A DNA stretch of 64,000 bases from Candidatus Uhrbacteria bacterium. GTDB lineage: Bacteria; Patescibacteriota; Patescibacteriia; JACPHY01. Below the pieces are notes generated by a model. It was not told the DNA's origin and made no database searches. It worked only from the letters and a program-made list of their open reading frames with translations. Below, piece after piece: positions 1 through 64,000 of the stretch. The translations under genes and the position numbers were made by a program. The stretch covers positions 8,170-72,169 of the forward strand of contig JACPHY010000003.1 in assembly GCA_016188355.1 (NCBI GenBank). The letters are read 5' to 3'. Each line of letters starts with the position of its first letter. Positions within the stretch are counted from its first letter, which is position 1.

Positions 1-567
1 ATCGTTCTCCCAGAGCACCGTCGCAAGACGCAGCCCGAATCGTTCTGCGATGGTGGATGGCGTGTCGCCAGACTCCACCACGTACATGGTCACCCCACCC
101 TGCGCACGCTCTTCGAGCGCCGTGTCGGTCAGAATGGGCTGCACCACCGCAAATCCATTCGTCGCCACCTCGGACGCAGTCATTTCTGCGGCAAGCACCG
201 TCGGGGGCATGGCCGCGCTCACGCTAGCCGCACGGAATGCGGGGCGCTCCACGTGGAATGCCGGACCGGCAATGGTTTCCTCCACGCCGTCATCTCCCTC
301 CTCGCTAGTGACGAACATGGCGAGCAGCGGTCCCCGACCCATGAATCCGCCATACTCTCGCGCATGGAGAGTCTGCGCCGCCATGCCGAGCACCACGATA
401 ATAAAAATGGCATGCACCGCAGCACGGCTGGTGAGCAATGCAATCAGCCAGGAAAAACCTCGGAGCTGTGCGCGTGCAGCACACCGACGGAACACCCACC
501 ATGCACGGAATGCAGGGAGCAGGGCGCGCGCGCCGGAGTGTCCTGCTGTTTTCCCAAATCCCACCAT
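1..567 (-). CDS. LysM domain-containing membrane/secreted protein, partial (3' end lies beyond the window start)
   Basis: Hand translation of the minus frame with codons at 1-3, 4-6, ... (not in the ORF track because it has no stop inside the window): open from a stop at 853-855 down to position 1. Visible part ends '...ERAQGGVTMYVVESGDTPSTIAERFGLRLATVLWEND', a LysM signature (YxVxxGDTxxxIAxxFG...N). It is preceded by a basic stretch and hydrophobic segment 'FRRCAARAQLRGFSWLIALLTSRAAVHAIFIIVVLGMAA', a signal-anchor. Start is uncertain: ATG at 567-565 or a GTG near 417. Confidence 0.4.
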   Translation of the reverse strand, partial: MVGFGKTAGHSGARALLPAFRAWWVFRRCAARAQLRGFSWLIALLTSRAAVHAIFIIVVLGMAAQTLHAREYGGFMGRGPLLAMFVTSEEGDDGVEETIAGPAFHVERPAFRAASVSAAMPPTVLAAEMTASEVATNGFAVVQPILTDTALEERAQGGVTMYVVESGDTPSTIAERFGLRLATVLWEND

Positions 568-910
568 GCCATGACCAAACGCCCGGAACCCACGTCCGAG
601 CGCTAAAAGCGCCCGAATCACGGAGATTCCAAGCGCAACTGCCGTCTTCTTGAGTGATCGTGCGATAGCTACCCCAGCACCCCCGCGGCGCCCTCCCGAA
701 CGCCCCTCGGGGGGATAAGCCCAACATGCGGTCTCCCGAAACAACCTTTTCTTTATGTTGAGCGGAGAATATCCCCTGTGGACAGCAAATCCAGAAAAGA
801 AAAAACCTGGAGTACACGTCGACCGTGCGGATCCAGGACTGCCAGTACTATATCACAGGATTCCCCTCCGGTCAACCGCCTGTCAAACCAATCATGGGTG
901 ATACACAAAA

Positions 911-1594
911 CTATTTCACGGCCCTCATGCCAGGTAATGACACAAATGAATCGCAGAACGAACGCCGATGGAGTGGTGTTAATCCGTGCTGCAGAATCGC
1001 TGCGCGGTGCACGGCAGTCGCGTATCCCTTATGGATTGCGAATCCATACGCGGGATATTGCTCGTGGAGTTCGCACATGAGTCGATCGCGGGCGACTTTT
1101 GCGACGATGGATGCCGCGGCAATCGATTTCACGAGCGCGTCGCCGCGAATGATGCCGCGTTGGGGAATCGGCAAATCCGGGAGCGTCCATGCATCAATGA
1201 GCGCATAGGCGGATCCTGTGGCATAGCCTGCATCCAGGAATGCGGTGATGGCGCGCCGCATTGCGAGATAGGTGGCCTGGCGAATATGGAGTCGGTCGAT
1301 TTCTTCGACGCTCGCGGCGCCAATCGTCCATCGGTATCCTCGCTCGGCAAAGACCGCGGCGAGACGCTCGCGCTGCTTCGGGGAGAGCAGCTTCGAATCA
1401 CGCACCTCTGGCAGACGTGACTGCAGGGGAAGATGCATCGCCGCGGTGACCACCGGACCCGCGAGACACCCGCATCCCACTTCATCCACGCCAACAGGAA
1501 AATACCCGTCACGCAGTAACGCGCGCTCGTGGTGGAACGTGGGGAGTATCATGCATCCCCATCGTACCGCACCAACAAATGAAAACCGCCGCAC
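911..1594 (-). CDS. rnhB: ribonuclease HII
   Basis: 227-aa ORF. 'VGVDEVGCGCLAGPVV' is the RNase HII catalytic N-terminal motif, followed by 'RDSKLLSPKQRERL'. Typical length. Confidence 0.9.
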   Translation of the reverse strand: MRRFSFVGAVRWGCMILPTFHHERALLRDGYFPVGVDEVGCGCLAGPVVTAAMHLPLQSRLPEVRDSKLLSPKQRERLAAVFAERGYRWTIGAASVEEIDRLHIRQATYLAMRRAITAFLDAGYATGSAYALIDAWTLPDLPIPQRGIIRGDALVKSIAAASIVAKVARDRLMCELHEQYPAYGFAIHKGYATAVHRAAILQHGLTPLHRRSFCDSFVSLPGMRAVK

Positions 1595-1694
1595 CCGAGG
1601 AGTGCAGCGGCGAATATATCCACACGACTCGATGGAATCATCATCTCCGAAAACACCACGTATTCAGGATCCGGCAGCGTGCTCCGTTGCCGCC

Positions 1695-2108
1695 TTACTC
1701 GCCGGACGCACTCCCATCGTCCGGACAAGCATGCAGATGGCTCCATCCCGGCGGCTGCAGCGCGCCCGTACCATGCTGCGGCGGTGGATCGACCGCGACC
1801 GCCAGGAGGCGATCGTCCACATGCCCAGTGAGGATCGCCGCCAACTGCGCACGTGCGGACGCAAGTTCTTCCGCCTGCCAGCACAGTACGGAGAGGAGTG
1901 CCGTGGGAAACGCGTCGATGAGCGAAAGCAGCTCCTCAGCGGTGTGGATGTTGCACTCCGCGTCGAGCCATCGGAACAAGAGCGGAGACAATTCGAGCAC
2001 CCACTCACTCGTGGACTGCGGTACCTGTACCCGCCTCGGCATCAACGCTGCACCAAAATCACCGGGACGCAGCGGGTGTGGATTGGTTCCAGATTCCAAT
2101 CGCACCAT
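1695..2108 (-). CDS. hypothetical protein (upstream of rnhB, same strand)
   Basis: ORF 1695..2129(-), with start moved to the ATG at 2108 because AGGAGG lies 8 nt upstream (revcomp of 'caacctcctgcc'). Non-repetitive composition '...LLFRWLDAECNIHTAEELLSLIDAFPTALLSVLCWQAEELASARAQLAAILTGHVDDRLLAV...'. No recognisable family. Confidence 0.35.
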   Translation of the reverse strand: MVRLESGTNPHPLRPGDFGAALMPRRVQVPQSTSEWVLELSPLLFRWLDAECNIHTAEELLSLIDAFPTALLSVLCWQAEELASARAQLAAILTGHVDDRLLAVAVDPPPQHGTGALQPPGWSHLHACPDDGSASGE

Positions 2109-2299
2109 GCAATCAACCTCCTGCCGCACGAAGGACCTCTACGGCACGGCGAGCGTACCCGCGATCGCTCATTTTGTCAACCGCTTGACCGGCGCATCGC
2201 AGTTGCCCACAATAAAGCTACACGTCCCCGCGTACCTCCTGATGGTACGCGTTTTCTCATGGGACCACGGACCAGCCGTGTCATCCGCTGGTCATCACT

Positions 2300-4321
2300 A
2301 TGATCTCCATACTCACCTTTGCGCTCCTCACCGCGCTCGCAGCGATTGCGTACGGCGGCATCCTCACCGCCCAAATCCTGAAGCTCCCCGCGGGTGAAGG
2401 GAAGATGGTTGGCATCGCACATGCGATCCAGGAAGGTGCGCGCGCATTCCTGAAGCGTCAGTACATCTCCGTCGCATGGATCGGCGCGCTCCTCTTCCTC
2501 GTCATTGGACTGCTCCCGAGCCTCGGATGGAACGTCGCGATCGGATTCCTCGTGGGCGCCGTGCTCTCCGCAGCTGCCGGCATCATCGGCATGATGGTCG
2601 CGGTTCGCGCAAACGTGCGCACGGCAGAAGCCGCAAAGTTGGGGCTCCCCCAGGCACTCGACGTTGCCGTGAAAGGCGGCGCCGTGACCGGCATGCTCGT
2701 CGTCGGTCTCGCGCTCCTCGGTGTTGTTGCCGTGTTCTGGATGGGCGGCGCGAATGGTGACGCGCTCCACATGCTCGTCGGTCTCGGCTTCGGCGGTTCA
2801 CTCATCTCGGTCTTCGCCCGACTAGGTGGCGGCATCTACACGAAGGCCGCAGACGTCGGCGCCGATCTCGTCGGCAAAGTAGAGGCGGGCATTCCAGAAG
2901 ATGATCCTCGCAACCCGGCAGTCATCGCAGATAACGTGGGAGATAATGTGGGCGACGATGCGGGCATGGCTGCGGATCTCTTTGAAACGTACGCAGTCAC
3001 CACAGTCGCGACCATGCTCCTCGGCGCACTCATCGGCGGCGCGGACTCCGCGGCCGTACTCTACCCGCTCCTCATCGGTGGCATTGGCATCATCGCTTCC
3101 ATTCTCGGTACCTTTGCGATTCGTCTCGGCAAGGGTTCCACGCAAATCATGGCCGCGCTCTATAAAGGACTTGCCACATCCGGTGTGCTTGCCGCGATTG
3201 GCATCGTCGTCATTCCCGGACTCTTCACCATCGGCAATGCGTCCTTCAACGTGCGTTCCGCGGCACTCTTCGGCCCTGCACTCATCGGTCTCGCCGTGAC
3301 CGCGCTCCTCGTGCTCATCACGGAGTACTACACCTCGACCGGATTCGCCCCGGTCCGCTCTATCGCGCAAGCATCGGAAACGGGTCATGGCACGAACGTG
3401 ATTCAAGGACTCGCGGTGGGCCTCCGCTCGACCGCGCTCCCCGTGCTCGTCATCGCCGCCGCCATCGGCTGCTCGTATGCGCTCGGCGGTCTCTATGGCA
3501 TTGGCATTGCGGCTATGGCCATGCTCTCGCTCGCGGGCATCATCGTGACGATCGATGCATACGGTCCCATCACTGACAACGCCGGCGGCATTGCGGAAAT
3601 GGCCGGACTTCCGGACTCCGTGCGCGCGATCACCGATCCGCTCGACGCAGTCGGCAACACGACCAAAGCGGTCACCAAGGGCTACGCGATTGGCTCCGCG
3701 GGACTCGCCGCGCTCGTGCTCTTCGCGGATTACACGCACGCCCTCGCAAGTCGCGGCCTCTCGGTGGAGTTCCGCCTCGATGATCCGAAGGTGCTCATCG
3801 GACTCCTCATTGGTGGCGTCCTCCCGCATCTCTTTGGCGCGCGCGCCATGGAAGCGGTACGCAAGGCGGCGAGCAGCGTGGTGGAAGAAGTGCGCCGACA
3901 GTTCAAGGAAATCCCCGGCATCATGGAGGGGACCAGCAAGCCCGACTACGGTCGCTGCGTCGATATTGTGACGAAGGCTGCCATCCGGGAGATGATCATC
4001 CCTGCGCTCCTCCCTGTGGTCGCACCGATCCTGGTCGGCCTATTCCTCGGCGCACAGGCGCTCGGCGGTCTCCTCGTCGGCGTGCTCATCTCAGGACTCT
4101 TCATGGCGATCGCCATGACGACCGGCGGAGCGGCATGGGACAACGCGAAAAAGTACATCGAAGCGGGCAATCATGGCGGGAAAAAGTCACCCGCACATCA
4201 GGCGGCTGTCACCGGCGACACGGTCGGCGATCCATACAAGGACACCGCCGGACCCGCGATCAATCCGATGATCAAAATCGTGAACATCGTAGCGCTGCTC
4301 ATTGTGGGACTGCTCGCGTGA
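2300..4321 (+). CDS. hppA: K(+)-insensitive/H(+)-translocating membrane pyrophosphatase
   Basis: 673 aa, many TM helices. Contains the diagnostic '[22 protein letters not shown]' and '[17 protein letters not shown]' motifs of V-type H+-PPases. Confidence 0.95.
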
Positions 4322-5895
4322 GCCTCGCGCCGCGGTACGCAATACCCTTGCCCATGTGGGCAGGGGTATTGACATACATGCCTCGCCTGCGGTTCCATGG
4401 TTGCGCGGCGCCGCAGGGCTGTGCAGTACATCGCATCGTGATGCCGTGCTCCGCAGGGCAGCACGGAGCGCCGGGCCGAGTACCCAATCTCGGTACATTC
4501 GTCCTTTCCTTCTTCCCCCATCACCTGCGCACTGCCCGGCAACGCATCGCAATGCCTCGTGCCGCACGGCGCAGCTTCGACTCGCGCATGCCAACCGCGA
4601 GCAATGGGACACATGCGTCTCTCGTCCTCCACCTCCCACCGCGCAGCGCACCGCAGCGCACCGCGTAGCCCAGCAAGACTCGTCCCGGCAGCAAATCGAG
4701 TCCAATCTCGATGCATCCGCCTGCCACCGATCACCGCCGCGCAGCAGTGCATCGCGTCGCGGCGTACTGCTATGCGCCTCAGAGCGTCGCTCCGGATGGG
4801 GACCATCCCCATCCCCCCTCCCCCTGCACTCATATCCATTGATAGCGGCGCCGTAGTGCTACGCACCGCAGCGCATCGTGATGCAGCGCACCGCACCCGG
4901 CCGGGTACCCAACCCCGGCCGTTTCATTTTCTCGCCATACCACTTGACGACACTCCACCATCCCGGTATCGTCGCTGCGATGTCGAATCCTTCCCAATCC
5001 ACTCGCCCACTGCCCATGTGCTCCCTCCTCCTGGTGGACGACGATATCCTCACGATGGAATCCTACTGCTGAGCAACGTGCAGTTCTGCTAGGCATCGCC
5101 CAGCAATGTAGCGCGTTGCCCGGTCCGGAGTTCGGTCGAATCCGAACCCTCCAGATCCTCCACGCGCCATCGCCCTGCCCTGCGCAGCCGGGTATCGCGC
5201 TGCTACGCAGCGCGCCGCGAAGCGCGGTAGCGTTGTGAATCGGGCCACATCCCGATTACGTATTCCTGCGCACCACGATCTCATCGTCGCCAGGCTACGC
5301 AGTGCTCTGCTGCGCTCGGCAATGCTTCGGGTGGGACTCCATTCTCATCACGTCTGTATACATGGTGGCCGTTGCATGCCCAGCTTCGCCCAGCTACGCA
5401 ATGCACCGCGCAGCACTGCGCTGCCCTGTCGAGCAACGCATCGCGGCGGGTGAGGCCCCATCCTCACCAACCACTACTTCCACCCGCATCGCCACTCTCG
5501 CACTGTTCCTTGTTTCTTGTTCTCTTGCGCCGCGTCATGCGGCAATGCAACGCACAGTTCTGCTTCGCGGTGTTTTGTCGCGGGTGGGGCCCCATCCTCA
5601 TCACTGATCCCGTATATACCCATTGCTCACTCAGTGTCGCAGTGCTGCGCCCAGCAACGCAGCGCACGGTTGCGCTACGCACCGCTCCGGACCAGGTCCA
5701 TCCCTGGTCCGTTTTCTTTGCCATGACACACGGAAATACTGCGTGCGCCCATCACTTGACAGCACCTCGCGATTTGTTAAGGTGCCGATCGTCTCTGCGC
5801 CGCATGAGCGACCGCAAGAGGCGACCGCGCCTTCACAATCACAACAAAAACCTCTCAACCGAGTAGAGGGAAGAAGGCGCAAGGAGTGAGTATTC
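4322..5895. repeat. 1.57-kb non-coding repeat tract: degenerate ~12-mer arrays (GCARYGCANCGC-like) interspersed with hairpins carrying a conserved CCCAWYC loop and GTTTTC tail
   Basis: No credible ORF here; the track ORFs are Arg/Ala-rich antisense-type artefacts. Runs such as 'gcgcagcgcaccgcagcgcaccgcgtagc' and 'gtcgcagtgctgcgcccagcaacgcagcgcacggttgcgctacgcaccgctcc' show 12-nt periodicity. Hairpins sit at about 4898-4933 (CGGCCGGG/CCCGGCCG + TTTCATTTTCTC), 5449-5468 (GGTGAGG-ccccat-CCTCACC), 5583-5612 (degenerate) and 5689-5720 (GGACCAGG-tccatc-CCTGGTCC + GTTTTCTTTG). Confidence 0.7.
5756..5783 (+). promoter_or_regulatory. candidate sigma70-type promoter upstream of paralog A (TTGACA-16nt-TAAGGT)
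   Basis: 'cacTTGACAgcacctcgcgatttgtTAAGGTgcc' about 110 nt upstream of the ATG at 5896. Spacing is acceptable; the -10 is weak. Confidence 0.3.
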
Positions 5896-6792
5896 ATGGC
5901 ACGAAGGAAGAATACCGGCACATCCGGATCCCCAGACCCCGATGCCCCAGCGAGCACAGTGCAGGTGGGGAGCAGAAAGAAGACCCGGCCGCGTCAGACG
6001 GATGGCGCGAACGACAACAGTGGTCATGCGGCGGTGACCGCGGAGAGCGAGTTCGACGAGGAAGCGTTCCGGAAGGTCGTTGCCTTCCAGGTGACCTGCG
6101 TCGGCATCTCGCCCATCCTCATGGCGGCCGCGGATGAACGGAAGACGCTCGAGATTGATGGTGGCATCTCCGAGGATGACAAGGCGGAGAAAGGATCAAG
6201 CGTCGAGGCAATTCGCGAGCATGCACGAAAGTACGTCATGCCGCGGAAACTCTATCGCGATGCCGCGGGCCGCGTCGGTATCCCGGCAGAGAACTTCCTC
6301 GAGGCCCTCATGCAGGCCGGCGTGAAGATCAAGCACGACAAGAAACAGCTCACCACCGGCAAGCACTCATACGTGCCATCACTCCTCGACATCGTCGAGG
6401 ACTTCCTCCTCTTCCCGGAGTCCTGCCAGGATCAGCCGGACGGCACCCCGGGATGGGTCGAGGACTATGATCACGGCTGGGGCAAAACCGGTACGTTCGT
6501 CGCGATCAAGCGTCCGAAGTTCGAAGTCGGCAGCTGGGGATTCCGTGCGACGCTCATGTTCAACCCCTCCGAGATCCCCCCGAAGGTGGTCCGACAGCTC
6601 GTCGCGATCGCCGGACGATTCGTCGGACTCGGCGGACATCGCCCCGGCAAGCGCGGCCGATTCGGCAAGTTCGTGATCGGCGACTGGCAGCAGCTCGCCG
6701 TAGCACCGGCACTCAACGATCGCATCGACGTACAGAAGTTCGTGAAGGACGCGCGATGGCCCGAACCGATGCCCGCAGCCGCGTCGACCTGA
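5896..6792 (+). CDS. hypothetical protein, paralog A of a tandem pair (disordered basic N-terminus)
   Basis: 298-aa ORF. Clearly paralogous to the next ORF: 'FQVTCVGISPILMAAADERKTLEIDGG' vs 'FCTITCTGTSPLLLNQTTEEQTLRIDGG'; 'YVPSLLDIVEDF' vs 'LVPALLEIVEQE'; 'WGFRATLMFNPSEIPPKVVRQLVAIAGRFVGLGG' vs 'WGFTVTLACHPTLTPGPFLEELLTIAGARIGVGS'. No family recognised. Confidence 0.6.
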   Translation: MARRKNTGTSGSPDPDAPASTVQVGSRKKTRPRQTDGANDNSGHAAVTAESEFDEEAFRKVVAFQVTCVGISPILMAAADERKTLEIDGGISEDDKAEKGSSVEAIREHARKYVMPRKLYRDAAGRVGIPAENFLEALMQAGVKIKHDKKQLTTGKHSYVPSLLDIVEDFLLFPESCQDQPDGTPGWVEDYDHGWGKTGTFVAIKRPKFEVGSWGFRATLMFNPSEIPPKVVRQLVAIAGRFVGLGGHRPGKRGRFGKFVIGDWQQLAVAPALNDRIDVQKFVKDARWPEPMPAAAST

Positions 6793-7637
6793 GTCCGCAA
6801 ACGCGCAAGGACACTTGGACGCTCCGTCCGGAAATCCTTGCGGCGGCACGACGCGCACAGGAGGAAATCCTCCCCGCGTTTTGCACCATTACATGCACGG
6901 GCACCTCGCCGCTGCTCCTCAATCAGACCACGGAGGAGCAGACGCTCCGCATCGATGGCGGCATGCGCGGCCCGCGGTTTCCGAAACCGCCGAATGCCAT
7001 CGCGCACGTGGCCAATCTTGCGCGGCGACGACAACGCGGTGATCCATCAGCGCAGGAGGAGCGTGCCGCACCGGAGGAGTGGGCTGCCTTCCATGCGTGG
7101 GAACGCCAATGCTACCGCGATCTCGTGGCAGCGCCAGGAATTCCGCGCATGGCAGACGGCTCCCCGTTCATTCCGGCACGCTACCTGGAGGAATGCCTCG
7201 TGCGTGCGGGACGGTATCTGGAGCATCCGCGGCTCGGCATACTCACGGACCCGGAGCCGAACGGCGGCAGCCTCGTTCCCGCACTCCTGGAGATCGTGGA
7301 ACAGGAACTGCCACTCCCGAACGATCAATGGGAACTCGATCTCCGACCGGGATGGAAGCATGGCGAAACAAATCCGGATCTCCGGAAATCGATCGCCCGC
7401 GCCAAGTACCGCGTCTGGGGATTCACGGTGACCCTGGCCTGCCATCCGACCCTCACGCCCGGTCCGTTCCTCGAGGAGCTGCTCACCATTGCGGGCGCGC
7501 GGATTGGTGTCGGTAGTTTCCGCCGTGACCCACGGAAGGGACATACGGAGCTCCGCGCGGTGTTCGGTCGATTCCGACCGACGCAGTGCGTCATGCAGAC
7601 AATCAACGCGCTGCCGCCCGAGGAGGCGGAGGCGTAA
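6756..7637 (+). CDS. hypothetical protein, paralog B of the tandem pair
   Basis: 293-aa ORF. Its start overlaps the end of paralog A by 37 nt in another frame, with no alternative in-frame start before the conserved block. Same conserved blocks as paralog A. Confidence 0.55.
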   Translation: MARTDARSRVDLSPQTRKDTWTLRPEILAAARRAQEEILPAFCTITCTGTSPLLLNQTTEEQTLRIDGGMRGPRFPKPPNAIAHVANLARRRQRGDPSAQEERAAPEEWAAFHAWERQCYRDLVAAPGIPRMADGSPFIPARYLEECLVRAGRYLEHPRLGILTDPEPNGGSLVPALLEIVEQELPLPNDQWELDLRPGWKHGETNPDLRKSIARAKYRVWGFTVTLACHPTLTPGPFLEELLTIAGARIGVGSFRRDPRKGHTELRAVFGRFRPTQCVMQTINALPPEEAEA

Positions 7638-8048
7638 CGAGTATCGATTCCTACGACGCGCGCAACGCACTGCAGTGCAACGTTGGGCAACGCACATCTC
7701 CGGGCGGGGCCCCATCCCCGCCCGTTTTCACTCACCACGCGTTCTCTTCGACTGCGGCAGCGCATCGCGCCGCGCCGCAGCGTGCGGTAATGCCGCGTTC
7801 CGAACGGAGCCCAATCTCCGTTCTCGCTTTTGCCCGCCCTCCGCACACTTACGCCCATATGTCGCCTGCGCCGCTGCGCATTGCAATGCAGCGTGTGGCA
7901 AAGCTACGCATTGGATCGGGAACCCTATCCCGATCCTTTTCTTTTGCGCATGCGATCGCACGCGCCACATTGACGAAGTCATGCGATTCTGCCAATATCT
8001 CCCTGTTCGATACGATCGTTCCCAATTACCGAAGGAGGAGCATGAGCC
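7638..8048. repeat. intergenic repeat tract (12-mer-like motifs plus three conserved-loop hairpins); contains a candidate promoter for the helicase
   Basis: Hairpins at 7701-7728, 7802-7834 (GAACGGAG-cccaat-CTCCGTTC + TCGCTTTTG) and 7913-7946 (GGATCGGGA-acccta-TCCCGATCC + TTTTCTTTTG). Motifs 'gcaacgcactgcagtgcaacg' and 'cattgcaatgcagcg'. Promoter-like 'TTGACGaagtcatgcgattctgcCAATAT' at about 7970-7998. Confidence 0.55.
7700..7730 (+). terminator. intrinsic-terminator-like hairpin after paralog B (CGGGCGGGG-ccccat-CCCCGCCCG + TTTTC)
   Basis: Perfect 9-bp GC stem with conserved loop 'ccccatc', followed by 'gttttcac'. Located about 65 nt after the stop at 7637. Confidence 0.5.
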
Positions 8049-9926
8049 ATGCGCGTCACGCTCACCGACTGTCTTGCCCAGTTTCCGCATCGCGCCATTC
8101 GCCCGGAGCAACAGGAACTCCTCGCCGCAATCACCGCAACTCCGGAGAGCATCACCATTGAGGGACCGACGGGCCTCGGAAAAACGGATGTGGCGATGTC
8201 CGTGCTCCGCGCGCGAGCGGCGACAGTGGCACAGGAACTTCGCGATCGCCAAGCGACCAATCCCGCCGCACGACCGCACCCGCGATGGTACTGCACGCCG
8301 ACGAAGAACGAGGTGGAACAAATCCAGCATCGATTCCCAGAGGTGCGCGTCATCTATGGGCGCAATGAGTATCCCTGCGCGTACTACCATGCGCGCGGCA
8401 TGCCGCTTGCCGCGGACGCCGTGCCATGCGCGACGCTCCGGAAGCAGCACTGCTGCCCGCATGCCATCGTGCCAGAGACCGGTCTCCCGGAAGATCCGCA
8501 CGCCGAGCCCTGTGCGTACCTCGCGGCGAAACATGCAGCGAAATCCGGAGGCATCGTCGTGACGACCACCGCATTTTTCCTCACGAGCTCGCTGCTCGCG
8601 CGCGATTGGGAAACGCCGGATACGGTCGTCATGGACGAAGCGGACCAACTCGCGGACATCGCGAGCCAACTCTTTGCGACGCACATTACCGATTCCGCGC
8701 TGCTCCAAATCTTGGCGCTCCTAGAACGCATCAACGACGCGCATCACGCGGATCTCTTCCGCACGTTCCTCGACATACTCCAACGGCACACGAGTCGTAC
8801 CCCTGGGGAATCGAAAATCCTCGAACCCACGCAGACCATCGCCCTGATCCAGCTCCTCGAACGTGCGCATTATCCGCATCTCCATGAACGCATCCAAACC
8901 GCGATGCGATCCGGGGTCTTGGATCCCGTGCAACAGCAATCGGAGCTCCGCATCCTCGAGGACCTCACGCGGAACATTCTCCGTTACCTTCGCCATCTCC
9001 GCTTCGCCGTAGGCGACGCCGATCGCGGGCCGCGCAATCTTGCCTTCGCGTATGCGGTACGAGAACGCGCGGACGGCACCATGGTCTGCCGCCTCGTCAT
9101 TGAGCCGTACCTGGTGAATGGACTCATCCGCGCGGCGGTTGGCGACCATGTCCTCGCCATGTCCGCCACCATTGGCGATGGGACGTACTTCGGATACGAA
9201 ACCGGACTCACCGCGCCGGTGTACCGAGTCGCGCGGTCCCCGTTTCCGATCCATCACCGACGCATCTATCTCCCCATCGATACACCCGACCTCGCCCATC
9301 GGGCACAGGAACGCAACACGCTGCGCGACGCGGTCATCCGCATTCTCGACTGCTGCGCGAAGTTCCGCGCGCGTGGCCATCGCGCACTGATCGTCACCAT
9401 GTCCAATGCGGAGCGCGATCACTTCGTGCGCCGCGCACCCGATGCGGGCCTCACTCTCATCTCGTATGGGAACGGCGTGACCGCACGTAATGCGCTCGAA
9501 CGATTTGTGCAGGGGGAAGGCGATGTGCTCGTCGGCACGTCCGCACAGTTCGCCACCGGCATTGATCTCCCGAAACAGATCGCGCCCATCATTGTGGCGC
9601 TCCGACCGAAGTATAGTAATCCGCACGATCCGCGCGCACAGTTCGAGGAATTGCAGCGCCTCTCCAAGGGCAAACGATTCGCCCGAGAACGATATCGCGC
9701 CACCAAGAATGCACTGCAGGTCTCCGGTCGCAATTGGCGCACCCCGGAGAGCGTAGGCATCACCATCTTCTACTCACGCCAATTCCGCGATCTCTTTCCG
9801 CAGGGATTACCGAGGTGGCTCGAACCCGCGTACGTCTCGACGCGTACACTCGACCAAATCGTCGAGGAGGCATGTGTCCTCCTCGACGCCGCACCCGACC
9901 TCCCGATCGCCGCCAGCAGCACCTGA
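8049..9926 (+). CDS. Rad3/XPD/DinG-like SF2 DNA helicase with Fe-S cluster domain
   Basis: 625 aa. Walker A 'IEGPTGLGKTD', motif II 'VVMDEADQL'. Cys-rich insertion between motifs I and II ('YPCAYYHARG...VPCATLRKQHCCPHAIV...EPCAYL') is typical of 4Fe-4S Rad3-family helicases. C-terminal 'VLVGTSAQFATGIDLP' matches motif V. RBS AAGGAGG upstream. Confidence 0.8.
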   Translation: MRVTLTDCLAQFPHRAIRPEQQELLAAITATPESITIEGPTGLGKTDVAMSVLRARAATVAQELRDRQATNPAARPHPRWYCTPTKNEVEQIQHRFPEVRVIYGRNEYPCAYYHARGMPLAADAVPCATLRKQHCCPHAIVPETGLPEDPHAEPCAYLAAKHAAKSGGIVVTTTAFFLTSSLLARDWETPDTVVMDEADQLADIASQLFATHITDSALLQILALLERINDAHHADLFRTFLDILQRHTSRTPGESKILEPTQTIALIQLLERAHYPHLHERIQTAMRSGVLDPVQQQSELRILEDLTRNILRYLRHLRFAVGDADRGPRNLAFAYAVRERADGTMVCRLVIEPYLVNGLIRAAVGDHVLAMSATIGDGTYFGYETGLTAPVYRVARSPFPIHHRRIYLPIDTPDLAHRAQERNTLRDAVIRILDCCAKFRARGHRALIVTMSNAERDHFVRRAPDAGLTLISYGNGVTARNALERFVQGEGDVLVGTSAQFATGIDLPKQIAPIIVALRPKYSNPHDPRAQFEELQRLSKGKRFARERYRATKNALQVSGRNWRTPESVGITIFYSRQFRDLFPQGLPRWLEPAYVSTRTLDQIVEEACVLLDAAPDLPIAASST

Positions 9927-10329
9927 CCCACCTCTCCGACTCCGCAGCGCAGTGCCTCGCCATGCAACGTTCCGCGCCGCGACGCTGCGCTCCGCAATGC
10001 AACGGACTGGGATTCACCCTAGTCTCGTCGCCCCGTTCCGAAAACTGCCATCCTCCATGCCATGCGGCGCTCGGTACCGCGTGGCAATGCAGTGCGCCGC
10101 TCCGCAATGATTCGGGACCATCCCGTTGCTTCATCGCTCATGACGGATCGCCCGCGCGGTGCTACGCAGCGCGGTGCAATGCCCCGTGGCGCGTCGCGGT
10201 GCAATGCGCAGCTCATTATTGCAGCGGACCGGGTTACCCCCGGTCCTTTTCTTTTTCTCCAATCGCCACCCATGCTTGACGTCCACGGGATACCGTGGTG
10301 CACTAGGAACGCTGATTATCGAATCTTGT
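9927..10329. repeat. intergenic repeat tract of the same family (GCAATGCAACG-type 12-mers plus hairpins)
   Basis: 'gcagcgcagtgcctcgccatgcaacgttccgcgccgcgacgctgcgctccgcaatgcaacgg', 'gtggcaatgcagtgcgccgctccgcaatg' and 'ggtgctacgcagcgcggtgcaatgccccgtggcgcgtcgcggtgcaatgcgcagc'. Terminal hairpin 10225-10259: GGACCGGG-ttacc-CCCGGTCC + TTTTCTTTTTCTCC. Confidence 0.6.
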
Positions 10330-11634
10330 ATGCAAGTCACGACCACCACACTCCCCAAATCTTCGGTTGCACTCCAAATCGAGCTCACCGCAGAGGAACT
10401 CCAGCCATACCTCACGAAAGCTGCGGAGGCGCTCTCCCGCGAACATCAGGTGAAGGGATTTCGCCCTGGCAAATTGCCATACGCACTTGCGGTGCAGCGC
10501 TTCGGTGCAGAGGCGCTCCGCCACGAAGCCGCGGATCATGCAATCCGCGATGCGTACGTGCGCGCCGTACGCCAAGAAAAGCTGAAGACGGTCGGGCAGC
10601 CGCGCATCGAACTGGCGGAGCCCACTCCAAACGCATCGATTGCCTTTACGGCAACGGTAGCCATATTGCCCACCATGGAGCTTCCGGACTTCGCGTCCAT
10701 TGTCGTCGATCGCCGCGCCGTCCACATAGATGCGCAGGACGTCGACCGCGCACTGGAGGATCTCCGCAAGATACAACCCATTGAGGCGCTCGTGGATCGC
10801 GCAGCAACCGCTACGGATAAGGTGATCGTCGACATCGATCTCAAGAAAGATGCGGTCCCACTCGAAGGCGGGCAGGCCCGCGGACATCAGATCTATCTCA
10901 CGGAATCCTACTATCTCCCCCGAGTAAAGGAAGAGGTCGTGGGCATGACGAAGGGCGAAACGAAAACGTTCCCCCTCGCATTCCCGGCCGATCATTTTCA
11001 AAAACACCTCGCCGGACAAACCGTGGATTGCGCGGTGACCCTCCGCGACGTCTATGCGGTCGAGCTCCCCCCGCTCGATGATGCCCTCGCGCAGCGACTC
11101 GGCCAGCCAACCATCGCCGATCTCCGTACGCGCATCGAGCACAACCTCCGGGAAGAAGCGACCCATAAAGCAAACGATGCGGAAGAGATTGCCATGCTCG
11201 ATGCCATTGTGGCGAAGGCGAAGATTGGCGATCTCCCGGAAATCCTCATTACGGGCGAAGCGCATCGCATGGTGGATGAACTCGCCTCGAGCATCGCCGA
11301 ACGCGGACTCGAATTTGCGACATACCTCGCGAAGATCCAAAAAACGCGCGACCAACTGCTCATTGATTTTGTGCCCGAAGCCATCCGTCGCGTGAAGGTG
11401 GCACTCGTCACCCGCGCCGTTGCGGAACAGACGACCCTCACCGTTGCCGATGCGGAGGTAGAAGCAGCAATTCAGCAGCAGCTCGAACGGTACGCCGAAA
11501 CCCCCGAGTTCCATCAACGCCTGCAGTCCGAAGAAGCACGCGACTACGTTCGCATGACGCTCCGCAATCGCAAGGTCATCGCCCACCTCCGCGGACTCGT
11601 CCAGTGGAAAGACGCGAAACCTGCCGCAGCGTAA
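10330..11634 (+). CDS. tig: trigger factor (ribosome-associated chaperone/PPIase)
   Basis: 'HQVKGFRPGKLP' trigger-factor signature and the N-terminal ribosome-binding 'ELTAEELQPYL' region. Start set at ATG 10330 ('MQVTTTTLPKSS'). The upstream in-frame extension of the track ORF lies in the repeat tract. Confidence 0.9.
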   Translation: MQVTTTTLPKSSVALQIELTAEELQPYLTKAAEALSREHQVKGFRPGKLPYALAVQRFGAEALRHEAADHAIRDAYVRAVRQEKLKTVGQPRIELAEPTPNASIAFTATVAILPTMELPDFASIVVDRRAVHIDAQDVDRALEDLRKIQPIEALVDRAATATDKVIVDIDLKKDAVPLEGGQARGHQIYLTESYYLPRVKEEVVGMTKGETKTFPLAFPADHFQKHLAGQTVDCAVTLRDVYAVELPPLDDALAQRLGQPTIADLRTRIEHNLREEATHKANDAEEIAMLDAIVAKAKIGDLPEILITGEAHRMVDELASSIAERGLEFATYLAKIQKTRDQLLIDFVPEAIRRVKVALVTRAVAEQTTLTVADAEVEAAIQQQLERYAETPEFHQRLQSEEARDYVRMTLRNRKVIAHLRGLVQWKDAKPAAA

Positions 11635-11811
11635 ACCGCATTCCCCATTCCGCAGCCACATCCGCATCCCACACCACGGGGTGCGGATTTGGCTGCACGA
11701 CGGCCGCGTCCCGAGCACCAATCCAGCCTTGACGCCCCGATCGACGTTTGGTACTGTTGCCCCGCACCTGATGTGCGGGTTCCTTCCCTGTAGTCCATAA
11801 GGAGATTTCGC

Positions 11812-13098
11812 ATGCACCCATCGCGGATCATCCAGCGCACTGCGCTGCTGATCGTCCTGGCCATGATGCTCCCCGTCTCTGCGCTCGCTGCTCCGTGGCA
11901 TGTCGTGATCACCCGCATGACGGAGGAACGCTCCCTCTGGCTCCTCCCCTGCGCGTTCGTGGCGGGCATGGTGAGCGTGGCCACGCCGTGTGTCCTCCCC
12001 ATGCTCCCCATCACGCTCGGCACGCTCGGCGTACGATCGGACACCACGCGACGCATCACCCTGCTCCGCACGCTCGCGTACATCGGCGGCATCCTCGTCA
12101 CGTTCATGGGACTCGGCATGCTCGCGGGCATTGCCGGTAACGCCGTGAGTACCATCTTCACGTATACCTCCGTGCACCTCGTCCTGGCTGCCGTCTTCCT
12201 GATCTTGGCACTGAGTACGTTTGGCGTGTACACGCTCCAGCTGCCGTCCGCGCTCCAGACGCGATGGAGCCGTATCGGCGGCGCGAGCATCTTCGGCGCA
12301 TTTGCCGCCGGAACCGTCGGCGGCCTCCTCGCACTCCCCTGCACCGGTCCGGTCCTCGCCGGCATCCTCGGCGTGATCGGTTCTGCGGGATCCGCGATGT
12401 ACGGCGCGCTCATCCTCGGCTGCTACGCGCTCGGATTCGGCATGCCGTTCCTCGCGCTCGGCATCGGACTCATCCGTATGCCCAAGACGCGCACATGGAC
12501 GCAGCGCACGGAGTACGGCATCGGCGCGCTGCTGCTCATCGGTGCATTCTGGATGCTCCGAAATGCGTTTCCGGATATCGCGACGCCGTTCGCGCACCCG
12601 GCAGCCTTCCTCCCTGCGCTTGGTCTCATTGCCATCGGCAGTGCCACGCTCATCTGGACCGCATCGCTCTCGACATTCGCCGTCGTGCGTGGCGTGGGGG
12701 GCATCACGCTCGGGGGCGTCCTCGTCATGAGTGGACTTGCGGCTCCCACCAACACCGATTGGTGCGAGGAGGGCCGTGATGGTGCGTGCCTTGCGACCGC
12801 GTGCGCCGCCCATCCCATCACCGTGGTGGACGCGCATGCGCCATGGTGCACCTCCTGCCGCACCCTCGAACGCGAGACGCTCGCCGCCCCATCGGTCCAA
12901 CAGGCGATCGGCATCTACGGCCGCGTGCGCATCGATGTGGACGCGCATCCGCAGCACTTCGATCGATTCGCGCCACGCGGATTGCCGGCGATCACCTTCC
13001 TCGATCGCACCTGCACGCCAGTCCACGGCGTCACCGGTCTCATTCCCCCAGCGCAGCTCCTCGATCACCTTCGCCGAGCGGAAATACTCGTGCAATGA
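11812..13098 (+). CDS. thiol:disulfide interchange protein, DsbD/CcdA transmembrane domain fused to C-terminal thioredoxin-like domain
   Basis: 428 aa. Signal peptide, multiple TM helices with paired cysteines ('VATPCVLPMLP', 'ALPCTGPVLAG'), and a C-terminal 'WCTSC' CxxC thioredoxin motif. RBS AAGGAG. Confidence 0.8.
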   Translation: MHPSRIIQRTALLIVLAMMLPVSALAAPWHVVITRMTEERSLWLLPCAFVAGMVSVATPCVLPMLPITLGTLGVRSDTTRRITLLRTLAYIGGILVTFMGLGMLAGIAGNAVSTIFTYTSVHLVLAAVFLILALSTFGVYTLQLPSALQTRWSRIGGASIFGAFAAGTVGGLLALPCTGPVLAGILGVIGSAGSAMYGALILGCYALGFGMPFLALGIGLIRMPKTRTWTQRTEYGIGALLLIGAFWMLRNAFPDIATPFAHPAAFLPALGLIAIGSATLIWTASLSTFAVVRGVGGITLGGVLVMSGLAAPTNTDWCEEGRDGACLATACAAHPITVVDAHAPWCTSCRTLERETLAAPSVQQAIGIYGRVRIDVDAHPQHFDRFAPRGLPAITFLDRTCTPVHGVTGLIPPAQLLDHLRRAEILVQ

Positions 13099-13110
13099 TG
13101 GGAGCATGGT

Positions 13111-13434
13111 ATGCGCATCTACGCGATTCTCCTCACCCCTGACGCCATGACGGGTTTCCGCCAATTCGCGGAAACCGATGGCCACGAACTCGTGCCGTTG
13201 GACGATTGCACCGCATTGCCCTCCGAACTGGCCACAACGGATTGCATCGCCATTCCGATTAGTCTCTTCGTGCCCCTCACCCGCGCGCTCCGATCGCGCC
13301 AGGTACCGACGGAGCTCAATGTCATGGCCGTACTCCCCATGGGCACGGTCGCTAGCAACCGCACGACGGCCGCAGACGGCCTGAGCGTGGTCTACATATC
13401 CGAAGATGATCTTATCCGCCTCCCCTCGCCATAA
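13111..13434 (+). CDS. hypothetical protein (107 aa)
   Basis: Starts 13 nt after the dsbD-like stop, with GGGAG 8 nt upstream. No recognisable motif. Confidence 0.3.
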   Translation: MRIYAILLTPDAMTGFRQFAETDGHELVPLDDCTALPSELATTDCIAIPISLFVPLTRALRSRQVPTELNVMAVLPMGTVASNRTTAADGLSVVYISEDDLIRLPSP

Positions 13435-13455
13435 CGTGGGGAGGTTTTCGTTGTT

Positions 13456-14352
13456 ATGTCCCATTCCCCAGAACGCACGCAGGAATCCGCAGCGGAGGCA
13501 TCACCATCGCGCGCGAAAGAAACCATCTTTACTGCGGAGCGCGCGGAACACGATGTCTCCTGGGATGAATCGCCGGAAGCGGTGTTCCGCGATGCGCTCG
13601 CGCTCCTGGCGCCCGAACTCACCCCCGCGCAAACCGATGCGCTGACGCAGGAGCTCTCGCACGAATCTCCGACGCTCGATGCGATCCGCGCGATTGTCCA
13701 CGACGCTGCGCTCGCGCGTCGGATCGGAAAATGCAGCGATCAGTACCTGGGACGGCCGGTGCTGGTACATGGCATCTGGGAACAGCTGCGGTATGGGGCC
13801 ACCACATCCGGCATGACGGACACCGGACTCGGCCTCCGGCGCGCGCTCGCATGGCAGAGCGCGAACACCCACCGCACCGATCTCCGGGTGACGTATCCCG
13901 CATCCGGAGCGGATGCGACCGGATTCCTCGATCACCTCACGGGTGCACCGATTGCCCACCTCGACTGCGTCACCGCTGGCGGTCCTCAAGGCGCCGATCG
14001 CAAAGCAGCATCCCAAGACATTGATACGACGCTCGTCAAAAGCACGATCCAGCAAGCACTCGAGCAGCAACGCATCGCTCCCGCGGATTGCGTGGTCCTC
14101 GACAGCTCCGGATTCGGCGTGCTCATGGATCTCGCCGATCCCACGGTGCTCGCGGGGGCGCTCGATCGTCTCGTGGTGCCGGGTGGTATCCTCGTCACCA
14201 CTTCGGGGTATCTGGGTGCGGGAAGGGAATCCGTTAAACACGTACTCACGCAACTTCCGCCGGAACGCTACCGATACGTGGGACACCAGGGCGGTAACGT
14301 CTTCATCGTGGAACGCACGCGCACTACATCGGATGCGACCACATCCACCTGA
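13456..14352 (+). CDS. hypothetical protein (298 aa)
   Basis: RBS 'GGGGAGG' upstream, non-repetitive composition, fits between neighbours. Family not recognised. Confidence 0.5.
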   Translation: MSHSPERTQESAAEASPSRAKETIFTAERAEHDVSWDESPEAVFRDALALLAPELTPAQTDALTQELSHESPTLDAIRAIVHDAALARRIGKCSDQYLGRPVLVHGIWEQLRYGATTSGMTDTGLGLRRALAWQSANTHRTDLRVTYPASGADATGFLDHLTGAPIAHLDCVTAGGPQGADRKAASQDIDTTLVKSTIQQALEQQRIAPADCVVLDSSGFGVLMDLADPTVLAGALDRLVVPGGILVTTSGYLGAGRESVKHVLTQLPPERYRYVGHQGGNVFIVERTRTTSDATTST

Positions 14353-14357
14353 TCGCT

Positions 14358-15206
14358 ATGCCCATCGGCGCGCACGTATCCATTGCGGGGGGAATAGTTC
14401 ATGCGCCCGCGAACGCGGCAGCGCAAGGATGTGAGTGCTTCCAGATGTTCACCCGATCCCCTCAAGGCGGCGCGGCACCTCCGCTCACCGAGACGGTTGT
14501 GGCCGCATTCCGCGCCGCATGCGATGCACACCAGCAATCGCTCTGGGTCGTGCACACGCCGTACTACATCAATCTCGCCTCCGCGGAAGAACGCATTCGG
14601 AGCTCCTCCACGCGAGTCATCCGCGAAGAACTCGAACGCGCGTCGTGCATCGGTGCACAGTACGTCATGGCGCATCTCGGTTCTGCACGTGACGTGGGCG
14701 AGGCAGCGGGACGTGCACTCGTGGTGGCTGGACTCACGAAGGCGCTCGATGGATACACCGGATCCGCCACCTTCTGCATCGAAATTGCTGCTGGTGCGGG
14801 AGCAGTCATGGGCGATACGTTTGAAGAAATCGCAGAGCTCATTGCGGGCGTGGAACGAAACATCCATCGCAACGGCATGATCGGCGTCTGTTTCGATACG
14901 CAGCATGCCTTCGGTGCAGGATATGATATCCGTACGGTGGATGCCGTTGCAGCGACCGTCGCGGCACTGGACGCCACCATCGGTCGCGAGCGCCTCCGTA
15001 TGTCCCACATCAACGACTCCAAGGTGGAACTCGGTGCACAGAAAGATCGCCACGAGCATATTGGGAAAGGGCACATTGGTATCGACGGCATTCGCGCCGT
15101 CGTGCAGCACCCCGCATTCCGCGGCCTCCCCCTCATCCTCGAAACCGAAGACGAGGGACGCGAAGCGGATGTGCAACTCCTCAAATCATTCCGCAATCAC
15201 CCGTAA
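14358..15206 (+). CDS. nfo: endonuclease IV (AP endonuclease, xylose-isomerase-like TIM barrel)
   Basis: 'VHTPYYINLAS', 'CFDTQHAFGAGYD' and 'HINDSK...KDRHEHIGKGHIG' match Nfo metal-binding motifs. Confidence 0.9.
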   Translation: MPIGAHVSIAGGIVHAPANAAAQGCECFQMFTRSPQGGAAPPLTETVVAAFRAACDAHQQSLWVVHTPYYINLASAEERIRSSSTRVIREELERASCIGAQYVMAHLGSARDVGEAAGRALVVAGLTKALDGYTGSATFCIEIAAGAGAVMGDTFEEIAELIAGVERNIHRNGMIGVCFDTQHAFGAGYDIRTVDAVAATVAALDATIGRERLRMSHINDSKVELGAQKDRHEHIGKGHIGIDGIRAVVQHPAFRGLPLILETEDEGREADVQLLKSFRNHP

Positions 15207-15217
15207 CCATATTTGCT

Positions 15218-15472
15218 ATGGGCCTCGAATACGAACTCCGCCATTTTCTGGAACGCATCATCGAAAAACTCGACAACGGAATCGAGCGCCATCGCGCACA
15301 CCGAGATGCGCTCGAGGTACTCACCCGACGCAGCGAGCACGAGAAAGAACGCGTAGACGCAGCAATCTATCGCCTCGACCAACTCCTCGAACGTGTGGAC
15401 ACGCTCACGCACACCATTAATCGCATCGAGGAACGCACGAAACACATCGATCACCAGGTCACGAAGTCGTAG
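15218..15472 (+). CDS. small coiled-coil protein (84 aa), member of a 3-gene paralog family in this window
   Basis: Heptad-rich 'MGLEYELRHFLERIIEKLDN...' resembles the N-termini of ORFs 15520..15864 and 38911..39270(-). Confidence 0.45.
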   Translation: MGLEYELRHFLERIIEKLDNGIERHRAHRDALEVLTRRSEHEKERVDAAIYRLDQLLERVDTLTHTINRIEERTKHIDHQVTKS

Positions 15473-15519
15473 TCGGCACGCTTGACGCGTCCGCGCAGCC
15501 ACGGGATACTGGCCACACT

Positions 15520-15864
15520 ATGGCGCTGGATCCTGAACTCAAAATGGTCTTCGAGCATCTCGACCAGAAAATTGATGTTCTCGTTGAGGCGCGTCAGGCT
15601 GATCGCGAAAAGCTCGACGCCACATTCGACGCAGTGGGCGTACTCCAGGAAGACATGGTGGAGGTGAAGGGAAAGGTCGACGTCTTGCAAAAAGACATGA
15701 CCGAGGTGAAAGGAAAGGTGGGCGTCCTGGAAGAGAACGTCGTCGAGATCAAAGCGCAGCTCGACCTCATCCGCGGCGACCTCAAGGCCAAAGCGGACCG
15801 CACCGAGCTCCATCTCCTCGAGGAGCGCGTCACGAGACTCGAACGACGCATGGCTGCTGCATGA
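15520..15864 (+). CDS. small coiled-coil protein (114 aa), paralog family
   Basis: 'MALDPELKMVFEHLDQKIDVLVEARQ...' with internal repeats 'VEVKGKVDVLQKDMTEVKGKVGVLEENVVEIK'. Confidence 0.5.
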   Translation: MALDPELKMVFEHLDQKIDVLVEARQADREKLDATFDAVGVLQEDMVEVKGKVDVLQKDMTEVKGKVGVLEENVVEIKAQLDLIRGDLKAKADRTELHLLEERVTRLERRMAAA

Positions 15865-15948
15865 GGAGCCGCACCCGTCGAACGCCCTGGGCGCCCAGGG
15901 CGTTCGACGTTTCCCCGCCAGCCAGTACAATCAAAACAACCAAGCTCT

Positions 15949-16875
15949 ATGTCGGATCCACGAAATGTCATCATCATCGGCGGCGGACCTGCCGGGCTTA
16001 CGGCAGCAATCTACGCGTCGCGGGCCCAACTGCAACCGCTCGTCATTGCGGGCACGATTCCCGGCGGCCAGCTCATGCTGACGTCGCATGTCGAAAACTT
16101 TCCCGGATTTGACGAACCCATCCTCGGTCCAGAACTCATGGAGCGCTGGCGGAAACAGGCGATGCGCTATGGCGCCGAATTCCTCGATGAGGATGCCACC
16201 GCGATCTCCGCAACGGAACGCCCATTCACGGTGACCGCTGCCGGTACCCCATACGCTGCGCGCGCTATTATTGTGGCGACGGGAGCATCTGCAAAGTGGC
16301 TCGGGCTTCCCAATGAACAAAAATTCATGGGGAAGGGCGTGCACACTTGCGCCCAATGCGATGGATTTGCGTACAAAAATAAGGAAGTGGTTGTCGTGGG
16401 CGGCGGTGACACCGCGATGGAAGAAACGTTGACGCTCGCAAAAATCGCATCGCACATCACCATCCTCCATCGCCGCGGCGAATTCCGAGCATCGAAAATC
16501 ATGGCCGATCGCGTACTCCAGCATCCGAACATTCGGGTGCTCTGGAACACGGTGGTCGAGGATGTACTCGGCGATACGCGCGTGACGGGCGTTCGTGCTC
16601 GGAACACGGAAACTCACGAGTCCATCGAACTCACGACGAGCGCGCTCTTCGTGGCCATCGGATACGCACCAAACACGGGCTTCCTCCGCGACCAGCTCGC
16701 CCTCCGTCCGAATGGCTACCTCGAAGTGCAGCAGCACACCCGCACCTCCGTGGAAGGCATCTTTGCTGCCGGTGATGTGGAGGACGCGCACTACCGTCAG
16801 GCCGTCACCGCCGCTGCGGGCGGCTGCATGGCAGCGATCGATGCGGAGCGGTGGTTGGCCACACAAGAAAACTGA
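15949..16875 (+). CDS. trxB: thioredoxin-disulfide reductase
   Basis: FAD-binding 'VIIIGGGPAGLTAAIYASRA', redox-active 'CAQCDG', NADPH-binding 'VVVVGGGDTAMEE'. 308 aa. Confidence 0.9.
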   Translation: MSDPRNVIIIGGGPAGLTAAIYASRAQLQPLVIAGTIPGGQLMLTSHVENFPGFDEPILGPELMERWRKQAMRYGAEFLDEDATAISATERPFTVTAAGTPYAARAIIVATGASAKWLGLPNEQKFMGKGVHTCAQCDGFAYKNKEVVVVGGGDTAMEETLTLAKIASHITILHRRGEFRASKIMADRVLQHPNIRVLWNTVVEDVLGDTRVTGVRARNTETHESIELTTSALFVAIGYAPNTGFLRDQLALRPNGYLEVQQHTRTSVEGIFAAGDVEDAHYRQAVTAAAGGCMAAIDAERWLATQEN

Positions 16876-16885
16876 TACGCAACAT

Positions 16886-17047
16886 ATGCGCCTTCTCTTC
16901 TCGCTCGTGCTGGTGAGCGGTCTTTGGTTGCTTATCTCGCCGTTTGTGTTGAGCTATCTCGGCGTGGGGCGCGCGAATGCGCTCCTCGTGGGGCTGATCG
17001 TGACTATCCTGGGAGTCATGGGGGTGGCTGGAACCACTGGGAAATAG
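16886..17047 (+). CDS. small hydrophobic membrane protein (53 aa)
   Basis: 'MRLLFSLVLVSGLWLLISPFVLSYLGVGRANALLVGLIVTILGVMGVAGTTGK', two predicted TM helices, immediately after trxB. No RBS check possible beyond the gap. Confidence 0.3.
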   Translation: MRLLFSLVLVSGLWLLISPFVLSYLGVGRANALLVGLIVTILGVMGVAGTTGK

Positions 17048-17149
17048 AGGATTGGGGCTCCTCCATCGGATGGACGTTCAGCCAGTTCTTGATCCGTGAC
17101 AATCACGCATCTCGGAAAATACTTGCCGACTGGCAGTAATTTTGGACAC

Positions 17150-17177
17150 AAAGATTAGCTCCACTGAGCTAATCTTT
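17150..17177. promoter_or_regulatory. perfect 12-bp palindrome AAAGATTAGCTC-cact-GAGCTAATCTTT in an AT-rich spacer (operator- or terminator-like)
   Basis: Seen directly in the sequence. Followed by 'gtttgc'. Lies at the left boundary of the small-ORF island. Confidence 0.5.
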
Positions 17178-17188
17178 GTTTGCATGTC

Positions 17189-17226
17189 TTGACAGAAATG
17201 ACAATCAATGCTAGTCTATAAATATA
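17189..17226 (+). promoter_or_regulatory. AT-rich promoter-like region (TTGACA ... TAGTCT/TATAAAT)
   Basis: 'cTTGACAgaaatgacaatcaatgcTAGTCTATAAATatac'. A -35 consensus with either a 17-nt spacer to weak TAGTCT or a 22-nt spacer to TATAAAT. Only strongly AT-rich block in the vicinity. Confidence 0.35.
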
Positions 17227-17392
17227 CCCTGTTTCAGGATTACTACTTCCCAATCGCAATCTCGTCAGACACAGCGCAACGGCCATCCTTCATTCGAGGT
17301 ATCGAAAATGGATGTCGACGCGCTGACACGAGAGAGGCTCGCGCGGGCCTGTAATGAATCCTGAACACCCGCCATTCCGTTCACCAACGGAC

Positions 17393-17433
17393 CCGAGCTC
17401 TCTCCTTTCTGGAGGGGGCTCGGTTTGTTTGTG
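17393..17433 (+). terminator. strong rho-independent terminator (13-bp stem CCGAGCTCTCTCC/GGAGGGGGCTCGG, loop tttct, tail TTTGTTTGTG)
   Basis: Hand-folded: all 13 positions pair (two G-U). The U-rich tail follows immediately. Confidence 0.6.
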
Positions 17434-17510
17434 CCTTCCACTCGAGCGACGGAGTCCCCAGTGGATTCCGGTGCTCAAGTGGGGGTCACACGCGCAGTCG
17501 AGTGAGCACC
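17434..17510 (+). repeat. family-A element, copy 0 (divergent)
   Basis: 'tCCACtCGAGCGAcGGAGtCCCcAGTGGaTTCCgGTGCTCAaGtGGG' aligns at about 80% to the consensus of copies 1-3. Followed 30-40 nt later by GGAGGG + ATG of the next ORF. Confidence 0.5.
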
Positions 17511-17540
17511 CTGTCACCGGAAGGCATGGAGGGAAACGAG

Positions 17541-17969
17541 ATGCCGCAGCGATCGAAGCAGTACAACGGAAACGGGCTCGCGGCGAGCCTGCAGCACGAT
17601 CTCATCACGAGAAAGAGCAGGATGGGGGAAATCCCGGACGAGGCATGGGCCGACAAGGGACCGGAGGGGCAGGGCGACTTCGATCCTGATCTCACCGTCA
17701 CGCCGGACCCGACGATCGAAGAGGACCTGCTCGACCAGGCGCCCGAGAACTGGTTCCAGCATCAGCGAAGGATGCGCCTGCTCGGCGAGGACAGCATCGA
17801 TCCGGACTCGATCCCGGACATGAGTCTCAACCCCGAGACGATCCTCATCGCGTGTGAGGAGGAGACCGAGGAGAGCACCGCGCTCGCCGCCGAGGCCACG
17901 ACGGCCTGGCGCGCCACGAAGGAGCGCAGCAGGCGCACGGTCCGCTTCCCCACCAGCGCCGTGGCCTGA
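17541..17969 (+). CDS. hypothetical acidic protein (142 aa), island ORF
   Basis: ORF 17502..17969 with start moved to the ATG at 17541 (GGAGGG 9 nt upstream). Asp/Glu-rich; no motif recognised. Confidence 0.45.
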   Translation: MPQRSKQYNGNGLAASLQHDLITRKSRMGEIPDEAWADKGPEGQGDFDPDLTVTPDPTIEEDLLDQAPENWFQHQRRMRLLGEDSIDPDSIPDMSLNPETILIACEEETEESTALAAEATTAWRATKERSRRTVRFPTSAVA

Positions 17970-18059
17970 GCCACTCGCACCCACCAGCAAGCAAGCACAT
18001 TCATCACAGACGCGTTTGCGACGTGACCTCTGACTCACTCTGCGAAGCACTTCGCAGAG

Positions 18060-18120
18060 GAGGAGTCGGAGGCCCACCCGAGCGATGGAGGCCCAAGTGG
18101 CTTCCAGTGCTCAGGCGGGT
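18060..18120 (+). repeat. family-A element, copy 1
   Basis: 'ggaggcCCACCCGAGCGATGGAGGCCCAAGTGGCTTCCAGTGCTCAGGCGGG'. Internal hairpin GGAGGCC-caagt-GGCUUCC (one G-U). Confidence 0.6.
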
Positions 18121-18152
18121 CACGCAACTTCACTCGAAAAGGAGACCGAGAA

Positions 18153-18455
18153 ATGGCAATGCATGTGATCACCGCACAGGAGAGCAGGATGGAGCCCATC
18201 GTGATCGACGGCGAGACTGTCGTCACCCTGCACCCGGCAAAGGACCGATTTGAGGCGGCGAAGATCGCGCATCAGCGCATTCGGCCGCACAACGGGCAGC
18301 ACTTCAGCTACACCGTGTTTCCGGGCGAGGGCCGCGACCCCGCCCGCAACCTCAGCCGGGAGTACGCGGGACGGGTGACGCACTGCATCATCTCGATGCC
18401 GGAGGCGATCCAGCTCTCCCCCGGCGACCAGGTCGCCCTGGTCCTGTACCCGTAA
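18153..18455 (+). CDS. hypothetical protein (100 aa), island ORF
   Basis: AAGGAG RBS 8 nt upstream of the ATG; 33 nt after family-A copy 1. No motif recognised. Confidence 0.5.
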   Translation: MAMHVITAQESRMEPIVIDGETVVTLHPAKDRFEAAKIAHQRIRPHNGQHFSYTVFPGEGRDPARNLSREYAGRVTHCIISMPEAIQLSPGDQVALVLYP

Positions 18456-18458
18456 CTG

Positions 18459-18528
18459 GTCCCCGACTCCGGTCGGGGCCCCACCCGAGCGATGGAGGCC
18501 CAAGTGGCCTCCAGTGCTCAGGCGGGGA
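18459..18528 (+). repeat. family-A element, copy 2
   Basis: 'ggtCCCCGACtccGGTCGGGGcCCCACCCGAGCGATGGAGGCCCAAGTGGCCTCCAGTGCTCAGGCGGGG'. A 5' hairpin CCCCGAC/GTCGGGG plus a perfect GGAGGCC-caagt-GGCCTCC hairpin. Confidence 0.6.
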
Positions 18529-18917
18529 TGGCCCAAGCACCCCGAACACGGCTACCGCCCACGCGAACCAGAGAGGAGGGTCCGTGCGACTGCGATACCC
18601 TTCTGGGTTTCTCTAACGAATCGGGGCTGAACCCATGCGGTTCAGTACCCAGTCACCCCACCCCCGCCAGAAGAGAGGAGGAGGGTCCGTGCGATCTCAG
18701 TACCCCAGCGGCGAAACGTAAGGCCGCTAAGGACAATCCTCGCTCAGGGAACAACGCTTGCCGCGATCACCAACGGCGAATCCCGACGCGGCCCGTTTCC
18801 TGAGCGCGATCTCCCGCCCCACGCCCCGCCCCATTTCCCCGACGTCATCCCACCGGCACCACGCCGCACACAGGATGATCCCGTCCCTTACGACACACAG
18901 ACGCGCTAGCGACAGCG

Positions 18918-18983
18918 CCCCCGACATCGGTCGGGGGTCCACCCGAGCGCCGGAGGCCCAAGTGGCATCCGGTGCTCAGGCGG
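18918..18983 (+). repeat. family-A element, copy 3
   Basis: 'CCCCCGACatcGGTCGGGGGTCCACCCGAGCGCCGGAGGCCCAAGTGGCATCCGGTGCTCAGGCGG'. The 5' hairpin is conserved through different bases than copy 2. Confidence 0.6.
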
Positions 18984-19024
18984 ATATTTCCTGGATGCAC
19001 CTTATTGAAGAAAGGAGGCCCGCA

Positions 19025-19474
19025 GTGCGCGCAAATGGATTTTGGCAACGTGGCGAATTCCGACTGGTTCGGCTTTCGCGATACGATAACTCCCGCGCCA
19101 TGCGGGAATGGTTCCCGCCCACGGCAGGACGCGGCATTTGGGCCTGGGCGGTGAAACTCTGTGATCTTCCGGAGTTCCACCACATCTATCGCGATCAATC
19201 GCGGCAGATTGTACACCCGAGGCGCGATGCCCGAGCGTGGGCGATCCGATGGACGGAGCTTGACGCCTACGTCTGTGGGCTCTCCGAGCACCATCCGGAG
19301 TGTGCGGAATTTGACCCCTCCCTTCACCACGTCCAAATCGTGGACCGCATGCAACCTTGTTGGTGCGGCTGCGATAGGACGGATGGTCCGTTCCGATACG
19401 TCACGAACTCCTGGGCAATCTACGTCGAAGGACCCATGCGCCGTCGACGCTGCCTCCCCACGCACCACCCCTAA
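19025..19474 (+). CDS. hypothetical Cys/Trp/His-rich protein (~149 aa), island ORF
   Basis: GTG start 9 nt after GAAAGGAGG, about 40 nt after family-A copy 3. '...HHPECAEFDPSLHHVQIVDRMQPCWCGCDRTDGPFRY...'. The upstream part of track ORF 18758..19474 runs through the repeat and was rejected. Confidence 0.45.
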   Translation: MRANGFWQRGEFRLVRLSRYDNSRAMREWFPPTAGRGIWAWAVKLCDLPEFHHIYRDQSRQIVHPRRDARAWAIRWTELDAYVCGLSEHHPECAEFDPSLHHVQIVDRMQPCWCGCDRTDGPFRYVTNSWAIYVEGPMRRRRCLPTHHP

Positions 19475-19519
19475 TTCACCCTGACTCCCACTTCGCGAAA
19501 TGCTTCGCGGGACAAGTGC

Positions 19520-19593
19520 GGTCGGGGGTCCACCCGAATTTCGGAGGCCGCGCTATGGTGTCGCAAGATGCCATACCTCCGGAATTCAGGCGG
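19520..19593 (+). repeat. family-A element, copy 4 (indel variant)
   Basis: 'GGTCGGGGGTCCACCCGAatttCGGAGGccgcgctatggtgtcgcaagatgccataCCTCCGgaattCAGGCGG'. The central hairpin is replaced by a longer nested hairpin (UAUGGU..GCCAUA). Confidence 0.5.
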
Positions 19594-19630
19594 ATCGTAT
19601 ACGGAACGCACTTTCAAGGAGGAGGACATC

Positions 19631-19783
19631 GTGACGAAAATTGACGTGCAACGAAGGCAGTTCGCAATCCCTTGGCCCAGAAGCACGCTCGGGATCATGG
19701 GCGTTCTGGGCGCACTCGCGCCGTATGTGGCCGCTGCATGCCTCGTCGCATACATCATGTACCGATCCTGCTTAGGTTCGTAG
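19631..19783 (+). CDS. small membrane peptide (50 aa), island ORF
   Basis: GTG 7 nt after AAGGAGGAGG. 'VTKIDVQRRQFAIPWPRSTLGIMGVLGALAPYVAAACLVAYIMYRSCLGS', one TM helix. Confidence 0.4.
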   Translation: MTKIDVQRRQFAIPWPRSTLGIMGVLGALAPYVAAACLVAYIMYRSCLGS

Positions 19784-19799
19784 CAAAAAGGAGCACCTG

Positions 19800-20249
19800 A
19801 TGCGCATCGCACACTTCCTGTTGAACCTCGACATCCCGGACCATCAGCCGACGGCAATCCCAGCATTCCGGATGGACGGCGCGAAGATGCACGCGAACTC
19901 GAGTCCGTACATCGTGTGGCTGCCGGGGAGCGTCGATCAGACGCTGCTCGCGAGCCTCACGATCATCGGAACGCGCCGAGCCGGCGAGCGTGTGCACGTC
20001 GTCCACGCGTCCGGATCTCCGGAGCTCATCGGATCGGGACCTGGGGGGAGCATGGCAACGCAGTTGACCTGCCAACCGGGGAGCGCGTTCTCGATCGTCC
20101 GTGACTACCTCGGCGAGCGACGATGCCAGACTCTGCGCTGGAACAACGACCGCTTCACCAAGGAGCAGGCGCCGCGCGAGCTCATCGACCGCGTGCTCGG
20201 CCCGCCGCCGATGCCCACCAACCCCGCGAGCGCGGAGGCGCGGTCGTGA
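19800..20249 (+). CDS. hypothetical protein (149 aa), island ORF
   Basis: AAAAAGGAG RBS upstream. Stop overlaps the GTG of the next small ORF (GTGA). Confidence 0.5.
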   Translation: MRIAHFLLNLDIPDHQPTAIPAFRMDGAKMHANSSPYIVWLPGSVDQTLLASLTIIGTRRAGERVHVVHASGSPELIGSGPGGSMATQLTCQPGSAFSIVRDYLGERRCQTLRWNNDRFTKEQAPRELIDRVLGPPPMPTNPASAEARS

Positions 20250-20374
20250 AACGCATCATCGGCATCGTCCTCCTGCTCGCGCTCGTCGCGTGTGAGGAGG
20301 GTGGCTGTTTCGATCCGGAGGCGATGAGCGGTAACGACCTCGGGCGCATGAAGCTCGCCGAACGCGCGCAGTAG
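20246..20374 (+). CDS. small putative lipoprotein (42 aa)
   Basis: 'VKRIIGIVLLLALVACEEGGCFDPEAMSGNDLGRMKLAERAQ'. Signal peptide with an L-V-A-C lipobox. Translationally coupled to the previous ORF. Confidence 0.35.
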   Translation: MKRIIGIVLLLALVACEEGGCFDPEAMSGNDLGRMKLAERAQ

Positions 20375-20570
20375 AGCACCCGAGACATCCAGCGGATCGA
20401 TGCGGAGCTCAATGATCTCCGCAGGCGCATAACCGAGTTCGAAGAGCGCTGCCCCGCGCGCTGATACGATACCTGAGCCTGTCGGTCCGCACCTCGTGCG
20501 GCCGACGGGTCTCCCTTCGTGGAGTCGATCGCAAGATCGAAGATACGAGAAGGAGCGGCGAGATACATGC

Positions 20571-20637
20571 CACTCCTCCGCCCACCCGGATTTCCGAGGA
20601 CGCGCCTTCATTCCTCACGGAGTGATTGCCTCGGAAT
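20571..20637 (+). repeat. family-B element, copy 1 (about 67-nt imperfect palindrome)
   Basis: 'CCACCCGGATTTCCGAGGacgcgccttcattcctcacggagtgattgCCTCGGAATTCCAGGCGGG'. The arms are imperfect reverse complements; the central 30 nt is conserved with copy 2. Confidence 0.55.
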
Positions 20638-20710
20638 TCCAGGCGGGCGTGAACGGATTGTGTGCGGTGGAGCACCGATCGCGAGTCACTCCCGGTTTGC
20701 GGAGGGGAAG

Positions 20711-20977
20711 ATGGTCAACGTCCATGTTCGTTCACTCGAAATCCTGCCGACGGAGGAAGAGCACGCCGCCATGCAGGCCTTTCGAGAAATCTGCGGGGGT
20801 CCGGACACGCCGGAAACCCTGCTGTTGCTCGCGGAAAGCGCGCAACTCTTGCAGAAACCGTTCTATCGGGTCACGCAGAACGCCGAGGGACTGCGCGCGG
20901 CTGCGGCGCGCAGCATACTCGAGCGCATGGCACACAACCGCGGCGTCGGCCTGGGTGCCCTGATCCAGTCGGCGTAG
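20711..20977 (+). CDS. hypothetical protein (88 aa), island ORF
   Basis: GGAGGGGAAG-ATG. 'MVNVHVRSLEILPTEEEHAAMQAFREICGGPDTPETLLLLAESAQ...'. Upstream in-frame extension rejected because it crosses the repeat. Confidence 0.45.
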   Translation: MVNVHVRSLEILPTEEEHAAMQAFREICGGPDTPETLLLLAESAQLLQKPFYRVTQNAEGLRAAAARSILERMAHNRGVGLGALIQSA

Positions 20978-21132
20978 CCGAATGCCCTGATCCCGACCCC
21001 GTAAGGTCGGGATCCCACCAGAGCAGCAGAGACATCCCATTTCTGCCGTTCCGGTGGAAGGACCACATCTGTGGTCGCATCCCATCGCGCATTCGTTTCA
21101 TCGATCACAACAACAGTAGGAGGAGGACGTCG

Positions 21133-21708
21133 ATGCACACTGCGCAGCGACAGTACACATCGGATCTCGATCCGGAGGTGCTCGACCAGATCGCCAGTGC
21201 ACTCGAGCCAGCAGGAGATCCAATTCCGAAACTCCAGGACGACGGCTACGGCGATCCGTACTGCGACAGCGAGCCCGAGAAGGAACTACGACGCCATCAA
21301 CAGGAGTGGGAAGACTTCTATGGTCGCTTCGGGTGGGACGGAAATCGCCCGCTCATCAATGTCGCGCACAATGTCGTGTACGATCACGGGCCGTGGGAGA
21401 TCGATTTGCGCATGCGCTTCGCGCTTGACGCATACCAGACCATCGGACGTCGACTCGCGGAATTCGAGACAGCACCACCACGCGCAAGCACAGCGCGATC
21501 AGTGATCGTGGAGACTGGCCGTACGCCACGCGGCCTCCACGAATGCCGCAAGGGCGCGCACAAACGATGGCGCCGCGCACGAAGCGAGGGTGGCCGCCGC
21601 CTGCCCCGTGCGCCGCTCCAGCTGCGACGCCGCGGTGGCACGCAGGATGACATCTTCGGTATGTGGTGGGATCAAGAGAGCGGTTGGCAGCCGATCTTTA
21701 AGAAGTAG
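21133..21708 (+). CDS. hypothetical protein (191 aa), island ORF
   Basis: AGGAGGAGG 7 nt before the ATG. The N-terminal 100 aa are acidic and non-repetitive; the C-terminal tail is Arg-rich, so the true stop may be earlier (possible frameshift). Confidence 0.4.
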   Translation: MHTAQRQYTSDLDPEVLDQIASALEPAGDPIPKLQDDGYGDPYCDSEPEKELRRHQQEWEDFYGRFGWDGNRPLINVAHNVVYDHGPWEIDLRMRFALDAYQTIGRRLAEFETAPPRASTARSVIVETGRTPRGLHECRKGAHKRWRRARSEGGRRLPRAPLQLRRRGGTQDDIFGMWWDQESGWQPIFKK

Positions 21709-21761
21709 CTCAGTGTAACGATATCTTCGGGGGAGCACGTGCACGATCTTCGCGCGTGCTC

Positions 21762-21808
21762 CGTCCACCCGGATTCCGAACTCTTCCCCCGTTCGGCATC
21801 CAGGTGGA
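21762..21808 (+). repeat. family-B-related palindrome (CCACCCGGATTCCGAAC-tcttccccc-GTTCGGCATCCAGGTGG)
   Basis: 17-bp imperfect inverted repeat sharing the 'GTCCACCCGGATT' start with family B. Its right arm supplies the GGAGGTGA RBS of ORF 21817. Confidence 0.45.
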
Positions 21809-21816
21809 GGTGATCC

Positions 21817-22236
21817 ATGAAGCTCCTTGCTCTGGTTCTCGGTACACTCGCCGCGTTTGCGGCGTGGTGGCTGCTCATGAGCCGCGATGACGTCATCGTG
21901 GCGTCGTACGCGGCACTCGTGTCCACGGCGAGTGCAACAATGGCATTCGCGCTCATCACGCGTTCGCACGTGCCGAAAATCCGCATTCCCATTGAAATCA
22001 CGGCCATCATGGGACTCGCGATCGGTCTCATCACCGAAGGTGCTGCGTTCGCCATCACGGGATACTCGGACTTCAGTGTACTCGCCATCATCGTCGGCGC
22101 GATCGCGTGCGGCGTGATCCTCGATCAACTCCTCACCATTGCCCATCGCGCCGGATACGAATCCGCAGAGCCGGGCCGCCACGAGTCCGAGCGGAAGACA
22201 ATCGAAGAGCAGCTGCCCGAATGGCCGCCGGAATAG
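21817..22236 (+). CDS. membrane protein (139 aa, 4 predicted TM helices), island ORF
   Basis: GGAGGTGATCC-ATG. Hydrophobic segments 'LLALVLGTLAAFAAWWLL', 'IMGLAIGLITEGAAFAI' and 'VLAIIVGAIACGVIL'. Confidence 0.5.
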   Translation: MKLLALVLGTLAAFAAWWLLMSRDDVIVASYAALVSTASATMAFALITRSHVPKIRIPIEITAIMGLAIGLITEGAAFAITGYSDFSVLAIIVGAIACGVILDQLLTIAHRAGYESAEPGRHESERKTIEEQLPEWPPE

Positions 22237-22359
22237 ACGGAAATCGTCGGTAGCGATCCCTGCATCTGGAATCCCCGGACCCGACGGCACCCGCTGTCGG
22301 ATCCTCCCTCGGGCGATGGAGTCTTCGGATTCCATCTTCCGAGAAGAGGAGTACCTTCC

Positions 22360-23277
22360 ATGCGCATCATGCTGATTGCGACGCTCAGCGGTTGCATTGC
22401 CTGTGCAACCACACGAGGGACTTCCGAACGCGAACTCCAGGCGGTTCGCAATGCGACAAACGGAGACACCTATCGCGGCACGATTCCCGCGCTGCACGCG
22501 CTCTTCGACGCACTCGAAAAGGACGATGCCCCACAGATCCTCCAGGCGCTCACCGCGATGCGTTTCGGGGCGGCCACAGCGGCGGCAGTGCAGTGTCCTC
22601 CCACGGAGCTGAAGGAGAGCATCCGTATCTCCGCGATACCGGGTCCCCGCGCGATGATCGTGCGCGCATCGGTTATCTGCGTCATCGGCCCATACACGAA
22701 CGCAACGCTCCATTACGGGGAAGAGAGCCGTGCCTTCGATTCGGTGCAATTCCCAGAAGATCCCGATGCGACGCTTTCGCCTTCCCAGCTCCGCACGCAG
22801 TACGAAGATCTCCTGATTGCGGATGCTGCCGCGTGGGGGAATTCCGGACTCCGTATCCCTACGGAGTTCGCTACCAACATCGTATTGCTCCTCGCGAACT
22901 ACCAGGAAGCACTTGAGGGGAAACGCACGATCATGGTCGAACCCAGCACATCTGGGTTCGACATCCGTACAGAACACCACTTCCGTTTCCGTCTCACCCG
23001 CGCGAAAGTCATCCCAACCCTGGAAGCGCTCGGGAAGCTGGCGGATGACTACCACGATGCGAATGGCGTCGCGACTCCATGGGAGGTCATGCGACTCACG
23101 GAGGATGCGCCATACCTCCTCGCGGTCGCATTCGATCTCTTCCCTGACTCCCGCGCGCTGCCGCAGCTCGCACAGGATGGAGTCGATTTCGGACGCGCCG
23201 CACTCGTACGGACTGGTCTTGGCAATCTCAAAAACAGCGTCACCAGTGACGCAATACAGATCCCCTCCTTCGAATAG
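22360..23277 (+). CDS. putative lipoprotein (305 aa), island ORF
   Basis: 'MRIMLIATLSGCIACA', a signal peptide with L-S-G-C lipobox. RBS GAGGAG upstream. No family recognised. Confidence 0.5.
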   Translation: MRIMLIATLSGCIACATTRGTSERELQAVRNATNGDTYRGTIPALHALFDALEKDDAPQILQALTAMRFGAATAAAVQCPPTELKESIRISAIPGPRAMIVRASVICVIGPYTNATLHYGEESRAFDSVQFPEDPDATLSPSQLRTQYEDLLIADAAAWGNSGLRIPTEFATNIVLLLANYQEALEGKRTIMVEPSTSGFDIRTEHHFRFRLTRAKVIPTLEALGKLADDYHDANGVATPWEVMRLTEDAPYLLAVAFDLFPDSRALPQLAQDGVDFGRAALVRTGLGNLKNSVTSDAIQIPSFE

Positions 23278-23337
23278 TTCTCACCACAGAGGACGCGTAT
23301 AGCCACCCCCTTCCGCGGGGCAGGAAGCGCGTCCTCC

Positions 23338-23405
23338 GTCCACCTGGATTTCCGGGACCGCGCCTTCACCTCGCAAGAGATGATTGCCCGGAAGTCCGGG
23401 TGGAC
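23338..23405 (+). repeat. family-B element, copy 2
   Basis: 'CCACCTGGATTTCCGGGaccgcgccttcacctcgcaagagatgattgCCCGGAAGTCCGGGTGG'. The arms match 15 of 17 as reverse complements; about 80% identical to copy 1. Confidence 0.55.
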
Positions 23406-23470
23406 GCGCTCCGTCCGTTGCAGCGCATCCCGCACATTTCCATCACAATACGCCACAAGGAGGGCGGATA

Positions 23471-23740
23471 ATGCCCATTTCCATCACGACGCGAGAAGCC
23501 ATCTGCATCATCGATAGCACGAAGCGAAGAGAGGATCCGTGCGCTCACGTGGAGCTCGCCCCTGGCCGCTACGAACTCGAGGAAATACAGAATCCATACG
23601 GCTTCGATGCTCCATGGTTCGTGCTCAAGGGCACGAAACGAGGGATGGCACGAAAAGCGTGGATGGACGAAGGAGCATTCGAGGGTCTCACCGAGGCGGA
23701 GATCGATGCCATCCGCAATCGACCCGAGCGCTCGGCCTGA
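23471..23740 (+). CDS. hypothetical protein (89 aa), island ORF
   Basis: CAAGGAGGGCGGATA-ATG, about 65 nt after family-B copy 2. 'MPISITTREAICIIDSTKRREDPCAHVELAPGRYELEEIQNPYGFDAPWFVLKG...'. Confidence 0.45.
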   Translation: MPISITTREAICIIDSTKRREDPCAHVELAPGRYELEEIQNPYGFDAPWFVLKGTKRGMARKAWMDEGAFEGLTEAEIDAIRNRPERSA

Positions 23741-23760
23741 AGAAAGAGGGAGAACACCCC

Positions 23761-24177
23761 ATGCAAATTTCCTGCTTCATGATCGACTTCAAGGATCCGA
23801 CCAAGATCATCCGACTTCCGTTCGGTAGTGTGGGGGAGCGATGGGCCACCTTCCATGATGATGGGCCTGGTGCCGCGCAACTCTCACACATCCCCGATCC
23901 CGCTCCTGCCCACGCGTTCATCGTGGCGCACTTCTCGCTCATCAACAGCGGGGAGACGGTGACCATCGATCTCATGGGTCCTGGTCACCATCTCTACGGA
24001 TCTGCGCTCGACCATGCGGCTGCGGCAAAGCCATTCACGCTCCTCCTCAACGCACGAACGCACGCCGAATTCACCTTCCGCGTGCAAAACAAGCACTGCA
24101 CCTGGATCCTCCGCTGGGACGGCTGCGAGCTGAGCAGCGTGCCGAAGCATGGCAACGATTTCCATATGCCCCACTGA
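23761..24177 (+). CDS. hypothetical protein (138 aa), island ORF
   Basis: AGGGAG RBS. 'MQISCFMIDFKDPTKIIRLPFGSVGERWATFHDDGPGAAQLSHIPDP...'. The upstream part of the track ORF overlaps the previous gene. Confidence 0.45.
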   Translation: MQISCFMIDFKDPTKIIRLPFGSVGERWATFHDDGPGAAQLSHIPDPAPAHAFIVAHFSLINSGETVTIDLMGPGHHLYGSALDHAAAAKPFTLLLNARTHAEFTFRVQNKHCTWILRWDGCELSSVPKHGNDFHMPH

Positions 24178-24201
24178 GCATCGGCTGGAGCGGAGAGACA
24201 C

Positions 24202-24483
24202 GTGAACGTCTTCGGATGGCTCATGTCCCTCTACCTGGCCGCAGCGTTGACACGGAGCACCTACCTCTCGATCGTTGCCGCACACCATGTGTACGACGCA
24301 CGCGCGGAAGCAGCAACGGTCCCGATGGCGGTGCGCGAAATCGCGAATGCGGCCGTCCGCAGCGCCGAGAAACAAGCATATGTCGCGGGATGCGACTTGC
24401 TCATGTGGTGCTTCTGCGGCGCATTCCTTATTCTGGTCATCCTACCGACGATCCCCGAACACCGAAAGGAGTCCCATCCATGA
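24202..24483 (+). CDS. small membrane protein (93 aa), island ORF
   Basis: GTG start after GGAGCGGAGAGA. Two hydrophobic segments. Stop overlaps the next start (ATGA). Confidence 0.4.
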   Translation: MNVFGWLMSLYLAAALTRSTYLSIVAAHHVYDARAEAATVPMAVREIANAAVRSAEKQAYVAGCDLLMWCFCGAFLILVILPTIPEHRKESHP

Positions 24484-24836
24484 GACCGTTCATCTTCGCC
24501 TGGACCTTCGGCCGCGAGCAGGCGAGGGATCCGGATGCGGCGACGCTCGCGCTCGCATGGGCAGCCATGGAATGCGGAGCGACCCGAGAGGCGGCCGCAC
24601 TCGAATTCATCCACCTCGGATGGAGCATCGCGGCCGCGACGCGCATCGCGAAGGCGGCAGAGGCAGAGCTCCGGCGAGAGCGCATCTCGTACGTCGTCGG
24701 ACTTATCCGCGAGGCACTCGCGGATAAGTCCGACGACCACGCCATCCGCGCGCTCCTCACCACCGAGCGGTGGATGCGGCCGCAGGAGCTCGATGCACTC
24801 ATCGCCGACCTCCGTGCGGCAGCACTCGTTGCATGA
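24480..24836 (+). CDS. hypothetical protein (118 aa), island ORF
   Basis: AAAGGAG RBS, ATGA coupling to the previous ORF. Followed by a terminator. Confidence 0.45.
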   Translation: MRPFIFAWTFGREQARDPDAATLALAWAAMECGATREAAALEFIHLGWSIAAATRIAKAAEAELRRERISYVVGLIREALADKSDDHAIRALLTTERWMRPQELDALIADLRAAALVA

Positions 24837-24852
24837 TCATAGATATTCCCGG

Positions 24853-24890
24853 CCCGGAGCTGCCCTCGCAGCTTCGGGTCTTTCGTTTTC
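24853..24890 (+). terminator. rho-independent terminator (CCCGGAGCTGC-cctc-GCAGCTTCGGG + TCTTTCGTTTTC)
   Basis: 11-bp stem (one G-U) plus U-rich tail, directly after the stop at 24836. Near-duplicate of the terminator at 26297. Confidence 0.6.
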
Positions 24891-25327
24891 ATGTGCGCAG
24901 GCGGAATCTGCTCACCCGAACGAACGGAAGAACGCACACCACACGCGGTTACACGGATATTTCGGATGCATTCCTGCCCGATGCTCCACAGGCACTTCAT
25001 CTCTTTAGAACTCTCACCCGAAACATTTCATCGTGTAACGTAGTATCTACTATTGTGACGGTATATATGGAAGGTCCAATAGGCACGGGTGGACGATGGC
25101 GGCTGCGCTGAACGGATAGTGGGAACGTCGTTTGCCGGAGCCAGAACGAAGTAATGCCTCCCTCAAAGAAGCCATCGTCCACCCATGTCTGCACCCCATC
25201 GCGCTGAGCGCGACGGGGTGCAATGTTGCGCCAAAACAACACGGAGGATGTTTGCGATCGCATTGACACGCTCGCATGCTGGTGATAGGACAAAGGTGTA
25301 GCTCGTTCCTTTTCCTGGAGGTGCATC

Positions 25328-26275
25328 GTGGAAGTCGAAGTACGCATGGATCCGCAGCGGCCGCCAATGTCGCTCGAGGAATTCCGCCGAATCGCACCGC
25401 CGCACGCGGTCGGCATCGATGGGTGCGTAGACGCTGGCCCGTGGCGGGATTTCGGATCTACCGGACCGCGCTACGTGTGGAATCATCATTCGCACGTCGA
25501 TCGCCTCGCCACGCGCGCCACCTGCATGCAGGCGCTCCTCGAACTGCGCTGTGGCGATCTCGACGAGATCCTGCGCGGATCCACCGGCCGACCATTCGCG
25601 ATCGTCTTCGCCGATGACTGCGACGCCGATGCGTCGAGTACCATCGTCATCCTGCGGCGATCGGAACTGTTCGCCCATCCCGTGAACCCGCTCGCCAATC
25701 GCTTCGTCGGAGCGGAAGATCTCATGGATACCTTCGCAGGCGCATACCCGTACCCGTGCGACCTCGAACTACTCGAGGAACTCGCATGGATTTTTCAGCC
25801 CTACGACGATTTCCGGCAGGAGGGCGGACTCGAACGGAAGATCGCGGCGGAGTACCTCCGCGTCGTTGATCTGATCGAGGCGAACATCGTACAGTACCTC
25901 GTCGGACGCGGGAAACGTCGAAAACTCGACCTCCGGTACGACGTACTTCAGACCGGCAACGGATGGACGATGGTGCGCGAACACGGCGCGCAGGCGCGGA
26001 CGAAAATGCGCGACGACGGTATCCGGGTGTTCGTTTCGGTGCATGAACGCACCTCCGGCACACGCGACGTTCGCATTGGGAAAATGCACCTCCATGCGCG
26101 CGGCGATCTCATCGCGATTTGCAACGATCTCAATGCACGCGAAGGGGTCGCGGCCGATCGCTGGGGCGGCGGAACGAACATCATCGGCAGCCCGAAGGTC
26201 GCCGGCACTAAACTCGACGATCGCACGATCATGGAGGTGCTCAACCACCATCTCGGCTTGCCGCTCGCCGCATGA
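25328..26275 (+). CDS. hypothetical protein (315 aa), last large ORF of the island
   Basis: GTG start 6 nt after GGAGGTG. Non-repetitive sequence. Followed by a terminator. No family recognised. Confidence 0.5.
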   Translation: MEVEVRMDPQRPPMSLEEFRRIAPPHAVGIDGCVDAGPWRDFGSTGPRYVWNHHSHVDRLATRATCMQALLELRCGDLDEILRGSTGRPFAIVFADDCDADASSTIVILRRSELFAHPVNPLANRFVGAEDLMDTFAGAYPYPCDLELLEELAWIFQPYDDFRQEGGLERKIAAEYLRVVDLIEANIVQYLVGRGKRRKLDLRYDVLQTGNGWTMVREHGAQARTKMRDDGIRVFVSVHERTSGTRDVRIGKMHLHARGDLIAICNDLNAREGVAADRWGGGTNIIGSPKVAGTKLDDRTIMEVLNHHLGLPLAA

Positions 26276-26296
26276 GGTAAACGGCATACGCACTCC

Positions 26297-26333
26297 GGCC
26301 CGAAGCTGCCCCCGCAGCTTCGGGCCTTTCTGT
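26297..26333 (+). terminator. rho-independent terminator (GGCCCGAAGCTGC-cccc-GCAGCTTCGGGCC + TTTCTGT)
   Basis: 13-bp perfect stem, 22 nt after the stop at 26275. The stem core is identical to the terminator at 24853. Confidence 0.6.
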
Positions 26334-26435
26334 GGCAACCTCGCCCCACGTCCAATCCACCACCGCGCCCCCACTTGCATCCATGGGGGCAGATACGCGC
26401 ATACTGGAAACAGGATTCTTAATTGATGGTGTGGT

Positions 26436-26597
26436 ATGGAGTACGCATGCGCCACCTGTGGGTCGACCGCGTCGGAAGCGCCGGAAACCTGCTGTGAAAC
26501 GGAACGCGAAGAAGCGTGCGACCGGTGTAAGGAAGCGATGTCGAACTGCACGTGCGAAAGTGCCGAGCTAGAGGGCACGGAAGCGGAGGAGGAATAG
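26436..26597 (+). CDS. candidate Cys-rich acidic small protein (53 aa), not in the ORF track (<60 aa)
   Basis: Hand translation: 'MEYACATCGSTASEAPETCCETEREEACDRCKEAMSNCTCESAELEGTEAEEE', 9 Cys including CxxC, CC, CxxC and CxC. Weak RBS (GGTGTGG). Followed by a hairpin terminator at about 26619-26655 (AACGGAAGCT-tcccaagg-AGCTTCCGTT + TGTTATACTT). Confidence 0.25.
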   Translation: MEYACATCGSTASEAPETCCETEREEACDRCKEAMSNCTCESAELEGTEAEEE

Positions 26598-26677
26598 TAA
26601 TCATACCGACGAGCAGCAAACGGAAGCTTCCCAAGGAGCTTCCGTTTGTTATACTTCAGCATTATCCGAATTCGATT

Positions 26678-27127
26678 ATGATTGTCGTTCTTGGCGCAGA
26701 TCACCGAGGGTTTGCCATGAAGGAGATCCTGACGGAATGGTTGCGGGTAAAGGGGTACACCGTGGAAGATGCCGGCGCCGCCACCCTCGATGCGGACGAT
26801 GATTATCCGGACTTCGGCGCAGCGGTAGGACGTGCAGTCGCATCGCGTGCCGATACGTTCGGTATTATCCTCTGTGGCAGCGGAGCTGGCATCGCGGTTG
26901 CGGCGAATAAGATTGCCGGTGCACGCGCGGTTGCTGCCACTGAACCCGCTATTGTCCGCGCCGCGCGCCGGGACGATGATGTGAACATCCTCGCCATTGC
27001 GGCGGACTACACCACCGAGGACATGACGAAGATCCTCACCGCCATTTTTCTCGAAACGCCATTCAGCGCCGAGGAACGTTTCCAACGGCGGCTGCAAAAA
27101 ATTCAGCAGCTGGAACATGCGCACTAG
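26678..27127 (+). CDS. rpiB: ribose-5-phosphate isomerase B
   Basis: 'MIVVLGADHRGF...LCGSGAGIAVAANKIAGARAV' matches the RpiB/LacAB family. Start set at ATG 26678; the upstream in-frame part of the track ORF lies inside the terminator and spacer. Confidence 0.9.
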   Translation: MIVVLGADHRGFAMKEILTEWLRVKGYTVEDAGAATLDADDDYPDFGAAVGRAVASRADTFGIILCGSGAGIAVAANKIAGARAVAATEPAIVRAARRDDDVNILAIAADYTTEDMTKILTAIFLETPFSAEERFQRRLQKIQQLEHAH

Positions 27128-27794
27128 CATCATCCCTGCCATTCTCGCCACCACCGCGCGCGATTTCCACCAGCGATTCCAGATCATCGCCAGCATTGCG
27201 CCGATGCTCCATCTCGATATCATGGATGGCAACTTCGTCCCCAACCGCACATGGGCCACACCACGACGCATCGCCGCGCTCCCGCAATCCACACGATTCG
27301 AAGTGCATCTCATGGTTCGTGAGCCCGCCGCCGCGGTTGCCACATGGGGACGCATCGCCTCCGTGGAGCGCATCATCGTGCACGCCGAAGCAACGGAGGA
27401 CCTCGCCTCGCTCCTCGCCACGGTTCGCGCGACTGGAAAAAAAGTGGGCCTCGCGGTGAATCCGAGTACCCCGCTGCGCCGTCTACTCCCCTTCCTTCCC
27501 TCCTCTCCGCCCCAATCCCACACCCAGCGCCCGCCCGCATACACGGTGGACGATCTCCTCCTGATGGCGAATGCGCCGGGATTTGCCGGACGCCCCTTCC
27601 AGCGGCCCACGCTCCGTCGCGTCGCGTCGATCCACCGTCGATATCCGAAATTGCCGATCGGCGTCGATATTGGTGTGGACCACATCACCATCCCACTCCT
27701 CCGTGCAGCGGGAGCATCCCGCCTGATTGCCGGGAGCGCCATCTTCGGGCAGTCCGATCCCGTTGCCGCCTACCATCAGTTACGTCATCTCTAG
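27117..27794 (+). CDS. rpe: ribulose-phosphate 3-epimerase
   Basis: 'IAPMLHLDIMDGNFVPN', 'EVHLMV', 'PGFAGRPF', 'GVDIGVD...AGSAIFG' are Rpe motifs. Overlaps the rpiB stop. Confidence 0.85.
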   Translation: MRTSIIPAILATTARDFHQRFQIIASIAPMLHLDIMDGNFVPNRTWATPRRIAALPQSTRFEVHLMVREPAAAVATWGRIASVERIIVHAEATEDLASLLATVRATGKKVGLAVNPSTPLRRLLPFLPSSPPQSHTQRPPAYTVDDLLLMANAPGFAGRPFQRPTLRRVASIHRRYPKLPIGVDIGVDHITIPLLRAAGASRLIAGSAIFGQSDPVAAYHQLRHL

Positions 27795-27798
27795 TCGT

Positions 27799-28317
27799 AT
27801 GCGCTGCACTCGTCCGATCGCTGCCGTCCTGTTGATCGCACTATTCCTTGGTGCCGGATGCGCCGCGCAGCAGTCCCCACCGTCACCGGACACCGATGCT
27901 GACGCCGCGATATCCGTGGTGCCCATGCCGACTCCTCCTGCGGCGCCCCCCACTAATGCCACCGCGCCACCCAACCCCATCGCACCGCCGGAGCGCAGCA
28001 ATGCTATCGCCACCACACCGCCTCCGACACCATCAGCCGCTCGCACCATTCGCATGACGGCGCGGCAGTGGGCGTTCGATCCCGAAGAAATTCGCGTGCG
28101 CAAGGATGATCGCGTGATTCTAGAAATCGTGAGCACGGACGTGGACCACGGCATTGCCATTCCCGACTTCCATGTGCGCGAGGATCTCAAAGCAGGGACC
28201 ACGACCCGCGTCGAGTTCGTCGCAAGCAAAACAGGGCGCTTCGATTTTTCCTGCTCCGTCTTCTGCGGCAGTGGCCATCGCAGTATGCGCGGGACGCTCA
28301 TCGTAGAGCCAAAATAG
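27799..28317 (+). CDS. cupredoxin-fold (COX2/N2OR-like copper-binding domain) lipoprotein
   Basis: Signal + lipobox 'LFLGAGC', Pro/Ala-rich linker, then 'WAFDPEEIRVRKDDRVILEIVSTDVDHGIAIPDF...FDFSCSVFCGSGHRSMRGTLIVE', the C..C..H..M copper-ligand pattern of the cupredoxin/CuA-type fold. Confidence 0.6.
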   Translation: MRCTRPIAAVLLIALFLGAGCAAQQSPPSPDTDADAAISVVPMPTPPAAPPTNATAPPNPIAPPERSNAIATTPPPTPSAARTIRMTARQWAFDPEEIRVRKDDRVILEIVSTDVDHGIAIPDFHVREDLKAGTTTRVEFVASKTGRFDFSCSVFCGSGHRSMRGTLIVEPK

Positions 28318-28556
28318 CGCACCACACACCCGCATCGCCCTCTTGACCCCACCCCGAGCCAGTGATAGGCTCAGCCTACTGAGAGGAACCTTCCGGTTCC
28401 CCTCAGCGCTCCCCTCCCTCCGGACGGGCAGCACATCCCTTCGGACGCTTGCCTGCGGGCGTATGCGGGGTCGGGCAAAGCCCTTCTTCCCCGCACACGT
28501 CCTCAGCTGCGCTCGAACAGGTTCCTTCACAATATCGCAATGAATCGGGGGTACCC

Positions 28557-30266
28557 ATGCGTGTTTGCCCGCAGTGCCGTTCGGTCTTTCAGGGCGAAGT
28601 AACGCGCTGTGGGATCGATGGAGAGGCACTCCAAATCACCACGATCGATCCGCTCATCGGCACGTCCATCGGCAATTATCAAATCACCGCACTGCTGGGT
28701 GAGGGCGGCATGTCGCGGGTGTACCGCGCGTCCCACCACACCATTGGATCCGACGTCGCGATCAAGGTGCTCATCGGCAACATCTCCATGGACCAACGGG
28801 CAGTGGAGCGCTTTCGCCGAGAAGCCAATGCAATGGCGAAGATCCATCATCGCAATGTCGCCATGGTCCACGATTACGGAACGACCCCGCAGGGGCTCAC
28901 GTACATGGCCATGGAGTTCCTCTCCGGTCGTTCACTCGCAGATGCCATTGAGGCGGATGGGAAGTTTTCTCCGCCGCGCGCCGCGCGTATTACCCGACAA
29001 ATCGCAGCGGGGCTCAACGCCGCACACGCGCTCGGGTACGTGCATCGCGATCTGAAACCAGGCAACTGCATGCTCATCCACGAGGATGGAGACGAGGTCG
29101 TCAAGCTCCTCGACTTCGGGCTCGTGCGCGTGCAGAGAGATGCGGAACCGGAGAATGTTCGGCTCACGAAAACCGGCTATACGCTCGGCACACCGCTCTA
29201 CATGGCGCCCGAGCAAATTCGTGGCGAGCCAGCGACCCCGCTCACGGATCTCTATGCGCTCGGTGTCGTGCTCTATGAAATGCTCGCCGGCAAGCCGCCG
29301 TTCGCGGGCGCATCGAATGCGGAAGTGTGCTACAAGCACACCTCGGAACTGCCGCCGAAGCTACCGGAATGCGGGGGGCTCGAGGATTGCGCTCTGCAAC
29401 TCCTCAAAAAGATACCCGCACAGCGACCCGGCAGTGCGCAGGAGGTCATCGAGATCCTCGACACAACCCCCATGCAGCGATCGACCGCCGGTCGACGAGC
29501 CGCCGCACTCAGTGAACCCGCGATCACGTACGGGGACGTGATCCCCGTACTGCGTGAACACCGTGAATGGTCGCGCACCGAACGGAAGCTCATCCTCGGC
29601 GCCCCGCTGCTGCTCATGAGCATCCTCGCCATTGTGGCGTGGTGGAAACGCGCGGACGTCGTCGATCGCTCCGCCACCGAACCTCCGACGGCCATCTCCA
29701 CGCCCGCGGCTATTCCTCCCCCGCCAATTGCAGCGCCGACGCATACCGGAACCGCTACCCCCGCCACCGTGCGCACACCACCCGTGATCGACGCGAGTCC
29801 TCCGATCGCCACGCCCCCTCCGAAGGCACGGACTCCCACGGAAACCGATCGCGCCGCACTCGCTGCACTCCGGCGCTCCATTGAGAGCGATGCTGCCGCG
29901 CGCGGACTCACGGCGACCGACCTCGCACATCTCCCCGCGCTCGCTCCCACCTATACGTCATGGCGGCGCGCGGTCAGTGGAAATAATCTGCAATCCGCCA
30001 CAGAGGCAACGCAACGCATGCGCACCGCCATCACCGCGCTCGTCTTCGACGCGGCAACGATCGATGCGAAATTCCAGATCGTCCGAACTGCGCTCGCCCA
30101 AGCGAATATCGCGGACCCCGTCCGCATGGCAGATCTCGAAGGACAGCTCGACGAACTGGCACGTGCGGCACGCTCGGACCGCATGACCGACGCGGAGCGT
30201 CCGAGACTCTTCCAACAGCTCGCCGGCATCGAGCGCCGCATCCGAACAACGCACGCCGCTCCGTAG
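28557..30266 (+). CDS. Ser/Thr protein kinase (Hanks-type) with N-terminal zinc-ribbon and C-terminal TM + Pro-rich + helical region
   Basis: 'CPQCRSVFQGEVTRCGIDG' zinc ribbon; kinase subdomains 'LGEGGMSRVY', 'AIKVL', 'HRDLKPGNCML', 'DFGL', 'GTPLYMAPE'; TM 'LILGAPLLLMSILAIVAWW'; Pro-rich 'PPTAISTPAAIPPPPIAAP'. Start at ATG 28557. Confidence 0.85.
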   Translation: MRVCPQCRSVFQGEVTRCGIDGEALQITTIDPLIGTSIGNYQITALLGEGGMSRVYRASHHTIGSDVAIKVLIGNISMDQRAVERFRREANAMAKIHHRNVAMVHDYGTTPQGLTYMAMEFLSGRSLADAIEADGKFSPPRAARITRQIAAGLNAAHALGYVHRDLKPGNCMLIHEDGDEVVKLLDFGLVRVQRDAEPENVRLTKTGYTLGTPLYMAPEQIRGEPATPLTDLYALGVVLYEMLAGKPPFAGASNAEVCYKHTSELPPKLPECGGLEDCALQLLKKIPAQRPGSAQEVIEILDTTPMQRSTAGRRAAALSEPAITYGDVIPVLREHREWSRTERKLILGAPLLLMSILAIVAWWKRADVVDRSATEPPTAISTPAAIPPPPIAAPTHTGTATPATVRTPPVIDASPPIATPPPKARTPTETDRAALAALRRSIESDAAARGLTATDLAHLPALAPTYTSWRRAVSGNNLQSATEATQRMRTAITALVFDAATIDAKFQIVRTALAQANIADPVRMADLEGQLDELARAARSDRMTDAERPRLFQQLAGIERRIRTTHAAP

Positions 30267-30342
30267 TGACTGCTCTCGAGAGGATCCCCCCGGGGGGTCC
30301 TCTTTTTCGTTCTCCGCGTGGTCCGCGGTACACTGGAGCTAC

Positions 30343-31194
30343 ATGATGACCATTGCGCAACTCGAACGCAAAGCGAGTGCCATTCGACAGGATTGCATTC
30401 GGATGCTCACGGAAGCGGGATCGGGACACTCCGCCGGATCGTTGGGCATGGCAGATATTTTTACCGCACTTTATTTCGGCGGCATCTTCACCCACGATCC
30501 GGCACACCCCGATGATCCACACCGCGATCGTCTCTTCCTCTCGAATGGACACATCTGTCCCATCTGGTACACCACCCTTGCGCATGCGGGCTACTGCTCG
30601 CGCGAGGAGATGCTCCATACGCTGCGCGCCCTGGGCACGCGCCTCCAAGGACACCCACACCGCAAAGCGCTCCCGCCCATTGAGAATCCCTCCGGGCCGC
30701 TTGGCCAGGGCCTTTCGCAGGCAGTGGGATATGCGCTCGCCGCAAAAATGGATCGCCGAAAGTTTCAGGTGTACTGCATCCTCAGCGACGGCGAACATGA
30801 TGAGGGGCAAACCTGGGAGGCCATCCTCTTTGCGGGCAAACATCGGCTCGACAACGTCACCGCAATTCTCGATCGCAACAACATTCAAATCGATGGCATG
30901 ACGGAGGACATCATGCCGCTCGAACCGCTCCGCGCAAAATACGAAGCCTTCAACTGGCATGTGATCGAAATTGACGGCCATCATCACGAACAAATTATCG
31001 CCGCCTGTAGCGAAGCGAAGGCGATCTATGAGAAACCGGTCCTCATCCTCGCGCACACCATCCCGGGCAAGGGCGTTGATTTCATGGAGTTCCAATACGA
31101 GTGGCACGGAAAGCCCCCGAACGCCGCGGAGGCAAAGGAGGCGCTCCGACAACTGCGGACACTCGGGGGGAAGATCCACGGAGAACACGAGTGA
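30343..31194 (+). CDS. tkt: transketolase, N-terminal (TPP pyrophosphate-binding) subunit of a split enzyme
   Basis: 'GSGHSAGSLGMADIFTALYF', 'DRLFLSNGHICPIWYTTLA' and 'ILSDGEHDEGQTWEA' are transketolase N-domain motifs. The ORF ends after about 283 aa. Confidence 0.9.
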   Translation: MMTIAQLERKASAIRQDCIRMLTEAGSGHSAGSLGMADIFTALYFGGIFTHDPAHPDDPHRDRLFLSNGHICPIWYTTLAHAGYCSREEMLHTLRALGTRLQGHPHRKALPPIENPSGPLGQGLSQAVGYALAAKMDRRKFQVYCILSDGEHDEGQTWEAILFAGKHRLDNVTAILDRNNIQIDGMTEDIMPLEPLRAKYEAFNWHVIEIDGHHHEQIIAACSEAKAIYEKPVLILAHTIPGKGVDFMEFQYEWHGKPPNAAEAKEALRQLRTLGGKIHGEHE

Positions 31195-32342
31195 CCTGCA
31201 AAGCAAATTTCCTTCCCTTTGTGCTCGCCAAACATCTCCACGCCAAACTCTTCACGAATCAGGTCGTACAACTCCCCACCCGAAATGGGTACGGGGATGG
31301 ACTCGTGCTCGCGGGCCGGCAGAATCCTGATGTGGTGGTGCTGTGTTGCGATCTCACAGAATCCACGCGCTCGCTCGCATTTCAAAAGGAATTCCCCAAT
31401 CGGTTCGTGGAGGTCGGCGTGGCGGAGCAGAACATGATGGGACTTGCCGCGGGCATGGCGGCGTACGGCAAGGTGCCGTTCGCTTCGAGCTATGCGGTGT
31501 TCTCACCGGGGCGCAATTGGGATCAAGTGCGCGTCTCCGTCGCATACGCGGAGGCAAATGTGAAAATTGCCGGCGCGCACTCCGGTATCTCCGTTGGCCC
31601 GGATGGCGCTACCCACCAGGCACTCGAGGATATCGCGATCACGCGCGTCCTGCCGAATATGGTAGTGCTCGCACCCTGCGATGCGCACGAAACGCGGAAG
31701 GCGACCCTCGCCGCTGCCGCACATCACGGTCCGGTATACCTCCGATTCACGCGCGAACCATCACCGGTACTCACCACACCGCGATCACCATTCATGATCG
31801 GCAAGGCACAGGTATTCCGTACGGGCACCGATGCCACGATCGTGGCATGCGGGCCGCTCGTCTATGAAGCGCTCCTCGCTGCGGAGTGCATCGCGGGCAA
31901 TGGAGCGGCACAGCGCATCCTCCGGGATCGATATCCCGCACTCACCGCGCGCCTCACGCAATCCGCACTCCCCGGCCACACCCGCGAGCGCGCGCAGACG
32001 GTCACCGTTTGGACTCCCGAGTCCATCCGCGATCTCCTCTCGGATATCGGGAGACGTGACATCGAGGTCATCAATTCCCCCTCCGTGAAACCGCTCGATG
32101 CCGACACCATCGCGAAGAGCGCCGCAAAAACGGGCCGCGTCGTCACCGTGGAAGAACATCAGATCACCGGAGGACTTTTTGGTGCGGTCGCGGAAGCGCT
32201 CGCACCGCGGTGTCCGGTACCGATCCTCCCCATCGGCATGCCCGACTCCTTCGGAGAATCCGGGGAACCTAGGGAGCTCCTCGAAAAATATGGCATGACG
32301 GCACCCTTCATCATCCAGGCCATCGGACGACTCCTCTCCTAA
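31191..32342 (+). CDS. tkt: transketolase, C-terminal (pyrimidine-binding + C-terminal) subunit
   Basis: 'PTRNGYGDGLVLAGRQNPDVVVLCCDLTESTRS', 'VEVGVAEQNMMGLAAGMA' and 'ILPIGMPDSFGESG'. Proposed GTG start at 31191 overlaps the stop of the N-terminal subunit (GTGA); the ATG at 31101 would overlap it by 94 nt. Confidence 0.8.
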   Translation: MTCKANFLPFVLAKHLHAKLFTNQVVQLPTRNGYGDGLVLAGRQNPDVVVLCCDLTESTRSLAFQKEFPNRFVEVGVAEQNMMGLAAGMAAYGKVPFASSYAVFSPGRNWDQVRVSVAYAEANVKIAGAHSGISVGPDGATHQALEDIAITRVLPNMVVLAPCDAHETRKATLAAAAHHGPVYLRFTREPSPVLTTPRSPFMIGKAQVFRTGTDATIVACGPLVYEALLAAECIAGNGAAQRILRDRYPALTARLTQSALPGHTRERAQTVTVWTPESIRDLLSDIGRRDIEVINSPSVKPLDADTIAKSAAKTGRVVTVEEHQITGGLFGAVAEALAPRCPVPILPIGMPDSFGESGEPRELLEKYGMTAPFIIQAIGRLLS

Positions 32343-32457
32343 TCGAGGATACACGAAAAAGAACCGCTGCGCACAGCGGTTCTTTTTGTTTGAAATCCCA
32401 GAAATTGGATGCGGAGGATTCTCCTAGTGTAAGGTTACGGCACTCTGGCGCATTCCT

Positions 32458-33018
32458 GTGATATGCGCACCTCGTGTGCCTGATATCCCACTCCGTTCGC
32501 CCACCACGGCCGCCGAAGAGTCCGCGCTCTGCACACGTGCCCGTCAGGGCGACCGTGCTGCGGTTCGCGCGCTCTTCGATTGCTACGCGCAACGGCTGTA
32601 CGGATATCTGCTACATACGTTGCGCGATCCGCAGCTCGCTTCCGATTGCTTCCAACAAACCTGGCTACGTGCGATCGAGCAATTCCCTCGATTCGAGGAT
32701 CGCGGCGCATCCTTCGGTGCATGGCTCTTCACGATCGCTCGAAATGAATGCCGCCAGCACTGGCGCCGACGCACCAATGAGCCGCTCGATGCCATCACGC
32801 ACGACGTGCCGGTGCCCAGCCCACAGCATGCCATCGCCAACGCGATCGAAATAGAACGCGTGCTCACCCAACTCCACGAAGACGATCGGGAACTCCTCCG
32901 CCTCCGCTACCTCGCCGACCTCCCCGTCGCCACCATCGCGCGCACCTTAGGCATCCGGACCGCGACCGCGCATGTCCGTATCCATCGCGCGCTCCGACGC
33001 GCGCGCCGTCTCCTATGA
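32458..33018 (+). CDS. RNA polymerase sigma-70 factor, ECF subfamily
   Basis: Region 2 'LFDCYAQRLYGYLLHTLRDPQLASDCFQQTWLRAIEQFPRFE...FGAWLFTIARNECRQHWRR' and region 4 'LRLRYLADLPVATIARTLGIRTATAHVRIHRALRRAR'. Confidence 0.8.
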   Translation: MICAPRVPDIPLRSPTTAAEESALCTRARQGDRAAVRALFDCYAQRLYGYLLHTLRDPQLASDCFQQTWLRAIEQFPRFEDRGASFGAWLFTIARNECRQHWRRRTNEPLDAITHDVPVPSPQHAIANAIEIERVLTQLHEDDRELLRLRYLADLPVATIARTLGIRTATAHVRIHRALRRARRLL

Positions 33019-33539
33019 TTCGCCATCCCCGCATCACGTCCCGTCATCTCCGCGCGTGGGGCAACACGCATCGTCCGCCGCTTCCCCCATCGCTCACCGC
33101 ATTCCGTTCAGAGCTCCTGGATCGGGTGCGCCCGAACGCACCGATGCCGGAAACCCGACCCGTGCTCTTCCCCTGGGCGCCGGTCGCGCTCATGGGAGCA
33201 GCAGTACTCATCCTCATTATTGCCCCACCAACACCCCCAACACTGACCGCCACGCGCGCGTCACCGCTCACCACATCGTTGCCCGCGCCCACGAGCAAAA
33301 AACGTCTGCCGGATCAGGGCGCGGCGGAGATGGCGCTTGCGCTCCGTGCCCCGGAAATGCCCCATGCCGACGCATCGCCGCAAGTTTCGGAACGCACCTT
33401 CGGGCAACCCGCCGGACTCGCGCAGTCCTCCCGTCCCTCCCCACTGCCTGCCGTACTGCGCGCGTGCAGCGCGGCACTACTCCTCATCCTCGCGATCATC
33501 CAAGTGCTGCGCTGGCGACGACCCCGTGCCACGTCATGA
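33015..33539 (+). CDS. putative anti-sigma factor (single-pass membrane protein)
   Basis: ATGA overlap with the sigma-factor stop. One TM helix 'VLFPWAPVALMGAAVLILIIAPP' with a Pro-rich extracytoplasmic part. Position and topology are typical of ECF anti-sigma factors. Confidence 0.55.
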   Translation: MIRHPRITSRHLRAWGNTHRPPLPPSLTAFRSELLDRVRPNAPMPETRPVLFPWAPVALMGAAVLILIIAPPTPPTLTATRASPLTTSLPAPTSKKRLPDQGAAEMALALRAPEMPHADASPQVSERTFGQPAGLAQSSRPSPLPAVLRACSAALLLILAIIQVLRWRRPRATS

Positions 33540-35776
33540 GCAGGTTACTCAAAAGAACTCCCCATATGCGCCGCTGGCTTTTCTTCACGCTCCTGGCCGT
33601 ACCGCTCCTCGGACTTGCGCTCCGGTTCACCCCCATCTCCCATGCGGAGGAGCGGCCCGTCCCCGTCGTCAGTACCCCGGACCTTCCCGCCGGTTCGCTC
33701 CGCATCATCACCGACCACCCCGACCAACCGCCGCGCACGTTGCCGCTCCGGCATACGTCGGTGGAGGCGGATGTCGCCGGCAACGTGAGCGCGGTCACCG
33801 TGCGTCAGGAATTCGTGAATCCGGCCACCGATCCTATTGAGGCGGTGTACGTATTCCCCTTGCCTGAAGATGCGGCCGTGCATGCCATGGAAATGCACAT
33901 CGACGATCGCGTCATCAAAGGCACCGTTCGCACCCGCGATGAGGCGCGCCGCACCTACGAAACCGCGCGCGCGAATGGCCAACGCACGAGCCTCCTCGAG
34001 CAGGAGCGTCCGAATATCTTCACGCAGTCCGTTGCCAATATTCCACCAGGAGCATCGATCACCATCGAACTCCGATACGTGCACGCGCTCGTTCCGGATG
34101 ACGGCCAGTACACATTCGTCTACCCCATGGTCGTCGGCCCGCGCTACATCCCAGGAGCACGCATAGGGCAACAGGGCACTGGGTGGTCATCGGACACGGA
34201 CCGTGTGCCCGACGCATCCCGCGTCACCCCGCCCGTCCTTCCACCGGGCGAGCGCTCGGGCCACGATATCGAACTCACCGTGCGCCTCGATGCCGGTCTT
34301 CCCATTGACCAGCTTCGCGCACTCGCGCACGCAGTCGACGTGGAGCGCGGCACCGATACCCGAGCAACCATCCGCATTCGGCCATCGGATCGCGTACCCA
34401 ACAAAGATTTCGTCCTCCGCTGGCGCACGCCCACCCGCGCGATCACCCCCACACTCCTCGCGCATCGCGTGGAAGGGGATGGCCATTTCCTCCTCCTCAT
34501 CCAGCCACCCGCAACTCCTCCGGAGGATACCATCATCCCCAAGGAGCTCATCTTTATCGTGGATACGTCTGGCTCCATGTCGGGCCACCCCCTCGCGAAG
34601 GTACAGGCGGCAATGCGCTATGCGCTCGATCACCTCCATCCGAACGATACGTTCACCATCTTGAGCTTCCAGCACACGACGGACTGGTTCTCCGAGCGAC
34701 CCGTACCCGCGACCCGGGAGCACATTGCCCGCGCGCAGCAGTACATCAACGGACTCGCCGCGCGCGGCGGAACAGAAATGCTCCGTGCCACCCAGGCGGC
34801 GCTCCGCCTCCCCGAATCAAACGATCGTCGCGTGCGCATTGTCTCGCTCATGAGTGATGGGTACGTGGGCAACGAACGAGAAATCCTCACCCAGGTCGCT
34901 ACCGATCTCGGCAACACACGACTCTTCCCGTTCGGTGTCGGTTCCTCCGTGAACCGCCACCTCATCACCGCGCTCGCACAGGTGGGACGCGGGCACGCGA
35001 CCGTCATCACCCTCCAGGAACCGGAGGATGCGGCCGTGCAACACTTCTATGACCGCCTCGCGCAACCGATGCTCACGAACATCCAGATCGATTGGGGCGG
35101 GCTCGCCGTCCATGCCACCACCCCAGACCCGCTTCCTGATCTCTTCGCTGGCCAATTGGTCGCGGTGACCGGGAAATACACGCACGGTGGCTCGGGGACG
35201 ATCCGTGTCCGCGGCATGCTCCGTGGCGCATCCACCGAGTTCCCGCTCTCCGTGACGTTGCCGGAATCGGAATCCGCACATGACGCAATCCCGACGATCT
35301 GGGCGCGCTCCCGCGTGGAGGCCATCAGCAACAATTACCGCGCCACCGAAACCGAGCAGCAGGACCAGATCACGGCGCTCGGACTCACCTACAACATCGC
35401 CACCGCCTACACCTCGTTCGTGGCAGTGGATACCACACCAGCAAGCGCGCCGGGACAACTGCCGCGCACCGTCCCCGTTCCGGTACTGATTCCCGATGGC
35501 GTGTCCCACGATGGCATCTTCGGGCAAATGCAGTTTGGATTGTCGGCCGGAATCGCCGCACCGCAGGCGGATACGAAACGTGGACGCATGCATGGGGCAC
35601 GGGAAGAATCCCTCGCACCGGTTGCCGCGCTCAGCCCGGACGCAGCCGCGCCATCATCCCCGAACACGCAGCCCGTGTCCTCGCGCGCCCGCATCATCGC
35701 CCTCGTCATCGCCGGGATCACCGCATGCGTGCTCCTCGCCCGCATGATCCGCTCGCGCCTCCGCCCGCACCCATAA
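33536..35776 (+). CDS. VIT domain + von Willebrand factor type A domain protein with C-terminal TM anchor
   Basis: Start ATG overlaps the anti-sigma stop (ATGA). Signal peptide 'MSRLLKRTPHMRRWLFFTLLAVPLLGLAL'. vWA MIDAS 'IFIVDTSGSMSGHP...DTFTILSF...GGTEM'. The N-terminal about 130-aa beta-rich region fits VIT. TM 'IIALVIAGITACVLLARMI' at the C-terminus. Confidence 0.7.
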   Translation: MSRLLKRTPHMRRWLFFTLLAVPLLGLALRFTPISHAEERPVPVVSTPDLPAGSLRIITDHPDQPPRTLPLRHTSVEADVAGNVSAVTVRQEFVNPATDPIEAVYVFPLPEDAAVHAMEMHIDDRVIKGTVRTRDEARRTYETARANGQRTSLLEQERPNIFTQSVANIPPGASITIELRYVHALVPDDGQYTFVYPMVVGPRYIPGARIGQQGTGWSSDTDRVPDASRVTPPVLPPGERSGHDIELTVRLDAGLPIDQLRALAHAVDVERGTDTRATIRIRPSDRVPNKDFVLRWRTPTRAITPTLLAHRVEGDGHFLLLIQPPATPPEDTIIPKELIFIVDTSGSMSGHPLAKVQAAMRYALDHLHPNDTFTILSFQHTTDWFSERPVPATREHIARAQQYINGLAARGGTEMLRATQAALRLPESNDRRVRIVSLMSDGYVGNEREILTQVATDLGNTRLFPFGVGSSVNRHLITALAQVGRGHATVITLQEPEDAAVQHFYDRLAQPMLTNIQIDWGGLAVHATTPDPLPDLFAGQLVAVTGKYTHGGSGTIRVRGMLRGASTEFPLSVTLPESESAHDAIPTIWARSRVEAISNNYRATETEQQDQITALGLTYNIATAYTSFVAVDTTPASAPGQLPRTVPVPVLIPDGVSHDGIFGQMQFGLSAGIAAPQADTKRGRMHGAREESLAPVAALSPDAAAPSSPNTQPVSSRARIIALVIAGITACVLLARMIRSRLRPHP

Positions 35777-35902
35777 GCATCGCTACCGCCCACACGACCG
35801 TGCGTCGTGTGGGCGGTGCGTCTCCGCGCATCCGGTGCATGATATGCTGTGCGCAACCGCTGCTCGTGTCCGGTTGCTCAATTGGACGGACGGCGCGCAC
35901 CT

Positions 35903-36886
35903 ATGCACGACCTCGTGACGATCGGGGATATCAAGCTCGACACGTTCATCGTTCTGCCCGATGCGCATCTCCAGTGCAATTTTCGACAGGCAGACCGCGC
36001 CTGCTATCTCTGTCTCGAACATGGTGCCAAGATTCCTGTGGAGGATTTCGAACCACAAATCGCCGGATCCGCGGCAAATGTGGCGGTGGGCATGCGCCGC
36101 CTGGGATTCACCACCGCCATCGTGGCGATCCTCGGCAAGGACGCAACCCGAGCACTCGCGAAAGCCCGGCTCGCGGAGGAACGTGTGGATGCGCGGTATC
36201 TGAAAACCCTGAAACACGAACGTTCGAGCTACTCCATCGTCATCACATATAAAGGCGAACGCACGATGCTCACCGCGCATCGTCCCCATCACTACCATCT
36301 CCCTGCGCTCCGACCGTTCAAATGTCTCTATCTTTCGGAAATGGGCAAAGATTTTGAGGAGCTCTTCCACGATGCAACGGCGCTCGTGCGGCGACGCGGT
36401 GCGAAGCTCGCCATCAACCCCGGCACGATCCAACTCCAAGCAGGGCAACGGAAACTCCTCCCCACCCTCAAGGCAACGGACGTGCTCTTTGTGAACAAAG
36501 AAGAGGGCGAACAACTCCTCAACGGACGACGCGGGGAGGGCATCGATATCCGCCACACGATCACTGCACTCTGGAAACTCGGACCACAAGTGGTCGTACT
36601 CACTGATGGGAAGCGCGGTGCCTATGCCTTCGATGGTGGCGAGGTCTGGTATCTCCCCCCGTTTCCCACGACGGTCGTGGAGATGACCGGTGCGGGCGAT
36701 AGCTTCGCCACCGGATTCCTCGCCGCGCGGATGCATGGCAAGCCACTTGCCGAGTGCCTCCGCTGGGGCGCTGCCAATGCCACATCCGTCATTGGCATGG
36801 TTGGCCCGCAACCGGGACTCCTCACGAAAACCACCATGACCAAGATGCTCCGCGCACACCCCGCGGTCACCGCACGCGCCATATAA
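35903..36886 (+). CDS. PfkB-family carbohydrate/nucleoside kinase (ribokinase-like)
   Basis: 'GSAANVAVGMRRLGF', 'VLTDGKRGAYAF' and 'TGAGDSFATGFLAARMHG' (the DTxGAGD anion hole). Confidence 0.8.
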   Translation: MHDLVTIGDIKLDTFIVLPDAHLQCNFRQADRACYLCLEHGAKIPVEDFEPQIAGSAANVAVGMRRLGFTTAIVAILGKDATRALAKARLAEERVDARYLKTLKHERSSYSIVITYKGERTMLTAHRPHHYHLPALRPFKCLYLSEMGKDFEELFHDATALVRRRGAKLAINPGTIQLQAGQRKLLPTLKATDVLFVNKEEGEQLLNGRRGEGIDIRHTITALWKLGPQVVVLTDGKRGAYAFDGGEVWYLPPFPTTVVEMTGAGDSFATGFLAARMHGKPLAECLRWGAANATSVIGMVGPQPGLLTKTTMTKMLRAHPAVTARAI

Positions 36887-36933
36887 CGCGACCGCAAAAT
36901 ATCCCTGGATGCAGCTGCATCCAGGGATATGCG

Positions 36934-37533
36934 TTACCGGCGTTCGTCGCTTCCGCCCCCACTGCGCGCGGCGCCGACCCATGGGTCATCAACCGCGAAC
37001 GGATGATCCGGCCAGATACGCGCGCTCGCCACATCTGCGCAATGGCAACACGCCGCGAGTGGACTCATGTGCCGCTGATGCTCGGAGTACACCCCAATCT
37101 CTCCCTCGACGTACCGAAGCGCATCCTCCTGCTCCGCGGTGAGAATGATGCCAAACGCACGAATCTGCTCGATCCGGAACGCATGCTGCGCCGGTTTCGG
37201 CTGCAGGTCTGAGGTACGCTCGTACGTGCCATCTGCATGCCGAACAATCGCCCATGGCTTCTCGATGTCATGGAGGAAGCTGACGAGCAAGGCGTCTGAC
37301 AGGGCGTAGGGCTGCCGTCGCAGCGCGGAAAGGAGATGATAAAATTGGATCACCAGATTCATGCATTCCCGGATGTGATCCAAGTATCCGCCGGGCCAGG
37401 CCTGATGATTGTGTGTGGAGCCAGGCGCACCCGCATGATGGGCGCGCAGATGCTCGAGGAGCCGTCGGCATGCGGTACGGTTTGGCTCGGATATCATCTC
37501 GAGCATGGCGTCGATGGTGAAGTACGTCTGCAT
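36934..37533 (-). CDS. HD-domain-like metal-dependent phosphohydrolase (hypothetical)
   Basis: 'HNHQAWPGGYLDHIRECMNL...LLVSFLHDIEK' gives the H..HD...D pattern. Start taken at 'MQTYFTIDAML'. Confidence 0.45.
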   Translation of the reverse strand: MQTYFTIDAMLEMISEPNRTACRRLLEHLRAHHAGAPGSTHNHQAWPGGYLDHIRECMNLVIQFYHLLSALRRQPYALSDALLVSFLHDIEKPWAIVRHADGTYERTSDLQPKPAQHAFRIEQIRAFGIILTAEQEDALRYVEGEIGVYSEHQRHMSPLAACCHCADVASARIWPDHPFAVDDPWVGAARSGGGSDERR

Positions 37534-37672
37534 GGTGCCTCCGTTGGGAATGTGCGCGCCCAGCGTACCGATCGGTACGCCCCTCGTCAAGACGTGCGAT
37601 CGAATGATACGGTGACACCATCAGAATCCCTCTATGATGCGCCGCGCTCCACGATCCGCTGTGCACGTCGTC

Positions 37673-37894
37673 ATGGAAGTGATCGGTTGGCTGGGGGCGC
37701 TGGCAGTGTTGATTGCCTACGCGCTCGTGAGCCTCCAGTGGATCACGTCCGCCGATCCCCGATTCCCTATGCTGAATGGCCTTGGTGCGCTGGGACTCGC
37801 GGCACATGCCATCACGGCGCGCGATTATCCGATCGTGGCATTAAATAGTATTTGGCTCGTGATCGCCCTCATCGCACTGTTCTCATCCTACTGA
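37673..37894 (+). CDS. small membrane protein (73 aa)
   Basis: 'MEVIGWLGALAVLIAYALVSLQWI...LGALGLAAHAITARDYPIVALNSIWLVIALIALF', two TM helices. Immediately upstream of fba. Confidence 0.35.
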   Translation: MEVIGWLGALAVLIAYALVSLQWITSADPRFPMLNGLGALGLAAHAITARDYPIVALNSIWLVIALIALFSSY

Positions 37895-37895
37895 T

Positions 37896-38837
37896 ATGCT
37901 CGGCAATCCTCGCACGCTCCTCGCGAAGGCACTCCGTGGTCGATATGCGATCGGCGCGTTCAACGTCAACAATCTCGAGATCCTCCAAGGCGTGATCCGC
38001 GCTGCCGAAGCGCAACGCGCGCCGGTAATCGTGCAAACGAGTGAGGGTGCGATCGAGTACGCGGGCATGACGGAACTACTCGCCATGATGCACACTGCGG
38101 CGAAGCGAGCGTCGGTTCCCGTGGTGATCCATCTCGATCACGGAAAAAATCTCGATGTGGTACGGGCGGCGATTCGGTCCGGATATACGAGCGTCATGTT
38201 CGATGGGTCGTCGCTCCCGTACGCGGAGAATGTCGCGCGCACAAGGCAGGTGGTCCGCTGGGCACACGCGAATGGCGTCGCAGTGGAGGCAGAACTGGGC
38301 GCGATCAAGGGCGTGGAGGATTTCGTCTCCGTCGCCGAGCGCGATGCGGCGTTCACGAATCCCGAACAGGCCCTCGACTTCGTGACGCGCACGCAGTGCG
38401 ATTCGCTTGCGGTGTCCATTGGGACCGCGCATGGCGCGCATAAGGCGACCGGCGACATCACGCTCGACGTCGCCCGCCTGCGCCGCATCCATGCGCTCCT
38501 CCCGAAGACGCCGCTCGTCCTCCATGGGGCATCATCCGTTCCGGACGATCTCGTCGGCGCCACGCACCTCTACTGCACGATGCTCGGCGACTGTCATCGC
38601 CTCGAAGGGGCGAAGGGCATCCCCGACGCACAGACGCGGCTCGCCATCCGACACGGCGTCACGAAAATTAACACCGATACCGATCTCCGCATCGCGTTCA
38701 CCGCAGCGGTCCGCGAGACGCTCATCGAGGACACCACCGTATTTGATCCCCGCAAACTCCTCGGTCCCGCACGCGATGCCGTGCAGACGATCGCAGAGCG
38801 ACGCATTGCGGTGTTCAGGAGCAAATGGAAAACATAA
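37896..38837 (+). CDS. fba: fructose-bisphosphate aldolase, class II
   Basis: 'YAIGAFNVNNLE', 'PVIVQTSEGA', 'VVIHLDHG', 'VEAELGAIKG' and 'LAVSIGTAHG' are class II FBA motifs. Confidence 0.9.
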   Translation: MLGNPRTLLAKALRGRYAIGAFNVNNLEILQGVIRAAEAQRAPVIVQTSEGAIEYAGMTELLAMMHTAAKRASVPVVIHLDHGKNLDVVRAAIRSGYTSVMFDGSSLPYAENVARTRQVVRWAHANGVAVEAELGAIKGVEDFVSVAERDAAFTNPEQALDFVTRTQCDSLAVSIGTAHGAHKATGDITLDVARLRRIHALLPKTPLVLHGASSVPDDLVGATHLYCTMLGDCHRLEGAKGIPDAQTRLAIRHGVTKINTDTDLRIAFTAAVRETLIEDTTVFDPRKLLGPARDAVQTIAERRIAVFRSKWKT

Positions 38838-38910
38838 TGAACCCCCGCGGCACAAACGCACGCCCCACTCCAAAGAGTTGGGCGTGCGTCATACCACCAA
38901 TCACCGAAAA

Positions 38911-39270
38911 CTATACTCGCGCGCCCTCAAGTCGAGTCACCCGACGCACAAGATCGTTCTGTTCCTTCTCCAAACGTTGACACTTATCGCGAAGCGCGAC
39001 TAGTTCAATGTCCAACGTCTTATGTAACGTCACAAAACCATCCACGCCCGCGGCGAGGTCATCGATGCGTGTATTGGTCGCGTCGATCCGATCATTCATC
39101 ACACCAATGCGGTCACCCACCGCATCAATACGAAGATTGGTCGCGTCGATCCGATCTCCCAGGTTCTTCGTTACCTCGACAAGCTGTTGATCAATCTTTG
39201 TGAACTGTTGATCAATCTTTGTGAAGTGACCCTGGAGAAATTCGATGAGTTCTTGCTGCTGGTCAGCCAT
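38911..39270 (-). CDS. small coiled-coil repeat protein (119 aa), paralog family
   Basis: 'MADQQQELIEFLQGHFTKIDQQFTKIDQQL...DRIDATNLRIDAVGDRIGVMNDRIDATNTRIDDL' with 11-residue repeats. N-terminus similar to ORFs 15218 and 15520. Confidence 0.5.
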   Translation of the reverse strand: MADQQQELIEFLQGHFTKIDQQFTKIDQQLVEVTKNLGDRIDATNLRIDAVGDRIGVMNDRIDATNTRIDDLAAGVDGFVTLHKTLDIELVALRDKCQRLEKEQNDLVRRVTRLEGARV

Positions 39271-39310
39271 ACGGAGAGAGTATACGCACCTCTGGGCACA
39301 CGAGCAAGCG

Positions 39311-40051
39311 CTAAAGACCTTGGCGCAGGACAGTGAACATCATCTTCATCGCAGCGGCAAGTGGCGCACTTGTAAGCACGGTGCCGAAAATGGGATTGGT
39401 GGTCACAATGAGCGCAATGGAATCGTTCCAGATGAGGAGATCGGTAGGAGGGTCGCCGTACTCCTTTGGGAGCACGCGAAAATCGTACATACCCTTCACC
39501 GCATTTCGCATGGCATCCGCAGCACCGTATTCTTGCGAGGCGTGAGTGAGGATGTCGCGAAAGAGGATGCCGCGCTCACGGACGAGCTCGACATACCGCG
39601 GGAAAAACTTCGGGTAGAGCTGCTCGAGGTGCGCGGTAGAGCCAATCGCATACACCTCCTTCGCGGTGAGCGTTTGGAGGTAGATCTCCTGAACCTGCTC
39701 GGGACCATCGTAGAATTGAATTTTTGGTTTGTTTTTCTGCGTCATGTACCGTCCGCGCAAATCCGGCAGGATGCGCGCGATCGTTTCGCGTTTGCGGTCG
39801 AGGGAGCGGAGCAGTGCCTCGGGATCTGAAGCGAGGTACGCTTTCCGCTTCCCGTTCCGCTGCTCCTCAATGAGCTTCGCCTCCTGGAGTGAGCGCAGAA
39901 TACCGTAGCAATGCGTCCGGGCAATACCAGTCCCCTTCGCAATCTGCGGCGGCGTCGAAAGGCCCTGCTCCAGCAGATACAGGTAGACCGCAATTTCCGA
40001 TGCAGGGAGTCCAAGTTCCTTGAGTGGGGGAGGGAAATCCATATTGGTCAT
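39311..40051 (-). CDS. TrmB-family sugar-responsive transcriptional regulator
   Basis: N-terminal wHTH 'LGLPASEIAVYLYLLEQGLSTPPQIAKGTGIARTHCYGILRSLQEAKLIE' plus a C-terminal TrmB sugar-binding-like domain. Flanked by sugar kinases. Confidence 0.7.
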   Translation of the reverse strand: MTNMDFPPPLKELGLPASEIAVYLYLLEQGLSTPPQIAKGTGIARTHCYGILRSLQEAKLIEEQRNGKRKAYLASDPEALLRSLDRKRETIARILPDLRGRYMTQKNKPKIQFYDGPEQVQEIYLQTLTAKEVYAIGSTAHLEQLYPKFFPRYVELVRERGILFRDILTHASQEYGAADAMRNAVKGMYDFRVLPKEYGDPPTDLLIWNDSIALIVTTNPIFGTVLTSAPLAAAMKMMFTVLRQGL

Positions 40052-40227
40052 TTTTTATTGTACCATTTTTTTGTGTATATGAAAACTATTTCTCATATTT
40101 GGCCAGAATAAGAATCATTGGCAATTGACCAAATTGCGATTTCTCGGTATGCTGGAATGTCGATGATCGAGGAATGAGCCTCGCCCACCGGCACCGAACT
40201 TTCACCACCAACGGAAGGAAAGCAGCC

Positions 40228-41046
40228 ATGAAGATTCTCGTGATCGACGACACGCGCACGAACCTCGATGCCGCGAAGCAGGTCCTCCCCGAGCACGAAC
40301 TGACGCTCGTCACGGACTACGATCGCGCGTACAAGCTCCTTGAGCGGCCGAAGGCGAACTACGACGCAGTGCAAGAGGAGCTCAAGCGTCGTGGGTTCCG
40401 GAATGAGTACGATCGGGACGCGAGCAAGCAGGAGCGCGATGCCACGCGAGTGGAGCGGAGCCGGCTCGAGGTCGAACTCTGCCCGCCTCCACCGTTCGAT
40501 GCGGTGCTCTGCGACCTCCTCATGCCGGCGGGGCGGACGACCCAGGGACCGAAGGGCGAACGGTATGTCGGGCAGGAGATGCCGGTCGGGTGGGCGCTGG
40601 CGCTCATGGCAGTGCTCCAGGGCGCGAAGCACGTCGCGGTGGTCACGAACCTGAACCACCACGATCATCCCGCCGCGGCCATGCTCGACCGCCTCTGCAG
40701 TGGCCCGTTCCACGTCGGCGAGCCGCATCCCGTGAAGCTCCACATCAACGGGGCGCCAGTCGACTTCGTGAACGATGCGCCGATGGTCCCAGTTGAGGGA
40801 ACGACGTGCGCCGACTGTGGCGGATCCGGAACGAAGGCGGAGAAGGACTGCTGGCTCTGCAACGGGAGCGGCCGCAACGAGCACCTCGACAAAGAATGCC
40901 ACCCTTGCAAGGGCAGTGGGCGCGAGGTACCGACGTGCTACTCCTGCCGTGGCTCGGGAAAGGTGCTGGGCAAGGACTGGAGCAAGGTCCTCGCTCGACT
41001 CCTCGGCACCGAGACGCCGCTCGCCTCCGAGGACCATGACGCCTGA
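40228..41046 (+). CDS. response-regulator receiver domain fused to a DnaJ-type CxxCxGxG zinc-finger repeat domain
   Basis: 'MKILVIDDTRTNLDAAKQVL...FDAVLCDLLMPAG' gives the receiver fold with the phospho-acceptor Asp in 'LCDLLMP'. C-terminus 'CADCGGSGTKAEKDCWLCNGSGRNEHLDKECHPCKGSGREVPTCYSCRGSGKV' has four CxxCxGSG units. Start at ATG 40228. Confidence 0.65.
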   Translation: MKILVIDDTRTNLDAAKQVLPEHELTLVTDYDRAYKLLERPKANYDAVQEELKRRGFRNEYDRDASKQERDATRVERSRLEVELCPPPPFDAVLCDLLMPAGRTTQGPKGERYVGQEMPVGWALALMAVLQGAKHVAVVTNLNHHDHPAAAMLDRLCSGPFHVGEPHPVKLHINGAPVDFVNDAPMVPVEGTTCADCGGSGTKAEKDCWLCNGSGRNEHLDKECHPCKGSGREVPTCYSCRGSGKVLGKDWSKVLARLLGTETPLASEDHDA

Positions 41047-41152
41047 AACGCGGCACCGTTCCCATCCGGCGCACCGACAGGATTGCTCGTGACGAACCGC
41101 TGACCAGGAGGTCGGCGGTTCTTTTCTATTCCATGGTAGAGTGGAGGCGCAT

Positions 41153-42148
41153 ATGCACGACATCATCACCATTGGTTCTGCGACGGAGGACGTTTTCCTG
41201 CGATCGTCCGCATGGGAGGTCCGGGAAGATGCGGACTCCCCCACGGGGCTCGATCAGTGCCTTCCGCTGGGGGGGAAAATTCCCATTGATGAACTCCAGA
41301 TCACCACGGGTGGCGGCGCCACGAATGCGGCGGTCACCTTCGCACGCCTCGGACAGCTCCGCACCGCGTGCGTGTGCCGCATTGGCGCGACGGACACGAG
41401 CGGGCGGGCGATCGTCGCCGCGCTGCGCGAGGCGCGCATCGCCACCCCATTCGTCCAATCGGACGCCAAGCTCCGCACGGGCTTCTCCCTCATCCTCCTC
41501 TCGGGCAGCGGGGAACGGACGATCCTCACCCACCGCGGCGCATCCCATGCGATTGCGCCCGCACGGATTCCGTGGCCGCGGCTGCGCGCCCACTGGTTCT
41601 ACATCACGTCGCTCGCTGGCAACCGCACGCTCCTCCGCCGCATCCTGTCACACGCGGAGCGCATCGGCGCGCAGGTGGCATGGAATCCTGGCAACGACGA
41701 ACTCGCGTGGGGGTGGGATACACTCGCGCCGCTCGTCCGTCGGTGCGCGGTGATCAATATGAATCGCGAGGAGGCGCTCGTGGCGACGCGTTGTGCTGCG
41801 GACGATCTCACCGGAATGCTCACCACCCTCCACGCCCACGCACCACATGCCATGCGCATTGCGCTCCTCACGGATGGCAAACAGGGCGCGTACGCATTCG
41901 ACGGCGCACGCACCTGGCACATCCCTTCCCGCAACATCCCGGCCATCAACACCACCGGCGCCGGCGACGCGTTTGGTTCCGCCTTCGTGCTCGGCCGCAT
42001 CCACGGTTGGGACATCCCGGACGCGCTCCGCTTGGGCCTAGCGAACGCCGAAGGCGTCATCACGCACATGGGGGCGAAAGTGGGCATTCTCCGAAAACTC
42101 CCCAGCCGCCACGCGCTCCAACGATACGAAGTAGCAGCGTACGCATAA
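41153..42148 (+). CDS. PfkB-family sugar kinase (second copy)
   Basis: 'ITTGGGATNAAVTFARLG', 'LLTDGKQGAYAF' and 'NTTGAGDAFGSAFVLG'. Confidence 0.8.
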   Translation: MHDIITIGSATEDVFLRSSAWEVREDADSPTGLDQCLPLGGKIPIDELQITTGGGATNAAVTFARLGQLRTACVCRIGATDTSGRAIVAALREARIATPFVQSDAKLRTGFSLILLSGSGERTILTHRGASHAIAPARIPWPRLRAHWFYITSLAGNRTLLRRILSHAERIGAQVAWNPGNDELAWGWDTLAPLVRRCAVINMNREEALVATRCAADDLTGMLTTLHAHAPHAMRIALLTDGKQGAYAFDGARTWHIPSRNIPAINTTGAGDAFGSAFVLGRIHGWDIPDALRLGLANAEGVITHMGAKVGILRKLPSRHALQRYEVAAYA

Positions 42149-42151
42149 CCG

Positions 42152-43156
42152 ATGCATGGTATGGCGACCATCTTCGTCACGCGCCGCATCCCTGATGCGG
42201 GGGTCAAGCTCCTCACGGAACATGGGCATCAGGTGATTCTCGGACGCGCGGATCGCGCGCTCATCCACGAAGAGCTCCTCGATGCGGTACGTGCACATCA
42301 ACCGGAAGCGCTCCTCTGCCTCCTCACCGATCGCATCGACGACGCCGTATTTGCCGCCGGCAGTCCGCATCTCCGCATGGTCGCAAACTACGCTGCGGGA
42401 TTTGATAATATCGACCGCGCCGCCGCCGCGAGCCGTGGCGTTTTCGTGACCAACACCCCCGACGTGCTGACGGATGCGGTCGCCGAGTATACCCTCGCAC
42501 TCATCCTCGCGCTCGTGCGTCGCGTGTGCGAAGCGGATCGATATGCGAAGTCCGGTCGCTACCGCGGATGGGATCCGCTCCTCCTCCTCGGTGGAACGCT
42601 CCAAGGGAAAACCCTCGGCGTGGTAGGTCTGGGCCGCATCGGCCGCAGTGTTGCGGAGCGCTGCGCGCGTGGACTCGGCATGCGCATCCGCTATCACAGC
42701 ACCAAAACGGATGCCGCATTCGAGCAGCAGCTCGGCGCGCAATTTCGCGCGCTCGACGATCTCCTCGCTGAATCCGATATCATCAGCCTGCACGTCCCAC
42801 TCACCCTGGACACCTATCATCTCATTAATGCTGCCCGCCTCGCGCGCATACGCCCGACCGCCTATCTCGTGAACACCGCGCGGGGACCGGTCGTCGATGA
42901 ATCAGCGCTTATTAATGCCCTCGAACGGGGGCACCTCGCCGGCGCAGCGCTCGATGTATTCGAATGCGAACCATCCCTCGCCTGCAGCGTCGACGATCAC
43001 CTCAAACTAAAGGTGCTCCCGAACGTGATTCTCACCCCGCACATCGCGTCTGCGACCACTGAAGCGCGCCAAGCCATGTCCCGCGTCGCCGCCGAGAACA
43101 TTCTCGCCGTCTTGGAGGGTCGCGCACCACCCAATCTCGTTCCCATCGCCCCATAA
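42152..43156 (+). CDS. D-isomer-specific 2-hydroxyacid dehydrogenase (glyoxylate/hydroxypyruvate reductase-like)
   Basis: NAD-binding 'LGVVGLGRIGRSVAERC'. Catalytic 'NTARGPVVDESAL...GAALDVFECEP' and 'LTPHIASATTEAR'. Confidence 0.85.
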   Translation: MHGMATIFVTRRIPDAGVKLLTEHGHQVILGRADRALIHEELLDAVRAHQPEALLCLLTDRIDDAVFAAGSPHLRMVANYAAGFDNIDRAAAASRGVFVTNTPDVLTDAVAEYTLALILALVRRVCEADRYAKSGRYRGWDPLLLLGGTLQGKTLGVVGLGRIGRSVAERCARGLGMRIRYHSTKTDAAFEQQLGAQFRALDDLLAESDIISLHVPLTLDTYHLINAARLARIRPTAYLVNTARGPVVDESALINALERGHLAGAALDVFECEPSLACSVDDHLKLKVLPNVILTPHIASATTEARQAMSRVAAENILAVLEGRAPPNLVPIAP

Positions 43157-43192
43157 AACACCGCGGTCGCTCATGGGCGACCGCGGTACCAG

Positions 43193-43969
43193 TTACCGTA
43201 CCAATCGAAGTGGGGAGGGCGCGGACCGACGCTCGAGGAGCAGGTCGCGATCATGGCCATCCCGCACGAGCACCATGCCATTCGGCAAATAGATCTCCTG
43301 ATGGGGCGCATGCGACAGCGCGATACGCACGCGCGACGTCAGCTCACCGAGGAGCGCGGACGCGCCCTGCGCATCGATGGCACCTTCGCATGCATCGCGT
43401 GCGATTGCCTTTCCAGCGTCTTCGATCGAATCCGGAAAAAGGCTCGTGGAAATCCGAGTTCCTCCGCGCACCATGACGCAATCCAGCATTGCCAGCCAAT
43501 GCGCTACGATTCGCGTCCGCAATTGCTCGACGAGCTGTTCTATGGATATTCCTTGATCCACCAATCCATCACCGAGCAGCAGCGTCACGAGCAATCCATA
43601 CACCCGCCAGCCCACCATCCAGACACTGCGGAGCGGGTGGCGGAAAAATGCGCGCAGGATACTGCGCATGACGGATGGACGGGAGCGCTGCAATTCCTGC
43701 ACGCAGCGATGATAGGAAATGAGCGATGCGAGCGCCTCTCGTTTGGCACGATCGGCATCGGTATCGCAGGCGGCATCGAGCAGCGCCGTGGGAATGAATG
43801 TGCAATCCGTCACGCGATACCCCCTTCGCACATGGGACGTGCGCAGCAACCCTATCAATTTGCCTCGATGGTTGGCAAGCAACGGAATGCCCCGCACCAT
43901 TTCCTCCGAAAATCGTCGGCGTTCGCTGGACGTACTTCGCTCCATGCACGCCTTTTGCGCATGCGACAC
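43193..43969 (-). CDS. hypothetical protein (258 aa)
   Basis: Non-repetitive ORF divergent from the 44059 gene. No family recognised; start uncertain. Confidence 0.4.
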   Translation of the reverse strand: MSHAQKACMERSTSSERRRFSEEMVRGIPLLANHRGKLIGLLRTSHVRRGYRVTDCTFIPTALLDAACDTDADRAKREALASLISYHRCVQELQRSRPSVMRSILRAFFRHPLRSVWMVGWRVYGLLVTLLLGDGLVDQGISIEQLVEQLRTRIVAHWLAMLDCVMVRGGTRISTSLFPDSIEDAGKAIARDACEGAIDAQGASALLGELTSRVRIALSHAPHQEIYLPNGMVLVRDGHDRDLLLERRSAPSPLRLVR

Positions 43970-44058
43970 CTTTTATCATGATGCACGCCCTGGGGCGTTG
44001 TGTGCGCACGTGGCATCCTCTTCATGCGGAGAGATCTTTCTCACGCAAGGAGGACACC

Positions 44059-44823
44059 ATGCGTGCCGCAACAAAAACCACTGCGGTCACTGAACCAGGG
44101 CTTCCCGTGGATCCCATCCCCCGCGCCCTCGCACTGCTCGGGGTGCAACCAGAACAACTCGCGCGGCGCATCGCGCCCGCGGAGGCGCGGGCACAGCTCC
44201 AGCGCATTCAGGAGTTCCAGCGTCATGATGCGGCGCGACTCCTCCCAATCGAACGCGCGGCCACCGCGCGCGCGGTCAAACTCCGGGTCGCTGCGCTCGA
44301 AAGTCGGCTTCCGGCGTTCCAGCGCATCCCATTCCCCGCACTTGCAGAAGTGCTCCAATGGCGGAACGAGCAAGGCATGCCCGCGCTCGCACCCTTCTCC
44401 CCACAGAGCGACCGATTCACGATCCGTGTGGAGCCGGACAGCTGGAACAACGGCCCACGCACGATCGAACCGCATCTCCCCGCGCCGGTCCTGGCCTGCT
44501 ACGAGGACGTCTTCCTGAAACTCGAGGAGCGACGCGGACGACGCAATGTGCGCGTGGAGGCAGCAGTCACCTTCACCGGAACCATCCCTTCGGATGTTCG
44601 GGAGGCGATCCGTGCGGCACAGCAGACGTTCTCCGACGTCCGCATCCTCGCGGAGGTAGAACGCTGGCAGATCGAAGAGCACGCACCGCCCGCATTGCGC
44701 ACGGACCCGCTCGTCATCGGTTATGACGGCGTGGAATTCTGGCTCATCGCCGCCTTCGACCTCACCCCGCTCGAAGAAACCGTCCACCGCATCTGCCTCG
44801 GGACCGCCCCCTCCGTGGCATAG
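44059..44823 (+). CDS. hypothetical protein (254 aa)
   Basis: AAGGAGG RBS 7 nt before the ATG. Followed by a hairpin terminator (AACGCCCCAC-gacctggt-GTGGGGCGTT + TTCTCTTTG at about 44850-44885). Confidence 0.5.
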   Translation: MRAATKTTAVTEPGLPVDPIPRALALLGVQPEQLARRIAPAEARAQLQRIQEFQRHDAARLLPIERAATARAVKLRVAALESRLPAFQRIPFPALAEVLQWRNEQGMPALAPFSPQSDRFTIRVEPDSWNNGPRTIEPHLPAPVLACYEDVFLKLEERRGRRNVRVEAAVTFTGTIPSDVREAIRAAQQTFSDVRILAEVERWQIEEHAPPALRTDPLVIGYDGVEFWLIAAFDLTPLEETVHRICLGTAPSVA

Positions 44824-45241
44824 CCATCGCGCCGCAGGTGAACGCCCCACGACCTGGTGGGGCGTTTTCTCTTTGGATAGTCCTCCATCTTGACGAGGCG
44901 ATGCGCCAACCCGATACTCCAGTCATCCATCACGCACGGAGGACTGTCCCTTGGAACTCCACTCTGTTGATGATCCCCCAACCCTCGCGCACATCCTTTC
45001 GGTATTTGGGATATTGATCGCCGGATTTCTTGTGCTCCTCGTGGTAGCGCACCTCATCGATCGCATCCGGAGATTGCTCCGCGCGCCGCCGCAGCTCCAC
45101 ATCGTGCCTCCTCCCTCGCCGCCGCCACGCCACGTGATACTCCTCCGTCCGCCATCATCCGATCCGTCAGACGATCCACCGCCCGCCGCATAGATTCGCG
45201 CCCCACAAAACCAGTGGGGCGCTATACTATATGCATTCCCT

Positions 45242-46183
45242 ATGCTTGCCGCGATCCTCGGTGCCATTATTCCCACCTTCGGATTTGTCGGCATTGGTTG
45301 GTTTTGCCGCCGCGTAGGCGTGTGGGGACGCGACGCGGTGCACGTGCTCAATAGCTACGCCTACTACATCGCGCTCCCCGCGCTCATTTTCGACGCGGTG
45401 TTCAAGATCGATTTCCTTTCCACAGCAACCACGCAGGATCTGCGCTATCTCCTCGGTCTGCTGCTCGGCCATGTGATCGTCGCGGCGATTGCCGTCATCG
45501 CTACTTGGCATGCACCACGTCCCATCCGTGCGGTCGCGCCCATGCTCCTCACTTTTGGATCAACCGCGTATCTCGGCATTCCCTTCGCGACGTTCGCATT
45601 TGGTGCCGCCGGTACTGCGTACGCCGCTATTGGCTCGGTGGTCGTCGTCGTGGCCATGCTCTTCATCGCCCTCACCACGCTGAATGCCTTCAGTCAACGC
45701 ACGCACCATACCGCAACGTGGCAACAGCTCCTCGAGCTTCCCTTTCTGTGGGTAGTCCTCGCTGGTCTCTTCCTGCCCATACTCGGCATCAAATCGCTCC
45801 CCGACGCCCTCGCCCATCCCATTGAGATTCTCGCCGGTTCCGCAGGTCCCACCTCTCTCCTCGCGCTGGGCGCATTTGATTTTGATCTCCAATGGAAACG
45901 GATTCCCTGGCGCTGGTCGCTCCCATTCGGTATCGGTAAGGTGATCCTCTGCAGCGTAGCGACATTCTTTGCCCTCAAATTCTTTGGGGTCACCGGGCTG
46001 CCACTCGCGGTGGGCACCACGCTCGCTGCCACCTCAATTGCCGTGACCGCATTTGTCCTTTCCGAGGAATACCGTACAAGCACCAACGTCACGGATGGTG
46101 CGATTGCCGCCTCCAGCATGACCGCGCTCCTCTGCCTCTCCCTCATCCTGGCGCTCTGGGTGGGGACCGGGGTGTTCCAGTAG
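45242..46183 (+). CDS. AEC-family (auxin-efflux-carrier-like) membrane transporter
   Basis: 313 aa, about 10 TM helices. N-terminal 'ILGAIIPTFGFVGIGWFCRR' and 'YIALPALIF' are typical of the AEC/malate-permease family. Confidence 0.75.
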   Translation: MLAAILGAIIPTFGFVGIGWFCRRVGVWGRDAVHVLNSYAYYIALPALIFDAVFKIDFLSTATTQDLRYLLGLLLGHVIVAAIAVIATWHAPRPIRAVAPMLLTFGSTAYLGIPFATFAFGAAGTAYAAIGSVVVVVAMLFIALTTLNAFSQRTHHTATWQQLLELPFLWVVLAGLFLPILGIKSLPDALAHPIEILAGSAGPTSLLALGAFDFDLQWKRIPWRWSLPFGIGKVILCSVATFFALKFFGVTGLPLAVGTTLAATSIAVTAFVLSEEYRTSTNVTDGAIAASSMTALLCLSLILALWVGTGVFQ

Positions 46184-46270
46184 CGCGCATTCCGAACGAT
46201 CGCCACAGCAGAGCAGCCGATTCGGCTGCTCTGCTGGTTTATGCTCCCCCGCATCCTCCTACGGAAACCT

Positions 46271-46513
46271 CTACGGCTCATCCACTCCTCCATGCGACCA
46301 CGGGTTACATCGCAGCACACGCCAGACTCCCCGCAATGCTCCACGGACCACACCGTAGCGGGTCACCGCCTGACGTGCGTATGCGGAGCAGGAGGGAAAA
46401 TATCGGCAGTATCCGTTCGGAAATACCCATCGCCCCACCCGACTGTGATCCGGAGAGATGCATCGCTGGTACAGGGAAATAACGCCGACCGCAAGTCGCT
46501 GCGGAAGCTGCAT
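46271..46513 (-). CDS. yidD: membrane protein insertion efficiency factor
   Basis: 'ISLYQRCISPDHSRVGRWVFPNGYCRYFPSCSAYARQAVTRYGVVRGALRGVWRVLRCNPWSHGGVD' matches the YidD signature (C..SP...CRF.P.CS.Y...A....G...G......R.LRC.P...GG.D). Confidence 0.8.
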   Translation of the reverse strand: MQLPQRLAVGVISLYQRCISPDHSRVGRWVFPNGYCRYFPSCSAYARQAVTRYGVVRGALRGVWRVLRCNPWSHGGVDEP

Positions 46514-46553
46514 TATTGTGGTGTACACAATTGTTGTCCACATATATCCCAAG

Positions 46554-46997
46554 CTATCCACTGTTTTCTCCTAGCGACGTTTCCGCACTATTTTGCCTTA
46601 CTGGAGAAGAAATTCCTGATTTTTGCCTATGCGTGGTGTGGATATCCACCCAAAATCCACAGAGGAGGTGCGCGCGGTGCAGTGCAGCACCAATTTGCGC
46701 CGAAATATCCTCATATTCCTTGCCCACCATGGACGGTTTCGCTGTGATCACCAGGTCCACACCAGGACGAATGCTGGGCAAGTGGCGGCGAAGCACCTCC
46801 CGGATCAATCGCTTCGTACGATTCCGGACCGTGGAGCGCTTCGACACCTTGAGGCCCGCCACCACGGTTGCCCGAACGAGCGGCAGCCGATTCGGTGCGA
46901 ATCGAATGATGCAGTCCAACGCAGCAACGGGCCTCCCGGTGCGGGAGACCCGTTGGACGTCACGTGTCTGATGGAGTCGATGACGTCGCGGCAGCAT
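46554..46997 (-). CDS. rnpA: ribonuclease P protein component
   Basis: 'LPRRHRLHQTRDVQRVSRTGRPV...VSKRSTVRNRTKRLIREVLRRHL' matches the RnpA RNR motif region. Directly downstream of rpmH. The C-terminal extension may be shorter than the ORF. Confidence 0.8.
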   Translation of the reverse strand: MLPRRHRLHQTRDVQRVSRTGRPVAALDCIIRFAPNRLPLVRATVVAGLKVSKRSTVRNRTKRLIREVLRRHLPSIRPGVDLVITAKPSMVGKEYEDISAQIGAALHRAHLLCGFWVDIHTTHRQKSGISSPVRQNSAETSLGENSG

Positions 46998-47006
46998 ACT
47001 CCGTGC

Positions 47007-47162
47007 TTAGGATGCAGTCCGCCGCGCAGACACCACGATGCGCTTCCGCCCCTTGGCGCGACGCCGTTGCAGCACCGTGCGACCCGCCTTCGTCCGCATG
47101 CGGCGCAAAAATCCATGGCGCCGCGCTCGCCGCCGCTTCCGCGGTTGGTACGTACGCTTCAT
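47007..47162 (-). CDS. rpmH: 50S ribosomal protein L34
   Basis: Hand translation of the minus strand (not in the track, <60 aa): '[51 protein letters not shown]', canonical L34. Confidence 0.85.
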
Positions 47163-47694
47163 ATCTTATGAGACCTCTGCAAGAATCGCTTTCGTGCCAG
47201 GGACGTGATGTTCGAGCGAGCTGCGCGACGCAGACCCGAGCGATATCCAGCGGATCTCGTGAACGGTCGAGGAACGCAGCGCAGCCGAACAGCGCGTTCC
47301 TGGCGCGAATCTGGATTTTTGCAGAGGTCTCTTATTGCAATATCCGATGAACACCATTGGTGCGCACCCGCTAGTCCGAAGTCACCGTACCGTAATGACA
47401 AAACGATGTCAATGGAGCACACGGGGATCGATTCCCCCGTCTCATTTCCTGATTCCAAAACCTGCGGCGCCGCGCACGCGTCATGGAGCATTCGTGGGGT
47501 CGTCCACCGCTTCTCCACCTCCCATCCACGGAAACGCCTCCGAGCGCGCTTGTCCTGCGTCCGAACATGCGCGAAAATAAAACGCGTAGCCGGTGGTATC
47601 TCGTTCGCGGCGGAGGAGCGCGCACGGGGATCTTGTTGGTGCGTGATGGTCCTCGTATACTCCACCCGCGGGTTAACGCGTGTCGGTGGTACGT

Positions 47695-49104
47695 ATGCTC
47701 GATTGCACGCAAGCATGGCAGGCCGTCCTTGGGGAGCTCGAACTCCTCATTTCGAAACCGAATTTCACGACGTGGTTCAAAGGTTCTGGCCTCCTCTCGT
47801 TCGATGAACAATCGGCGATCGTTTGCGTGCCCAACACGTTCACGAAGTCGTGGCTCGAACAGAAGTACCACCAGCACATTCTTCGCGCGCTCCAGAACGT
47901 GACGCAGGTGCGCATTCGTCAGGTGGTGTATCGCGTAGAGGTGGTGCGGGTAGAAGATCGCCCCCTCCGTCGGGAGATGCCCGTTGCCGCGGCAGCGGTT
48001 CCCACTGCATCCGCGCCGTATGCGACGGAATCCGCCGCAGCGGCACCAAAGGAAGCAGCGGTCGTGAATCAGTTCGGTCTCAATCAGAAATATCTCTTCG
48101 ACACGTTCATTGTCGGCAAGAGCAGCGAACTCGCGCACGCTGCGTGCCAAGCAGTAGGATCCGCGGTCATTGATGGCCGCCAAAAACCGTACAATCCGCT
48201 CTTCATTTACGGCGGCGTGGGCCTTGGGAAGACCCACCTCCTCCAGGCGGTCGGCAATCGCGTCCTCAAATCGATGCCGCAAGCACGCATCCGGTACGTG
48301 ACCTGCGAGCAGTTCATGAATGATTTTGTCGCAACCGTGCGTGGCGGACAGGGGAAGGACTTCCACGATCGCTACCGCAACATCGATCTCCTCCTCATCG
48401 ACGACATCCAGTTCATTGCCGGAAAAGAGGGCACCCAGGAAGCATTCTTCCATACCTTCAACCACCTCCATCAGAATGATAAACAGGTGGTCCTCACGTC
48501 CGATCGTCCACCAAAGGCAATTCCCGCGCTCGAGCAACGACTCCTCTCGCGTTTCGAGTGGGGCATGATCGCGGACATTCAAAATCCGGACCTCGAAACA
48601 CGCATTGCCATTCTTGAGGCGAAGTGTCGCGAGCGCAATTTCCCGGTCGCCACGGAAGTGGTCCGCTTCCTCGCAACGAACATCCAGAGCAACGTGCGGG
48701 AACTCGAAGGCGCGCTCAATAAGTTCTTCGCGCACGTGCAATTCCACAAAGTGCCGACGACGGTGGAGGTGGCGCGGCAGATCATCACGCAACTCAGCAC
48801 CCTCCCCCGGCGCACCGCGCTCACTCCGAGGCAGCTCGTGCAGGTCGTTTCCGATTTCTACGACGTGCCCATTCCCGACATTGTAGGGAAGAGCCGAAAG
48901 AAGGAGCTCGTCGTCCCGCGACAAATCATCATGTTCCTCATGCGTGAGGAGATGAAAGCGAGCTACCCTTCCATCGGCCAGGAGCTCGGCGGTCGCGATC
49001 ACACCACCGCAATGCACGCGTACGACAAGATTCGCACCGAGGTGGAGAATGACGAGAAGATCCGCCAGGACATCCAGCTCATCCGCCAACGCATCTACGC
49101 ATAA
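47695..49104 (+). CDS. dnaA: chromosomal replication initiator protein DnaA
   Basis: AAA+ 'NPLFIYGGVGLGKTHLL', sensor motifs, and C-terminal DNA-binding domain 'YPSIGQELGGRDHTTAMHAYDKI'. Start at second Met (47695); 47680 is also possible. Confidence 0.9.
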   Translation: MLDCTQAWQAVLGELELLISKPNFTTWFKGSGLLSFDEQSAIVCVPNTFTKSWLEQKYHQHILRALQNVTQVRIRQVVYRVEVVRVEDRPLRREMPVAAAAVPTASAPYATESAAAAPKEAAVVNQFGLNQKYLFDTFIVGKSSELAHAACQAVGSAVIDGRQKPYNPLFIYGGVGLGKTHLLQAVGNRVLKSMPQARIRYVTCEQFMNDFVATVRGGQGKDFHDRYRNIDLLLIDDIQFIAGKEGTQEAFFHTFNHLHQNDKQVVLTSDRPPKAIPALEQRLLSRFEWGMIADIQNPDLETRIAILEAKCRERNFPVATEVVRFLATNIQSNVRELEGALNKFFAHVQFHKVPTTVEVARQIITQLSTLPRRTALTPRQLVQVVSDFYDVPIPDIVGKSRKKELVVPRQIIMFLMREEMKASYPSIGQELGGRDHTTAMHAYDKIRTEVENDEKIRQDIQLIRQRIYA

Positions 49105-49153
49105 GAGTGAACGGAGAACCTCCCGCCACAATCACGTGGCGGGAGGTTGGTAT

Positions 49154-49609
49154 TCAGGCAGCAGCCGGAAGTGTTGGGAGCTCATGCCAGCGGGGCGCGC
49201 CGACGCTCACATTGTCCGCGAAGTGGGAGGGGTTGAGGGCATGGTCGTGCCCCGACGGAATGTAGAGGGGGACGAAATCGCCGATGCACTCCGTTCGGAA
49301 ACCAGCCGGGTTCAGGGTCGTGCCGGGGTGCAGGTACGTCCCGTCATTGCGCATCCCGCTGATCGAAACGCCGGCACGCGCGGATGCACAGCAGGCGCAC
49401 AGGAACTCCCCGCGCTGATCATGATCCTTGTAGCGCCACAACTTGCATCCCTGCGCCGCGCACTGCGTGCACCGCAACTTCCCCGCGGCCATCAAGCGCG
49501 TCCACCAATCCACCCATGCCATTTGCTCACTTCCTTTCTCATGCACGCACCGCAGCACGGCGGTGACCTGCTGATTGTTTTTATCAAACCAAGACTCCCC
49601 AAGCGCCAA
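49154..49609 (-). CDS. hypothetical Cys-rich protein (151 aa) inserted between dnaA and oriC
   Basis: 'LRCTQCAAQGCKLWRYKDHDQRGEFLCACCASA' (CxxC...C...CxCC) and 'SGHDHALNPSHFADN'. A possible metal-binding or nuclease-like fold, not assignable. Confidence 0.4.
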   Translation of the reverse strand: MALGESWFDKNNQQVTAVLRCVHEKGSEQMAWVDWWTRLMAAGKLRCTQCAAQGCKLWRYKDHDQRGEFLCACCASARAGVSISGMRNDGTYLHPGTTLNPAGFRTECIGDFVPLYIPSGHDHALNPSHFADNVSVGAPRWHELPTLPAAA

Positions 49610-49629
49610 GCGTTCAAGCTACAAGTACC

Positions 49630-50457
49630 TCACTCCCGCAAGCGAGGCACCGAGAGGCCCGAGTCGTCATTGCTACGGCCGCTGGCGCGGACGCTCACCT
49701 GACGAGAGCCGCATCTGAAGTGTACGACCACGACGTCCTGCCACGCCTTACCGCCGCTCTCGGGGACGTTGACCTCGTAGCCAGCGGCGAACAAGCCGGG
49801 GAGCTTGTCGTAGTCGATGGCGCGGATCATGTCCGGGAACATCCACGCGATCACGAGCAACTCGTCGGCGAGCGAATGGGTATCGCGTACCGCCGTGATG
49901 CTCTCGCGATCTCGGTTGGTGTTGCAATCGGCCACGATCCACTCGACGACCGCGTGGTGCGTGTGGTTGCCGTTCAGGAGCCGCAGGCACTCCACCGGTT
50001 CGCCCTTGTACTCGACCGCACCGGAGCGGAGCCGTTCCCAGGGCCAGAAGCGGCCCTCACCAAAGACGTGCTGGATGCGCGCGTAGTGCGCCTCAAAGGT
50101 CCTAGCAACTCCCTCGTCCCCCTCGCCGAAGCGGATGCGAAACGAACGGTAGGCGGACCTGCCCTTCGGCCACGCGGGAGCGGACGAAGTGAGACGGGTG
50201 AAATCCTCCTCGGTCAATCCCCACTGCTCCTCGTTATTGGCGCGACGGAGAGCGGCGAGTTGCGCGTCGATGGTCATTTCGTAGGAGCCCCTTCCATGCG
50301 CATCGATCAATCCCGGGATCGATTGCACCCACTGATCCATGAGATTGTCGTCACCGAGCAACAGAGCGAGCTGCTCAACCGTGCCGCCGAAGCGACCAAA
50401 CCGACCAAAGAACTCTGCGCTCTGTGTGATGCTCACTTCCGATGCAAGACTAGTCAT
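49630..50457 (-). CDS. hypothetical protein (275 aa), co-oriented 21 nt upstream of the Cys-rich ORF
   Basis: Start chosen at Met17 (GAGGAAGG RBS about 10 nt upstream; none before Met1 at 50505). No family recognised. Confidence 0.4.
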   Translation of the reverse strand: MTSLASEVSITQSAEFFGRFGRFGGTVEQLALLLGDDNLMDQWVQSIPGLIDAHGRGSYEMTIDAQLAALRRANNEEQWGLTEEDFTRLTSSAPAWPKGRSAYRSFRIRFGEGDEGVARTFEAHYARIQHVFGEGRFWPWERLRSGAVEYKGEPVECLRLLNGNHTHHAVVEWIVADCNTNRDRESITAVRDTHSLADELLVIAWMFPDMIRAIDYDKLPGLFAAGYEVNVPESGGKAWQDVVVVHFRCGSRQVSVRASGRSNDDSGLSVPRLRE

Positions 50458-50539
50458 GATGACCTGCCCTTCCTCTGCGCCGCCGACTAGCCCGGGTTCC
50501 GACACCTGTCGGATGACCGAACCTGCCTATTTTGGTTGA

Positions 50540-51099
50540 AAGCGGCATATTGCAGCCAATAAATTAGCCACAAAACGCCGCTTTCAACGAAGAATTCCAT
50601 GAAAAAGAACACTCATTTATAGCTCGTATTTGGGAAAAAGTCAAGCGTTTGAGCAAAAAAAACTCTTGTTCGCGCTATTTTTCAATTTACAAAGCGATGC
50701 TCTCCCATCCACGGGATCTTATCCCCACTTTCCACCGGTTATCCACTTACCCACTCCGATCCACAGAATTATCCCTCAACTCTGATAAATTTCCACATGT
50801 GGACCCATAGTCGATAGGGGTATGGAACACTGGGGCGCGTCCTGGTGATGATTCGATCACTATTCCACACCCATTTTTCGTGCCCGTTTTTGATCCCCAT
50901 TTCCTTCCCCATCCTCCCCCGCGCTACCCACGGGTTCGGCGAACTTGTGGATTGCGGTGGATTACGCTACACTGAGCTGTAATTGTGGTGCATCATTTTG
51001 ATGCCTTTGCGAGTATCCACCGCCTTATTATTATTCTTAGTATCTCTATATCTTAAGAGAGAAGAATAAGAGTACGGCATTAATGAGGAGGAAACCGAC
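50540..51099. other. candidate chromosomal origin of replication (oriC): AT-rich region with clustered DnaA-box-like 9-mers immediately upstream of dnaN
   Basis: Only extended AT-rich block in 64 kb. Boxes: 'TTATCCACT', 'gATCCACAg', 'TTATCCcTC', palindromic 'TTCCACATGTGGAc', 'TTGTGGATT', 'GGTGGATTA', 'AGTATCCACC'. AT-rich unwinding-like stretch 'ttattattattcttagtatctctatatcttaagagagaagaataagag'. Confidence 0.6.
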
Positions 51100-52224
51100 A
51101 TGCAATTCTCGTGCACTCAAGAAAATTTCCGGATCGCGCTCGGCCTCCTGAGTCATATCGCTGCCCGGCAAGGAACATTGCCCATTCTCTCCAATGTCCT
51201 TTTGCGAGCAGAATCGAAGGTGCTCACGTTGGTGGCGACTAATCTCGAGTTGGCGATGACATGTGCGCTTCGCGGCAAAGTGGAAGAAGATGGCGCAGTG
51301 ACGGTGAATGCGAAACTCTTGGGGGATGTAGTGAATCTCCTCCCGAAGGATCGCGTCGATGCGCAGACACATAGTGCGGAGCTCGAACTCTCCTGTCGTG
51401 GGAGCAACACCAAGGTGCGTGGTATGGATGCGGCGGAGTTCCCGCTCATTCCCACGGTGGATCGCGGTGCGGAGGCACGGGTGCGAATCCAGGAACTTCG
51501 GGAGGCGCTGGGGAGCACAGCGTTTGCGGTAGCGGCTACAGAGAGTCGCCCGGAGCTCGCGGGGGTACTCATCACCTTCGAATCGAGCGCGCTCACGGTG
51601 GTGGCAACGGACAGCTACCGACTGGCGGAACGAAAGCTCCCAGTGATCGCGACGACGGTTCCTGCGGGCATGAGTGTGATTGTACCGGCGCGGACGATTC
51701 AGGAGGTGCTCCGGGTCCTTGGGGTGCTCGAGGGAACGGATGATGCAGGCGAGGAGGTGGCGATTGCGGTCACCCCCACACAGCTCCTCATTACGATTGG
51801 TGGACTTCAAGTTGTCTCGCGTCTCATCGATGGGACATATCCCGACTACGCACAGATCATTCCCCGTTCGGCGTCCACGCGCGTCCGTGTCCCACGTGGC
51901 GAGCTACAATCCATTGTGCGGGCCGCAAGTCTCTTTGCGCGCACTGGGGTGAATGATGTGCACCTTCGCATGCTGCCGAATGAGCATCAGTTGGTGGTGC
52001 GCTCGGAGAATGCGCAATTGGGCGAATACCAGTCCATTGTGAGCGCGGAGGTCACCGGCGACGCCGCGCAAACGATTCTCAATGCTCGCTACCTTCTCGA
52101 CGGACTCGCCGCAATACCCGACGCGGATGTTTTTATCGAACTCACCGGCGCCGTCGCACCGGTTGTTATCCGCCCCGCGGAGCTCACGGGGTACCTCTAC
52201 ATCGTGATGCCCATTAAGCAGTGA
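51100..52224 (+). CDS. dnaN: DNA polymerase III subunit beta (sliding clamp)
   Basis: 374 aa. N-terminal 'MQFSCTQENFRIALGLLSHIAARQGTLPILSNVLL' and three-domain clamp architecture. GAGGAGG RBS. Confidence 0.9.
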   Translation: MQFSCTQENFRIALGLLSHIAARQGTLPILSNVLLRAESKVLTLVATNLELAMTCALRGKVEEDGAVTVNAKLLGDVVNLLPKDRVDAQTHSAELELSCRGSNTKVRGMDAAEFPLIPTVDRGAEARVRIQELREALGSTAFAVAATESRPELAGVLITFESSALTVVATDSYRLAERKLPVIATTVPAGMSVIVPARTIQEVLRVLGVLEGTDDAGEEVAIAVTPTQLLITIGGLQVVSRLIDGTYPDYAQIIPRSASTRVRVPRGELQSIVRAASLFARTGVNDVHLRMLPNEHQLVVRSENAQLGEYQSIVSAEVTGDAAQTILNARYLLDGLAAIPDADVFIELTGAVAPVVIRPAELTGYLYIVMPIKQ

Positions 52225-52287
52225 GGATGAGGTTTTGGCCATGATAATCCCCGCGTACCAGAAGGTACGCGGGGATTTGGGTAGTGG

Positions 52288-53562
52288 TTACTTTTGGGCG
52301 GCAACCAGCGTTGGAGGTGCTGAGGAACGACGTTGTTTTGCTTGCGTTGTTTTGAGCGCATGCACGCAGAAGGGGTGTGTCCAATCGACGCGATACCCGG
52401 TGTAGACTCCCTCTCCGCGGGGGTGCGGGGCATTGCACGGGATGAGGATCTTGATGCGGATGAGGAGGTTGAGGAGGGCGCGGCGATCGTCTTCGGTCAC
52501 CGCGGATTGCTCCTCACGGGGAATGCTGCGGAGGAGTTCCCGGAGATGGCGATCGAATCCAAATTCGGGATTGCCGTTATGTTGGCGGTGGAGATGGGAG
52601 AAGAAATGGCGGAGCACGCGTTCCACGAATGGGGCGCGGAGTTGGATGCGGAGGAGCGCCTCCTCTTGTGCGCGCGGCGTGGTGCCGAGGAGACGCTCCA
52701 AATCGCCCATGATGTCCGCGGGATTCCATCGGCGCGTTTCCTCCTCGATCTCCTCGGGCAGGGTGAGGACGATGCGCTGGACGCCATCCATGCGTGCGAG
52801 CGGTGCGCGATGGCGAAAGGTCGCCGCGGCGCATTGCCACTGTTGATCCAAGACGCGCCGCGCAAGGGGTATGAAGTTGCCGTCGTCGCTCACGAGGATC
52901 ACGCCCGCCACCACGTCCCGCCGGAGCATCTGGAGAAAATCGAGGACGTAGGTGATGAGGCTGGGATCCACCATGTCCTTCGTGCCGTGGAGTGCGTCGC
53001 AGTGGAATCCAATGGGGAATCCCGCCTCCGCAAATGCCTTCCGCCCCTCCCAGGGGATTGCGTCGTAGTTGCCGATGGCAAACGTGGTGGCGATCGGATG
53101 CCTCCGCACGAGTTGTCGCTGGAGATGACCGGGGCGTAGAGGCACGCCTGCGTCCGCGTGGATGCGGTACACGTTGTTTGCGTCTATGACCACGACCCAC
53201 GAGCGCGGTTCCGATAGCGGAGCGATGCTGGTGGGGAGTGGGGTGAGTGTGGTGGGTGGCGGTGTGGGCTCGGGCAACGATTCGCCTACGCGAGAGATGA
53301 TGGCATAGCTCACGCCCCCTTTCTTCTTGAGGTGTTGGAGTTGTACGAGTGCGCCGAGCGCTTCGGAATCCAGTCCCGCCTCGCGGAGCACCTGCCATGG
53401 ATTGACGACGATGAGTTCGCCCGTCGCATCGGACGTGGCGTGCGCACGAAGGGTCGCCATGATGTTGGCGAGGCCCGGAATTTGATTCACCGTTTCCTCC
53501 TCCTCGATTCCCTTGCGTTGGGAAAGGGCACGCGCTAGTGGCGCGTCGACCGAACGTACCAC
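52288..53562 (-). CDS. NYN/LabA-like (PIN-fold) domain protein
   Basis: 'WVVVIDANNVYRIH...ILVSDDGNFIPLARRV' is the NYN-domain acidic-residue pattern. Long helical C-terminal region. Confidence 0.55.
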   Translation of the reverse strand: MVRSVDAPLARALSQRKGIEEEETVNQIPGLANIMATLRAHATSDATGELIVVNPWQVLREAGLDSEALGALVQLQHLKKKGGVSYAIISRVGESLPEPTPPPTTLTPLPTSIAPLSEPRSWVVVIDANNVYRIHADAGVPLRPGHLQRQLVRRHPIATTFAIGNYDAIPWEGRKAFAEAGFPIGFHCDALHGTKDMVDPSLITYVLDFLQMLRRDVVAGVILVSDDGNFIPLARRVLDQQWQCAAATFRHRAPLARMDGVQRIVLTLPEEIEEETRRWNPADIMGDLERLLGTTPRAQEEALLRIQLRAPFVERVLRHFFSHLHRQHNGNPEFGFDRHLRELLRSIPREEQSAVTEDDRRALLNLLIRIKILIPCNAPHPRGEGVYTGYRVDWTHPFCVHALKTTQAKQRRSSAPPTLVAAQK

Positions 53563-53671
53563 GGAGCGCGATGGTGGTCAACAGGGGGTCGTCGGGATGA
53601 CCGTAATGGAATTGGTGGTGGACGCATAAATATAAAACCACCGGACCGAGGTCCGGTGGTTTTTGGGCCAG

Positions 53672-56533
53672 CTACTCTACGGTCACTTCGCGGGGATCAC
53701 TCTCCGCGAGGAGTGCGGTGTCCGCGTAGAGGCGTGCACGGAGCGTGATGGGGCCTGGCGTGGGGCGTTGTGGCCAGAGGACGCGGATGATGCCGTCCGG
53801 GGGCGGCACGACGCTCGTGAGGAGCTCGGTGCTCCCCTCGCTCGCCATGAGAATTTCCACGCGATTCGCTCCAGCGGTGGTCGTGGCGCGGATGGTGAGG
53901 GTCGCTGGAAAATCTGAGGTACGGAGCGTCGCGCCCGGGTTCGGCTGCTCCCAGATGAGCGCGATCGGTTCCCGATCGGAGAGCACATCAATCGGCACAA
54001 CGACGGTGCGCTCGTTGCCCACGTCATCGTAGGCGCTCACGCGGAGATCGTGGAGCCCGCGCCCAATACTCGCCGGGAGACGAACGGTGTACTGGAATTC
54101 CGGAGCGGTGGGCGCGAAGAGCGCAGCGGCAATGTGATCAATGGTGATCGTGATGCGCTGGACGCCACGCGGTGCGGCGACGGAGCCGGCCACGAGGACT
54201 TCACGGCCGCTCACGTACGCACGGGGCTCGGGTGTGGTGATCGCGAGTGCGGGTCGATTCGCCTCCGTATGGACATCGTCCATTTCCGCAGGCGGCGTGC
54301 TGAGCGTGAGGTGATTCCGTTTCGCCCAGGAGCGAACGCCTGCTTCCCACGCGGCGTACATGGGATCATCCTCTGGTCGATCTGGTGGCGCGCCCCGCGG
54401 GTCGTCACGCCGTACGTAGTGCAGAATGTCATGCAGGTCCTGGTACTCCCGTTCCTCCACCTGATCGGGCGGCGTGGCATCGGTGGCGCGTTTCCCCGTG
54501 GTGCGATCAATGCGGACGCGGACGGTGCCGGGGTGGACGCCATGGAGGATCGGGGGGAGATCCGGGATCGGCTGTGGCGCGGTGAAGGATTCCGCCGGTT
54601 TTCCGGTGAGTGACGTATCGAGGAACATGCGCCAGATCGGCGCGGCGACGAATGATCCGTCCGATCGGTGCTTCATGGGCGCGTTGTTGTTGTTGCCAAC
54701 CCAGACTCCCACGGCAAGTGATGGGGTGAATCCCATCGTCCATGCATCGCGCCAGTCGTTCGTGGTGCCCGTTTTCGCAGCGACGAGACGGTTCGGGAAA
54801 GCGAGCGGCGATCGCGGACCGAAGACGTAGGTGCGCGCGTCATTGTCCGTCATGACGCTTGTGAGCTGTCGGACGACCTCCGCATCCACGACCCGCGTTC
54901 CCGAATCGGGCGGTGCCTCAGTGAGGACCTGACGGTGCTGATCCTCGACGCGCAAGATGGCGACCGTGGGTCGGCGAATGCCATCCGCGGCGAGCGTCGC
55001 GTATGCGCTCGTGTGTTCGAGGAGCGTCACCTCGCCGCCGCCGAGCACGAGCGCAAGGCCGAATCGCGCGCGATCGCGGAGCGTGGTGTACCCGAGACGT
55101 TCCGCGAGATCAATCGCAGTATCAATGCCGGTGAGGTAGAGCGTTTTCACCGCGGGGATGTTGAGGGATCCCGCGAGCGCCTTCCGGAGGGTGACGAATC
55201 CGTACTCCTTGCCGTTGTAGTTGTGGGGTTGGTACGCACCGACGGTCGTGGGAAATGTGGTTTGCGTGTCCGCAATGAGGGTGTCCGGGGTATATCCTTT
55301 CGCGAATGCAGCCGCGTAGACGATCGGCTTAAAAGAGGAGCCCGGTTGCCGGGGACGGAGTGCGACGTTCACCTGGCCGTCTATTTTTGGATCAAAGAAA
55401 TCGCGGGATCCGACCATCGCGAGGATTTGGCCGGTGCGGGGATCGATGGCGACGAGTGCCGCATTGGAGGAGTTGAATTCCTTGGCATTGCGATCCCCAT
55501 ATTTTGTCACCGCCGCCTCAGCGGCGGACTGGAGATCGAGATCGATGGAGGTGGTCACCTTGAGGCCGCCCTGCTCCACCACGCGCTCACCGTATTGGTT
55601 GGTGAGGAGTTCACGGACGTACATGACGAAGTGTGGTGCAACGATTGCCTCGCGTCGCGGCCGAACGCGCTTGAGGATGTCCACCTGCGTTGCGGTTGCT
55701 GCGTCTTCCTGGGAAATATATCCTTGCTCCGCCATGCGGGACAGAATCGCGTGCGTGCGCGCCACGAGCGCGTCGCGGTGACTGCCGTATGGCGAGTAGT
55801 AGGTGGGCCCATTCGGGAGCGCCGCGAGCATCGCAGACTCCGCGAGATCGACATCGCGCGCGGATTTCCCAAAGAAGGTTTGACTCGCCGCCTCCACACC
55901 GTATGCCGTGGACCCGTAGGGAATTTCGTTGAGGTAGAGGGTGAGAATTTCGTCCTTCGAGAAGCGGCGTTCCATTTGGTATGCCACGAGCAGCTCCTTG
56001 AGTTTTCGGCTCACGATCCGGTCCGGGGTGAGGATCGCATTCTTGATGAGCTGCTGTGTAATGGTAGAGCCGCCCTGGAGCGAACCACCCCGGAGATTCA
56101 CCCATGTCGCTCGCAGGATACCGCGGAAGCTAATGCCGCGGTGCTGATAGAAGGTTCGGTCCTCCACCGCAATCGTTGCCCACTTCACGGTCGGGGCGAT
56201 TTGGTCGAGGGTGACATGCGTCCGTCGTTCCTCGCCATGGATTTCGTAGAGGAGTTTCGTGCCGGTGCGATCGTAAATTTTGGTGGATTGTGGAACGGTG
56301 CGCGTGATGAGGCGCGCGGGATCGGGGAGATCGCGCGCCGACCATGCGAGGAGGAGTGCGAGCGCGAGTCCGCCCATCAGTGTGCCGGCAATACCGAGCG
56401 CCACGAGGGCACCGAAGAGGCGTCGGATCCGGTGCCGATTTCGGCGCGTTTTTGCAATTGCTGCTGGCGGCCGCGCTTTCGGCTTGCGCCATTCACCGGG
56501 CGAGTAGGGCTGGCGAGGAGAAGGAGTAGGCAT
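53672..56533 (-). CDS. class A penicillin-binding protein (bifunctional glycosyltransferase/transpeptidase, PBP1A-like) with long C-terminal extension
   Basis: GT51 motifs 'IAVEDRTFYQHRGI', 'GGSTITQQLIKN', 'RKLKELLVAYQMERRFSKDEILTLYLNEIPYG'. Transpeptidase 'SSFKP', 'SLN', 'KTGTT'. N-terminal TM anchor. Start at 'MPTPSPRQ' (56533). Confidence 0.85.
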   Translation of the reverse strand: MPTPSPRQPYSPGEWRKPKARPPAAIAKTRRNRHRIRRLFGALVALGIAGTLMGGLALALLLAWSARDLPDPARLITRTVPQSTKIYDRTGTKLLYEIHGEERRTHVTLDQIAPTVKWATIAVEDRTFYQHRGISFRGILRATWVNLRGGSLQGGSTITQQLIKNAILTPDRIVSRKLKELLVAYQMERRFSKDEILTLYLNEIPYGSTAYGVEAASQTFFGKSARDVDLAESAMLAALPNGPTYYSPYGSHRDALVARTHAILSRMAEQGYISQEDAATATQVDILKRVRPRREAIVAPHFVMYVRELLTNQYGERVVEQGGLKVTTSIDLDLQSAAEAAVTKYGDRNAKEFNSSNAALVAIDPRTGQILAMVGSRDFFDPKIDGQVNVALRPRQPGSSFKPIVYAAAFAKGYTPDTLIADTQTTFPTTVGAYQPHNYNGKEYGFVTLRKALAGSLNIPAVKTLYLTGIDTAIDLAERLGYTTLRDRARFGLALVLGGGEVTLLEHTSAYATLAADGIRRPTVAILRVEDQHRQVLTEAPPDSGTRVVDAEVVRQLTSVMTDNDARTYVFGPRSPLAFPNRLVAAKTGTTNDWRDAWTMGFTPSLAVGVWVGNNNNAPMKHRSDGSFVAAPIWRMFLDTSLTGKPAESFTAPQPIPDLPPILHGVHPGTVRVRIDRTTGKRATDATPPDQVEEREYQDLHDILHYVRRDDPRGAPPDRPEDDPMYAAWEAGVRSWAKRNHLTLSTPPAEMDDVHTEANRPALAITTPEPRAYVSGREVLVAGSVAAPRGVQRITITIDHIAAALFAPTAPEFQYTVRLPASIGRGLHDLRVSAYDDVGNERTVVVPIDVLSDREPIALIWEQPNPGATLRTSDFPATLTIRATTTAGANRVEILMASEGSTELLTSVVPPPDGIIRVLWPQRPTPGPITLRARLYADTALLAESDPREVTVE

Positions 56534-56694
56534 GTCATTTGCGGGACACCCAGTAAAGGGCACTCGGCTCAATGAGGGCACTATACGTGCATATCCCCAT
56601 TGTATCAACCTCATTGGCACAGGTGTGGCGCTCTTGGTACGCTACACGCAGCAATGCGAGTGTGTCCGAGGTTGCTCAGCGGGAGATCGCCCTA

Positions 56695-56766
56695 GGCCCG
56701 GTAGCCAAGTGGTAAGGCGAGGGTCTGCAAAACCCTTATTCGTGGGTTCAATTCCCACCCGGGCCT
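56695..56766 (+). tRNA. tRNA-Cys (anticodon GCA)
   Basis: Hand-folded cloverleaf: acceptor GGCCCGG/CCGGGCC, D-arm GCC-AAGTGGTAA-GGC, anticodon arm AGGGT-CTGCAAA-ACCCT, variable TATT, T-arm GTGGG-TTCAATT-CCCAC, discriminator T. CCA is not encoded. Confidence 0.85.
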
Positions 56767-57308
56767 GAGGCGAACTCCCGCTGCTCCGCTCGATCGATGT
56801 GCTCGTGAGTCTCATTTTCATAGCGCGGGTGACCGTTCAATGACACGGAGGGCGATCGAGGTATTGTTGGGACGTGGATATGATTTGTTTGACTCTATCC
56901 ACAGGTTATCGGCAATCGAACGTGCGGTACGGTGGTGCTCGAGAATGCACGGGAGTTATGGTTCGGAGGAATCGCGTAACAGAGATTACTTGACACGTTC
57001 TCACATGCCTGGGAAACTATGAATGAACAGCGGCCCTGACGGGGTCGCGTCTCCGTACCCTCCGGGGTACTTTCGTTTTTCATCCACACGTACTCCTGCT
57101 TGCCCCATGATCGTCTCGTAAATCCTATCGGAGGGAATGCCCAACGGTAGGTGGAGACGAGTGGAGCAAGCCGGGGGTAGTTGTGGGGGAAAAACGTTTT
57201 TTGTTTTCCGCTCTTTTCTCCCCCAAGAATGACAAGATGATCGAGTACGGAATCCCGATCGCGGCAGCGAGGGGCTGCCCGGATTCGGGTGTTTGCAGGA
57301 GGAGCATC

Positions 57309-58439
57309 ATGCAGCAGGCAGAAACGGTGCGTGCGGAGACGGCAGCCGTCCGGGTGGACGCGACACCGCGACAGGAGTTCTTCAGCGTCGGTCGGCCGGT
57401 CGTGCGGGCGCGCAATCTCATTGCGAGTGTCATGTCGGCCACGAAACAGAAGCTCTTCGGGGCGGCCACTCCATTCGATCCGGCTTCGTTCCGAGAGTGC
57501 GTCGCCATTCCAGGCGGCGATGTCCGCGCCTACCTGGCGCAGCGACTGGAGCAATCCGATCTGACCGTGAACATCCCGAGCGTCCCGATGATCGACACCG
57601 CCATCATTGCCATGGCGAGACAGATCGCACACCCGCCGGAGCGGTTGCACACGCTCAATGGTCGGAAGCTCGAGCGGATCGCGCTCGAATACCTGATCGC
57701 CGGCTGCTATCTGCCCCCTGCGGCAATCGTGCCGTTCGAACGATACCTCGACATCTCGCTTGCGTTCCGTGATGCGGCGAAGCAGCTCAATCACGCCGCG
57801 CGCGTCTCCACGGAGGACGCGTTCGTGCGTGGGGCGAGTACGAACTTTGCCCCACTCATGCGCCTCAACACCGGTGCGGACGATGCGTGGAAGACCATCA
57901 CGACGCTGCTCACCACGGACGCGCACCTCGCGACCCTGCGTACGCGTTTCCTGGCCCCGTTCATCTACCCGAACTGGTCGACGTGGCAGGAGCTCGCACG
58001 CATGGAGTCGGCCCGTCGCCTGGCGATCTGCTCGGAGCTCTGCGTGCTGCTCACGGAAGAACGAACGCCGTTCGTCACGAACGAGCGATTCGTCCGCGCG
58101 GTGTCTCTGGTGGACGGCAATCAGCTCCTCGTTGGCGGTAATCCGTTCGGGGTCACCAGGGAGACGTGCATGGAATCGGTGCGGCACGCGCGGATGCCGG
58201 GCATGCAGCGCGCGGACGCAACGCAGATCGAGTTCCATGGGGTTCCCGCGGGGAGCGTCGGGGGAACGATCGCGGGGCTCCGCGGCGGCATCGATGGTTC
58301 AATGCGGTTGGTCGATGGTGGGCGCATCCAATTCACGCTCGCCCTCACGGAAGGCCTGCCGAAGTCTGCGCCGTGCGTCGTACCGATCGATGTCCATGTT
58401 CCGGGGCATGCCTGGAACGCGACCCTCTACTGTAGCTAG
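57309..58439 (+). CDS. hypothetical protein (376 aa)
   Basis: AGGAGG 7 nt before the ATG. The overlapping minus-strand ORF 56895..58238 is Arg-rich antisense-type and was rejected. No family recognised. Confidence 0.45.
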   Translation: MQQAETVRAETAAVRVDATPRQEFFSVGRPVVRARNLIASVMSATKQKLFGAATPFDPASFRECVAIPGGDVRAYLAQRLEQSDLTVNIPSVPMIDTAIIAMARQIAHPPERLHTLNGRKLERIALEYLIAGCYLPPAAIVPFERYLDISLAFRDAAKQLNHAARVSTEDAFVRGASTNFAPLMRLNTGADDAWKTITTLLTTDAHLATLRTRFLAPFIYPNWSTWQELARMESARRLAICSELCVLLTEERTPFVTNERFVRAVSLVDGNQLLVGGNPFGVTRETCMESVRHARMPGMQRADATQIEFHGVPAGSVGGTIAGLRGGIDGSMRLVDGGRIQFTLALTEGLPKSAPCVVPIDVHVPGHAWNATLYCS

Positions 58440-58736
58440 GTCACAATTCGAATAGGCACGGCGCATGGAGAGGTGCCCCCTGCCCGTGCCGCCGGGCTTC
58501 GCGTGCATACGGCCATACACTCGAATGCCCGGTTGCGACCGACCGCGAGGCGGAATTCGTGATCCTGCATGAGACGCCTTCTTGGAAAGCCATCCGAAAT
58601 GCATGATTGCGGGTGATCGAATTCCGCCTCGCGGGAGGCGCTGCGGTCCATGAGATCTGACGCCCCCATGAACTCCATGGGGGCGCTTCTTTTTGCGTTC
58701 CGAATGTCGACGCGGTGGATGGTATCGTGGAGACAC

Positions 58737-61508
58737 ATGGCATCTCCCCCCACCCTCCTCATTGTCGACGGTTCTTCTCTGCTCCATCGTGCGCACCATG
58801 CGTTGCCGCCGCTCACCGCGCCGGATGGGCGACTCGTGAGTGCGGCGTATGGATTTTTGGTCATGTTCCTGAAAGGGCTTGCCGATTTGCAGCCGACGCA
58901 CGTGGCGGTGACCTTTGATCGTCCCGAACCTACCTTTCGGAACACGCTCTTCCCCGCGTACCAGGCGCAACGCGAGGAAAAGCCCGATGAGCTCTATGCG
59001 CAGATACCCGTGATCACGCGTATCCTCACCGGACTCGGGGTGCCTGTATTTGCCATTCCGGAGTTCGAAGCGGACGACGTGATCGGAACGATCGTGACCC
59101 GGGTCATGGACGCGCCTGTTCCCCCGCACGTGACCGTGCTCACGGGTGACAAGGATTTGCTCCAGTTGGTGCGGGAGGGGGTGGAGGTGGTGCTGTTCCG
59201 GCGTGGGATGACGGAGACCGCGCGATATGACACCGCTGCGGTGGTGGAGCGGTTCGGGTTTCCGCCGGAGCGTATTCCTGATTTCAAGGCGCTCGCAGGC
59301 GATGCATCGGATAATTACCCCGGAGTTCCCGGCATTGGGGAGAAGACCGCAACGGAGTTGGTGCGACAATTTGGGGATCTCGCCTCGATGCTTGTGGCAG
59401 CGACTGCGGCGTCCCGTCCCGCGGGGCTTTCCGAGAAGCTCGCGGCGCGACTCGCCGCGCATACCGAAGCGGCACAGGTGGGACTGCGACTTGCGACGAT
59501 CGTGCGCACCGTGCCCATGGAATTTGATCTCGCGCAGTGCGTGCTTGGCATGTATGACCGTGATGCGGTGATGGCGCAGCTTCGGGAGTTGGGATTTCAG
59601 TCGCTCACGGGAAGACTGCCTGGTGCCCACGCATTATCCCGCGCCGCCGAGGCCGTACAGGATCAGCTCCTCCCCCGCTCGGATGGAGATGCTGCAAGCG
59701 CAGCACGCCATGTTTCCGTTGCCCCAGAAGCGGCGCATGAGGAAGTGCTCGCCGATGTCGCGTCGATGCGATCGGCGCTCGAGGCGGCAACGCGTTCCTC
59801 GGGCGTAGCATTATCCGCGGTGACGCGCGCGGATAACGTGCGATCAGGGCACCCGCTGGCGCTCGGGATGGCGTTTGCGGATCGCGCGTGCGGCCTGTAT
59901 CCCTGGGGCACGGCGCTTGCGGAAGTCGCGTCGCTCATCCGCGATGCGCACGTCCCCAAGGACACGCATGATGCGAAGGCGCTCCTCCATCTCCTCCATC
60001 GCTCCCGCATGAGCTGCGAAGGGCTGCGATGGGATACCGCACTCTTGAGCTACCTCCTCGCTCCTGGTTCGCGCTCCCATGATTTCGCGCATGTGGTGTT
60101 CCAGGAATTGGGAGTGGAAGTGGGGTCGTCCGCGGATGCGGAGACGGGACCCGCACCGGAGGATGAGGAGCATAAGGTCGCCGCGGCACGAGCGACGCAC
60201 GAAGCGGCACTGGTGGCGCGGTTGGTGCCCGTGCTCACCGAAAAAGTGCGTGCGGCCGATCTCCTGCGCGTCTATGAAGAGTTCGAGCGGCCGCTGGTCC
60301 CGGTGCTCCAACGCATGGAGGCAATGGGGGTGCGTCTCGACACGGAGCACCTCGCGGCGCTCGCGGTTCGCTTGCGAACGGAACTCGAGCGCGCGGATCG
60401 CGATATTTTCGCGCTTGCTGGACATGCGTTCAATATCGACTCCCCGCCACAGCTGAAAGTGGTGCTGTTTGCGGAGTTGGGTCTTGCGGCGCGGGGGATC
60501 AAAAAAACGATCAAAGGTCGTACCCTGTCGACCGCGGCATCCGAGCTCGAGAAATTACGCGGCGCGCATCCCATCATCGAGCACGTGCTCCGGCATCGCG
60601 AATTGCGGAAACTTCTCTCCACGTACGTGGAGGCGCTCCCCGCGCTCGTGGATCCGCAGACGGGGCGCGTGCATACCACGTATCACCAAACGGTCACCGC
60701 GACCGGGCGGCTCTCCTCCGCGGATCCAAATTTGCAGAACATTCCGGTCGCAGAACCGTGGGGACCAGAGATTCGCCGTGCATGTATTGCGGAAGACGGG
60801 TGGCAGTTGCTCGGCATTGATTACTCGCAATTCGAGCTGCGGATTGCGGCAGCGCTCTCGGGTGATCGTGCGCTCCAGGAGGCATTCCGCTCGGGACGGG
60901 ACATTCATGCAGCGACCGCCGTCGAGATGTTCCATGTGGAGCCGGAAGCGGTCACCAAGGACCAGCGCCGAGTGGCGAAGGCGATCAATTTCGGCATTCT
61001 CTACGGCATGGGCGCGAATGCGCTCGCGGTCACCGCGGAGATCGCTCGCGCGGAGGCAGAGGAGTACATCGCGCGCTACTTTCAAATTTACGCTGGCCTG
61101 AAGGAATGGATCGATACGACGATTGCGCTCGCACGAACGCGTGGATATGTGGAGACGCTGTTCGGGCGAAAACGATTCCTGCCGGAGCTGCAATCCGGCG
61201 TGCCGCAGGTGCGCGCGGCCGCGGAGCGCATGGCGGTGAACATGCCGATTCAGGGGACGCAGGCGGACCTCCTGAAGCGCGCCATGATTCGTGCAGATGC
61301 CTGGATTCGTGCGCATGCGGCCGACCGCGTTCGCATGGTGCTCACGGTGCATGATGAACTCGTGTTCGAGGTGCGCGAGGATTCGGTTGCGGAAGCGGCG
61401 CACGCACTCATCGATCTCCTCGAGCATGTCGAATCGTTGGCAGTGCCTATTCTCGTCGAAGCGAAGGTGGGACGGAGTTGGGGGGATATGCAGCGTTGGG
61501 TCCCCTGA
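58737..61508 (+). CDS. polA: DNA polymerase I (5'-3' exonuclease + polymerase domains)
   Basis: 5'-nuclease 'LLIVDGSSLLHRAHHA...FEADDVIGT'. Pol motif A 'LLGIDYSQFELRI', motif B 'RRVAKAINFGILYGMGA', motif C 'LTVHDELVFEV'. Confidence 0.9.
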   Translation: MASPPTLLIVDGSSLLHRAHHALPPLTAPDGRLVSAAYGFLVMFLKGLADLQPTHVAVTFDRPEPTFRNTLFPAYQAQREEKPDELYAQIPVITRILTGLGVPVFAIPEFEADDVIGTIVTRVMDAPVPPHVTVLTGDKDLLQLVREGVEVVLFRRGMTETARYDTAAVVERFGFPPERIPDFKALAGDASDNYPGVPGIGEKTATELVRQFGDLASMLVAATAASRPAGLSEKLAARLAAHTEAAQVGLRLATIVRTVPMEFDLAQCVLGMYDRDAVMAQLRELGFQSLTGRLPGAHALSRAAEAVQDQLLPRSDGDAASAARHVSVAPEAAHEEVLADVASMRSALEAATRSSGVALSAVTRADNVRSGHPLALGMAFADRACGLYPWGTALAEVASLIRDAHVPKDTHDAKALLHLLHRSRMSCEGLRWDTALLSYLLAPGSRSHDFAHVVFQELGVEVGSSADAETGPAPEDEEHKVAAARATHEAALVARLVPVLTEKVRAADLLRVYEEFERPLVPVLQRMEAMGVRLDTEHLAALAVRLRTELERADRDIFALAGHAFNIDSPPQLKVVLFAELGLAARGIKKTIKGRTLSTAASELEKLRGAHPIIEHVLRHRELRKLLSTYVEALPALVDPQTGRVHTTYHQTVTATGRLSSADPNLQNIPVAEPWGPEIRRACIAEDGWQLLGIDYSQFELRIAAALSGDRALQEAFRSGRDIHAATAVEMFHVEPEAVTKDQRRVAKAINFGILYGMGANALAVTAEIARAEAEEYIARYFQIYAGLKEWIDTTIALARTRGYVETLFGRKRFLPELQSGVPQVRAAAERMAVNMPIQGTQADLLKRAMIRADAWIRAHAADRVRMVLTVHDELVFEVREDSVAEAAHALIDLLEHVESLAVPILVEAKVGRSWGDMQRWVP

Positions 61509-61521
61509 CGTGATCTGACGA

Positions 61522-61559
61522 ACGACCAACCCGCCCGTGCGTACGGGCGGGTTGGTCGT
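61522..61559 (+). terminator. 17-bp perfect hairpin ACGACCAACCCGCCCGT-gcgt-ACGGGCGGGTTGGTCGT after polA
   Basis: Perfect reverse-complement arms seen directly. No clear U-tail, so it may be a terminator or another structural element. Confidence 0.45.
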
Positions 61560-61590
61560 TATGCTGGGAGAGGAGCATGGCGCATCCTCT

Positions 61591-62433
61591 ATGATTGGTG
61601 TTGCATTGACCGCGGTGGGTACCGGACTCGAGGAGTGTGCGGCGACGATCGGGAAGCGGCAGGTCCTCCGCCATGCGGAGAGCGTCCCGACGATGGGCGT
61701 GCTGCACCTGATCGTAGGAGCGGTCGTGTTCCTCGGCATTGTTGTGGTGCATCCAAGCAGCTTCGTGCTCGCGTCGGCGTCGTTGCCTATCCTGGTGCCG
61801 CGATTGGCGCTGGAAATATTCCAGGCACATGTGACGCTTACGGCAATCGCGCGCGCGGATCGGAGCACTTTCAGTTTTCTCCGCATGCTGACGATCCCCG
61901 TGTTGCTCGGCGTAGATGTGCTCTTGGGATATTCCCTGCGCACCACTCAGTTCGTGGGCGCACTCGTGGTGATGGCCGTGCTCACATTTGCGCTCTTGGA
62001 GCGCGGTATCCGCGCACGCGGTGCGGGTCTCGTTGTAGTGAGTGCGCTCAACTCCGCATTGACGATCTCCCTCTACAAGTACACGATCACGCATTACAAT
62101 TCCGTCGTTGCGGAGCAACTGGTGAGCACGTTGGTGTTATTGGGGTACTTTGCCGTACTCGCGCGTGTCCGTGCGCATGAGCACCCGCTCGCATTCCTCC
62201 GTCGTCCTATGTTTCTCGTGGAGTCGCTCGCGCAGGGAGTGGGTGGCGTGATCGAGGGATTCGCCTACGCGTTCGCCCCAGCCGCCGTGATCGTTGCCGC
62301 GAAACGATCGACGGCAGTGCTCTGGAGTATTGGCACGGGGAATCATGTGTTCCATGAATCGCATCTCGCCGTGAAGATGGTTACGGGCGTCGGACTGATT
62401 GTGGGTATCGTGCTCCTCGCGATGGGCGGATGA
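61591..62433 (+). CDS. EamA/DMT-superfamily membrane transporter
   Basis: About 10 TM helices in two EamA-like halves. Start moved to Met19 because Met1 lies inside the 61522-61559 hairpin. Confidence 0.55.
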   Translation: MIGVALTAVGTGLEECAATIGKRQVLRHAESVPTMGVLHLIVGAVVFLGIVVVHPSSFVLASASLPILVPRLALEIFQAHVTLTAIARADRSTFSFLRMLTIPVLLGVDVLLGYSLRTTQFVGALVVMAVLTFALLERGIRARGAGLVVVSALNSALTISLYKYTITHYNSVVAEQLVSTLVLLGYFAVLARVRAHEHPLAFLRRPMFLVESLAQGVGGVIEGFAYAFAPAAVIVAAKRSTAVLWSIGTGNHVFHESHLAVKMVTGVGLIVGIVLLAMGG

Positions 62434-62541
62434 TCGGCGCGCGTACCATACCGCACGGCATCCTTGCGGGTGCCGTGCGGTTGTGTCTCAATGCGGGAGC
62501 CGAGGCGGGCTCGGCGGTTCTTTAGTTCCCCGGAGGATGTG

Positions 62542-63924
62542 ATGGCCAACAATGGGGCTCGTGATCCGTTCGACAATATTTCGCCGATTGATTATCGGTA
62601 CTGGTCGAAGCGCCTTTCAAAATACCTTTCCGAAAACGCGTTCACCCGGTGCAAGCTGGAGGTCGAGCAGGCGCTCGTTCGGGTGCTCGCGCGCCGCGGC
62701 ATCTGCGCTGCGACGGTCGTCGAGGCGGTGGCGCAGGCGTGCGCACGGGTGACCACCGCGGAGGTGTATGCGGAAGAAGAGCGTATCCATCACGACGTCC
62801 GCGCACTGGTGAACTGCATTCGCGCGCACGTGTCGGATGATGCGAAGCCATACGTGCACATGACGGCGACCTCGTACGACATCGTCGATACGGCGAACGC
62901 CGTGCGTTATCGGAATGCGATGCAGGAGGTGCTGCTCCCCGCGCTCACCGTGCTCCTGCGGGTGCTGGTGGAGTGCGTGCATCGGTACGCGAACACCACG
63001 CAGATCGGGCGGACGCATGGGCAGCACGCGGTGCCGATCACGTTCGGATTCGCGATGGCGGAATACGTGCACCGTCTGGGCAATTCCTGGATGGCGCTGC
63101 GTGCATTGACGGCGGAAATCCCCGGCAAGTTTTCTGGAGCAGTGGGCGCGTATAATGCGTCCTCGCTGTTCTTCGAGGATCCCGAGGAGTTTGAGCGTGA
63201 GGTGCTCGAAGAGTTGGAGTTGCAGCCGTCGGAGTTCTCGACGCAGGTGGTGCCACCGGAAGCGCTCACGCGGCTCTTCAGTGAGATCACCATCGCCGCG
63301 GGCATCCTCGCGAATCTCGCCGACGACCTGCGGCACCTCCAGCGCACGGAGATCGGGGAGGTGGGTGAGGCATTTGCGGCGGATCAGGTAGGATCGTCGA
63401 CCATGCCGCAGAAGCGGAATCCGATCAATTTCGAGAACGCGAAGAGCTGCTGGAAGATCGTCATGCCGCGGATCATCACCGTGTTCATGGATCAGATCAG
63501 CGAGCACCAGCGCGATCTCACGAATTCCGCATCCGCGCGAACGTACGGTGAGGTGATCGCGTATGTGGTCACCATGACGGAGCGGCTCGCACGGACCATC
63601 GCCAAGCTCTCCGTGGATCCGGAGCGGCTTGCGCACAACCTCGCCTTGCAGCGGGGGCTCATCGTGGCGGAACCACTGTATATCATGTTGGCGGCGCTCG
63701 GGCATCCGCATGCGCACGAGCGGGTGCGGCAGCTCACACTGCGCGCGCAGCGTGAGGCGCGTCCCCTTGAGGTGATTGCCGCAGAAGATGTGGAGCTGCA
63801 ACCGTACCTGGCGCGCATGACCCCGCGGCAGCGTGCCATCCTCGCAGATCCGACGCAGTACACGGGTATTGCCGCCGCGAAGGCGGTCAAAATTGCGGAC
63901 TACTGGAAACTGCAGCTGCAGTGA
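62542..63924 (+). CDS. purB: adenylosuccinate lyase
   Basis: 'SPIDYRYW' PurB N-terminal motif. Fumarate-lyase signature 'GSSTMPQKRNPINFE'. Start at Met27 with GGAGG RBS. Confidence 0.9.
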   Translation: MANNGARDPFDNISPIDYRYWSKRLSKYLSENAFTRCKLEVEQALVRVLARRGICAATVVEAVAQACARVTTAEVYAEEERIHHDVRALVNCIRAHVSDDAKPYVHMTATSYDIVDTANAVRYRNAMQEVLLPALTVLLRVLVECVHRYANTTQIGRTHGQHAVPITFGFAMAEYVHRLGNSWMALRALTAEIPGKFSGAVGAYNASSLFFEDPEEFEREVLEELELQPSEFSTQVVPPEALTRLFSEITIAAGILANLADDLRHLQRTEIGEVGEAFAADQVGSSTMPQKRNPINFENAKSCWKIVMPRIITVFMDQISEHQRDLTNSASARTYGEVIAYVVTMTERLARTIAKLSVDPERLAHNLALQRGLIVAEPLYIMLAALGHPHAHERVRQLTLRAQREARPLEVIAAEDVELQPYLARMTPRQRAILADPTQYTGIAAAKAVKIADYWKLQLQ

Positions 63925-64000
63925 TGGGATGATCCGGAGTAGCAGAACACCGTCCGCTTCGTGCGGACGGTGTTTTTCTATTTCAGGGAGCGCAGTGTGG

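Follow-up and report, generated by a model that had tools for sequence, protein, structure and literature searches.

What function could a repeat serve that recurs, always in the same orientation, between the small genes of one bacterial operon? The question is raised by a 64,000-nt stretch of a Candidatus Uhrbacteria (CPR/Patescibacteria) chromosome (hereafter, the window), in which an earlier note had described five copies of a direct repeat with an internal hairpin, proposing for it a recombination site, a shared cis-regulatory RNA, or a processing or termination signal. The analysis described here points to a function in the mRNA, most likely as a signal for processing or stabilization.

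The operon and its two-hairpin module

The repeat array occupies a 7.7-kb operon near the replication origin, 3' of trxB and a small SPW-family gene. A sigma-70-like promoter and a leader terminator open the operon, 14 small ORFs follow, and a second terminator closes it. The generic promoter scan missed the promoter, because its -10 element matches just 3/6 in the window; the -35 hexamer and the spacing are kept in the related loci L003, L011, L020 and L021 (CTTGACAGAAnTGACA...ATGCTA), and the leader terminator is conserved in L020, L011, L012, L021 and L025. The five copies reported earlier are found at their places, but their number had been understated, as the operon carries at least ten, all on the + strand, intergenic, and located between 17.4 and 23.4 kb. 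The 45-nt core quoted in the earlier note is present exactly at 18074-18118, and it forms a single hairpin of about 20 bp (H2), closed by CCACC…GGYGG, of which the central hairpin noticed before is just the tip. On its 5' side, at a gap of 0-2 nt in most copies, lies a GC-rich hairpin of 7-13 bp and variable sequence (H1). H1 and H2, the latter measuring 15-25 bp, make up a module of approximately 70-110 nt, the repeat being its conserved part. The features are listed below, with bit scores from the covariance model R1.

17189-17217, + strand: operon promoter, read from the sequence (TTGACA, 17 nt, TAGTCT, with TGc before it as an extended -10)
17393-17433, + strand: leader intrinsic terminator or attenuator hairpin with U-tail, a 13-bp stem and then TTTGTTTGTG; it fills the H1 position of copy 1
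17436-17484, + strand: H2 of copy 1 (CCACTC...AAGTGG), 68.2 bits, E 1.2e-14; stem position 5 is U-A, not C-G
18030-18120, + strand: module 2, H1 CTCTGCGAAG/CTTCGCAGAG within CTGACTC/GAGTCGG, H2 at 18072-18120; folding z -6.1; 70.3 bits
18461-18527, + strand: module 3, H1 CCCCGAC-UCCG-GUCGGGG, H2 at 18479-18527; from folding; 69.9 bits
18917-18985, + strand: module 4, H1 CCCCCGAC-AUCG-GUCGGGGG abutting H2 at 18937-18985; from folding; 69.7 bits
19487-19593, + strand: module 5, split H1, long (B-type) H2 at 19530-19593 with the apical stem capped by GCAA; 24.7 bits
20551-20649, + strand: module 6, H1-like hairpin, B-type H2 at 20582-20646 with internal loop CGCGCCUU / UGAUUGCC
20988-21060, + strand: module 6b, H1 CCCGACC/GGTCGGG, H2 at 21015-21057 (CCACCAGAGC...); folding z -7.3; 49 bits
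21732-21809, + strand: module 7, H1 GGAGCACG/CGTGCTCC, H2 at 21765-21807; from folding; 54.4 bits
22281-22349, + strand: module 8 (divergent), H1 CCGACGG/CTGTCGG, H2 at 22303-22349 with a UUCG loop; 18.1 bits, E 0.034
23303-23405, + strand: module 9, weak H1, B-type H2 at 23340-23403 (CCACCTGG...CCGGGTGG), base fully paired, GCAA loop
17541-24836, + strand: span of the 14 small ORFs, preceded by SD sequences and punctuated by modules
17541-17969, 18153-18455, 19025-19474, 19631-19783 and 19800-20249, + strand: array ORFs 1-5
20246-20374, 20711-20977, 21133-21708, 21817-22236 and 22360-23277, + strand: array ORFs 6-10
23471-23740, 23761-24177, 24202-24483 and 24480-24836, + strand: array ORFs 11-14
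24851-24890, + strand: operon-end intrinsic terminator with U-tail, from the terminator scan

Four of the copies were returned by find_repeats as family D1/D2 (17418-17482, 18054-18118, 18461-18525 and 18919-18983), with D2/D3 adding the one at 19521, and the copies beyond these five lie at 20582-20646, 21015-21057, 21765-21807, 22303-22349 (divergent) and 23340-23403. Copies c2 and c3 share 92% identity across the 26-nt D2 repeat. Copy lengths in the window are 45, 64, 65, 43, 43, 47 and 64 nt. The six seed copies scored 49-70 bits with R1 (E 1e-10 to 4e-15), and the model additionally recovered 19531, 22305 and, weakly (E 0.8), 20583; the copy at 23340, which it missed, was assigned from sequence and folding. 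Moreover, the ten modules fold with z-scores of -4.2 to -7.8 and were equalled by 0/200 shuffles, which, together with the R1 scores, places the repeat beyond chance.

The module is restricted to this array: with filters off, R1 gave no convincing match outside 17.4-23.4 kb of the window (a remainder of ~56 kb), and no element copies were found in ~60 kb of relatives' flanks (L020-L026), making about 120 kb of non-array sequence examined. The copies lie 5-35 nt past a stop codon and 10-76 nt ahead of the next start. In module 7 the 3' arm of H2 extends into the SD of the following ORF, and in module 8 the SD is contained in that arm. Modules are absent at the four distal genes (23471-24836) and at some gene pairs (e.g., 19631/19800/20246), and are thus not needed for every cistron.

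Many of the orphan genes in the array are membrane- or lipoprotein-like. Pfam gave no match for the 13 array ORFs scanned (all except 20246-20374), PHROGs none for ten and PADLOC none for nine; no homologue of the 305-aa ORF was found among 5.8e9 proteins, and a PDB search with the products of two array ORFs and of the flanking 315-aa ORF was likewise negative. A defence island (0 PADLOC matches) and a prophage or phage origin (0 DNA matches in 50,697 phage records, 0 PHROG matches) were accordingly rejected. IMG/VR held no true copy of the element, as one search pattern had no matches and all 49 matches of a second were rejected by the covariance model.

Pairing, strand and known RNA classes

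The base of H2 reads (Y)CCACCCGRG...CYCAGGYGG(GA) in 35/35 distinct copies from eight loci. Above it, H2 varies between 36 and 88 nt in total length, with a helix of 13-19 bp in short forms and 22-30 bp in long forms, regardless of sequence, plus 1-2 flanking pairs; the long variant has an extra conserved asymmetric internal loop. H2 pairing is maintained by compensatory changes: over the 35 copies, 87.2% of pairing cells are filled by pairs, against 70.0% in shuffles (0/500 as good), and the covariation score is 0.54, against 0.21 in shuffles and at most 0.155 in slid controls. Changes on both sides were found at 15/17 pairs, and RNAalifold independently gave the identical hairpin, with compensatory changes at 13/15 pairs. 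The earlier note was right in calling this a covarying hairpin. Its description of single copies was also accurate if these are numbered from 0: the central hairpin has a G.U at 18060 (GGCTTCC), is perfect at 18459 (GGCCTCC), has one mismatch at 18918 (GGCATCC) and is longer and nested at 19520, and the flanking hairpin is built from different bases, CCCCGAC/GTCGGGG at 18461 and CCCCCGAC/GTCGGGGG at 18917. We agree, too, that the repeat lies between small ORFs and is non-coding, because copy lengths differ by non-multiples of 3, which is incompatible with a coding repeat in frame, and the changes preserve pairing, not codons.

Evidence on the active strand points mainly, but not entirely, to the transcript. 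The long variants all (8/8) carry a GCAA tetraloop, on a closing stem that covaries (GUC/GAU, CUC/GAG, UUC/GAA, AUC/GAU), and H1 loops include UUCG and UCCG; outside stem positions 3 and 6, G.U exceeds A.C by 28:10 (8 positions, 25 non-redundant copies). These GNRA/UNCG tetraloops and scattered G·U pairs favour a role as sense-strand RNA. Positions 3 (A.C) and 6 (C.A), nevertheless, are the commonest non-canonical ones, with 38 A.C vs 2 G.U, and would be G.U or G.T wobbles on the opposite strand, so that a bottom-strand structure, DNA or antisense, may also be formed. Fold stability is equal between the strands (20 vs 20 copies, Wilcoxon p 0.79).

Comparison with Rfam 15, a check suggested in the earlier note, placed no known riboswitch or ribozyme class on the element: at the gathering threshold the only match in the window was a tRNA, and at E<=1 nothing was found on the element in 17000-25400, L011 or L012. 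A self-cleaving ribozyme was rejected because the short form is almost devoid of conserved unpaired nucleotides, and a promoter of the sigma-54 or ECF type, within the element or following it, because, judged by eye, the spacings are inconsistent. No module has a T-run, and strong + strand terminators occur solely at 17393-17423 and 24851-24880. As the copies lack U-tracts, while the leader and end terminators of the operon have them, the termination signal listed among the earlier proposals is disfavoured.

Related loci with different genes

Pattern scans returned 6 matches in GTDB representative genomes, of which 5 were due to chance and 1 was a true relative (L003), and 11 in JGI metagenomes, 9 by chance and 2 true (L011 and L012). 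In the eight related loci the element lies just 3' of trxB, and after the trxB-SPW pair in L011, L020 and L021. TrxB identity among the relatives carrying it is 63-84%. These genomes come from groundwater samples (e.g., the SRR121134xx series, GCA_016206015.1 and GCA_016205885.1). The gene content of these loci is largely different, and the module is kept between genes in every relative examined. At one conserved position, H2 measures 39 nt in L011, 72 nt in L012 and 88 nt in L021; orthologous copies share just the base and the hairpin shape. L020 has closer counterparts of the window copies: the H2 core of module 4 (18939-18983) is identical to L020 12483-12527, module 5 has 93% identity to 14812-14906, and module 6 is homologous to 15804-15878. 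Copy 1 is absent from L020, yet its leader terminator is retained. In L011, a tRNA-Ala stands in the equivalent intercistronic slot, overlapping the 3' end of H2 by 2 nt; a tRNA is a processing signal for RNases P and Z. The first ORF of L003 is STIV B116-like, which is the sole phage- or virus-type lead.

Proposed processing in the mRNA and its alternatives

The reading we favour, at a probability of roughly 0.45, is that the module punctuates the operon transcript: the RNA would be cleaved at or near the H1|H2 junction, so that each product keeps a protective hairpin. Modules would lie between the cistrons of a single long sense transcript carrying rapidly turning-over small orphan genes, and a structure-specific endoribonuclease would cut this RNA either at the junction or beside it, or else within the basal H2 helix. 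Since the helix measures one-and-a-half to two turns, RNase III is a candidate, as is a dedicated enzyme reading the conserved base. The window also encodes an NYN-domain protein (52288-53562). The upstream cistron would then end in H1, blocking 3' exonucleases, and the downstream cistron would start with H2, blocking 5'-end-dependent decay, so that each unrelated gene would obtain its own stable monocistronic mRNA. The covariation, the position and orientation of the copies, the RNA-type loops, the abutment of H1 and H2, the lack of a U-tract, the retention of just base and shape in orthologous copies and the tRNA-Ala slot of L011 are all consistent with this proposal, and H2 fits the imperfect double-stranded RNA of ~20 bp or more of an RNase III-type site, on a transcript that we infer from the promoter and terminators. 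Weighing against it are the equal stability of both strands, positions 3 and 6, the absence of copy 1 from L020 and the cistrons without a module. General RNase III, moreover, needs no sequence conservation like that of the H2 base.

Comparable arrangements are known. In the early region of phage T7, RNase III processing hairpins (R0.3-R1.3) separate the cistrons, and other cases of intercistronic processing are the chloroplast elements and the tRNA punctuation of mitochondrial transcripts. With these the array shares repeated structured elements between small cistrons of one long transcript, a helix of about two turns with internal mismatches, hairpins that would stay as stabilizers on the products of the presumed cleavage, and, in L011, a tRNA in a module slot. 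Unlike T7, it is a chromosomal locus of a CPR bacterium. The module also differs in consisting of two abutting hairpins and in having its closing helix, CCACC/GGYGG, conserved in sequence, a feature not required of RNase III substrates; it shows no sequence similarity to the T7 and organelle elements and has no Rfam family. CRISPR repeats processed by Cas6-type hairpin-specific endonucleases are similar in that a hairpin, its base conserved, recurs along a single long transcript, and the module too may be cut by its own endonuclease and stay attached to the product. However, a TIGR- or CRISPR-like array was rejected because the irregularly spaced units between repeats are coding genes of 0.4-1.5 kb with SD sequences, not 30-40-nt spacers; no cas genes were found in the window.

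Conservation of the H2 base could alternatively mark an operator, in which (Y)CCACC...GGYGG(GA) is the signal of a post-transcriptional regulon and is bound by a sequence-specific protein coordinating translation or decay of every cistron, with cleavage not obligatory. Across relatives whose TrxB shares 63-84% identity, conservation is indeed concentrated at the base of the helix and its immediate flanks, the interior being free to vary. The copies at 21765 and 22303 overlap an SD with their 3' arm, and the long variant has its additional conserved internal loop. We still regard an operator as unlikely, as the SD lies 20-60 nt from H2 in most copies, no candidate protein linked to the locus was found, and H1, with its 0-2 nt abutment, would be left unexplained. 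Action on RNA polymerase is less probable again: the two adjacent hairpins would modify or pause the polymerase, as put-like processive antitermination RNAs or U-less attenuators, allowing read-through or grading along the operon past the leader terminator. Two hairpins 0-2 nt apart may recall the architecture of HK022 put, and the attenuator-like terminator at 17393-17433 opens the operon, with the first module directly after it, but a single put site per operon suffices where here there are ten modules, the missing U-tract makes termination unlikely, alternative H1-H2 pairing is not conserved, and L020 keeps the leader terminator without the first copy. We give an equally low weight to a functionless selfish or neutral repeat, REP- or MITE-like, spread locally or homogenized by gene conversion. 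One element is nested within another in L021 (7866-8036), a half-element remnant lies at 24898-24950 of the window, and near-identical copies such as c2 and c3 exist within the array. Furthermore, REP/BIME elements (and ERIC, BOX or Correia-type ones) are likewise imperfect palindromes of ~35-70 nt, intercistronic or 3', and able to stabilize upstream mRNA. Those families are dispersed genome-wide in both orientations, REP being associated with RAYT transposases, whereas the module is confined to one operon and one orientation and is always intergenic. It shows many independent compensatory changes, and its base persists where the interior has been exchanged. The ORFs that were scanned gave no transposase or RAYT domain.

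A role in DNA, as an attC-like site of a non-integron cassette system, is doubtful, though the array invites the comparison. A folded single strand or the repeated duplex would be the place where cassettes are excised, inserted or exchanged, by a recombinase encoded elsewhere or by homologous recombination between copies. As in a sedentary integron or an integrase-less CALIN cluster, imperfect palindromes in direct orientation separate promoterless, same-strand, mostly orphan ORFs behind a single promoter, with a conserved base and a hypervariable apex and length, at a fixed locus whose content varies among relatives; a vapBC-like toxin-antitoxin module adjoins the array in L003 and L021. The window lacks three cassettes of L020 (13031-14811). 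In L020 they are delimited by two copies (~13023-13050 and ~14803-14830) of a 28-nt stretch of H1-H2, each of which matches 18919-18946 of the window, so that some indels between the two loci end in H1/H2. A 67-nt H1-H2 copy, 95.5% identical, occurs in different neighbourhoods of L011 and L021, most relatives' contigs stop inside or just before the array, and A.C at positions 3 and 6 would become G.T wobbles on the bottom strand, which these two positions favour, the remaining ones favouring the top. On the other hand, the attC consensus R''/R' (RYYYAAC/GTTRRRY) is absent, AAC/GTT being on neither strand of the base. The mismatches are symmetric 1x1 rather than bulged extrahelical bases, the upstream hairpin H1 is additional, and the GNRA/UNCG tetraloops lie on the sense strand, with scattered G.U pairs. 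A promoter is present; the ORFs scanned across the 64 kb (~30 of the larger ones) gave no IntI, attI, integrase or recombinase domain. Breakpoints, moreover, do not fall consistently at the element, as 19616-20251 vs L020 14907-15175 and a deletion at 20558-20573 lie away from it; gene order is the same as in the window in four Logan samples of the source population, and nothing suggests a cassette pool, the ORFs having no homologues elsewhere (305-aa ORF searched). Literature searches gave nothing relevant on integrons or attC in Patescibacteria, on hypervariable loci of Uhrbacteria or on RNA motifs of Parcubacteria. Overall, the lack of an attC consensus and of a recombinase in the scanned ORFs, the GNRA/UNCG loops and the indel breakpoints off the element favour the RNA-level candidates of the earlier note, a processing signal or shared cis-acting RNA, over its recombination site.

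Both roles could also be combined, although we hold this to be as unlikely as the operator. The H1-H2 module would be the standard adaptor, carried along by every orphan gene, of an integrase-independent gene-cassette platform of CPR bacteria, mediating in DNA the gain, loss or exchange of genes, through a hairpin-binding recombinase or transformation-driven homologous recombination, and in RNA insulating and stabilizing the newly arrived cistron within the polycistronic transcript. Bacteria with minimal genomes would then possess an equivalent of the integron in function, assembled from other parts.

Roughly 8 kb of a small CPR genome are devoted to this strongly promoted operon of fast-changing orphan genes. 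If punctuation of the mRNA is its principle, the array would represent, on a bacterial chromosome, the intercistronic processing known from phages and organelles, and the module would be a candidate for a new RNA family served by its own nuclease or binding protein; should the module serve as a handle for recombination as well, it would establish a second type of cassette system alongside integrons. Either way, R1 provides a sequence tag for finding such arrays in metagenomes, and the array may explain the assembly breaks at this locus in Uhrbacteria genomes.

A further motif, GCACCTTCAACC, lies downstream; L021, L011 and L012 have it exactly, the window in degenerate form; as written for the 5' UTRs it reads GCACCUUCAACC. 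It is not part of the hairpin element, because it belongs to 5' UTRs and occurs without H2 at L021 8239-8255.

Anatomy of the element and selection on its pairing

All five copies of the repeat listed by the earlier note were recovered by repeat search (families D1-D3) and by inspection of the sequence, with an exact match to the 45-nt core CCACCCGAGCGATGGAGGCCCAAGTGGCTTCCAGTGCTCAGGCGG at 18074-18118. Folding showed that the central hairpin of 7 bp that the note had drawn is just the tip of a longer one: the entire core forms a single hairpin of about 20 bp, H2, which in copy 2 reads, from the base, C-G, C-G, A.C, C-G, C-G, C.A (pairs 1-6), G-C, A-U, G-C, C-G, G.U, A.G (pairs 7-12) and U-A, G-C, G-C, A-U, G.U, G-C, C-G, C-G (pairs 13-20), followed by the loop. 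Upstream of every copy lies a second, GC-rich hairpin, H1, which differs in sequence (CCCCGAC/GTCGGGG, CTCTGCGAAG/CTTCGCAGAG, GGAGCACG/CGTGCTCC, CCGACGG/CTGTCGG, CCCGACC/GGTCGGG) and in most copies ends 0-2 nt before H2 starts; H1 and H2 together are termed the module. Five was too low as a total, as reading on along the sequence and folding added five H2 copies:

20582-20646, further H2 copy
21015-21057, further H2 copy
21765-21807, further H2 copy
22303-22349, further H2 copy, divergent
23340-23403, further H2 copy

Shuffled sequence never folded as well as any of the ten modules (z -4.2 to -7.8, 0/200). A covariance model built from six copies scored its seed copies at 49-70 bits and also recovered those at 19531, 22305 and, only weakly, 20583 (E 0.8). 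An unfiltered run over the window's two strands gave nothing convincing beyond 17.4-23.4 kb; the copy at 23340 was missed by the model, and its assignment comes from sequence and folding. The short sub-type (the note's "family A") has the loop CAAGU. The long sub-type, represented by copies 19530, 20582 and 23340 and present in most relatives, combines an asymmetric internal loop that is conserved (CGCGCC(U)U facing UGAUUGCC) with a covarying apical stem, capped by GCAA in 8/8.

When both arms of 35 distinct copies were aligned in register from the base, standard pairs filled 87.2% of cells, as compared to 70.0% in shuffles (0/500), and the covariation score was 0.54 against 0.21 (0/500), dropping to at most 0.155 when the partner was slid by 1-3 columns. 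Both sides had changed in 15 of the 17 pairs; the only invariant ones are the two outermost C-G, with the CCACC/GGYGG base being nearly so. RNAalifold predicted the same hairpin from 23 unprocessed short copies, with 13/15 pairs compensatory. At one orthologous position with conserved flanks, H2 measures 39, 72 and 88 nt in three related loci (L011, L012 and L021, respectively), with unrelated interiors and an identical base. Since the orthologous hairpin keeps its base while changing length and interior, selection acts to keep the closing helix and the hairpin's length, whatever its internal sequence. The copies are 36-88 nt long, with length differences that are not multiples of three, so the element is non-coding and a coding repeat is excluded.

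The operon and its relatives

The window is chromosomal DNA of Candidatus Uhrbacteria (CPR/Patescibacteria), in which the nearby genes are housekeeping ones (H+-PPase, DsbD, TrxB, transketolase, aldolase, DnaA and PolA). Its TrxB matches a Candidatus Uhrbacteria bacterium protein at NCBI with 100% identity. All copies lie within a single transcription unit that follows trxB and a small gene for an SPW-family membrane protein:

17189-17217, operon promoter, perfect -35 and extended -10
about 170 nt between promoter and leader terminator, operon leader
17393-17433, leader terminator, canonical, U-tailed
17541 to 24836, fourteen ORFs of 42-305 aa, preceded by Shine-Dalgarno (SD) sequences
24851-24890, operon-end terminator, canonical

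Together with a cumulative GC-skew minimum near 51 kb, dnaA (47680-49104) puts the origin some 25-30 kb away from the array. Their place on the C-rich strand suggests that the array ORFs may run head-on to replication. No match was returned by Pfam for the 13 of 14 array ORFs scanned, by PHROGs for 10 or by PADLOC for 9, and the 305-aa ORF matched only itself among 5.8 billion proteins; several of the products are membrane-protein- or lipoprotein-like.

Pattern scans and TrxB-anchored look-ups yielded eight related loci: L003 and L012 (one genome), L011, L020 (TrxB 84% identical), L021, L022, L023 and L025. L011, L020 and L021 share the order trxB, SPW gene, conserved promoter (CTTGACAGAAnTGACA...ATGCTA), leader terminator and array with modules, while the remaining loci present partial versions of it; L022 and L023 carry the element, with no SPW gene called. 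In L022, dnaA (7193-8599) lies about 1.5 kb from trxB and about 4 kb from the array. The leader is 78% identical between the window and L020, and differs in other relatives. Array gene content largely differs, with few ORFs in common; a STIV B116-like protein comes first in L003, and a PQ-loop protein is found in L011. Most relatives' contigs stop within the array or just ahead of it. Beyond the arrays, searches of about 60 kb of relatives' flanks, of IMG/VR and of phage records gave no copy. Alone among the arrays, that of L011 was found to contain a tRNA gene, a tRNA-Ala(UGC) at 2405-2479, whose 5' end overlaps the last two bases of the H2 copy at 2362-2406 and which is followed by the 5' UTR of the next ORF.

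Strand of action and proposed function

Thermodynamics does not decide the strand, as each was the more stable in 20/40 copies. The distribution of non-canonical pairs in 25 non-redundant copies is informative but mixed: at stem positions 3 and 6, A.C outnumbers G.U by 24 to 2, and these A.C become G.U pairs if the antisense strand folds, whereas at all other positions together there are 28 G.U, scattered over 8 positions, against 10 A.C, the pattern that a sense-strand RNA helix should show. The mismatches at positions 3 and 6 are not essential, because the more distant L022 and L023 have Watson-Crick pairs there. The invariant GNRA loop of the long sub-type, the UUCG/UCCG loops occurring in H1, the constantly sense orientation and the strictly intercistronic position favour, short of proof, a module acting in the sense transcript.

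The modules are not terminators, since they lack the U-tracts that the operon's own terminators have. Nor do they generally occlude ribosome-binding sites, given that, apart from those at 21765 and 22303, they end 20-60 nt ahead of the SD. A hairpin just after the stop codon, abutting a 1.5-2-turn hairpin with a sequence-conserved base, is what one would design for cutting polycistronic RNA into hairpin-protected units. tRNAs are processing signals in their own right, and that of L011 occupies the same intercistronic slot. Based on the architecture, the non-terminator and non-RBS behaviour and this tRNA, the most likely function is intercistronic RNA punctuation (processing and stabilisation), to which we give a probability of about 0.45. 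A putative nuclease would cut the transcript at the modules, with H1 protecting the 3' end of each unit and H2 the 5' end. The RNase III sites of T7 early mRNA and organellar intercistronic processing follow the same logic.

A DNA-level role, as a recombination handle, is compatible with one in RNA but unlikely. The locus closely resembles a chromosomal integron array; some differences from L020 are whole-cassette indels ending in H1/H2, the L020 segment that holds three cassettes missing from the window has a copy of one 28-nt H1-H2 stretch at either end, and a nearly identical 67-nt module has different neighbourhoods in L011 and L021. However, the attC consensus is not present, the larger ORFs scanned in the window have no recombinase domain, other breakpoints relative to L020 are unconnected with the element, and four samples of the source population share a single fixed gene order. 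To account for the deletions, ordinary homologous recombination between the repeated modules suffices. Closest in appearance are attC arrays and, in its presumed working, T7-type processing hairpins or REP-type intercistronic stabilisers; by their defining tests, the element is neither attC, REP/BIME, an intrinsic terminator nor a member of any Rfam family. Literature searches on integrons/attC in Patescibacteria, Uhrbacteria hypervariable loci and Parcubacteria RNA motifs turned up no description of it. We classify it as a kind of intercistronic structured repeat, and consider it improbable that it represents a categorically new platform for cassettes.

Further features of the arrays

The leader region (17218-17433), with its terminator directly after the promoter, is attenuator-like. 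GC3 reaches 0.85-0.88 in the ORFs 17541-17969, 18153-18455 and 19800-20249, against about 0.70-0.79 in the window's housekeeping genes, a difference that may stem from a foreign origin or from unusual selection on codons. The sole candidate structure-specific RNase noticed within the window is a 424-aa NYN (PIN-like RNase) domain protein (52288-53562, - strand), encoded 28 kb away from the array. In L003 (585-1267), a vapBC-like toxin-antitoxin pair (PIN-domain ORF) is inserted ahead of the array promoter, on the far side of which lies the SPW gene; L021 (7100-7520) has a degenerate one. Long-type elements are nested in L021 (7866-8036), one within the apical part of another, by partial duplication or insertion, and a remnant resembling the 3' half of H2 plus downstream motif (CAGGCGGAAT...GAACGCACACCACAC) follows the operon terminator (24898-24950).

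Two further intergenic features recur. An apparently structured element of about 90 nt (GCCGUUGCCCGACA...AAGGCGAGAGCCGnCCUUCAACGGUCGUCGGGGAAC...GGGACUGCAACUGUCCCCAACGGCACC), with 90-92% identity among relatives, is without an Rfam match and does not occur in the window. The 12-nt motif GCACCTTCA(A/C)CC lies 5-20 nt 3' of H2 and 10-30 nt 5' of the SD, and also occurs without H2 (L021 8239-8255); given its resemblance to the anti-SD end of 16S rRNA (CACCUCCUU), it may be a 5'-UTR translation element.

L003 about 3215-3305, L011 1493-1582, L012 4452-4545, L021 8652-8740: 90-nt element
L021 8045-8056, 8639-8650, 9039-9050, 10823-10834, 12224-12235, 12966-12977, 14182-14193: 12-nt motif
L011 1984-1995, L012 2946 and 4793, window 18124-18135 and 19608-19619 (degenerate): 12-nt motif

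A small lipoprotein ORF is ended early by TAG in the window (20246-20374), while L020 (15170-15388) has CAA and reaches 72 aa; at 20550-20573, the window retains the SD and ATG of an 88-aa ORF found only in L020 (15488-15754). Finally, very strong SD sequences precede a family of ORFs of 10-11 codons (window 18584-18616, 18689-18721; L020 12128-12160, 12230-12262, 13371-13406) that encode M/V-R-x-(R/K/Q)-Y-P-(S/T)-G-(F/E)-x, e.g., MRLRYPSGFL and VRSQYPSGET. Some of the changes that separate the window from L020 are synonymous, suggesting constraint on the peptides; these could act as leader or arrest peptides, or be small peptides with a role of their own.

Follow-up and report, generated by a model that had tools for sequence, protein, structure and literature searches.

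Hairpins between the cistrons of an mRNA are known from several systems, among them the REP/BIME stabilisers of E. coli operons, the RNase III sites between the early genes of T7 and the tRNA punctuation of mitochondrial transcripts. Palindromes are also found as mobile DNA: REP/REPIN elements occur in many copies genome-wide in extragenic space, with a GTAG or CGTC head and a RAYT (Y1 HUH) gene, while MITEs have terminal inverted repeats and a target-site duplication and are dispersed in both orientations.

In the hyperplastic regions of T4-type phages, the PeSL (promoter-early stem-loop) elements form mobile regulatory cassettes (PMC2839356, PMC4122927). The SAS/ESAS sequences of Cluster K mycobacteriophages have a proposed function that concerns translation initiation (PMC3203893). 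Finally, the attC sites of integrons range from 57 to 141 bp; their hairpin has at its base a conserved AAC/GTT triplet that is part of RYYYAAC / GTTRRRY cores, one arm bears extrahelical bases close to L'', and on each arm the R box is separated from the L box by an unpaired central spacer of 5-6 nt (PMC5027507).

Here we analyse a 64-kb stretch of a Candidatus Uhrbacteria (CPR) chromosome near oriC, hereafter the window, which holds eight co-oriented imperfect palindromes between positions 17438 and 23403. They lie one per intergenic gap, in the orientation of the ORFs, among small ORFan genes, and all eight (8/8) have a common clamp, CCACCCGAG...CTCAGGCGG, around a variable hairpin. The original prediction had reported imperfect palindromes of ~70 nt upstream of the ORFs of this island, and these are real (~65 nt), with borders that needed a slight shift. 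We tentatively propose that the palindromes it called family B may well be a subtype of a lineage-specific family of intercistronic modules, which belongs to a hypervariable ORFan array downstream of trxB in an Uhrbacteria clade.

Results

A small-ORF array behind a promoter and a structured leader

The outer parts of the array are the following:

17189-17217, + strand: sigma70-type promoter of the array, TTGACA, a 17-nt spacer and TAGTCT with an upstream TG
17225-17433, + strand: structured leader RNA ending in an intrinsic terminator at 17393-17433 (terminator scan)
17541-24836, + strand: 14 small co-oriented ORFs (42-305 aa), no family match
24851-24889, + strand: intrinsic terminator closing the array, a 13-bp stem and then TTTCGTTTT

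A CTTGACA-N17-TAnnnT motif stands at the same place in the window and in the related loci, given here by L-numbers, L015, L009, L010, L019, L020, L021, L022 and L028; a simple consensus scan missed this promoter because its -10 hexamer is weak. Within the leader, the 5' arm of the terminator has a complementary sequence, GAGAGAGGCTCG (17330-17341), which is a candidate antiterminator. Complementarity between GGAGAGAG and CTCTCTCC is found in all leaders examined (9/9). The leader has no Rfam match and is a candidate new riboswitch or attenuator. More widely, Rfam at the gathering threshold returned only tRNAs in the window and eight related loci, and a scan of 17000-25400 at E<=1 gave only miRNA noise.

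According to the terminator scan, the strong terminators of the locus are those at 17393, 24851 and 26297 only, all with T tracts. On the + strand between 17433 and 24851 no terminator was called save one weak 5-bp site at 24408, and the promoter scan found no sigma70 promoter inside the array. Because no internal promoters or terminators were found, we infer that a long polycistronic RNA results: the array would be transcribed from the single conserved promoter through the leader, where an alternative pairing would override the leader terminator.

The array ORFs have a GC3 of 0.67 to 0.88, and several have a signal-peptide-like, lipoprotein-like or transmembrane-looking N-terminus. None has a Pfam, PHROG or PADLOC match, and for the 305-aa ORF no homologue but itself was found among 5.8 billion proteins.

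The palindromes are parts of a larger module

The order within the module is a GC-rich hairpin (H1), the clamp hairpin (H2), a CA-rich box (CGCACCTTCAACCC), a Shine-Dalgarno sequence and then the ORF. The box is conserved and single-stranded and lies 15-45 nt upstream of the start codon, with the RBS separate from it. The ends of H2 are CCACCYG...CRGGYGG in all copies, and it is regularly placed with respect to stop codon, box, RBS and start codon. The elements of the window are:

17438-17482, + strand: H2 clamp hairpin, A-type, first element past the leader terminator (pattern, fold, covariance model)
18038-18059, + strand: upstream hairpin (H1 position) before element 18074, read from the sequence
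18074-18118, + strand: H2 clamp hairpin, A-type, then box-like CGCAACTTCACTC (18123-18135), RBS and ATG at 18153
18461-18478, + strand: H1 hairpin CCCCGAC-TCCG-GTCGGGG
18481-18525, + strand: H2 clamp hairpin, A-type, whose L015 orthologue at 12023-12067 differs by compensatory changes
18918-18937, + strand: H1 hairpin CCCCCGAC-ATCG-GTCGGGGG
18939-18983, + strand: H2 clamp hairpin, A-type, then box GCACCTTATTGAA (18997-19009), RBS and GTG at 19025
19520-19616, + strand: H5 module, with the 3' half of H1 (19520-19529), a long H2 (19530-19593) and box CGCACTTTCA (19607-19616)
20481-20506: hairpin preceding B-type copy 1
20582-20646, + strand: H2 clamp hairpin, B-type (copy 1), centre GCGCCTTC-hairpin-GATTGCC, covariance model 82.9 bits
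21732-21762, + strand: upstream hairpin (H1 position) before element 21765
21765-21807, + strand: short H2 clamp hairpin, 3' end overlapping the GGAGG of ORF 21817-22236, 26.9 bits
23289-23336, + strand: upstream hairpin (H1 position) before element 23340
23340-23403, + strand: H2 clamp hairpin, B-type (copy 2), central hairpin with a GCAA tetraloop, 81.8 bits

The last three palindromes of this list had been delimited differently. An element does exist at copy 1, and the interval given for it, 20571-20637, starts 11 nt early and misses 9 nt of the right arm; the corrected copy is 20582-20646, with a stem reaching 20578-20650. Copy 2 changes from 23338-23405 to 23340-23403, and the short relative from 21762-21808 to 21765-21807. 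The family-B arms and conserved centre (GCGCCTTC...GATTGCC) match their earlier description, and the proposed identity of ~80% agrees with the 81% that we measured (55/68 aligned columns; a repeat search gives 77% over 57 nt). The short relative does supply the RBS of the next ORF, as had been proposed, since GGAGG at 21806-21810 overlaps the final two bases of the element and the ATG follows at 21817.

A link between families A and B had also been suggested, and it is borne out by the pattern CCACYYG-N20-50-CRRGYGG, which has 10 matches in the window against 1.04 expected, a number that 0/100 shuffles reach. When the N20-50 and N50-80 pattern scans are combined, they give 8 distinct sites, all within 17438-23403, and a covariance model built from 10 long copies matched only these 8 sites in the 64-kb window (E 6e-18 to 3e-3). 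On sequence grounds, families A and B are subtypes of one palindrome family.

One structural detail has to be corrected. The palindromes had been called bulged, and what the folds contain is symmetric 1x1 mismatches and, in B-type copies, an asymmetric internal loop that surrounds a small hairpin at the centre, with no extrahelical bases. Folding the two strands separately for the bottom-strand extrahelical bases of attC, both as RNA and as DNA, gave no one-sided bulge on either of them.

Stable GC-rich hairpins downstream of stop codons might also be ordinary bidirectional rho-independent terminators between genes, the alternative that the original prediction had itself named. The scan that finds the three genuine terminators of the locus called 0 H2 elements; the palindromes have no T tract on either strand, whereas the true terminators have one, and intrinsic termination was rejected. 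Nor are a clamp sequence, a box downstream of the hairpin or a single orientation characteristic of terminators, and we find this explanation barely credible.

Conservation of the stems and of the clamp

Among 9 long copies, RNAalifold finds compensatory double changes in 14/22 pairs. In the clamp alignment of 35 copies, changes on both sides occur in 10/13 pairs, and the covariation score is 0.386 vs 0.204 in shuffles, with 0/500 shuffles as high. Orthologous elements of the window and L015 have either compensatory differences or a conservation above that of the neighbouring coding DNA, and the element at 18939-18983 is identical to L015 12483-12527. A GCAA tetraloop caps the central hairpin in 7/9 long copies, and the inner hairpin of the long H2 in H5 likewise has a GCAA loop cap. 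The z-scores of hairpin stability are -3.5 to -6.3, on both strands. The elements have in these respects what marks an intercistronic RNA structural element, namely the sense orientation in a putative polycistronic unit, a stable stem with compensatory changes and a fixed position relative to the stop codon, RBS and start codon.

Two 9-bp half-sites that are conserved in inverted orientation across genomes could, in principle, form a double-stranded DNA operator for a dimeric regulator of each cassette. We hold this to be very improbable, as the spacing of the half-sites varies from 20 to 70 bp, there are no adjacent promoters to regulate, and every interior is self-complementary, unique and covarying, which is the need of a hairpin and not of a dimer site.

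The strand signals point in two directions. In the variable inner stems, G.U wobbles number 39 in sense and 10 in antisense, counted over copies that are not phylogenetically independent, and these sense-strand wobbles, together with the membership of H2 in a 5'-UTR-like module (H1, box, RBS), suggest an RNA role. The clamp has two positions that are mostly A.C or C.A on the sense strand (16/35 and 25/35 copies) and G.T wobbles on the antisense strand; it is fully pairable on the bottom strand only, which is the lagging-strand template in this window. Such bottom-strand-only pairing would be expected of a folded-ssDNA site, or from strand-biased mutation, more readily than of an RNA helix. Moreover, the clamp sequence is conserved far beyond what a hairpin needs, which suggests a putative sequence-specific protein partner.

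Cassette turnover in related Uhrbacteria

The same layout, with the promoter, the leader and a module-preceded array of different small ORFs, is found downstream of trxB in six to seven related Uhrbacteria. The start of the array is flanked by trxB, an SPW-type small membrane ORF and the leader in the window, L009, L010/L016, L015, L019, L022 and L028. A search for the elements elsewhere brought their number to ~36 (window, L009, L010/L016, L015, L019, L020, L021, L028 and L013), all inside the arrays of the window and the related loci, with none in the ~115 kb of flanking DNA searched.

Compared with L015, the window carries an additional A2+ORF2 cassette, and L015 has three additional cassettes (13031-14811) with modules at their borders. 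The 97-nt H5 module is 93% identical to L015 14812-14906, while the ORFs on both sides of it are replaced. Segments common to L009, L010 and L019 sit in different neighbourhoods. The breakpoints are at, inside or next to modules, without one fixed nucleotide, and some are inside H2, as in a chimeric long H2 common to L010 and L019 and in L019, where one B element is nested in another, which looks like DNA-level activity at the hairpin. Of six contigs from related genomes, five (L009, L015, L016, L019 and L020) break off within the array; those of L021 and L022 stop shortly after the leader.

In L009, a tRNA-Ala is located exactly between H2 and the box, a slot where a processing site would be. 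The array of one relative carries a STIV_B116/DUF1874-like gene. L020 and L021 also contain GTAG-headed palindromes that are unrelated to the clamp elements.

Could the modules be selfish palindromes, MITE- or REP/REPIN-like, mobilised in trans and without a host function? They are imperfect palindromes with conserved termini and form near-identical sub-families (A-type copies are 80-88% identical); one element is nested in another, one copy lies on the L013 contig without recognisable synteny, and upstream of the orthologous ORF1 the window has the element 17438-17482 where L015 has a degenerate trace only. However, the ~36 copies all have one orientation and are in arrays only, with none in the 56 kb of the window outside the array nor in the flanks of the relatives. 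Their head is CCAC and not GTAG or CGTC, the window has no RAYT or transposase gene, and there is no target-site duplication, with no flanking direct repeats among the 34 copies listed. The regular placement within the module described above, from stop codon to start codon, and the conservation of orthologous copies above neighbouring coding DNA, also argue against selfish elements, which we judge improbable.

Comparison with integrons

The resemblance to integron arrays, including sedentary chromosomal integrons and CALINs, is considerable. In both, small genes of a common orientation, most of them ORFans and apparently without promoters of their own, follow a single promoter. Each junction holds one imperfect palindrome, whose inverted ends are conserved and whose interior varies; the sites of an array are alike, and related genomes differ in their gene set. 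It is conceivable, though doubtful, that the H2 clamp is the site-specific recombination site of a new integron-like cassette platform, read by a recombinase encoded elsewhere, possibly on the folded bottom strand, with ORFan cassettes excised and inserted downstream of the fixed promoter and leader. The array would then owe to such a platform its fixed chromosomal locus in 6-7 genomes, the high similarity of copies in one array, as in sedentary chromosomal integrons, and a cassette content and order that vary among relatives, whose junctions lie at H2, within it or directly past the box. H2 has a conserved stem base and an interior that ranges from 38 to 88 nt, which recalls R boxes with a variable terminal structure; the 9-bp arms are constant, and what they enclose may be a simple hairpin or a structure as branched as the 88-nt forms. 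On the bottom strand, here the lagging-strand template, 100% of the clamp can pair, the nested B element of L019 lies in a leader-proximal B element, and a B-type copy is the constant first element past the leader in four arrays, an attI-like position.

Against this reading, no recombinase of any known family is encoded in the 64-kb window or beside any array. A tyrosine recombinase is absent from the window and from 8 related loci, the ~60 window ORFs scanned with Pfam contain no Phage_integrase or other recombinase domain, tblastn with an XerD query had no match below E = 0.02 in any of these sequences, and intI/attI was not found beside the first cassette in 6-7 genomes; unlike in an integron, the array starts with a regulated leader beside trxB. 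The canonical features of attC are also absent. AAC in the left 16 nt with GTT in the right 16 nt occurs in only 1/35 distinct copies, and the folds, RNA and DNA, have neither extrahelical bases nor a 5-6 nt unpaired central spacer on either strand. With 38-65 nt, most copies are shorter than attC sites or close to the lower limit of their 57-141 bp range (PMC5027507). The attC-like reading of the original prediction survives in part: the elements are structured, belong to related families and have different gene sets between the same elements, but the core, extrahelical bases, spacer and integrase are missing.

Further points against a recombination site come from the module as a whole. Here the palindrome is embedded in a larger unit with H1, box and RBS, conserved 5'-UTR parts that a recombination site would not need, and its inner stems have the sense-strand wobble bias. 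The junctions vary in position (H1 loop, H2 interior, past the box), and an H2 variant is not tied to the ORF before it or to the one after it. Contigs of the same population, assembled from four sequencing runs (SRR12113385, SRR12113419, SRR12113422 and SRR12113428), match the window at 100% identity, and no alternative junction occurs among these contigs. In its most developed form, the proposal would be that this Uhrbacteria clade independently evolved a gene-capture platform, in which a recombinase swaps ORFan, tRNA and non-coding cassettes at a clamp hairpin unrelated to attC, behind a promoter and a riboswitch-like leader, and the leader-proximal B-type element is the primary insertion site; we consider this rather unlikely.

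Discussion

The explanation that we prefer, and hold with some reserve, is that the modules serve as punctuation between cistrons and in translation, in the RNA of a polycistronic array under the control of its leader, and double as repeats for recombinational cassette turnover. H1 and H2 would fold in the RNA as 3'-end barriers or processing sites that insulate each cistron and, lying just upstream of the single-stranded box and the RBS, would set up the translation of the next ORF. Since the module is repeated 8-10 times per array, it could provide homology and hairpin fragility for the deletion, insertion and swapping of cassettes, with no dedicated integrase needed.

The known intercistronic mRNA hairpins resemble the modules in their stable sense stems, here of 16-22 bp, between cistrons of what would be a polycistronic RNA. 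The tRNA in L009 takes the same slot, which recalls tRNA punctuation. In contrast to the array-bound modules, REPs are dispersed genome-wide and have a GTAG head, and the strict conservation of the clamp far exceeds what is known of RNase III sites. SAS/ESAS are also conserved asymmetric boxes near the translation starts of unrelated genes, in one orientation. However, the RBS is part of the SAS, at 3-8 bp from the start codon, whereas the box described here is separate from the RBS and 15-45 nt upstream, and SAS/ESAS are dispersed over the phage genome with sequences unrelated to the box.

Cassette turnover is shown by the comparison of genomes, and a homology-based mechanism would have its analogue in the PeSL cassettes of T4-type phages. 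There too a conserved stem-loop regulatory motif flanks small ORFan genes in a hypervariable region, and recombination between motifs explains insertions, deletions and replacements between close relatives without a dedicated recombinase. The PeSL, however, consists of a sigma70 promoter and a terminator stem-loop, while the module has neither a promoter nor a T tract and transcription apparently comes from one upstream promoter; PeSLs also belong to phages, and this array to a bacterial (CPR) chromosome.

CPR bacteria have tiny genomes and live as episymbionts, and to our knowledge few mechanisms of gene-content diversity have been described for them. At this locus of an Uhrbacteria clade, small secreted, membrane and ORFan genes turn over fast behind one promoter, each framed by a structured module. 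If the modules act only as RNA punctuation and as homology for recombination, the locus would be a chromosomal counterpart of the PeSL-type shuffling of phages, and the modules a new family of cis-regulatory RNA. If a dedicated recombinase acts on them instead, the integron principle would have been invented a second time, independently, and the modules would supply new structure-specific recombination sites.

The clamp elements

The long palindromes that the original prediction had read as attC-like folded recombination sites exist as two copies, at 20582-20646 and 23340-23403, which are 81% identical; an element is indeed present where the first copy had been placed, although its boundaries were off by about 10 nt. 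A short relative at 21765-21807 overlaps with its 3' end the RBS of ORF 21817, as predicted. The search for further copies showed that these elements are part of a larger set, found in the window and in related Uhrbacteria arrays. Scanning for CCACYYG...CRRGYGG ends with N20-50 between them gave 10 matches against 1.04 expected, a number reached by 0 of 100 shuffles, and together with an N50-80 scan it yielded eight distinct sites in the window, which we call H2:

17438-17482, + strand, H2 element
18074-18118, + strand, H2 element
18481-18525, + strand, H2 element
18939-18983, + strand, H2 element
19530-19593, + strand, H2 element
20582-20646, + strand, H2 element, B-type
21765-21807, + strand, H2 element, short
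23340-23403, + strand, H2 element, B-type

All eight are intergenic, follow the orientation of the ORFs and fall within a 6-kb part of the window. With ten long copies as its basis, a covariance model recovers exactly these sites and none elsewhere in the window's 64 kb, and neither of the 9-mers CCACCCGAG and CTCAGGCGG is present outside the array. The shorter elements (A-type) and the long ones with a conserved centre (B-type), whose relationship had been proposed from their shared start, are therefore subtypes of one family, recognised by a 9-bp clamp that encloses a variable hairpin.

Top and bottom strands both fold far better than shuffles (RNA z from -3.5 to -6.3, and likewise as DNA), without the one-sided bulges that had been attributed to them. 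RNAalifold predicts 22 pairs across nine long copies, 14 of them with compensatory double changes, while in an alignment of 35 clamps both sides change in 10 of 13 pairs and the covariation score is 0.386, compared with 0.204 in shuffles, with no shuffle or slid register coming close. These compensatory changes and the covariation of the clamp indicate that selection acts on the hairpin, not on the sequence alone.

Which strand is the functional one is not decided by wobble pairs. At two clamp positions A.C or C.A predominates on the top strand (16/35 and 25/35 copies), which gives G.T wobbles on the bottom strand, and wobbles in the clamp favour the bottom strand by 38 to 3; in the variable inner stems, top-strand G.U pairs number 39 versus 10 on the bottom strand, counts that are phylogenetically non-independent. 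The clamp pattern could come from a replication-strand mutation bias, since the related array L020, on the other side of dnaA, has the reverse wobble. On the sense strand, a GCAA (GNRA) tetraloop caps the central hairpin in 7/9 long copies.

The array and its chromosomal setting

The window is a chromosome segment beside the replication origin of a Candidate Phyla Radiation (CPR) organism, Candidatus Uhrbacteria bacterium (locus tag HYV74_01500), with a turn in GC skew at about 51 kb and housekeeping genes all along it (H+-PPase, DsbD, endonuclease IV, trxB, rpiB, rpe, fba, PBP1A and polA). Its landmarks are:

16887-17047, small membrane ORF after trxB
47680-49104, dnaA
51100-52224, dnaN

Between this small membrane ORF and rpiB lie 14 small ORFs (17541-24836), every one on the + strand, with a cassette GC3 of 0.67 to 0.88. 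None matches Pfam, PHROGs or PADLOC, and a search of 5.8 billion proteins with the largest recovered only itself.

Several other features accompany the array. Between the elements at 18481 and 18939 there are two near-identical units (18573-18616 and 18678-18721), each with the RBS GAGGAGGG ahead of a mini-ORF of 10 codons that starts with GTG (MRLRYPSGFL and MRSQYPSGET); this region is conserved in the related locus L015. At the distal end, two terminator hairpins (24851-24880 and 26297-26326) that are 82% similar enclose a stretch rich in AT, a non-coding region with many hairpins (25087-25222) and an ORF of 315 aa (25328-26275) without a match in Pfam, NCBIfam or PADLOC; together these may be a unit that was inserted separately. 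Short degenerate repeats of the GCAnCGCA or CATCCGTG type (families D2-D5, D15 and D16) fill long intergenic stretches of the window (4330-5890, 7640-8040 and 9930-10300) and occur in relatives (L015 914-1010, L019 7795-7860 and L010 120-160); they have no relation to the clamp elements.

Module layout and related loci

A JGI metagenome scan with the A-type pattern gave three true relatives (L009, L010 and L013), and TrxB homologues with 63-84% identity led to syntenic Uhrbacteria loci (L015, L016, L019, L020, L021, L022 and L028). A scan of GTDB species representatives with the B pattern gave no relatives, only three chance matches within coding sequence; this collection apparently lacks the source genome. 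The common order is trxB, a small SPW-type membrane ORF, a terminator, a promoter, a leader with its own intrinsic terminator and then the array, in which small + strand ORFs are separated by the same elements as in the window. About 36 elements were catalogued, every one co-oriented with the ORFs, and none was found in the approximately 115 kb of flanking DNA examined.

The palindrome is only part of the repeat unit. A GC-rich hairpin, H1, comes first (typically CCCCGAC-loop-GTCGGGG; it covaries too) and is set 1-2 nt from H2; a further 3-20 nt lead to a CA-rich box with the consensus CGCACCTTCAACCC, after which come the RBS and the start codon. Five further genomes keep the B-type centre, CCGCGCCTTC-GTTC-GCAA-GAAT-GATTGCC, with arms that covary, and in L009, L010, L019 and L028 the first element right after the leader terminator is B-type. 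In L009, a tRNA-Ala(UGC) with the G3.U70 identity pair (2405-2479) lies within the array exactly between H2 and the box, its first two bases overlapping the last two of the H2 clamp.

The relatives also have features of their own. The L013 element (545-591 of Ga0102924_1131557) has its own interior and lies downstream of a reductase-like ORF; no synteny could be recognised on its 1.2-kb contig, and the element may be part of another lineage's array or a copy that lies outside arrays. The L020 array has a different repeated 5'-UTR motif (ACCCGCCCCGGGGTGAAGGGG) ahead of its ORFs and, at ~13560-13600, a tRNA-like 3' fragment (GGGTTCGATTCCCGCCGGTGCCACCA) where no tRNA is called. Extra genes, missing from the window, lie between trxB and the leader (L010 1126-1488 and 2096-2503, L019 ~7100-7520, L028 3858-4208). 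In L010 and L028 this interval includes a 23S-rRNA-IVP-family gene, flanked in L010 by AT-rich repeats, and a VapC-like PIN toxin unit occurs there in L010 as well, with matching sequence in the same region of L019. GTAG-headed classical REP-like palindromes (GTAGGGGCGGGG...CCCCGCCC) lie beside trxB in two more distant Uhrbacteria, L021 (10997 and 11135) and L020 (~10957, minus strand), with none in the window, L015 or L019.

Leader and proposed transcription unit

A promoter of the form TTGACA-N17-TAnnnT is well conserved across loci, and a structured leader, 150-400 nt long, comes after it:

window 17189-17433, promoter and leader
L009 454-640, promoter and leader
L010 2575-2775, promoter and leader
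L015 11212-11445, promoter and leader
L019 7597-7790, promoter and leader
L020 12196-12625, promoter and leader
L021 11327-11665, promoter and leader
L022 11763-11970, promoter and leader
L028 5264-5455, promoter and leader

In all nine leaders examined, an upstream motif, GGAGAGAG(C/G)C, is complementary to the 5' arm of the leader terminator (CTCTCTCC), and L021 and L022 have a second tandem copy of it. The motif and the terminator arm are thus a candidate antiterminator/terminator alternative of the classic kind, and the leader, which has no Rfam match, is a candidate new riboswitch or attenuator governing the array. A coding ORF is rejected for it, as indels between L009 and L010 break the reading frame.

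Between 17433 and 24851 there is no sigma70-like promoter, and the sole terminator-like site on the + strand is a weak 5-bp stem at 24408, so that the simplest reading of the sequence is a single, conditionally read-through transcript of ~7.4 kb. In such a transcript, H1 and H2 would lie downstream of each cistron, with the box and RBS upstream of the next. We tentatively propose, with a little less than even confidence, that the elements are RNA-level punctuation and translation modules, because of their orientation, their regular position in the module with box and RBS, the GNRA loop and sense-strand wobbles, the presence of a tRNA in that slot and the apparently single unit of transcription. 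Close analogues are the PeSL regulatory cassettes of T4-type phages, which border ORFans and bring about modular shuffling (PMC2839356), and the SAS/ESAS repeats of Cluster K mycobacteriophages, in which a start-associated box is paired with an upstream inverted repeat (PMC3203893).

Other identities

Several known classes of element were rejected. Ordinary terminators do not fit, as H2 lacks T tracts and a terminator scan called no H2, only the T-tracted sites in the leader (17393-17423), at the array end (24851-24880) and at 26297. REP/RAYT and MITE identities are contradicted by the single locus, the single orientation and the lack of a GTAG head and target-site duplications, and a DNA uptake sequence by the confinement of both 9-mers to the array. 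Known RNA families, including self-cleaving ribozymes, gave no Rfam match. A promoter within the module is rejected as well, since H2 and the box lie anywhere from 3 to 20 nt apart and a sigma70 match is missing. For a phage or plasmid origin of the island, blastn against 50,697 phage and 72,556 plasmid records found no match, there was no PHROG or PADLOC hit, and four pattern scans of IMG/VR gave nothing or two chance, non-palindromic matches.

Cassette turnover

Gene content differs among related arrays within a constant framework. L015, whose TrxB is 84% identical, lacks one unit of the window (element 18074 and ORF 18153-18455) and has three extra, module-bounded units (13031-14811). The 97-nt module around 19530 is 93% identical between the two, with unrelated ORFs on either side. 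In L009, L010 and L019, different neighbours adjoin a non-coding segment (GCCGTTGCCCGACA...) whose left junction comes directly after the box; on its right side the homology continues via H1 into the left arm of H2. L009 has an extra ORF, module and tRNA-Ala relative to L019. On the RNA-level reading, the repeated modules would also be substrates for gain, loss and swapping of cassettes via homologous or hairpin-provoked recombination.

A shared, apparently non-coding segment of ~300-450 nt (GCCGTTGCCCGACAAGAAAAGGCGAGAGCCG...; L009 1497-1949, L010 4452-4759, L019 8652-8977), with differing neighbours, may be a non-coding RNA cassette. L010 2999-3424 (L016 12838-13263, the same locus) encodes a STIV_B116-like protein (PF08960/DUF1874), of a family that includes the viral ring nuclease AcrIII-1, a hint at possible accessory roles of cassettes in defence or anti-defence.

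The main rival explanation, a true site-specific recombination system with a putative recombinase encoded elsewhere, would account for the strictly conserved clamp sequence, for the complete pairing of the clamp on the lagging-strand-template strand and for the breakpoints within H2, such as that in a long, non-self-complementary H2 of L010 and L019, where the left half is in common and the right half diverges along with the downstream gene. A B element nested in another in L019 also fits it. However, the junctions fall at no single fixed nucleotide, H2 variants are linked to neither the upstream nor the downstream neighbour, and contigs of the same population from four sequencing runs of the source groundwater (SRR12113385, SRR12113419, SRR12113422 and SRR12113428) are identical to the window; we consider such a system possible but less likely than RNA-level modules. 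Five of the six array-reaching contigs from related genomes end within the array (L009, L015, L016, L019 and L020) and those of L021 and L022 end just past the leader, whereas the window contig is the only one to cross it; these breaks fit assembly collapse at repeated modules, strain heterogeneity, or both.

Canonical attC sites are defined by the AAC/GTT triplet, RYYYAAC/GTTRRRY cores, extrahelical bases and a 5-6 nt unpaired central spacer (PMC5027507), all of which are missing here, and no integrase or other recombinase was found in the window or beside any related array. The term attC-like holds for the layout of the elements but not for their family membership. The RNA-level and site-specific readings are not mutually exclusive, as attC sites themselves illustrate. 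In the literature searched, no paper ties attC or integrons to these CPR elements. The array resembles an integron in changing its gene content within a constant framework, and what emerges, larger than the original prediction had it and absent from that literature, is the cassette-array theme in a new form belonging to a CPR lineage.

Follow-up and report, generated by a model that had tools for sequence, protein, structure and literature searches.

A Divergent Receiver-Like Protein of Candidatus Uhrbacteria with a Predicted Cysteine-Rich Insertion and a TrmB-Like Neighbor

An intact open reading frame of 272 codons is found at positions 40228–41046 on the plus strand of the window, the 64-kb stretch of Candidatus Uhrbacteria DNA that was analyzed here. 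Structural models of the 272-aa protein product indicate a (β-α)5 flavodoxin-like receiver fold, and the putative zinc module near the C-terminus is predicted to be a lineage-variable insertion within this fold rather than an appended C-terminal output domain. The protein belongs to a large uncharacterized family that is found almost only in Patescibacteria. It is tentatively proposed that the protein is a stand-alone atypical response regulator, the zinc hairpin of which would provide a state-controlled surface for partner binding and would likely act together with the TrmBL2-like regulator that is encoded divergently.

The sequence of the protein is identical to that of hypothetical protein HYV74_01605 [Candidatus Uhrbacteria bacterium]. 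The sequence MKILVIDD encoded at 40228 is the N-terminus of all of the homologues, and a Shine–Dalgarno sequence (GGAAGGA) is located 5′ of this start at 40213–40219 on the plus strand. The start at 40228 is therefore preferred over an alternative ATG that is 54 nt further 5′, at 40174, and that is unlikely as a start. The AT-rich intergenic region upstream (40052–40227, 176 bp) contains divergent promoter-like sites, and the sigma-70-like site 5′ of the receiver gene, TTGACC-17-TATGCT, appears at 40125–40153 on the plus strand. A strong intrinsic terminator, consisting of a 12-bp stem (41094–41121) and then a T-run, is located at 41094–41131 on the plus strand, between the receiver gene and the downstream PfkB gene. 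Since the receiver gene has its own promoter-like site and terminator, it is regarded as monocistronic and the PfkB gene as a separate unit. An antisense open reading frame of 383 codons at 40093–41244 is a by-product commonly seen at high G+C content.

The initial annotation of this locus had considered that the gene could be a fusion produced by a frameshifted assembly. A total of 255 homologues are detected at E ≤ 1e-3 with alignments that span ~95% of the protein, and two of these from independent assemblies (P0002 and P0003, 67–68% identity) share the same four cysteine repeats. The existence of hundreds of homologues from independent assemblies excludes an assembly artefact or a frameshift fusion.

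The AF2 model of the whole protein has a pLDDT of 94.3 and a pTM of 0.87. The first segment, β1-α1-β2-α2, comprises residues 1–40 (40228–40347, plus strand, as are all of the segments that follow) and was delineated using the alignment and hhalign. It contains the acidic pair D7 and D8 and the conserved residues A16, Q18, and H23 of α1. A variable two-helix insertion between α2 and β3 is formed by residues 41–88 (40348–40491); it was identified from the alignment and the AF2 secondary structure and is missing from the minimal members of the family (P0039, P0009, and P0042). The most conserved core, residues 89–156 (40492–40695), is defined by a 120-sequence alignment and by hhalign and consists of β3, a conserved β3-α3 loop of ~20 residues, α3, β4 with T140, and α4. 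Within this core, the candidate acceptor D96 (codon at 40513–40515) is found in the motif LCDLLMP and occupies an invariant column, and the NHHxHP loop after β4 (residues 143–148, 40654–40671) is invariant in the family alignment. Secondary structure assignment of the AF2 models with DSSP provides a small β-meander after α4 (residues 168–189, 40729–40794). Beyond the Cys-rich module, a short strand (residues 247–249) ending in K249 is followed by W251 and a terminal helix (residues 251–259); this element is encoded at 40960–41007, is recognized from the AF2 models and from Foldseek comparisons of P0039, and contains a K-D-W sequence that is at least 90% conserved.

At the sequence level the receiver appears to be very divergent. 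The Pfam Response_reg model (PF00072) matches the whole protein with an E of 0.12 and 13 bits, which is below the gathering threshold of 30.2. The score rises to 21 bits once the insertions are removed, and the match is confined to the first half of the domain. When the full protein was compared with the PDB using Foldseek, REC domains were matched with a prob of 0.9–0.99 but with E > 1e-3, and no PDB match to the full-length protein was obtained at E ≤ 1e-3. The minimal homologue P0039 (162 aa) was modeled with a pLDDT of 96.8. Among its best 50 Foldseek matches almost all are REC domains, with a prob of 1.0, a best E of 9e-4, and TMt values of 0.5–0.72. These alignments cover all 162 residues, for example with 3h5i (E 9e-4, TMt 0.67) and 6tne (TMt 0.72).

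An hhalign comparison of the family with six classical receivers gave a Prob of 97% and an E of ~1e-10. In this comparison residues D7/D8, D96, and T140 align with D12/D13, D57, and T87 of CheY, and the residues for Mg2+ binding and phosphoryl acceptance thus appear to be kept. The receiver fold with a phospho-acceptor Asp in LCDLLMP, as read from the sequence by the initial annotation, is borne out by the AF2 and Foldseek results and by the placement of D96 on CheY D57. No alignment of the C-terminal half with receivers was obtained by sequence, either with spliced constructs in Pfam or with hhalign. K249 is conserved in at least 90% of the members and ends the short strand that precedes the last helix; it is probably the equivalent of the receiver lysine, followed by D-W where Pro is usual. 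The protein shows no evident aromatic switch residue and no recognizable DNA-binding domain.

The closest known systems for this part of the protein are the CheY-like single-domain response regulators. The (β-α)5 topology, the acidic pair after β1, the Asp in D-x-x-M-P after β3, and the Thr after β4 are shared with these proteins. Both are also stand-alone proteins that contain no DNA-binding domain, so that output would occur through partner binding. The protein differs from CheY-like regulators in its sub-threshold Pfam score, in the conserved β3-α3 loop of ~20 residues, in the NHHxHP motif after β4, and in K-D-W for K-P. It further differs in the absence of an evident aromatic switch, in two lineage-variable insertions (the helical pair, and the β-meander with the zinc hairpin), and in the absence of a linked kinase gene.

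An exhaustive profile search with clustering at 50% identity returned 1170 clusters at E ≤ 1e-3, of which 878 reach E ≤ 1e-10 and 273 reach E ≤ 1e-30. In 120 aligned members the residues D96, M99, P100, G121, A128, H144, H145, H147, and P148 are invariant, and D7, D8, Q18, H23, E117, T140, K249, and W251 are at least 90% conserved. The family signature can be written as MKILVIDD ... DLLMPAG-(conserved loop of ~20 residues)-QEMPVG ... VAVVTDxNHHxHPASAMLD ... GKDWxxVL. Two segments are variable, namely, the two-helix insertion (residues 41–88) and the Cys-rich segment. A Response_reg match at E ≤ 0.01 is found for 52 of the 120 members (best E 1.5e-7). Members of the family are named either "hypothetical" or "CheY-like chemotaxis protein" in the databases, and a few of the family records carry non-CPR organism names. 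In Saccharibacteria-type relatives an extra N-terminal domain of ~150 aa is fused to the core, HHDDP replaces HHxHP, and there is no TrmB neighbor. A search of the longer members for Rosetta-stone fusions to HTH domains found none.

The Cys-rich module is encoded at 40807–40959 on the plus strand (residues 194–244), was located through Pfam, NCBIfam, and PDB searches, and is modeled with pLDDT values of 93–98. It contains four perfect CxxCxGSG repeats: CADCGGSG (residues 194–201), CWLCNGSG (208–215), CHPCKGSG (224–231), and CYSCRGSG (237–244). The Pfam model DnaJ_CXXCXGXG (PF00684) matches with an E of 1.5e-5 and 25.6 bits, below the gathering threshold of 32.7. A PDB sequence search with this segment returned only the E. 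coli DnaJ CRD (1exk), the human DNAJA3 CRD (2ctt), and anti-TRAP (3lcz), with an E of ~0.004. Residues 192–247 align with positions 142–207 of NF008035 (E 0.0012), and the whole DnaJ CRD is thereby covered. The DnaJ equivalog models of NCBIfam match the Cys-rich stretch only and fall far under their cut-offs. The four DnaJ-type repeats named in the initial annotation are thus recovered, at a sub-gathering score, and its statement that no J-domain is present agrees with the Pfam search, in which neither a J-domain (PF00226) nor DnaJ_C was detected. Searches of defense-system and phage libraries with the protein gave no meaningful matches; the Cys-rich part matches antitermination protein Q-like families no better than by chance (phrog_127, E 0.043; 7ubj, E 0.74).

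The module shares with the DnaJ/Hsp40 CRD (PF00684, 1exk) the four CxxCxGxG repeats, and DnaJ CRDs are its best sequence matches in the PDB. The HYV74_01605 protein differs from DnaJ in that it has no J-domain, G/F region, or DnaJ C-terminal domains, in that the module is apparently embedded in another domain, and in its sub-gathering score. The repeat starts of DnaJ are separated by ~17, 22, and 14 residues; the corresponding spacing here, 14/16/13, is more compact. Anti-TRAP (RtpA, PF15777, 3lcz) also presents a DnaJ-type CxxCxGxG motif without a J-domain, and the common two-CxxC form of the family has the same spacing. Anti-TRAP itself is a 53-aa oligomer that contains a single zinc site and lacks a receiver, and the match to it is weak (Pfam E 0.0089, 16.4 bits against a cut-off of 32; PDB E 0.0045; NCBIfam NF058604, 21.5 bits against 65). 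TRAP, the target of anti-TRAP, is absent here.

The number of CxxC motifs after HHxHP was counted in 258 proteins of the family. None is present in 74 proteins, one in 10, two in 88, three in 43, and four in 24, and the module is missing from ~30% of the members. The first and last CxxC of the module are ~90% conserved in the family, and the inner two are confined to the HYV74_01605 subclade. This pattern of conserved outer and clade-specific inner pairs would fit DnaJ-like 1+4/2+3 zinc sites and two tandem anti-TRAP-like units equally. A DnaJ CRD match at E ≤ 0.01 is found for 29 of the 120 members, with the HYV74_01605 protein as the best DnaJ-like case, and two members give weak BSD2_CRD matches. 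Four perfect CxxCxGxG repeats occur in three of the 258 proteins, which are the HYV74_01605 protein and its two closest relatives. With respect to conservation in relatives, for which the initial annotation had proposed a check, the core is kept family-wide and the perfect four-repeat form only in these three proteins. The architecture had also been called rare; this holds for the four-repeat form and fails for the family itself, given the 878 clusters found at E ≤ 1e-10. No description of a receiver combined with a DnaJ CRD was found in the searchable literature.

The position of the module within the fold is indicated by the members that have no cysteines. Protein P0039 contains neither the helical insertion nor the Cys-rich segment, and its C-terminus still reads ...GKNWGRVLEVLLEN. 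In the model of P0039, strands after α4 are followed by a short strand, at the end of which the conserved Lys is located, and then by the last helix. The equivalents in the 272-aa protein are the strand 247–249, with K249, and the helix 251–259. Because the Cys-less members keep K-D-W and the terminal helix, the β-meander (residues ~168–189) and the zinc module (194–244) are placed within the C-terminal part of the receiver fold, which according to the models is completed by K249-D-W251 and the helix 251–259. The fusion of an N-terminal receiver to a C-terminal output domain, as envisaged in the initial annotation, is not upheld by this arrangement.

The gene at 39311–40051 on the minus strand, divergent from the receiver gene, encodes a TrmB/TrmBL2-like winged-helix regulator of 246 aa (PF01978, E 3e-13, 49.8 bits against a gathering threshold of 25.6). 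A profile constructed from 23 neighboring TrmB proteins aligns over its full length with TrmBL2 (positions 7–248 with residues 5–262 of 5bpd, E 5.5e-13). The neighbor shares the winged helix-turn-helix and the full-length alignment with TrmBL2, which is the TrmB type that contains no sugar-binding subdomain; it differs in that it comes from bacteria (CPR) and not from archaea. The searchable literature yielded no link between the TrmB family and receivers and no paper on TrmB in CPR bacteria.

The genomic context was examined for 45 loci (42 of them non-duplicate) taken from three context look-ups and 40 GTDB species-representative genomes. These loci represent many CPR classes, including Uhr-, Falkow-, Wolfe-, Nomura-, Kerfeld-, Moran-, and Doudnabacteria and Paceibacterota. 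When all of the neighboring open reading frames were clustered, the TrmB-like regulator was the sole conserved neighbor and was present in 31 of the 42 non-duplicate loci. Of 34 typical loci, 17 have this gene directly upstream in divergent orientation, and in 23 it lies upstream and divergent at a distance of up to ~1 kb. The window itself contains exactly one TrmB-like gene, the one that adjoins the receiver gene. TrmB adjacency is observed whether or not a member contains the zinc module, and it therefore does not tie the module to TrmB. A neighbor-joining tree scatters the adjacent TrmB genes among paralogues, does not place them in one clade, and gives no support for a dedicated TrmB subfamily.

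PfkB, aldolase, and dehydrogenase genes are not conserved neighbors. The initial annotation had named both a divergent TrmB regulator and a PfkB kinase as neighbors; the former is conserved, but the latter, which does lie downstream, is unconserved and beyond the terminator. A link to PfkB or sugar metabolism was rejected for these reasons. In some loci a second paralogue that contains no cysteines is located downstream. Trigger factor is encoded near one locus only, and there is otherwise no chaperone gene context. Neither a histidine kinase motif nor an Hpt was found by a regular-expression search of the 64-kb window and the 42 loci, in keeping with the earlier remark that no sensor kinase gene is adjacent.

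No operator common to the intergenic regions between TrmB and receiver genes was found at this locus and the other loci. A shared operator built on the recurrent TGTCAA/TTGACA inverted repeats was rejected, as these are mostly two divergent −35 boxes. A leader motif, CTTT[CGA]A, which was picked post hoc, precedes 11 of 28 family genes and 15% of control genes (p 0.0016). For the gene at 40228, a leader fold that pairs this motif with the Shine–Dalgarno sequence is no better than those of shuffled sequences (z −0.79). A small hairpin beside the Shine–Dalgarno sequence appears in 6 loci with little covariation, and an Rfam search of the leader/intergenic region provided no match. A conserved 5′ leader was rejected on these grounds.

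In the proposed mechanism, the putative zinc hairpin of the DnaJ/anti-TRAP type would project from the α4-β5-α5 region of the receiver. This region is the surface that changes shape upon activation of a receiver. Since the hairpin would emerge from the part of the fold that moves on activation, it is well placed as a state-dependent binding surface. Activation at D96, by a non-adjacent donor or a small phosphodonor, would reposition the hairpin and thereby switch its interaction with a partner protein. Such an output is reasonable because no DNA-binding domain is recognizable, and the preference of the initial annotation for protein–protein interaction over DNA binding is sensible on the same ground. 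A functional precedent is provided by anti-TRAP, which binds and inhibits a regulator via the same zinc motif. The most likely partner would be the product of the divergent gene, the TrmBL2-like winged-helix regulator, which itself contains no sensor. The pair may thus constitute a response regulator that is split over two genes, one for the sensing polypeptide and one for the DNA-binding polypeptide, with control presumably running from the former to the latter. The family-specific conserved residues in α1, in the long β3-α3 loop, and in the His-rich β4-α4 loop surround the acceptor site, which suggests docking of a partner or a ligand. The invariant polar residues near the active site (Q18, H23, E117, H144, H145, and H147) suggest chemistry or docking beyond that of ordinary receivers. 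The synteny could also simply reflect regulation of the receiver gene by TrmB, which counts against the split-regulator view. The absence of a kinase match in the regular-expression search, the sub-threshold Response_reg score, the K-D-W sequence, the lack of an evident aromatic switch residue, the many invariant polar residues just named, the independence of TrmB adjacency from the zinc module, and the distribution of the TrmB genes over more than one clade count against the proposed mechanism as a whole.

The main rival to the proposal of a phosphorylation-dependent partner-binding protein is that the receiver is a pseudo-receiver that is not phosphorylated and functions as a sensor. The His triad of NHHxHP beside the acidic pocket, possibly together with Cys4 sites, would bind a transition metal or sense redox state or pH and would pass this state on to a partner, for example the TrmB-like regulator. 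The invariance of H144, H145, H147, and P148 in 120 sequences, together with the conservation of Q18, H23, and E117, is consistent with such a sensor; ordinary receivers have only ~5 conserved positions. The same can be said of the conserved loop of ~20 residues after D96, which may cover the site, of the K-D-W sequence in place of K-P, and of the lack of a nearby kinase by regular-expression search. DnaJ-type zinc centers are, moreover, described as redox-active (PMC8262869). However, the catalytic DD, D, and T are all kept under strong constraint, which is unexpected if phosphorylation has been lost. The third His is dispensable, because the Saccharibacteria-type relatives have HHDDP, and the ~30% of members without the zinc module also argue against a sensor of this kind. 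This explanation is judged to be somewhat doubtful. It is considered unlikely that the receiver and the TrmB-like regulator form a kinase-independent module specific to the Patescibacteria, a response regulator divided between two genes, in which the receiver would sense a metal, redox state, or a small molecule via the His triad and acidic pocket (and, where present, the Cys4 hairpin) and would switch DNA binding by the TrmB-like protein, and which would be widespread and among the main transcriptional controls of these bacteria with reduced genomes.

Roles in nucleic acid binding and as a chaperone or oxidoreductase are less likely than a pseudo-receiver sensor. In the former case the protein would be a one-protein response regulator with a zinc hairpin that binds DNA or RNA, and the TrmB-like neighbor would do no more than control its expression at the promoter region common to both genes. 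Nucleic acid binding is frequent among zinc ribbons and knuckles, and the divergent regulator–target layout is typical of local regulation. The weak matches to antitermination protein Q (phrog_127 and 7ubj) point in the same direction but do not rise above chance. Many members that retain the remainder of the protein and the TrmB neighbor have a reduced module or none, and the best sequence relatives of the module, the DnaJ CRD and anti-TRAP, bind proteins; nucleic acid binding as the output is accordingly regarded as quite improbable. In the latter case the zinc module would handle clients in the manner of the plastid proteins BSD2, LQY1, and PSA2, and the receiver would only gate this chaperone or thiol-oxidoreductase-like activity. 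The alignment of the four-repeat module with the whole DnaJ CRD (NF008035) and the weak BSD2_CRD matches in two members are in favor of this role, and CRD chaperones without a J-domain are reported (PMC5818400 and PMC7662858). Only three of the 258 proteins have four perfect repeats, however, and most have one CxxC pair or none, and therefore the conserved function cannot require a full CRD. There is also no chaperone gene context apart from the single locus near trigger factor, and a chaperone-type function is considered very improbable.

The mechanisms of cell-cycle regulation in the Patescibacteria "remain virtually unknown" according to a 2024 perspective (PMC11665869). The proposal that the HYV74_01605 protein is a response regulator acting with its TrmBL2-like neighbor can be addressed directly in vitro, since the gene pair is small and soluble-looking. 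For two-component signaling, the protein would be an example of an output element located within the switching surface of the receiver itself rather than appended to it, apparently with no linked kinase. Regulation in the Patescibacteria is essentially unexplored, and this gene gives access to a receiver family that is large and strongly conserved but has no annotation.

The hexamer CTTT[CGA]A appears 17–65 nt ahead of the start codon in 11 of 28 loci of the receiver family, compared with 15% of control genes (p 0.0016, for a motif picked post hoc). The leaders with the motif upstream of the family gene are those of the window (40156–40227) and of homologue loci L002, L007, L009, L011, L015, L019, L021, L032, L033, and L035. 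In the window leader, the GGAAAG of the Shine-Dalgarno region is complementary to CUUUC, and such pairing might sequester the ribosome-binding site. The window leader folded no better than its shuffled versions (z −0.79), and an Rfam search of the leader gave no match.

A small hairpin, CCTCGGGG-N-CTGGGG, is common to a subset of family genes, where it abuts a GGAG Shine-Dalgarno sequence. It is found at L011:4925–5003, L012:4925–5003, L014:4925–5003, L015:1033–1111, L025:4925–5003, and L031:4530–4608 (positions within each locus). A second hairpin lies 5′ of the first, with arms that vary by locus (TGCCA/TGGCA, TGGCA/TGCCA, or TGCGAA/TTCGCA). Across the six sequences at hand, which are partly related, compensatory changes were detected in just 2 of 11 pairs.

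Short paralogues of about 150 aa without cysteines retain DLLMPAE, NHHHHP, and KDW (L011:7250–7714, L025:6123–6584, L031:5773–6237, and L039:13–462); in several loci they follow the main copy, at a downstream distance of 0.4–1.6 kb. In other relatives the conserved core carries an additional domain of about 150 aa fused at its N-terminus. These were identified in Saccharibacteria-labelled contigs (L037:180–1319, L038:4620–5459, L040:4557–5432, L043:4521–5435, L044:4632–5435, and L045:4473–5351) and in one L001 paralogue (L001:9429–10211). The extra domain looks like a receiver without the acidic residues. All of these extended relatives are without the zinc module and a TrmB neighbour, and the Saccharibacteria-labelled set carries HHDDP instead of HHxHP.

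The receiver/TrmB pair of the window is surrounded by a small sugar-metabolism neighbourhood (35849–38837 and 41153–43156) that encodes two PfkB-family kinases, a class II fructose-bisphosphate aldolase, and a D-2-hydroxyacid dehydrogenase, and that is not kept in the other loci. A 218-aa ORF within it (36934–37590, minus strand) gave no Pfam match and contains the HD-like motif FLHDIEKPW. Between the aldolase and TrmB genes, a 119-aa ORF (38911–39270, minus strand) encodes a putative coiled-coil-like product with the repeat units RIDATN(L/T)RID and FTKIDQQ.

In the Candidatus Kerfeldbacteria contig of L021, the receiver-family gene is flanked by six TrmB-like paralogues on one strand, spanning about 8 kb (L021:2840–10572). 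In L001, from a 263 kb contig, phage-like genes, for a distal tail protein (SPP1_Dit) and for a Peptidase_M23, adjoin the family gene (L001:1–4136), which suggests a prophage border in this one genome alone.
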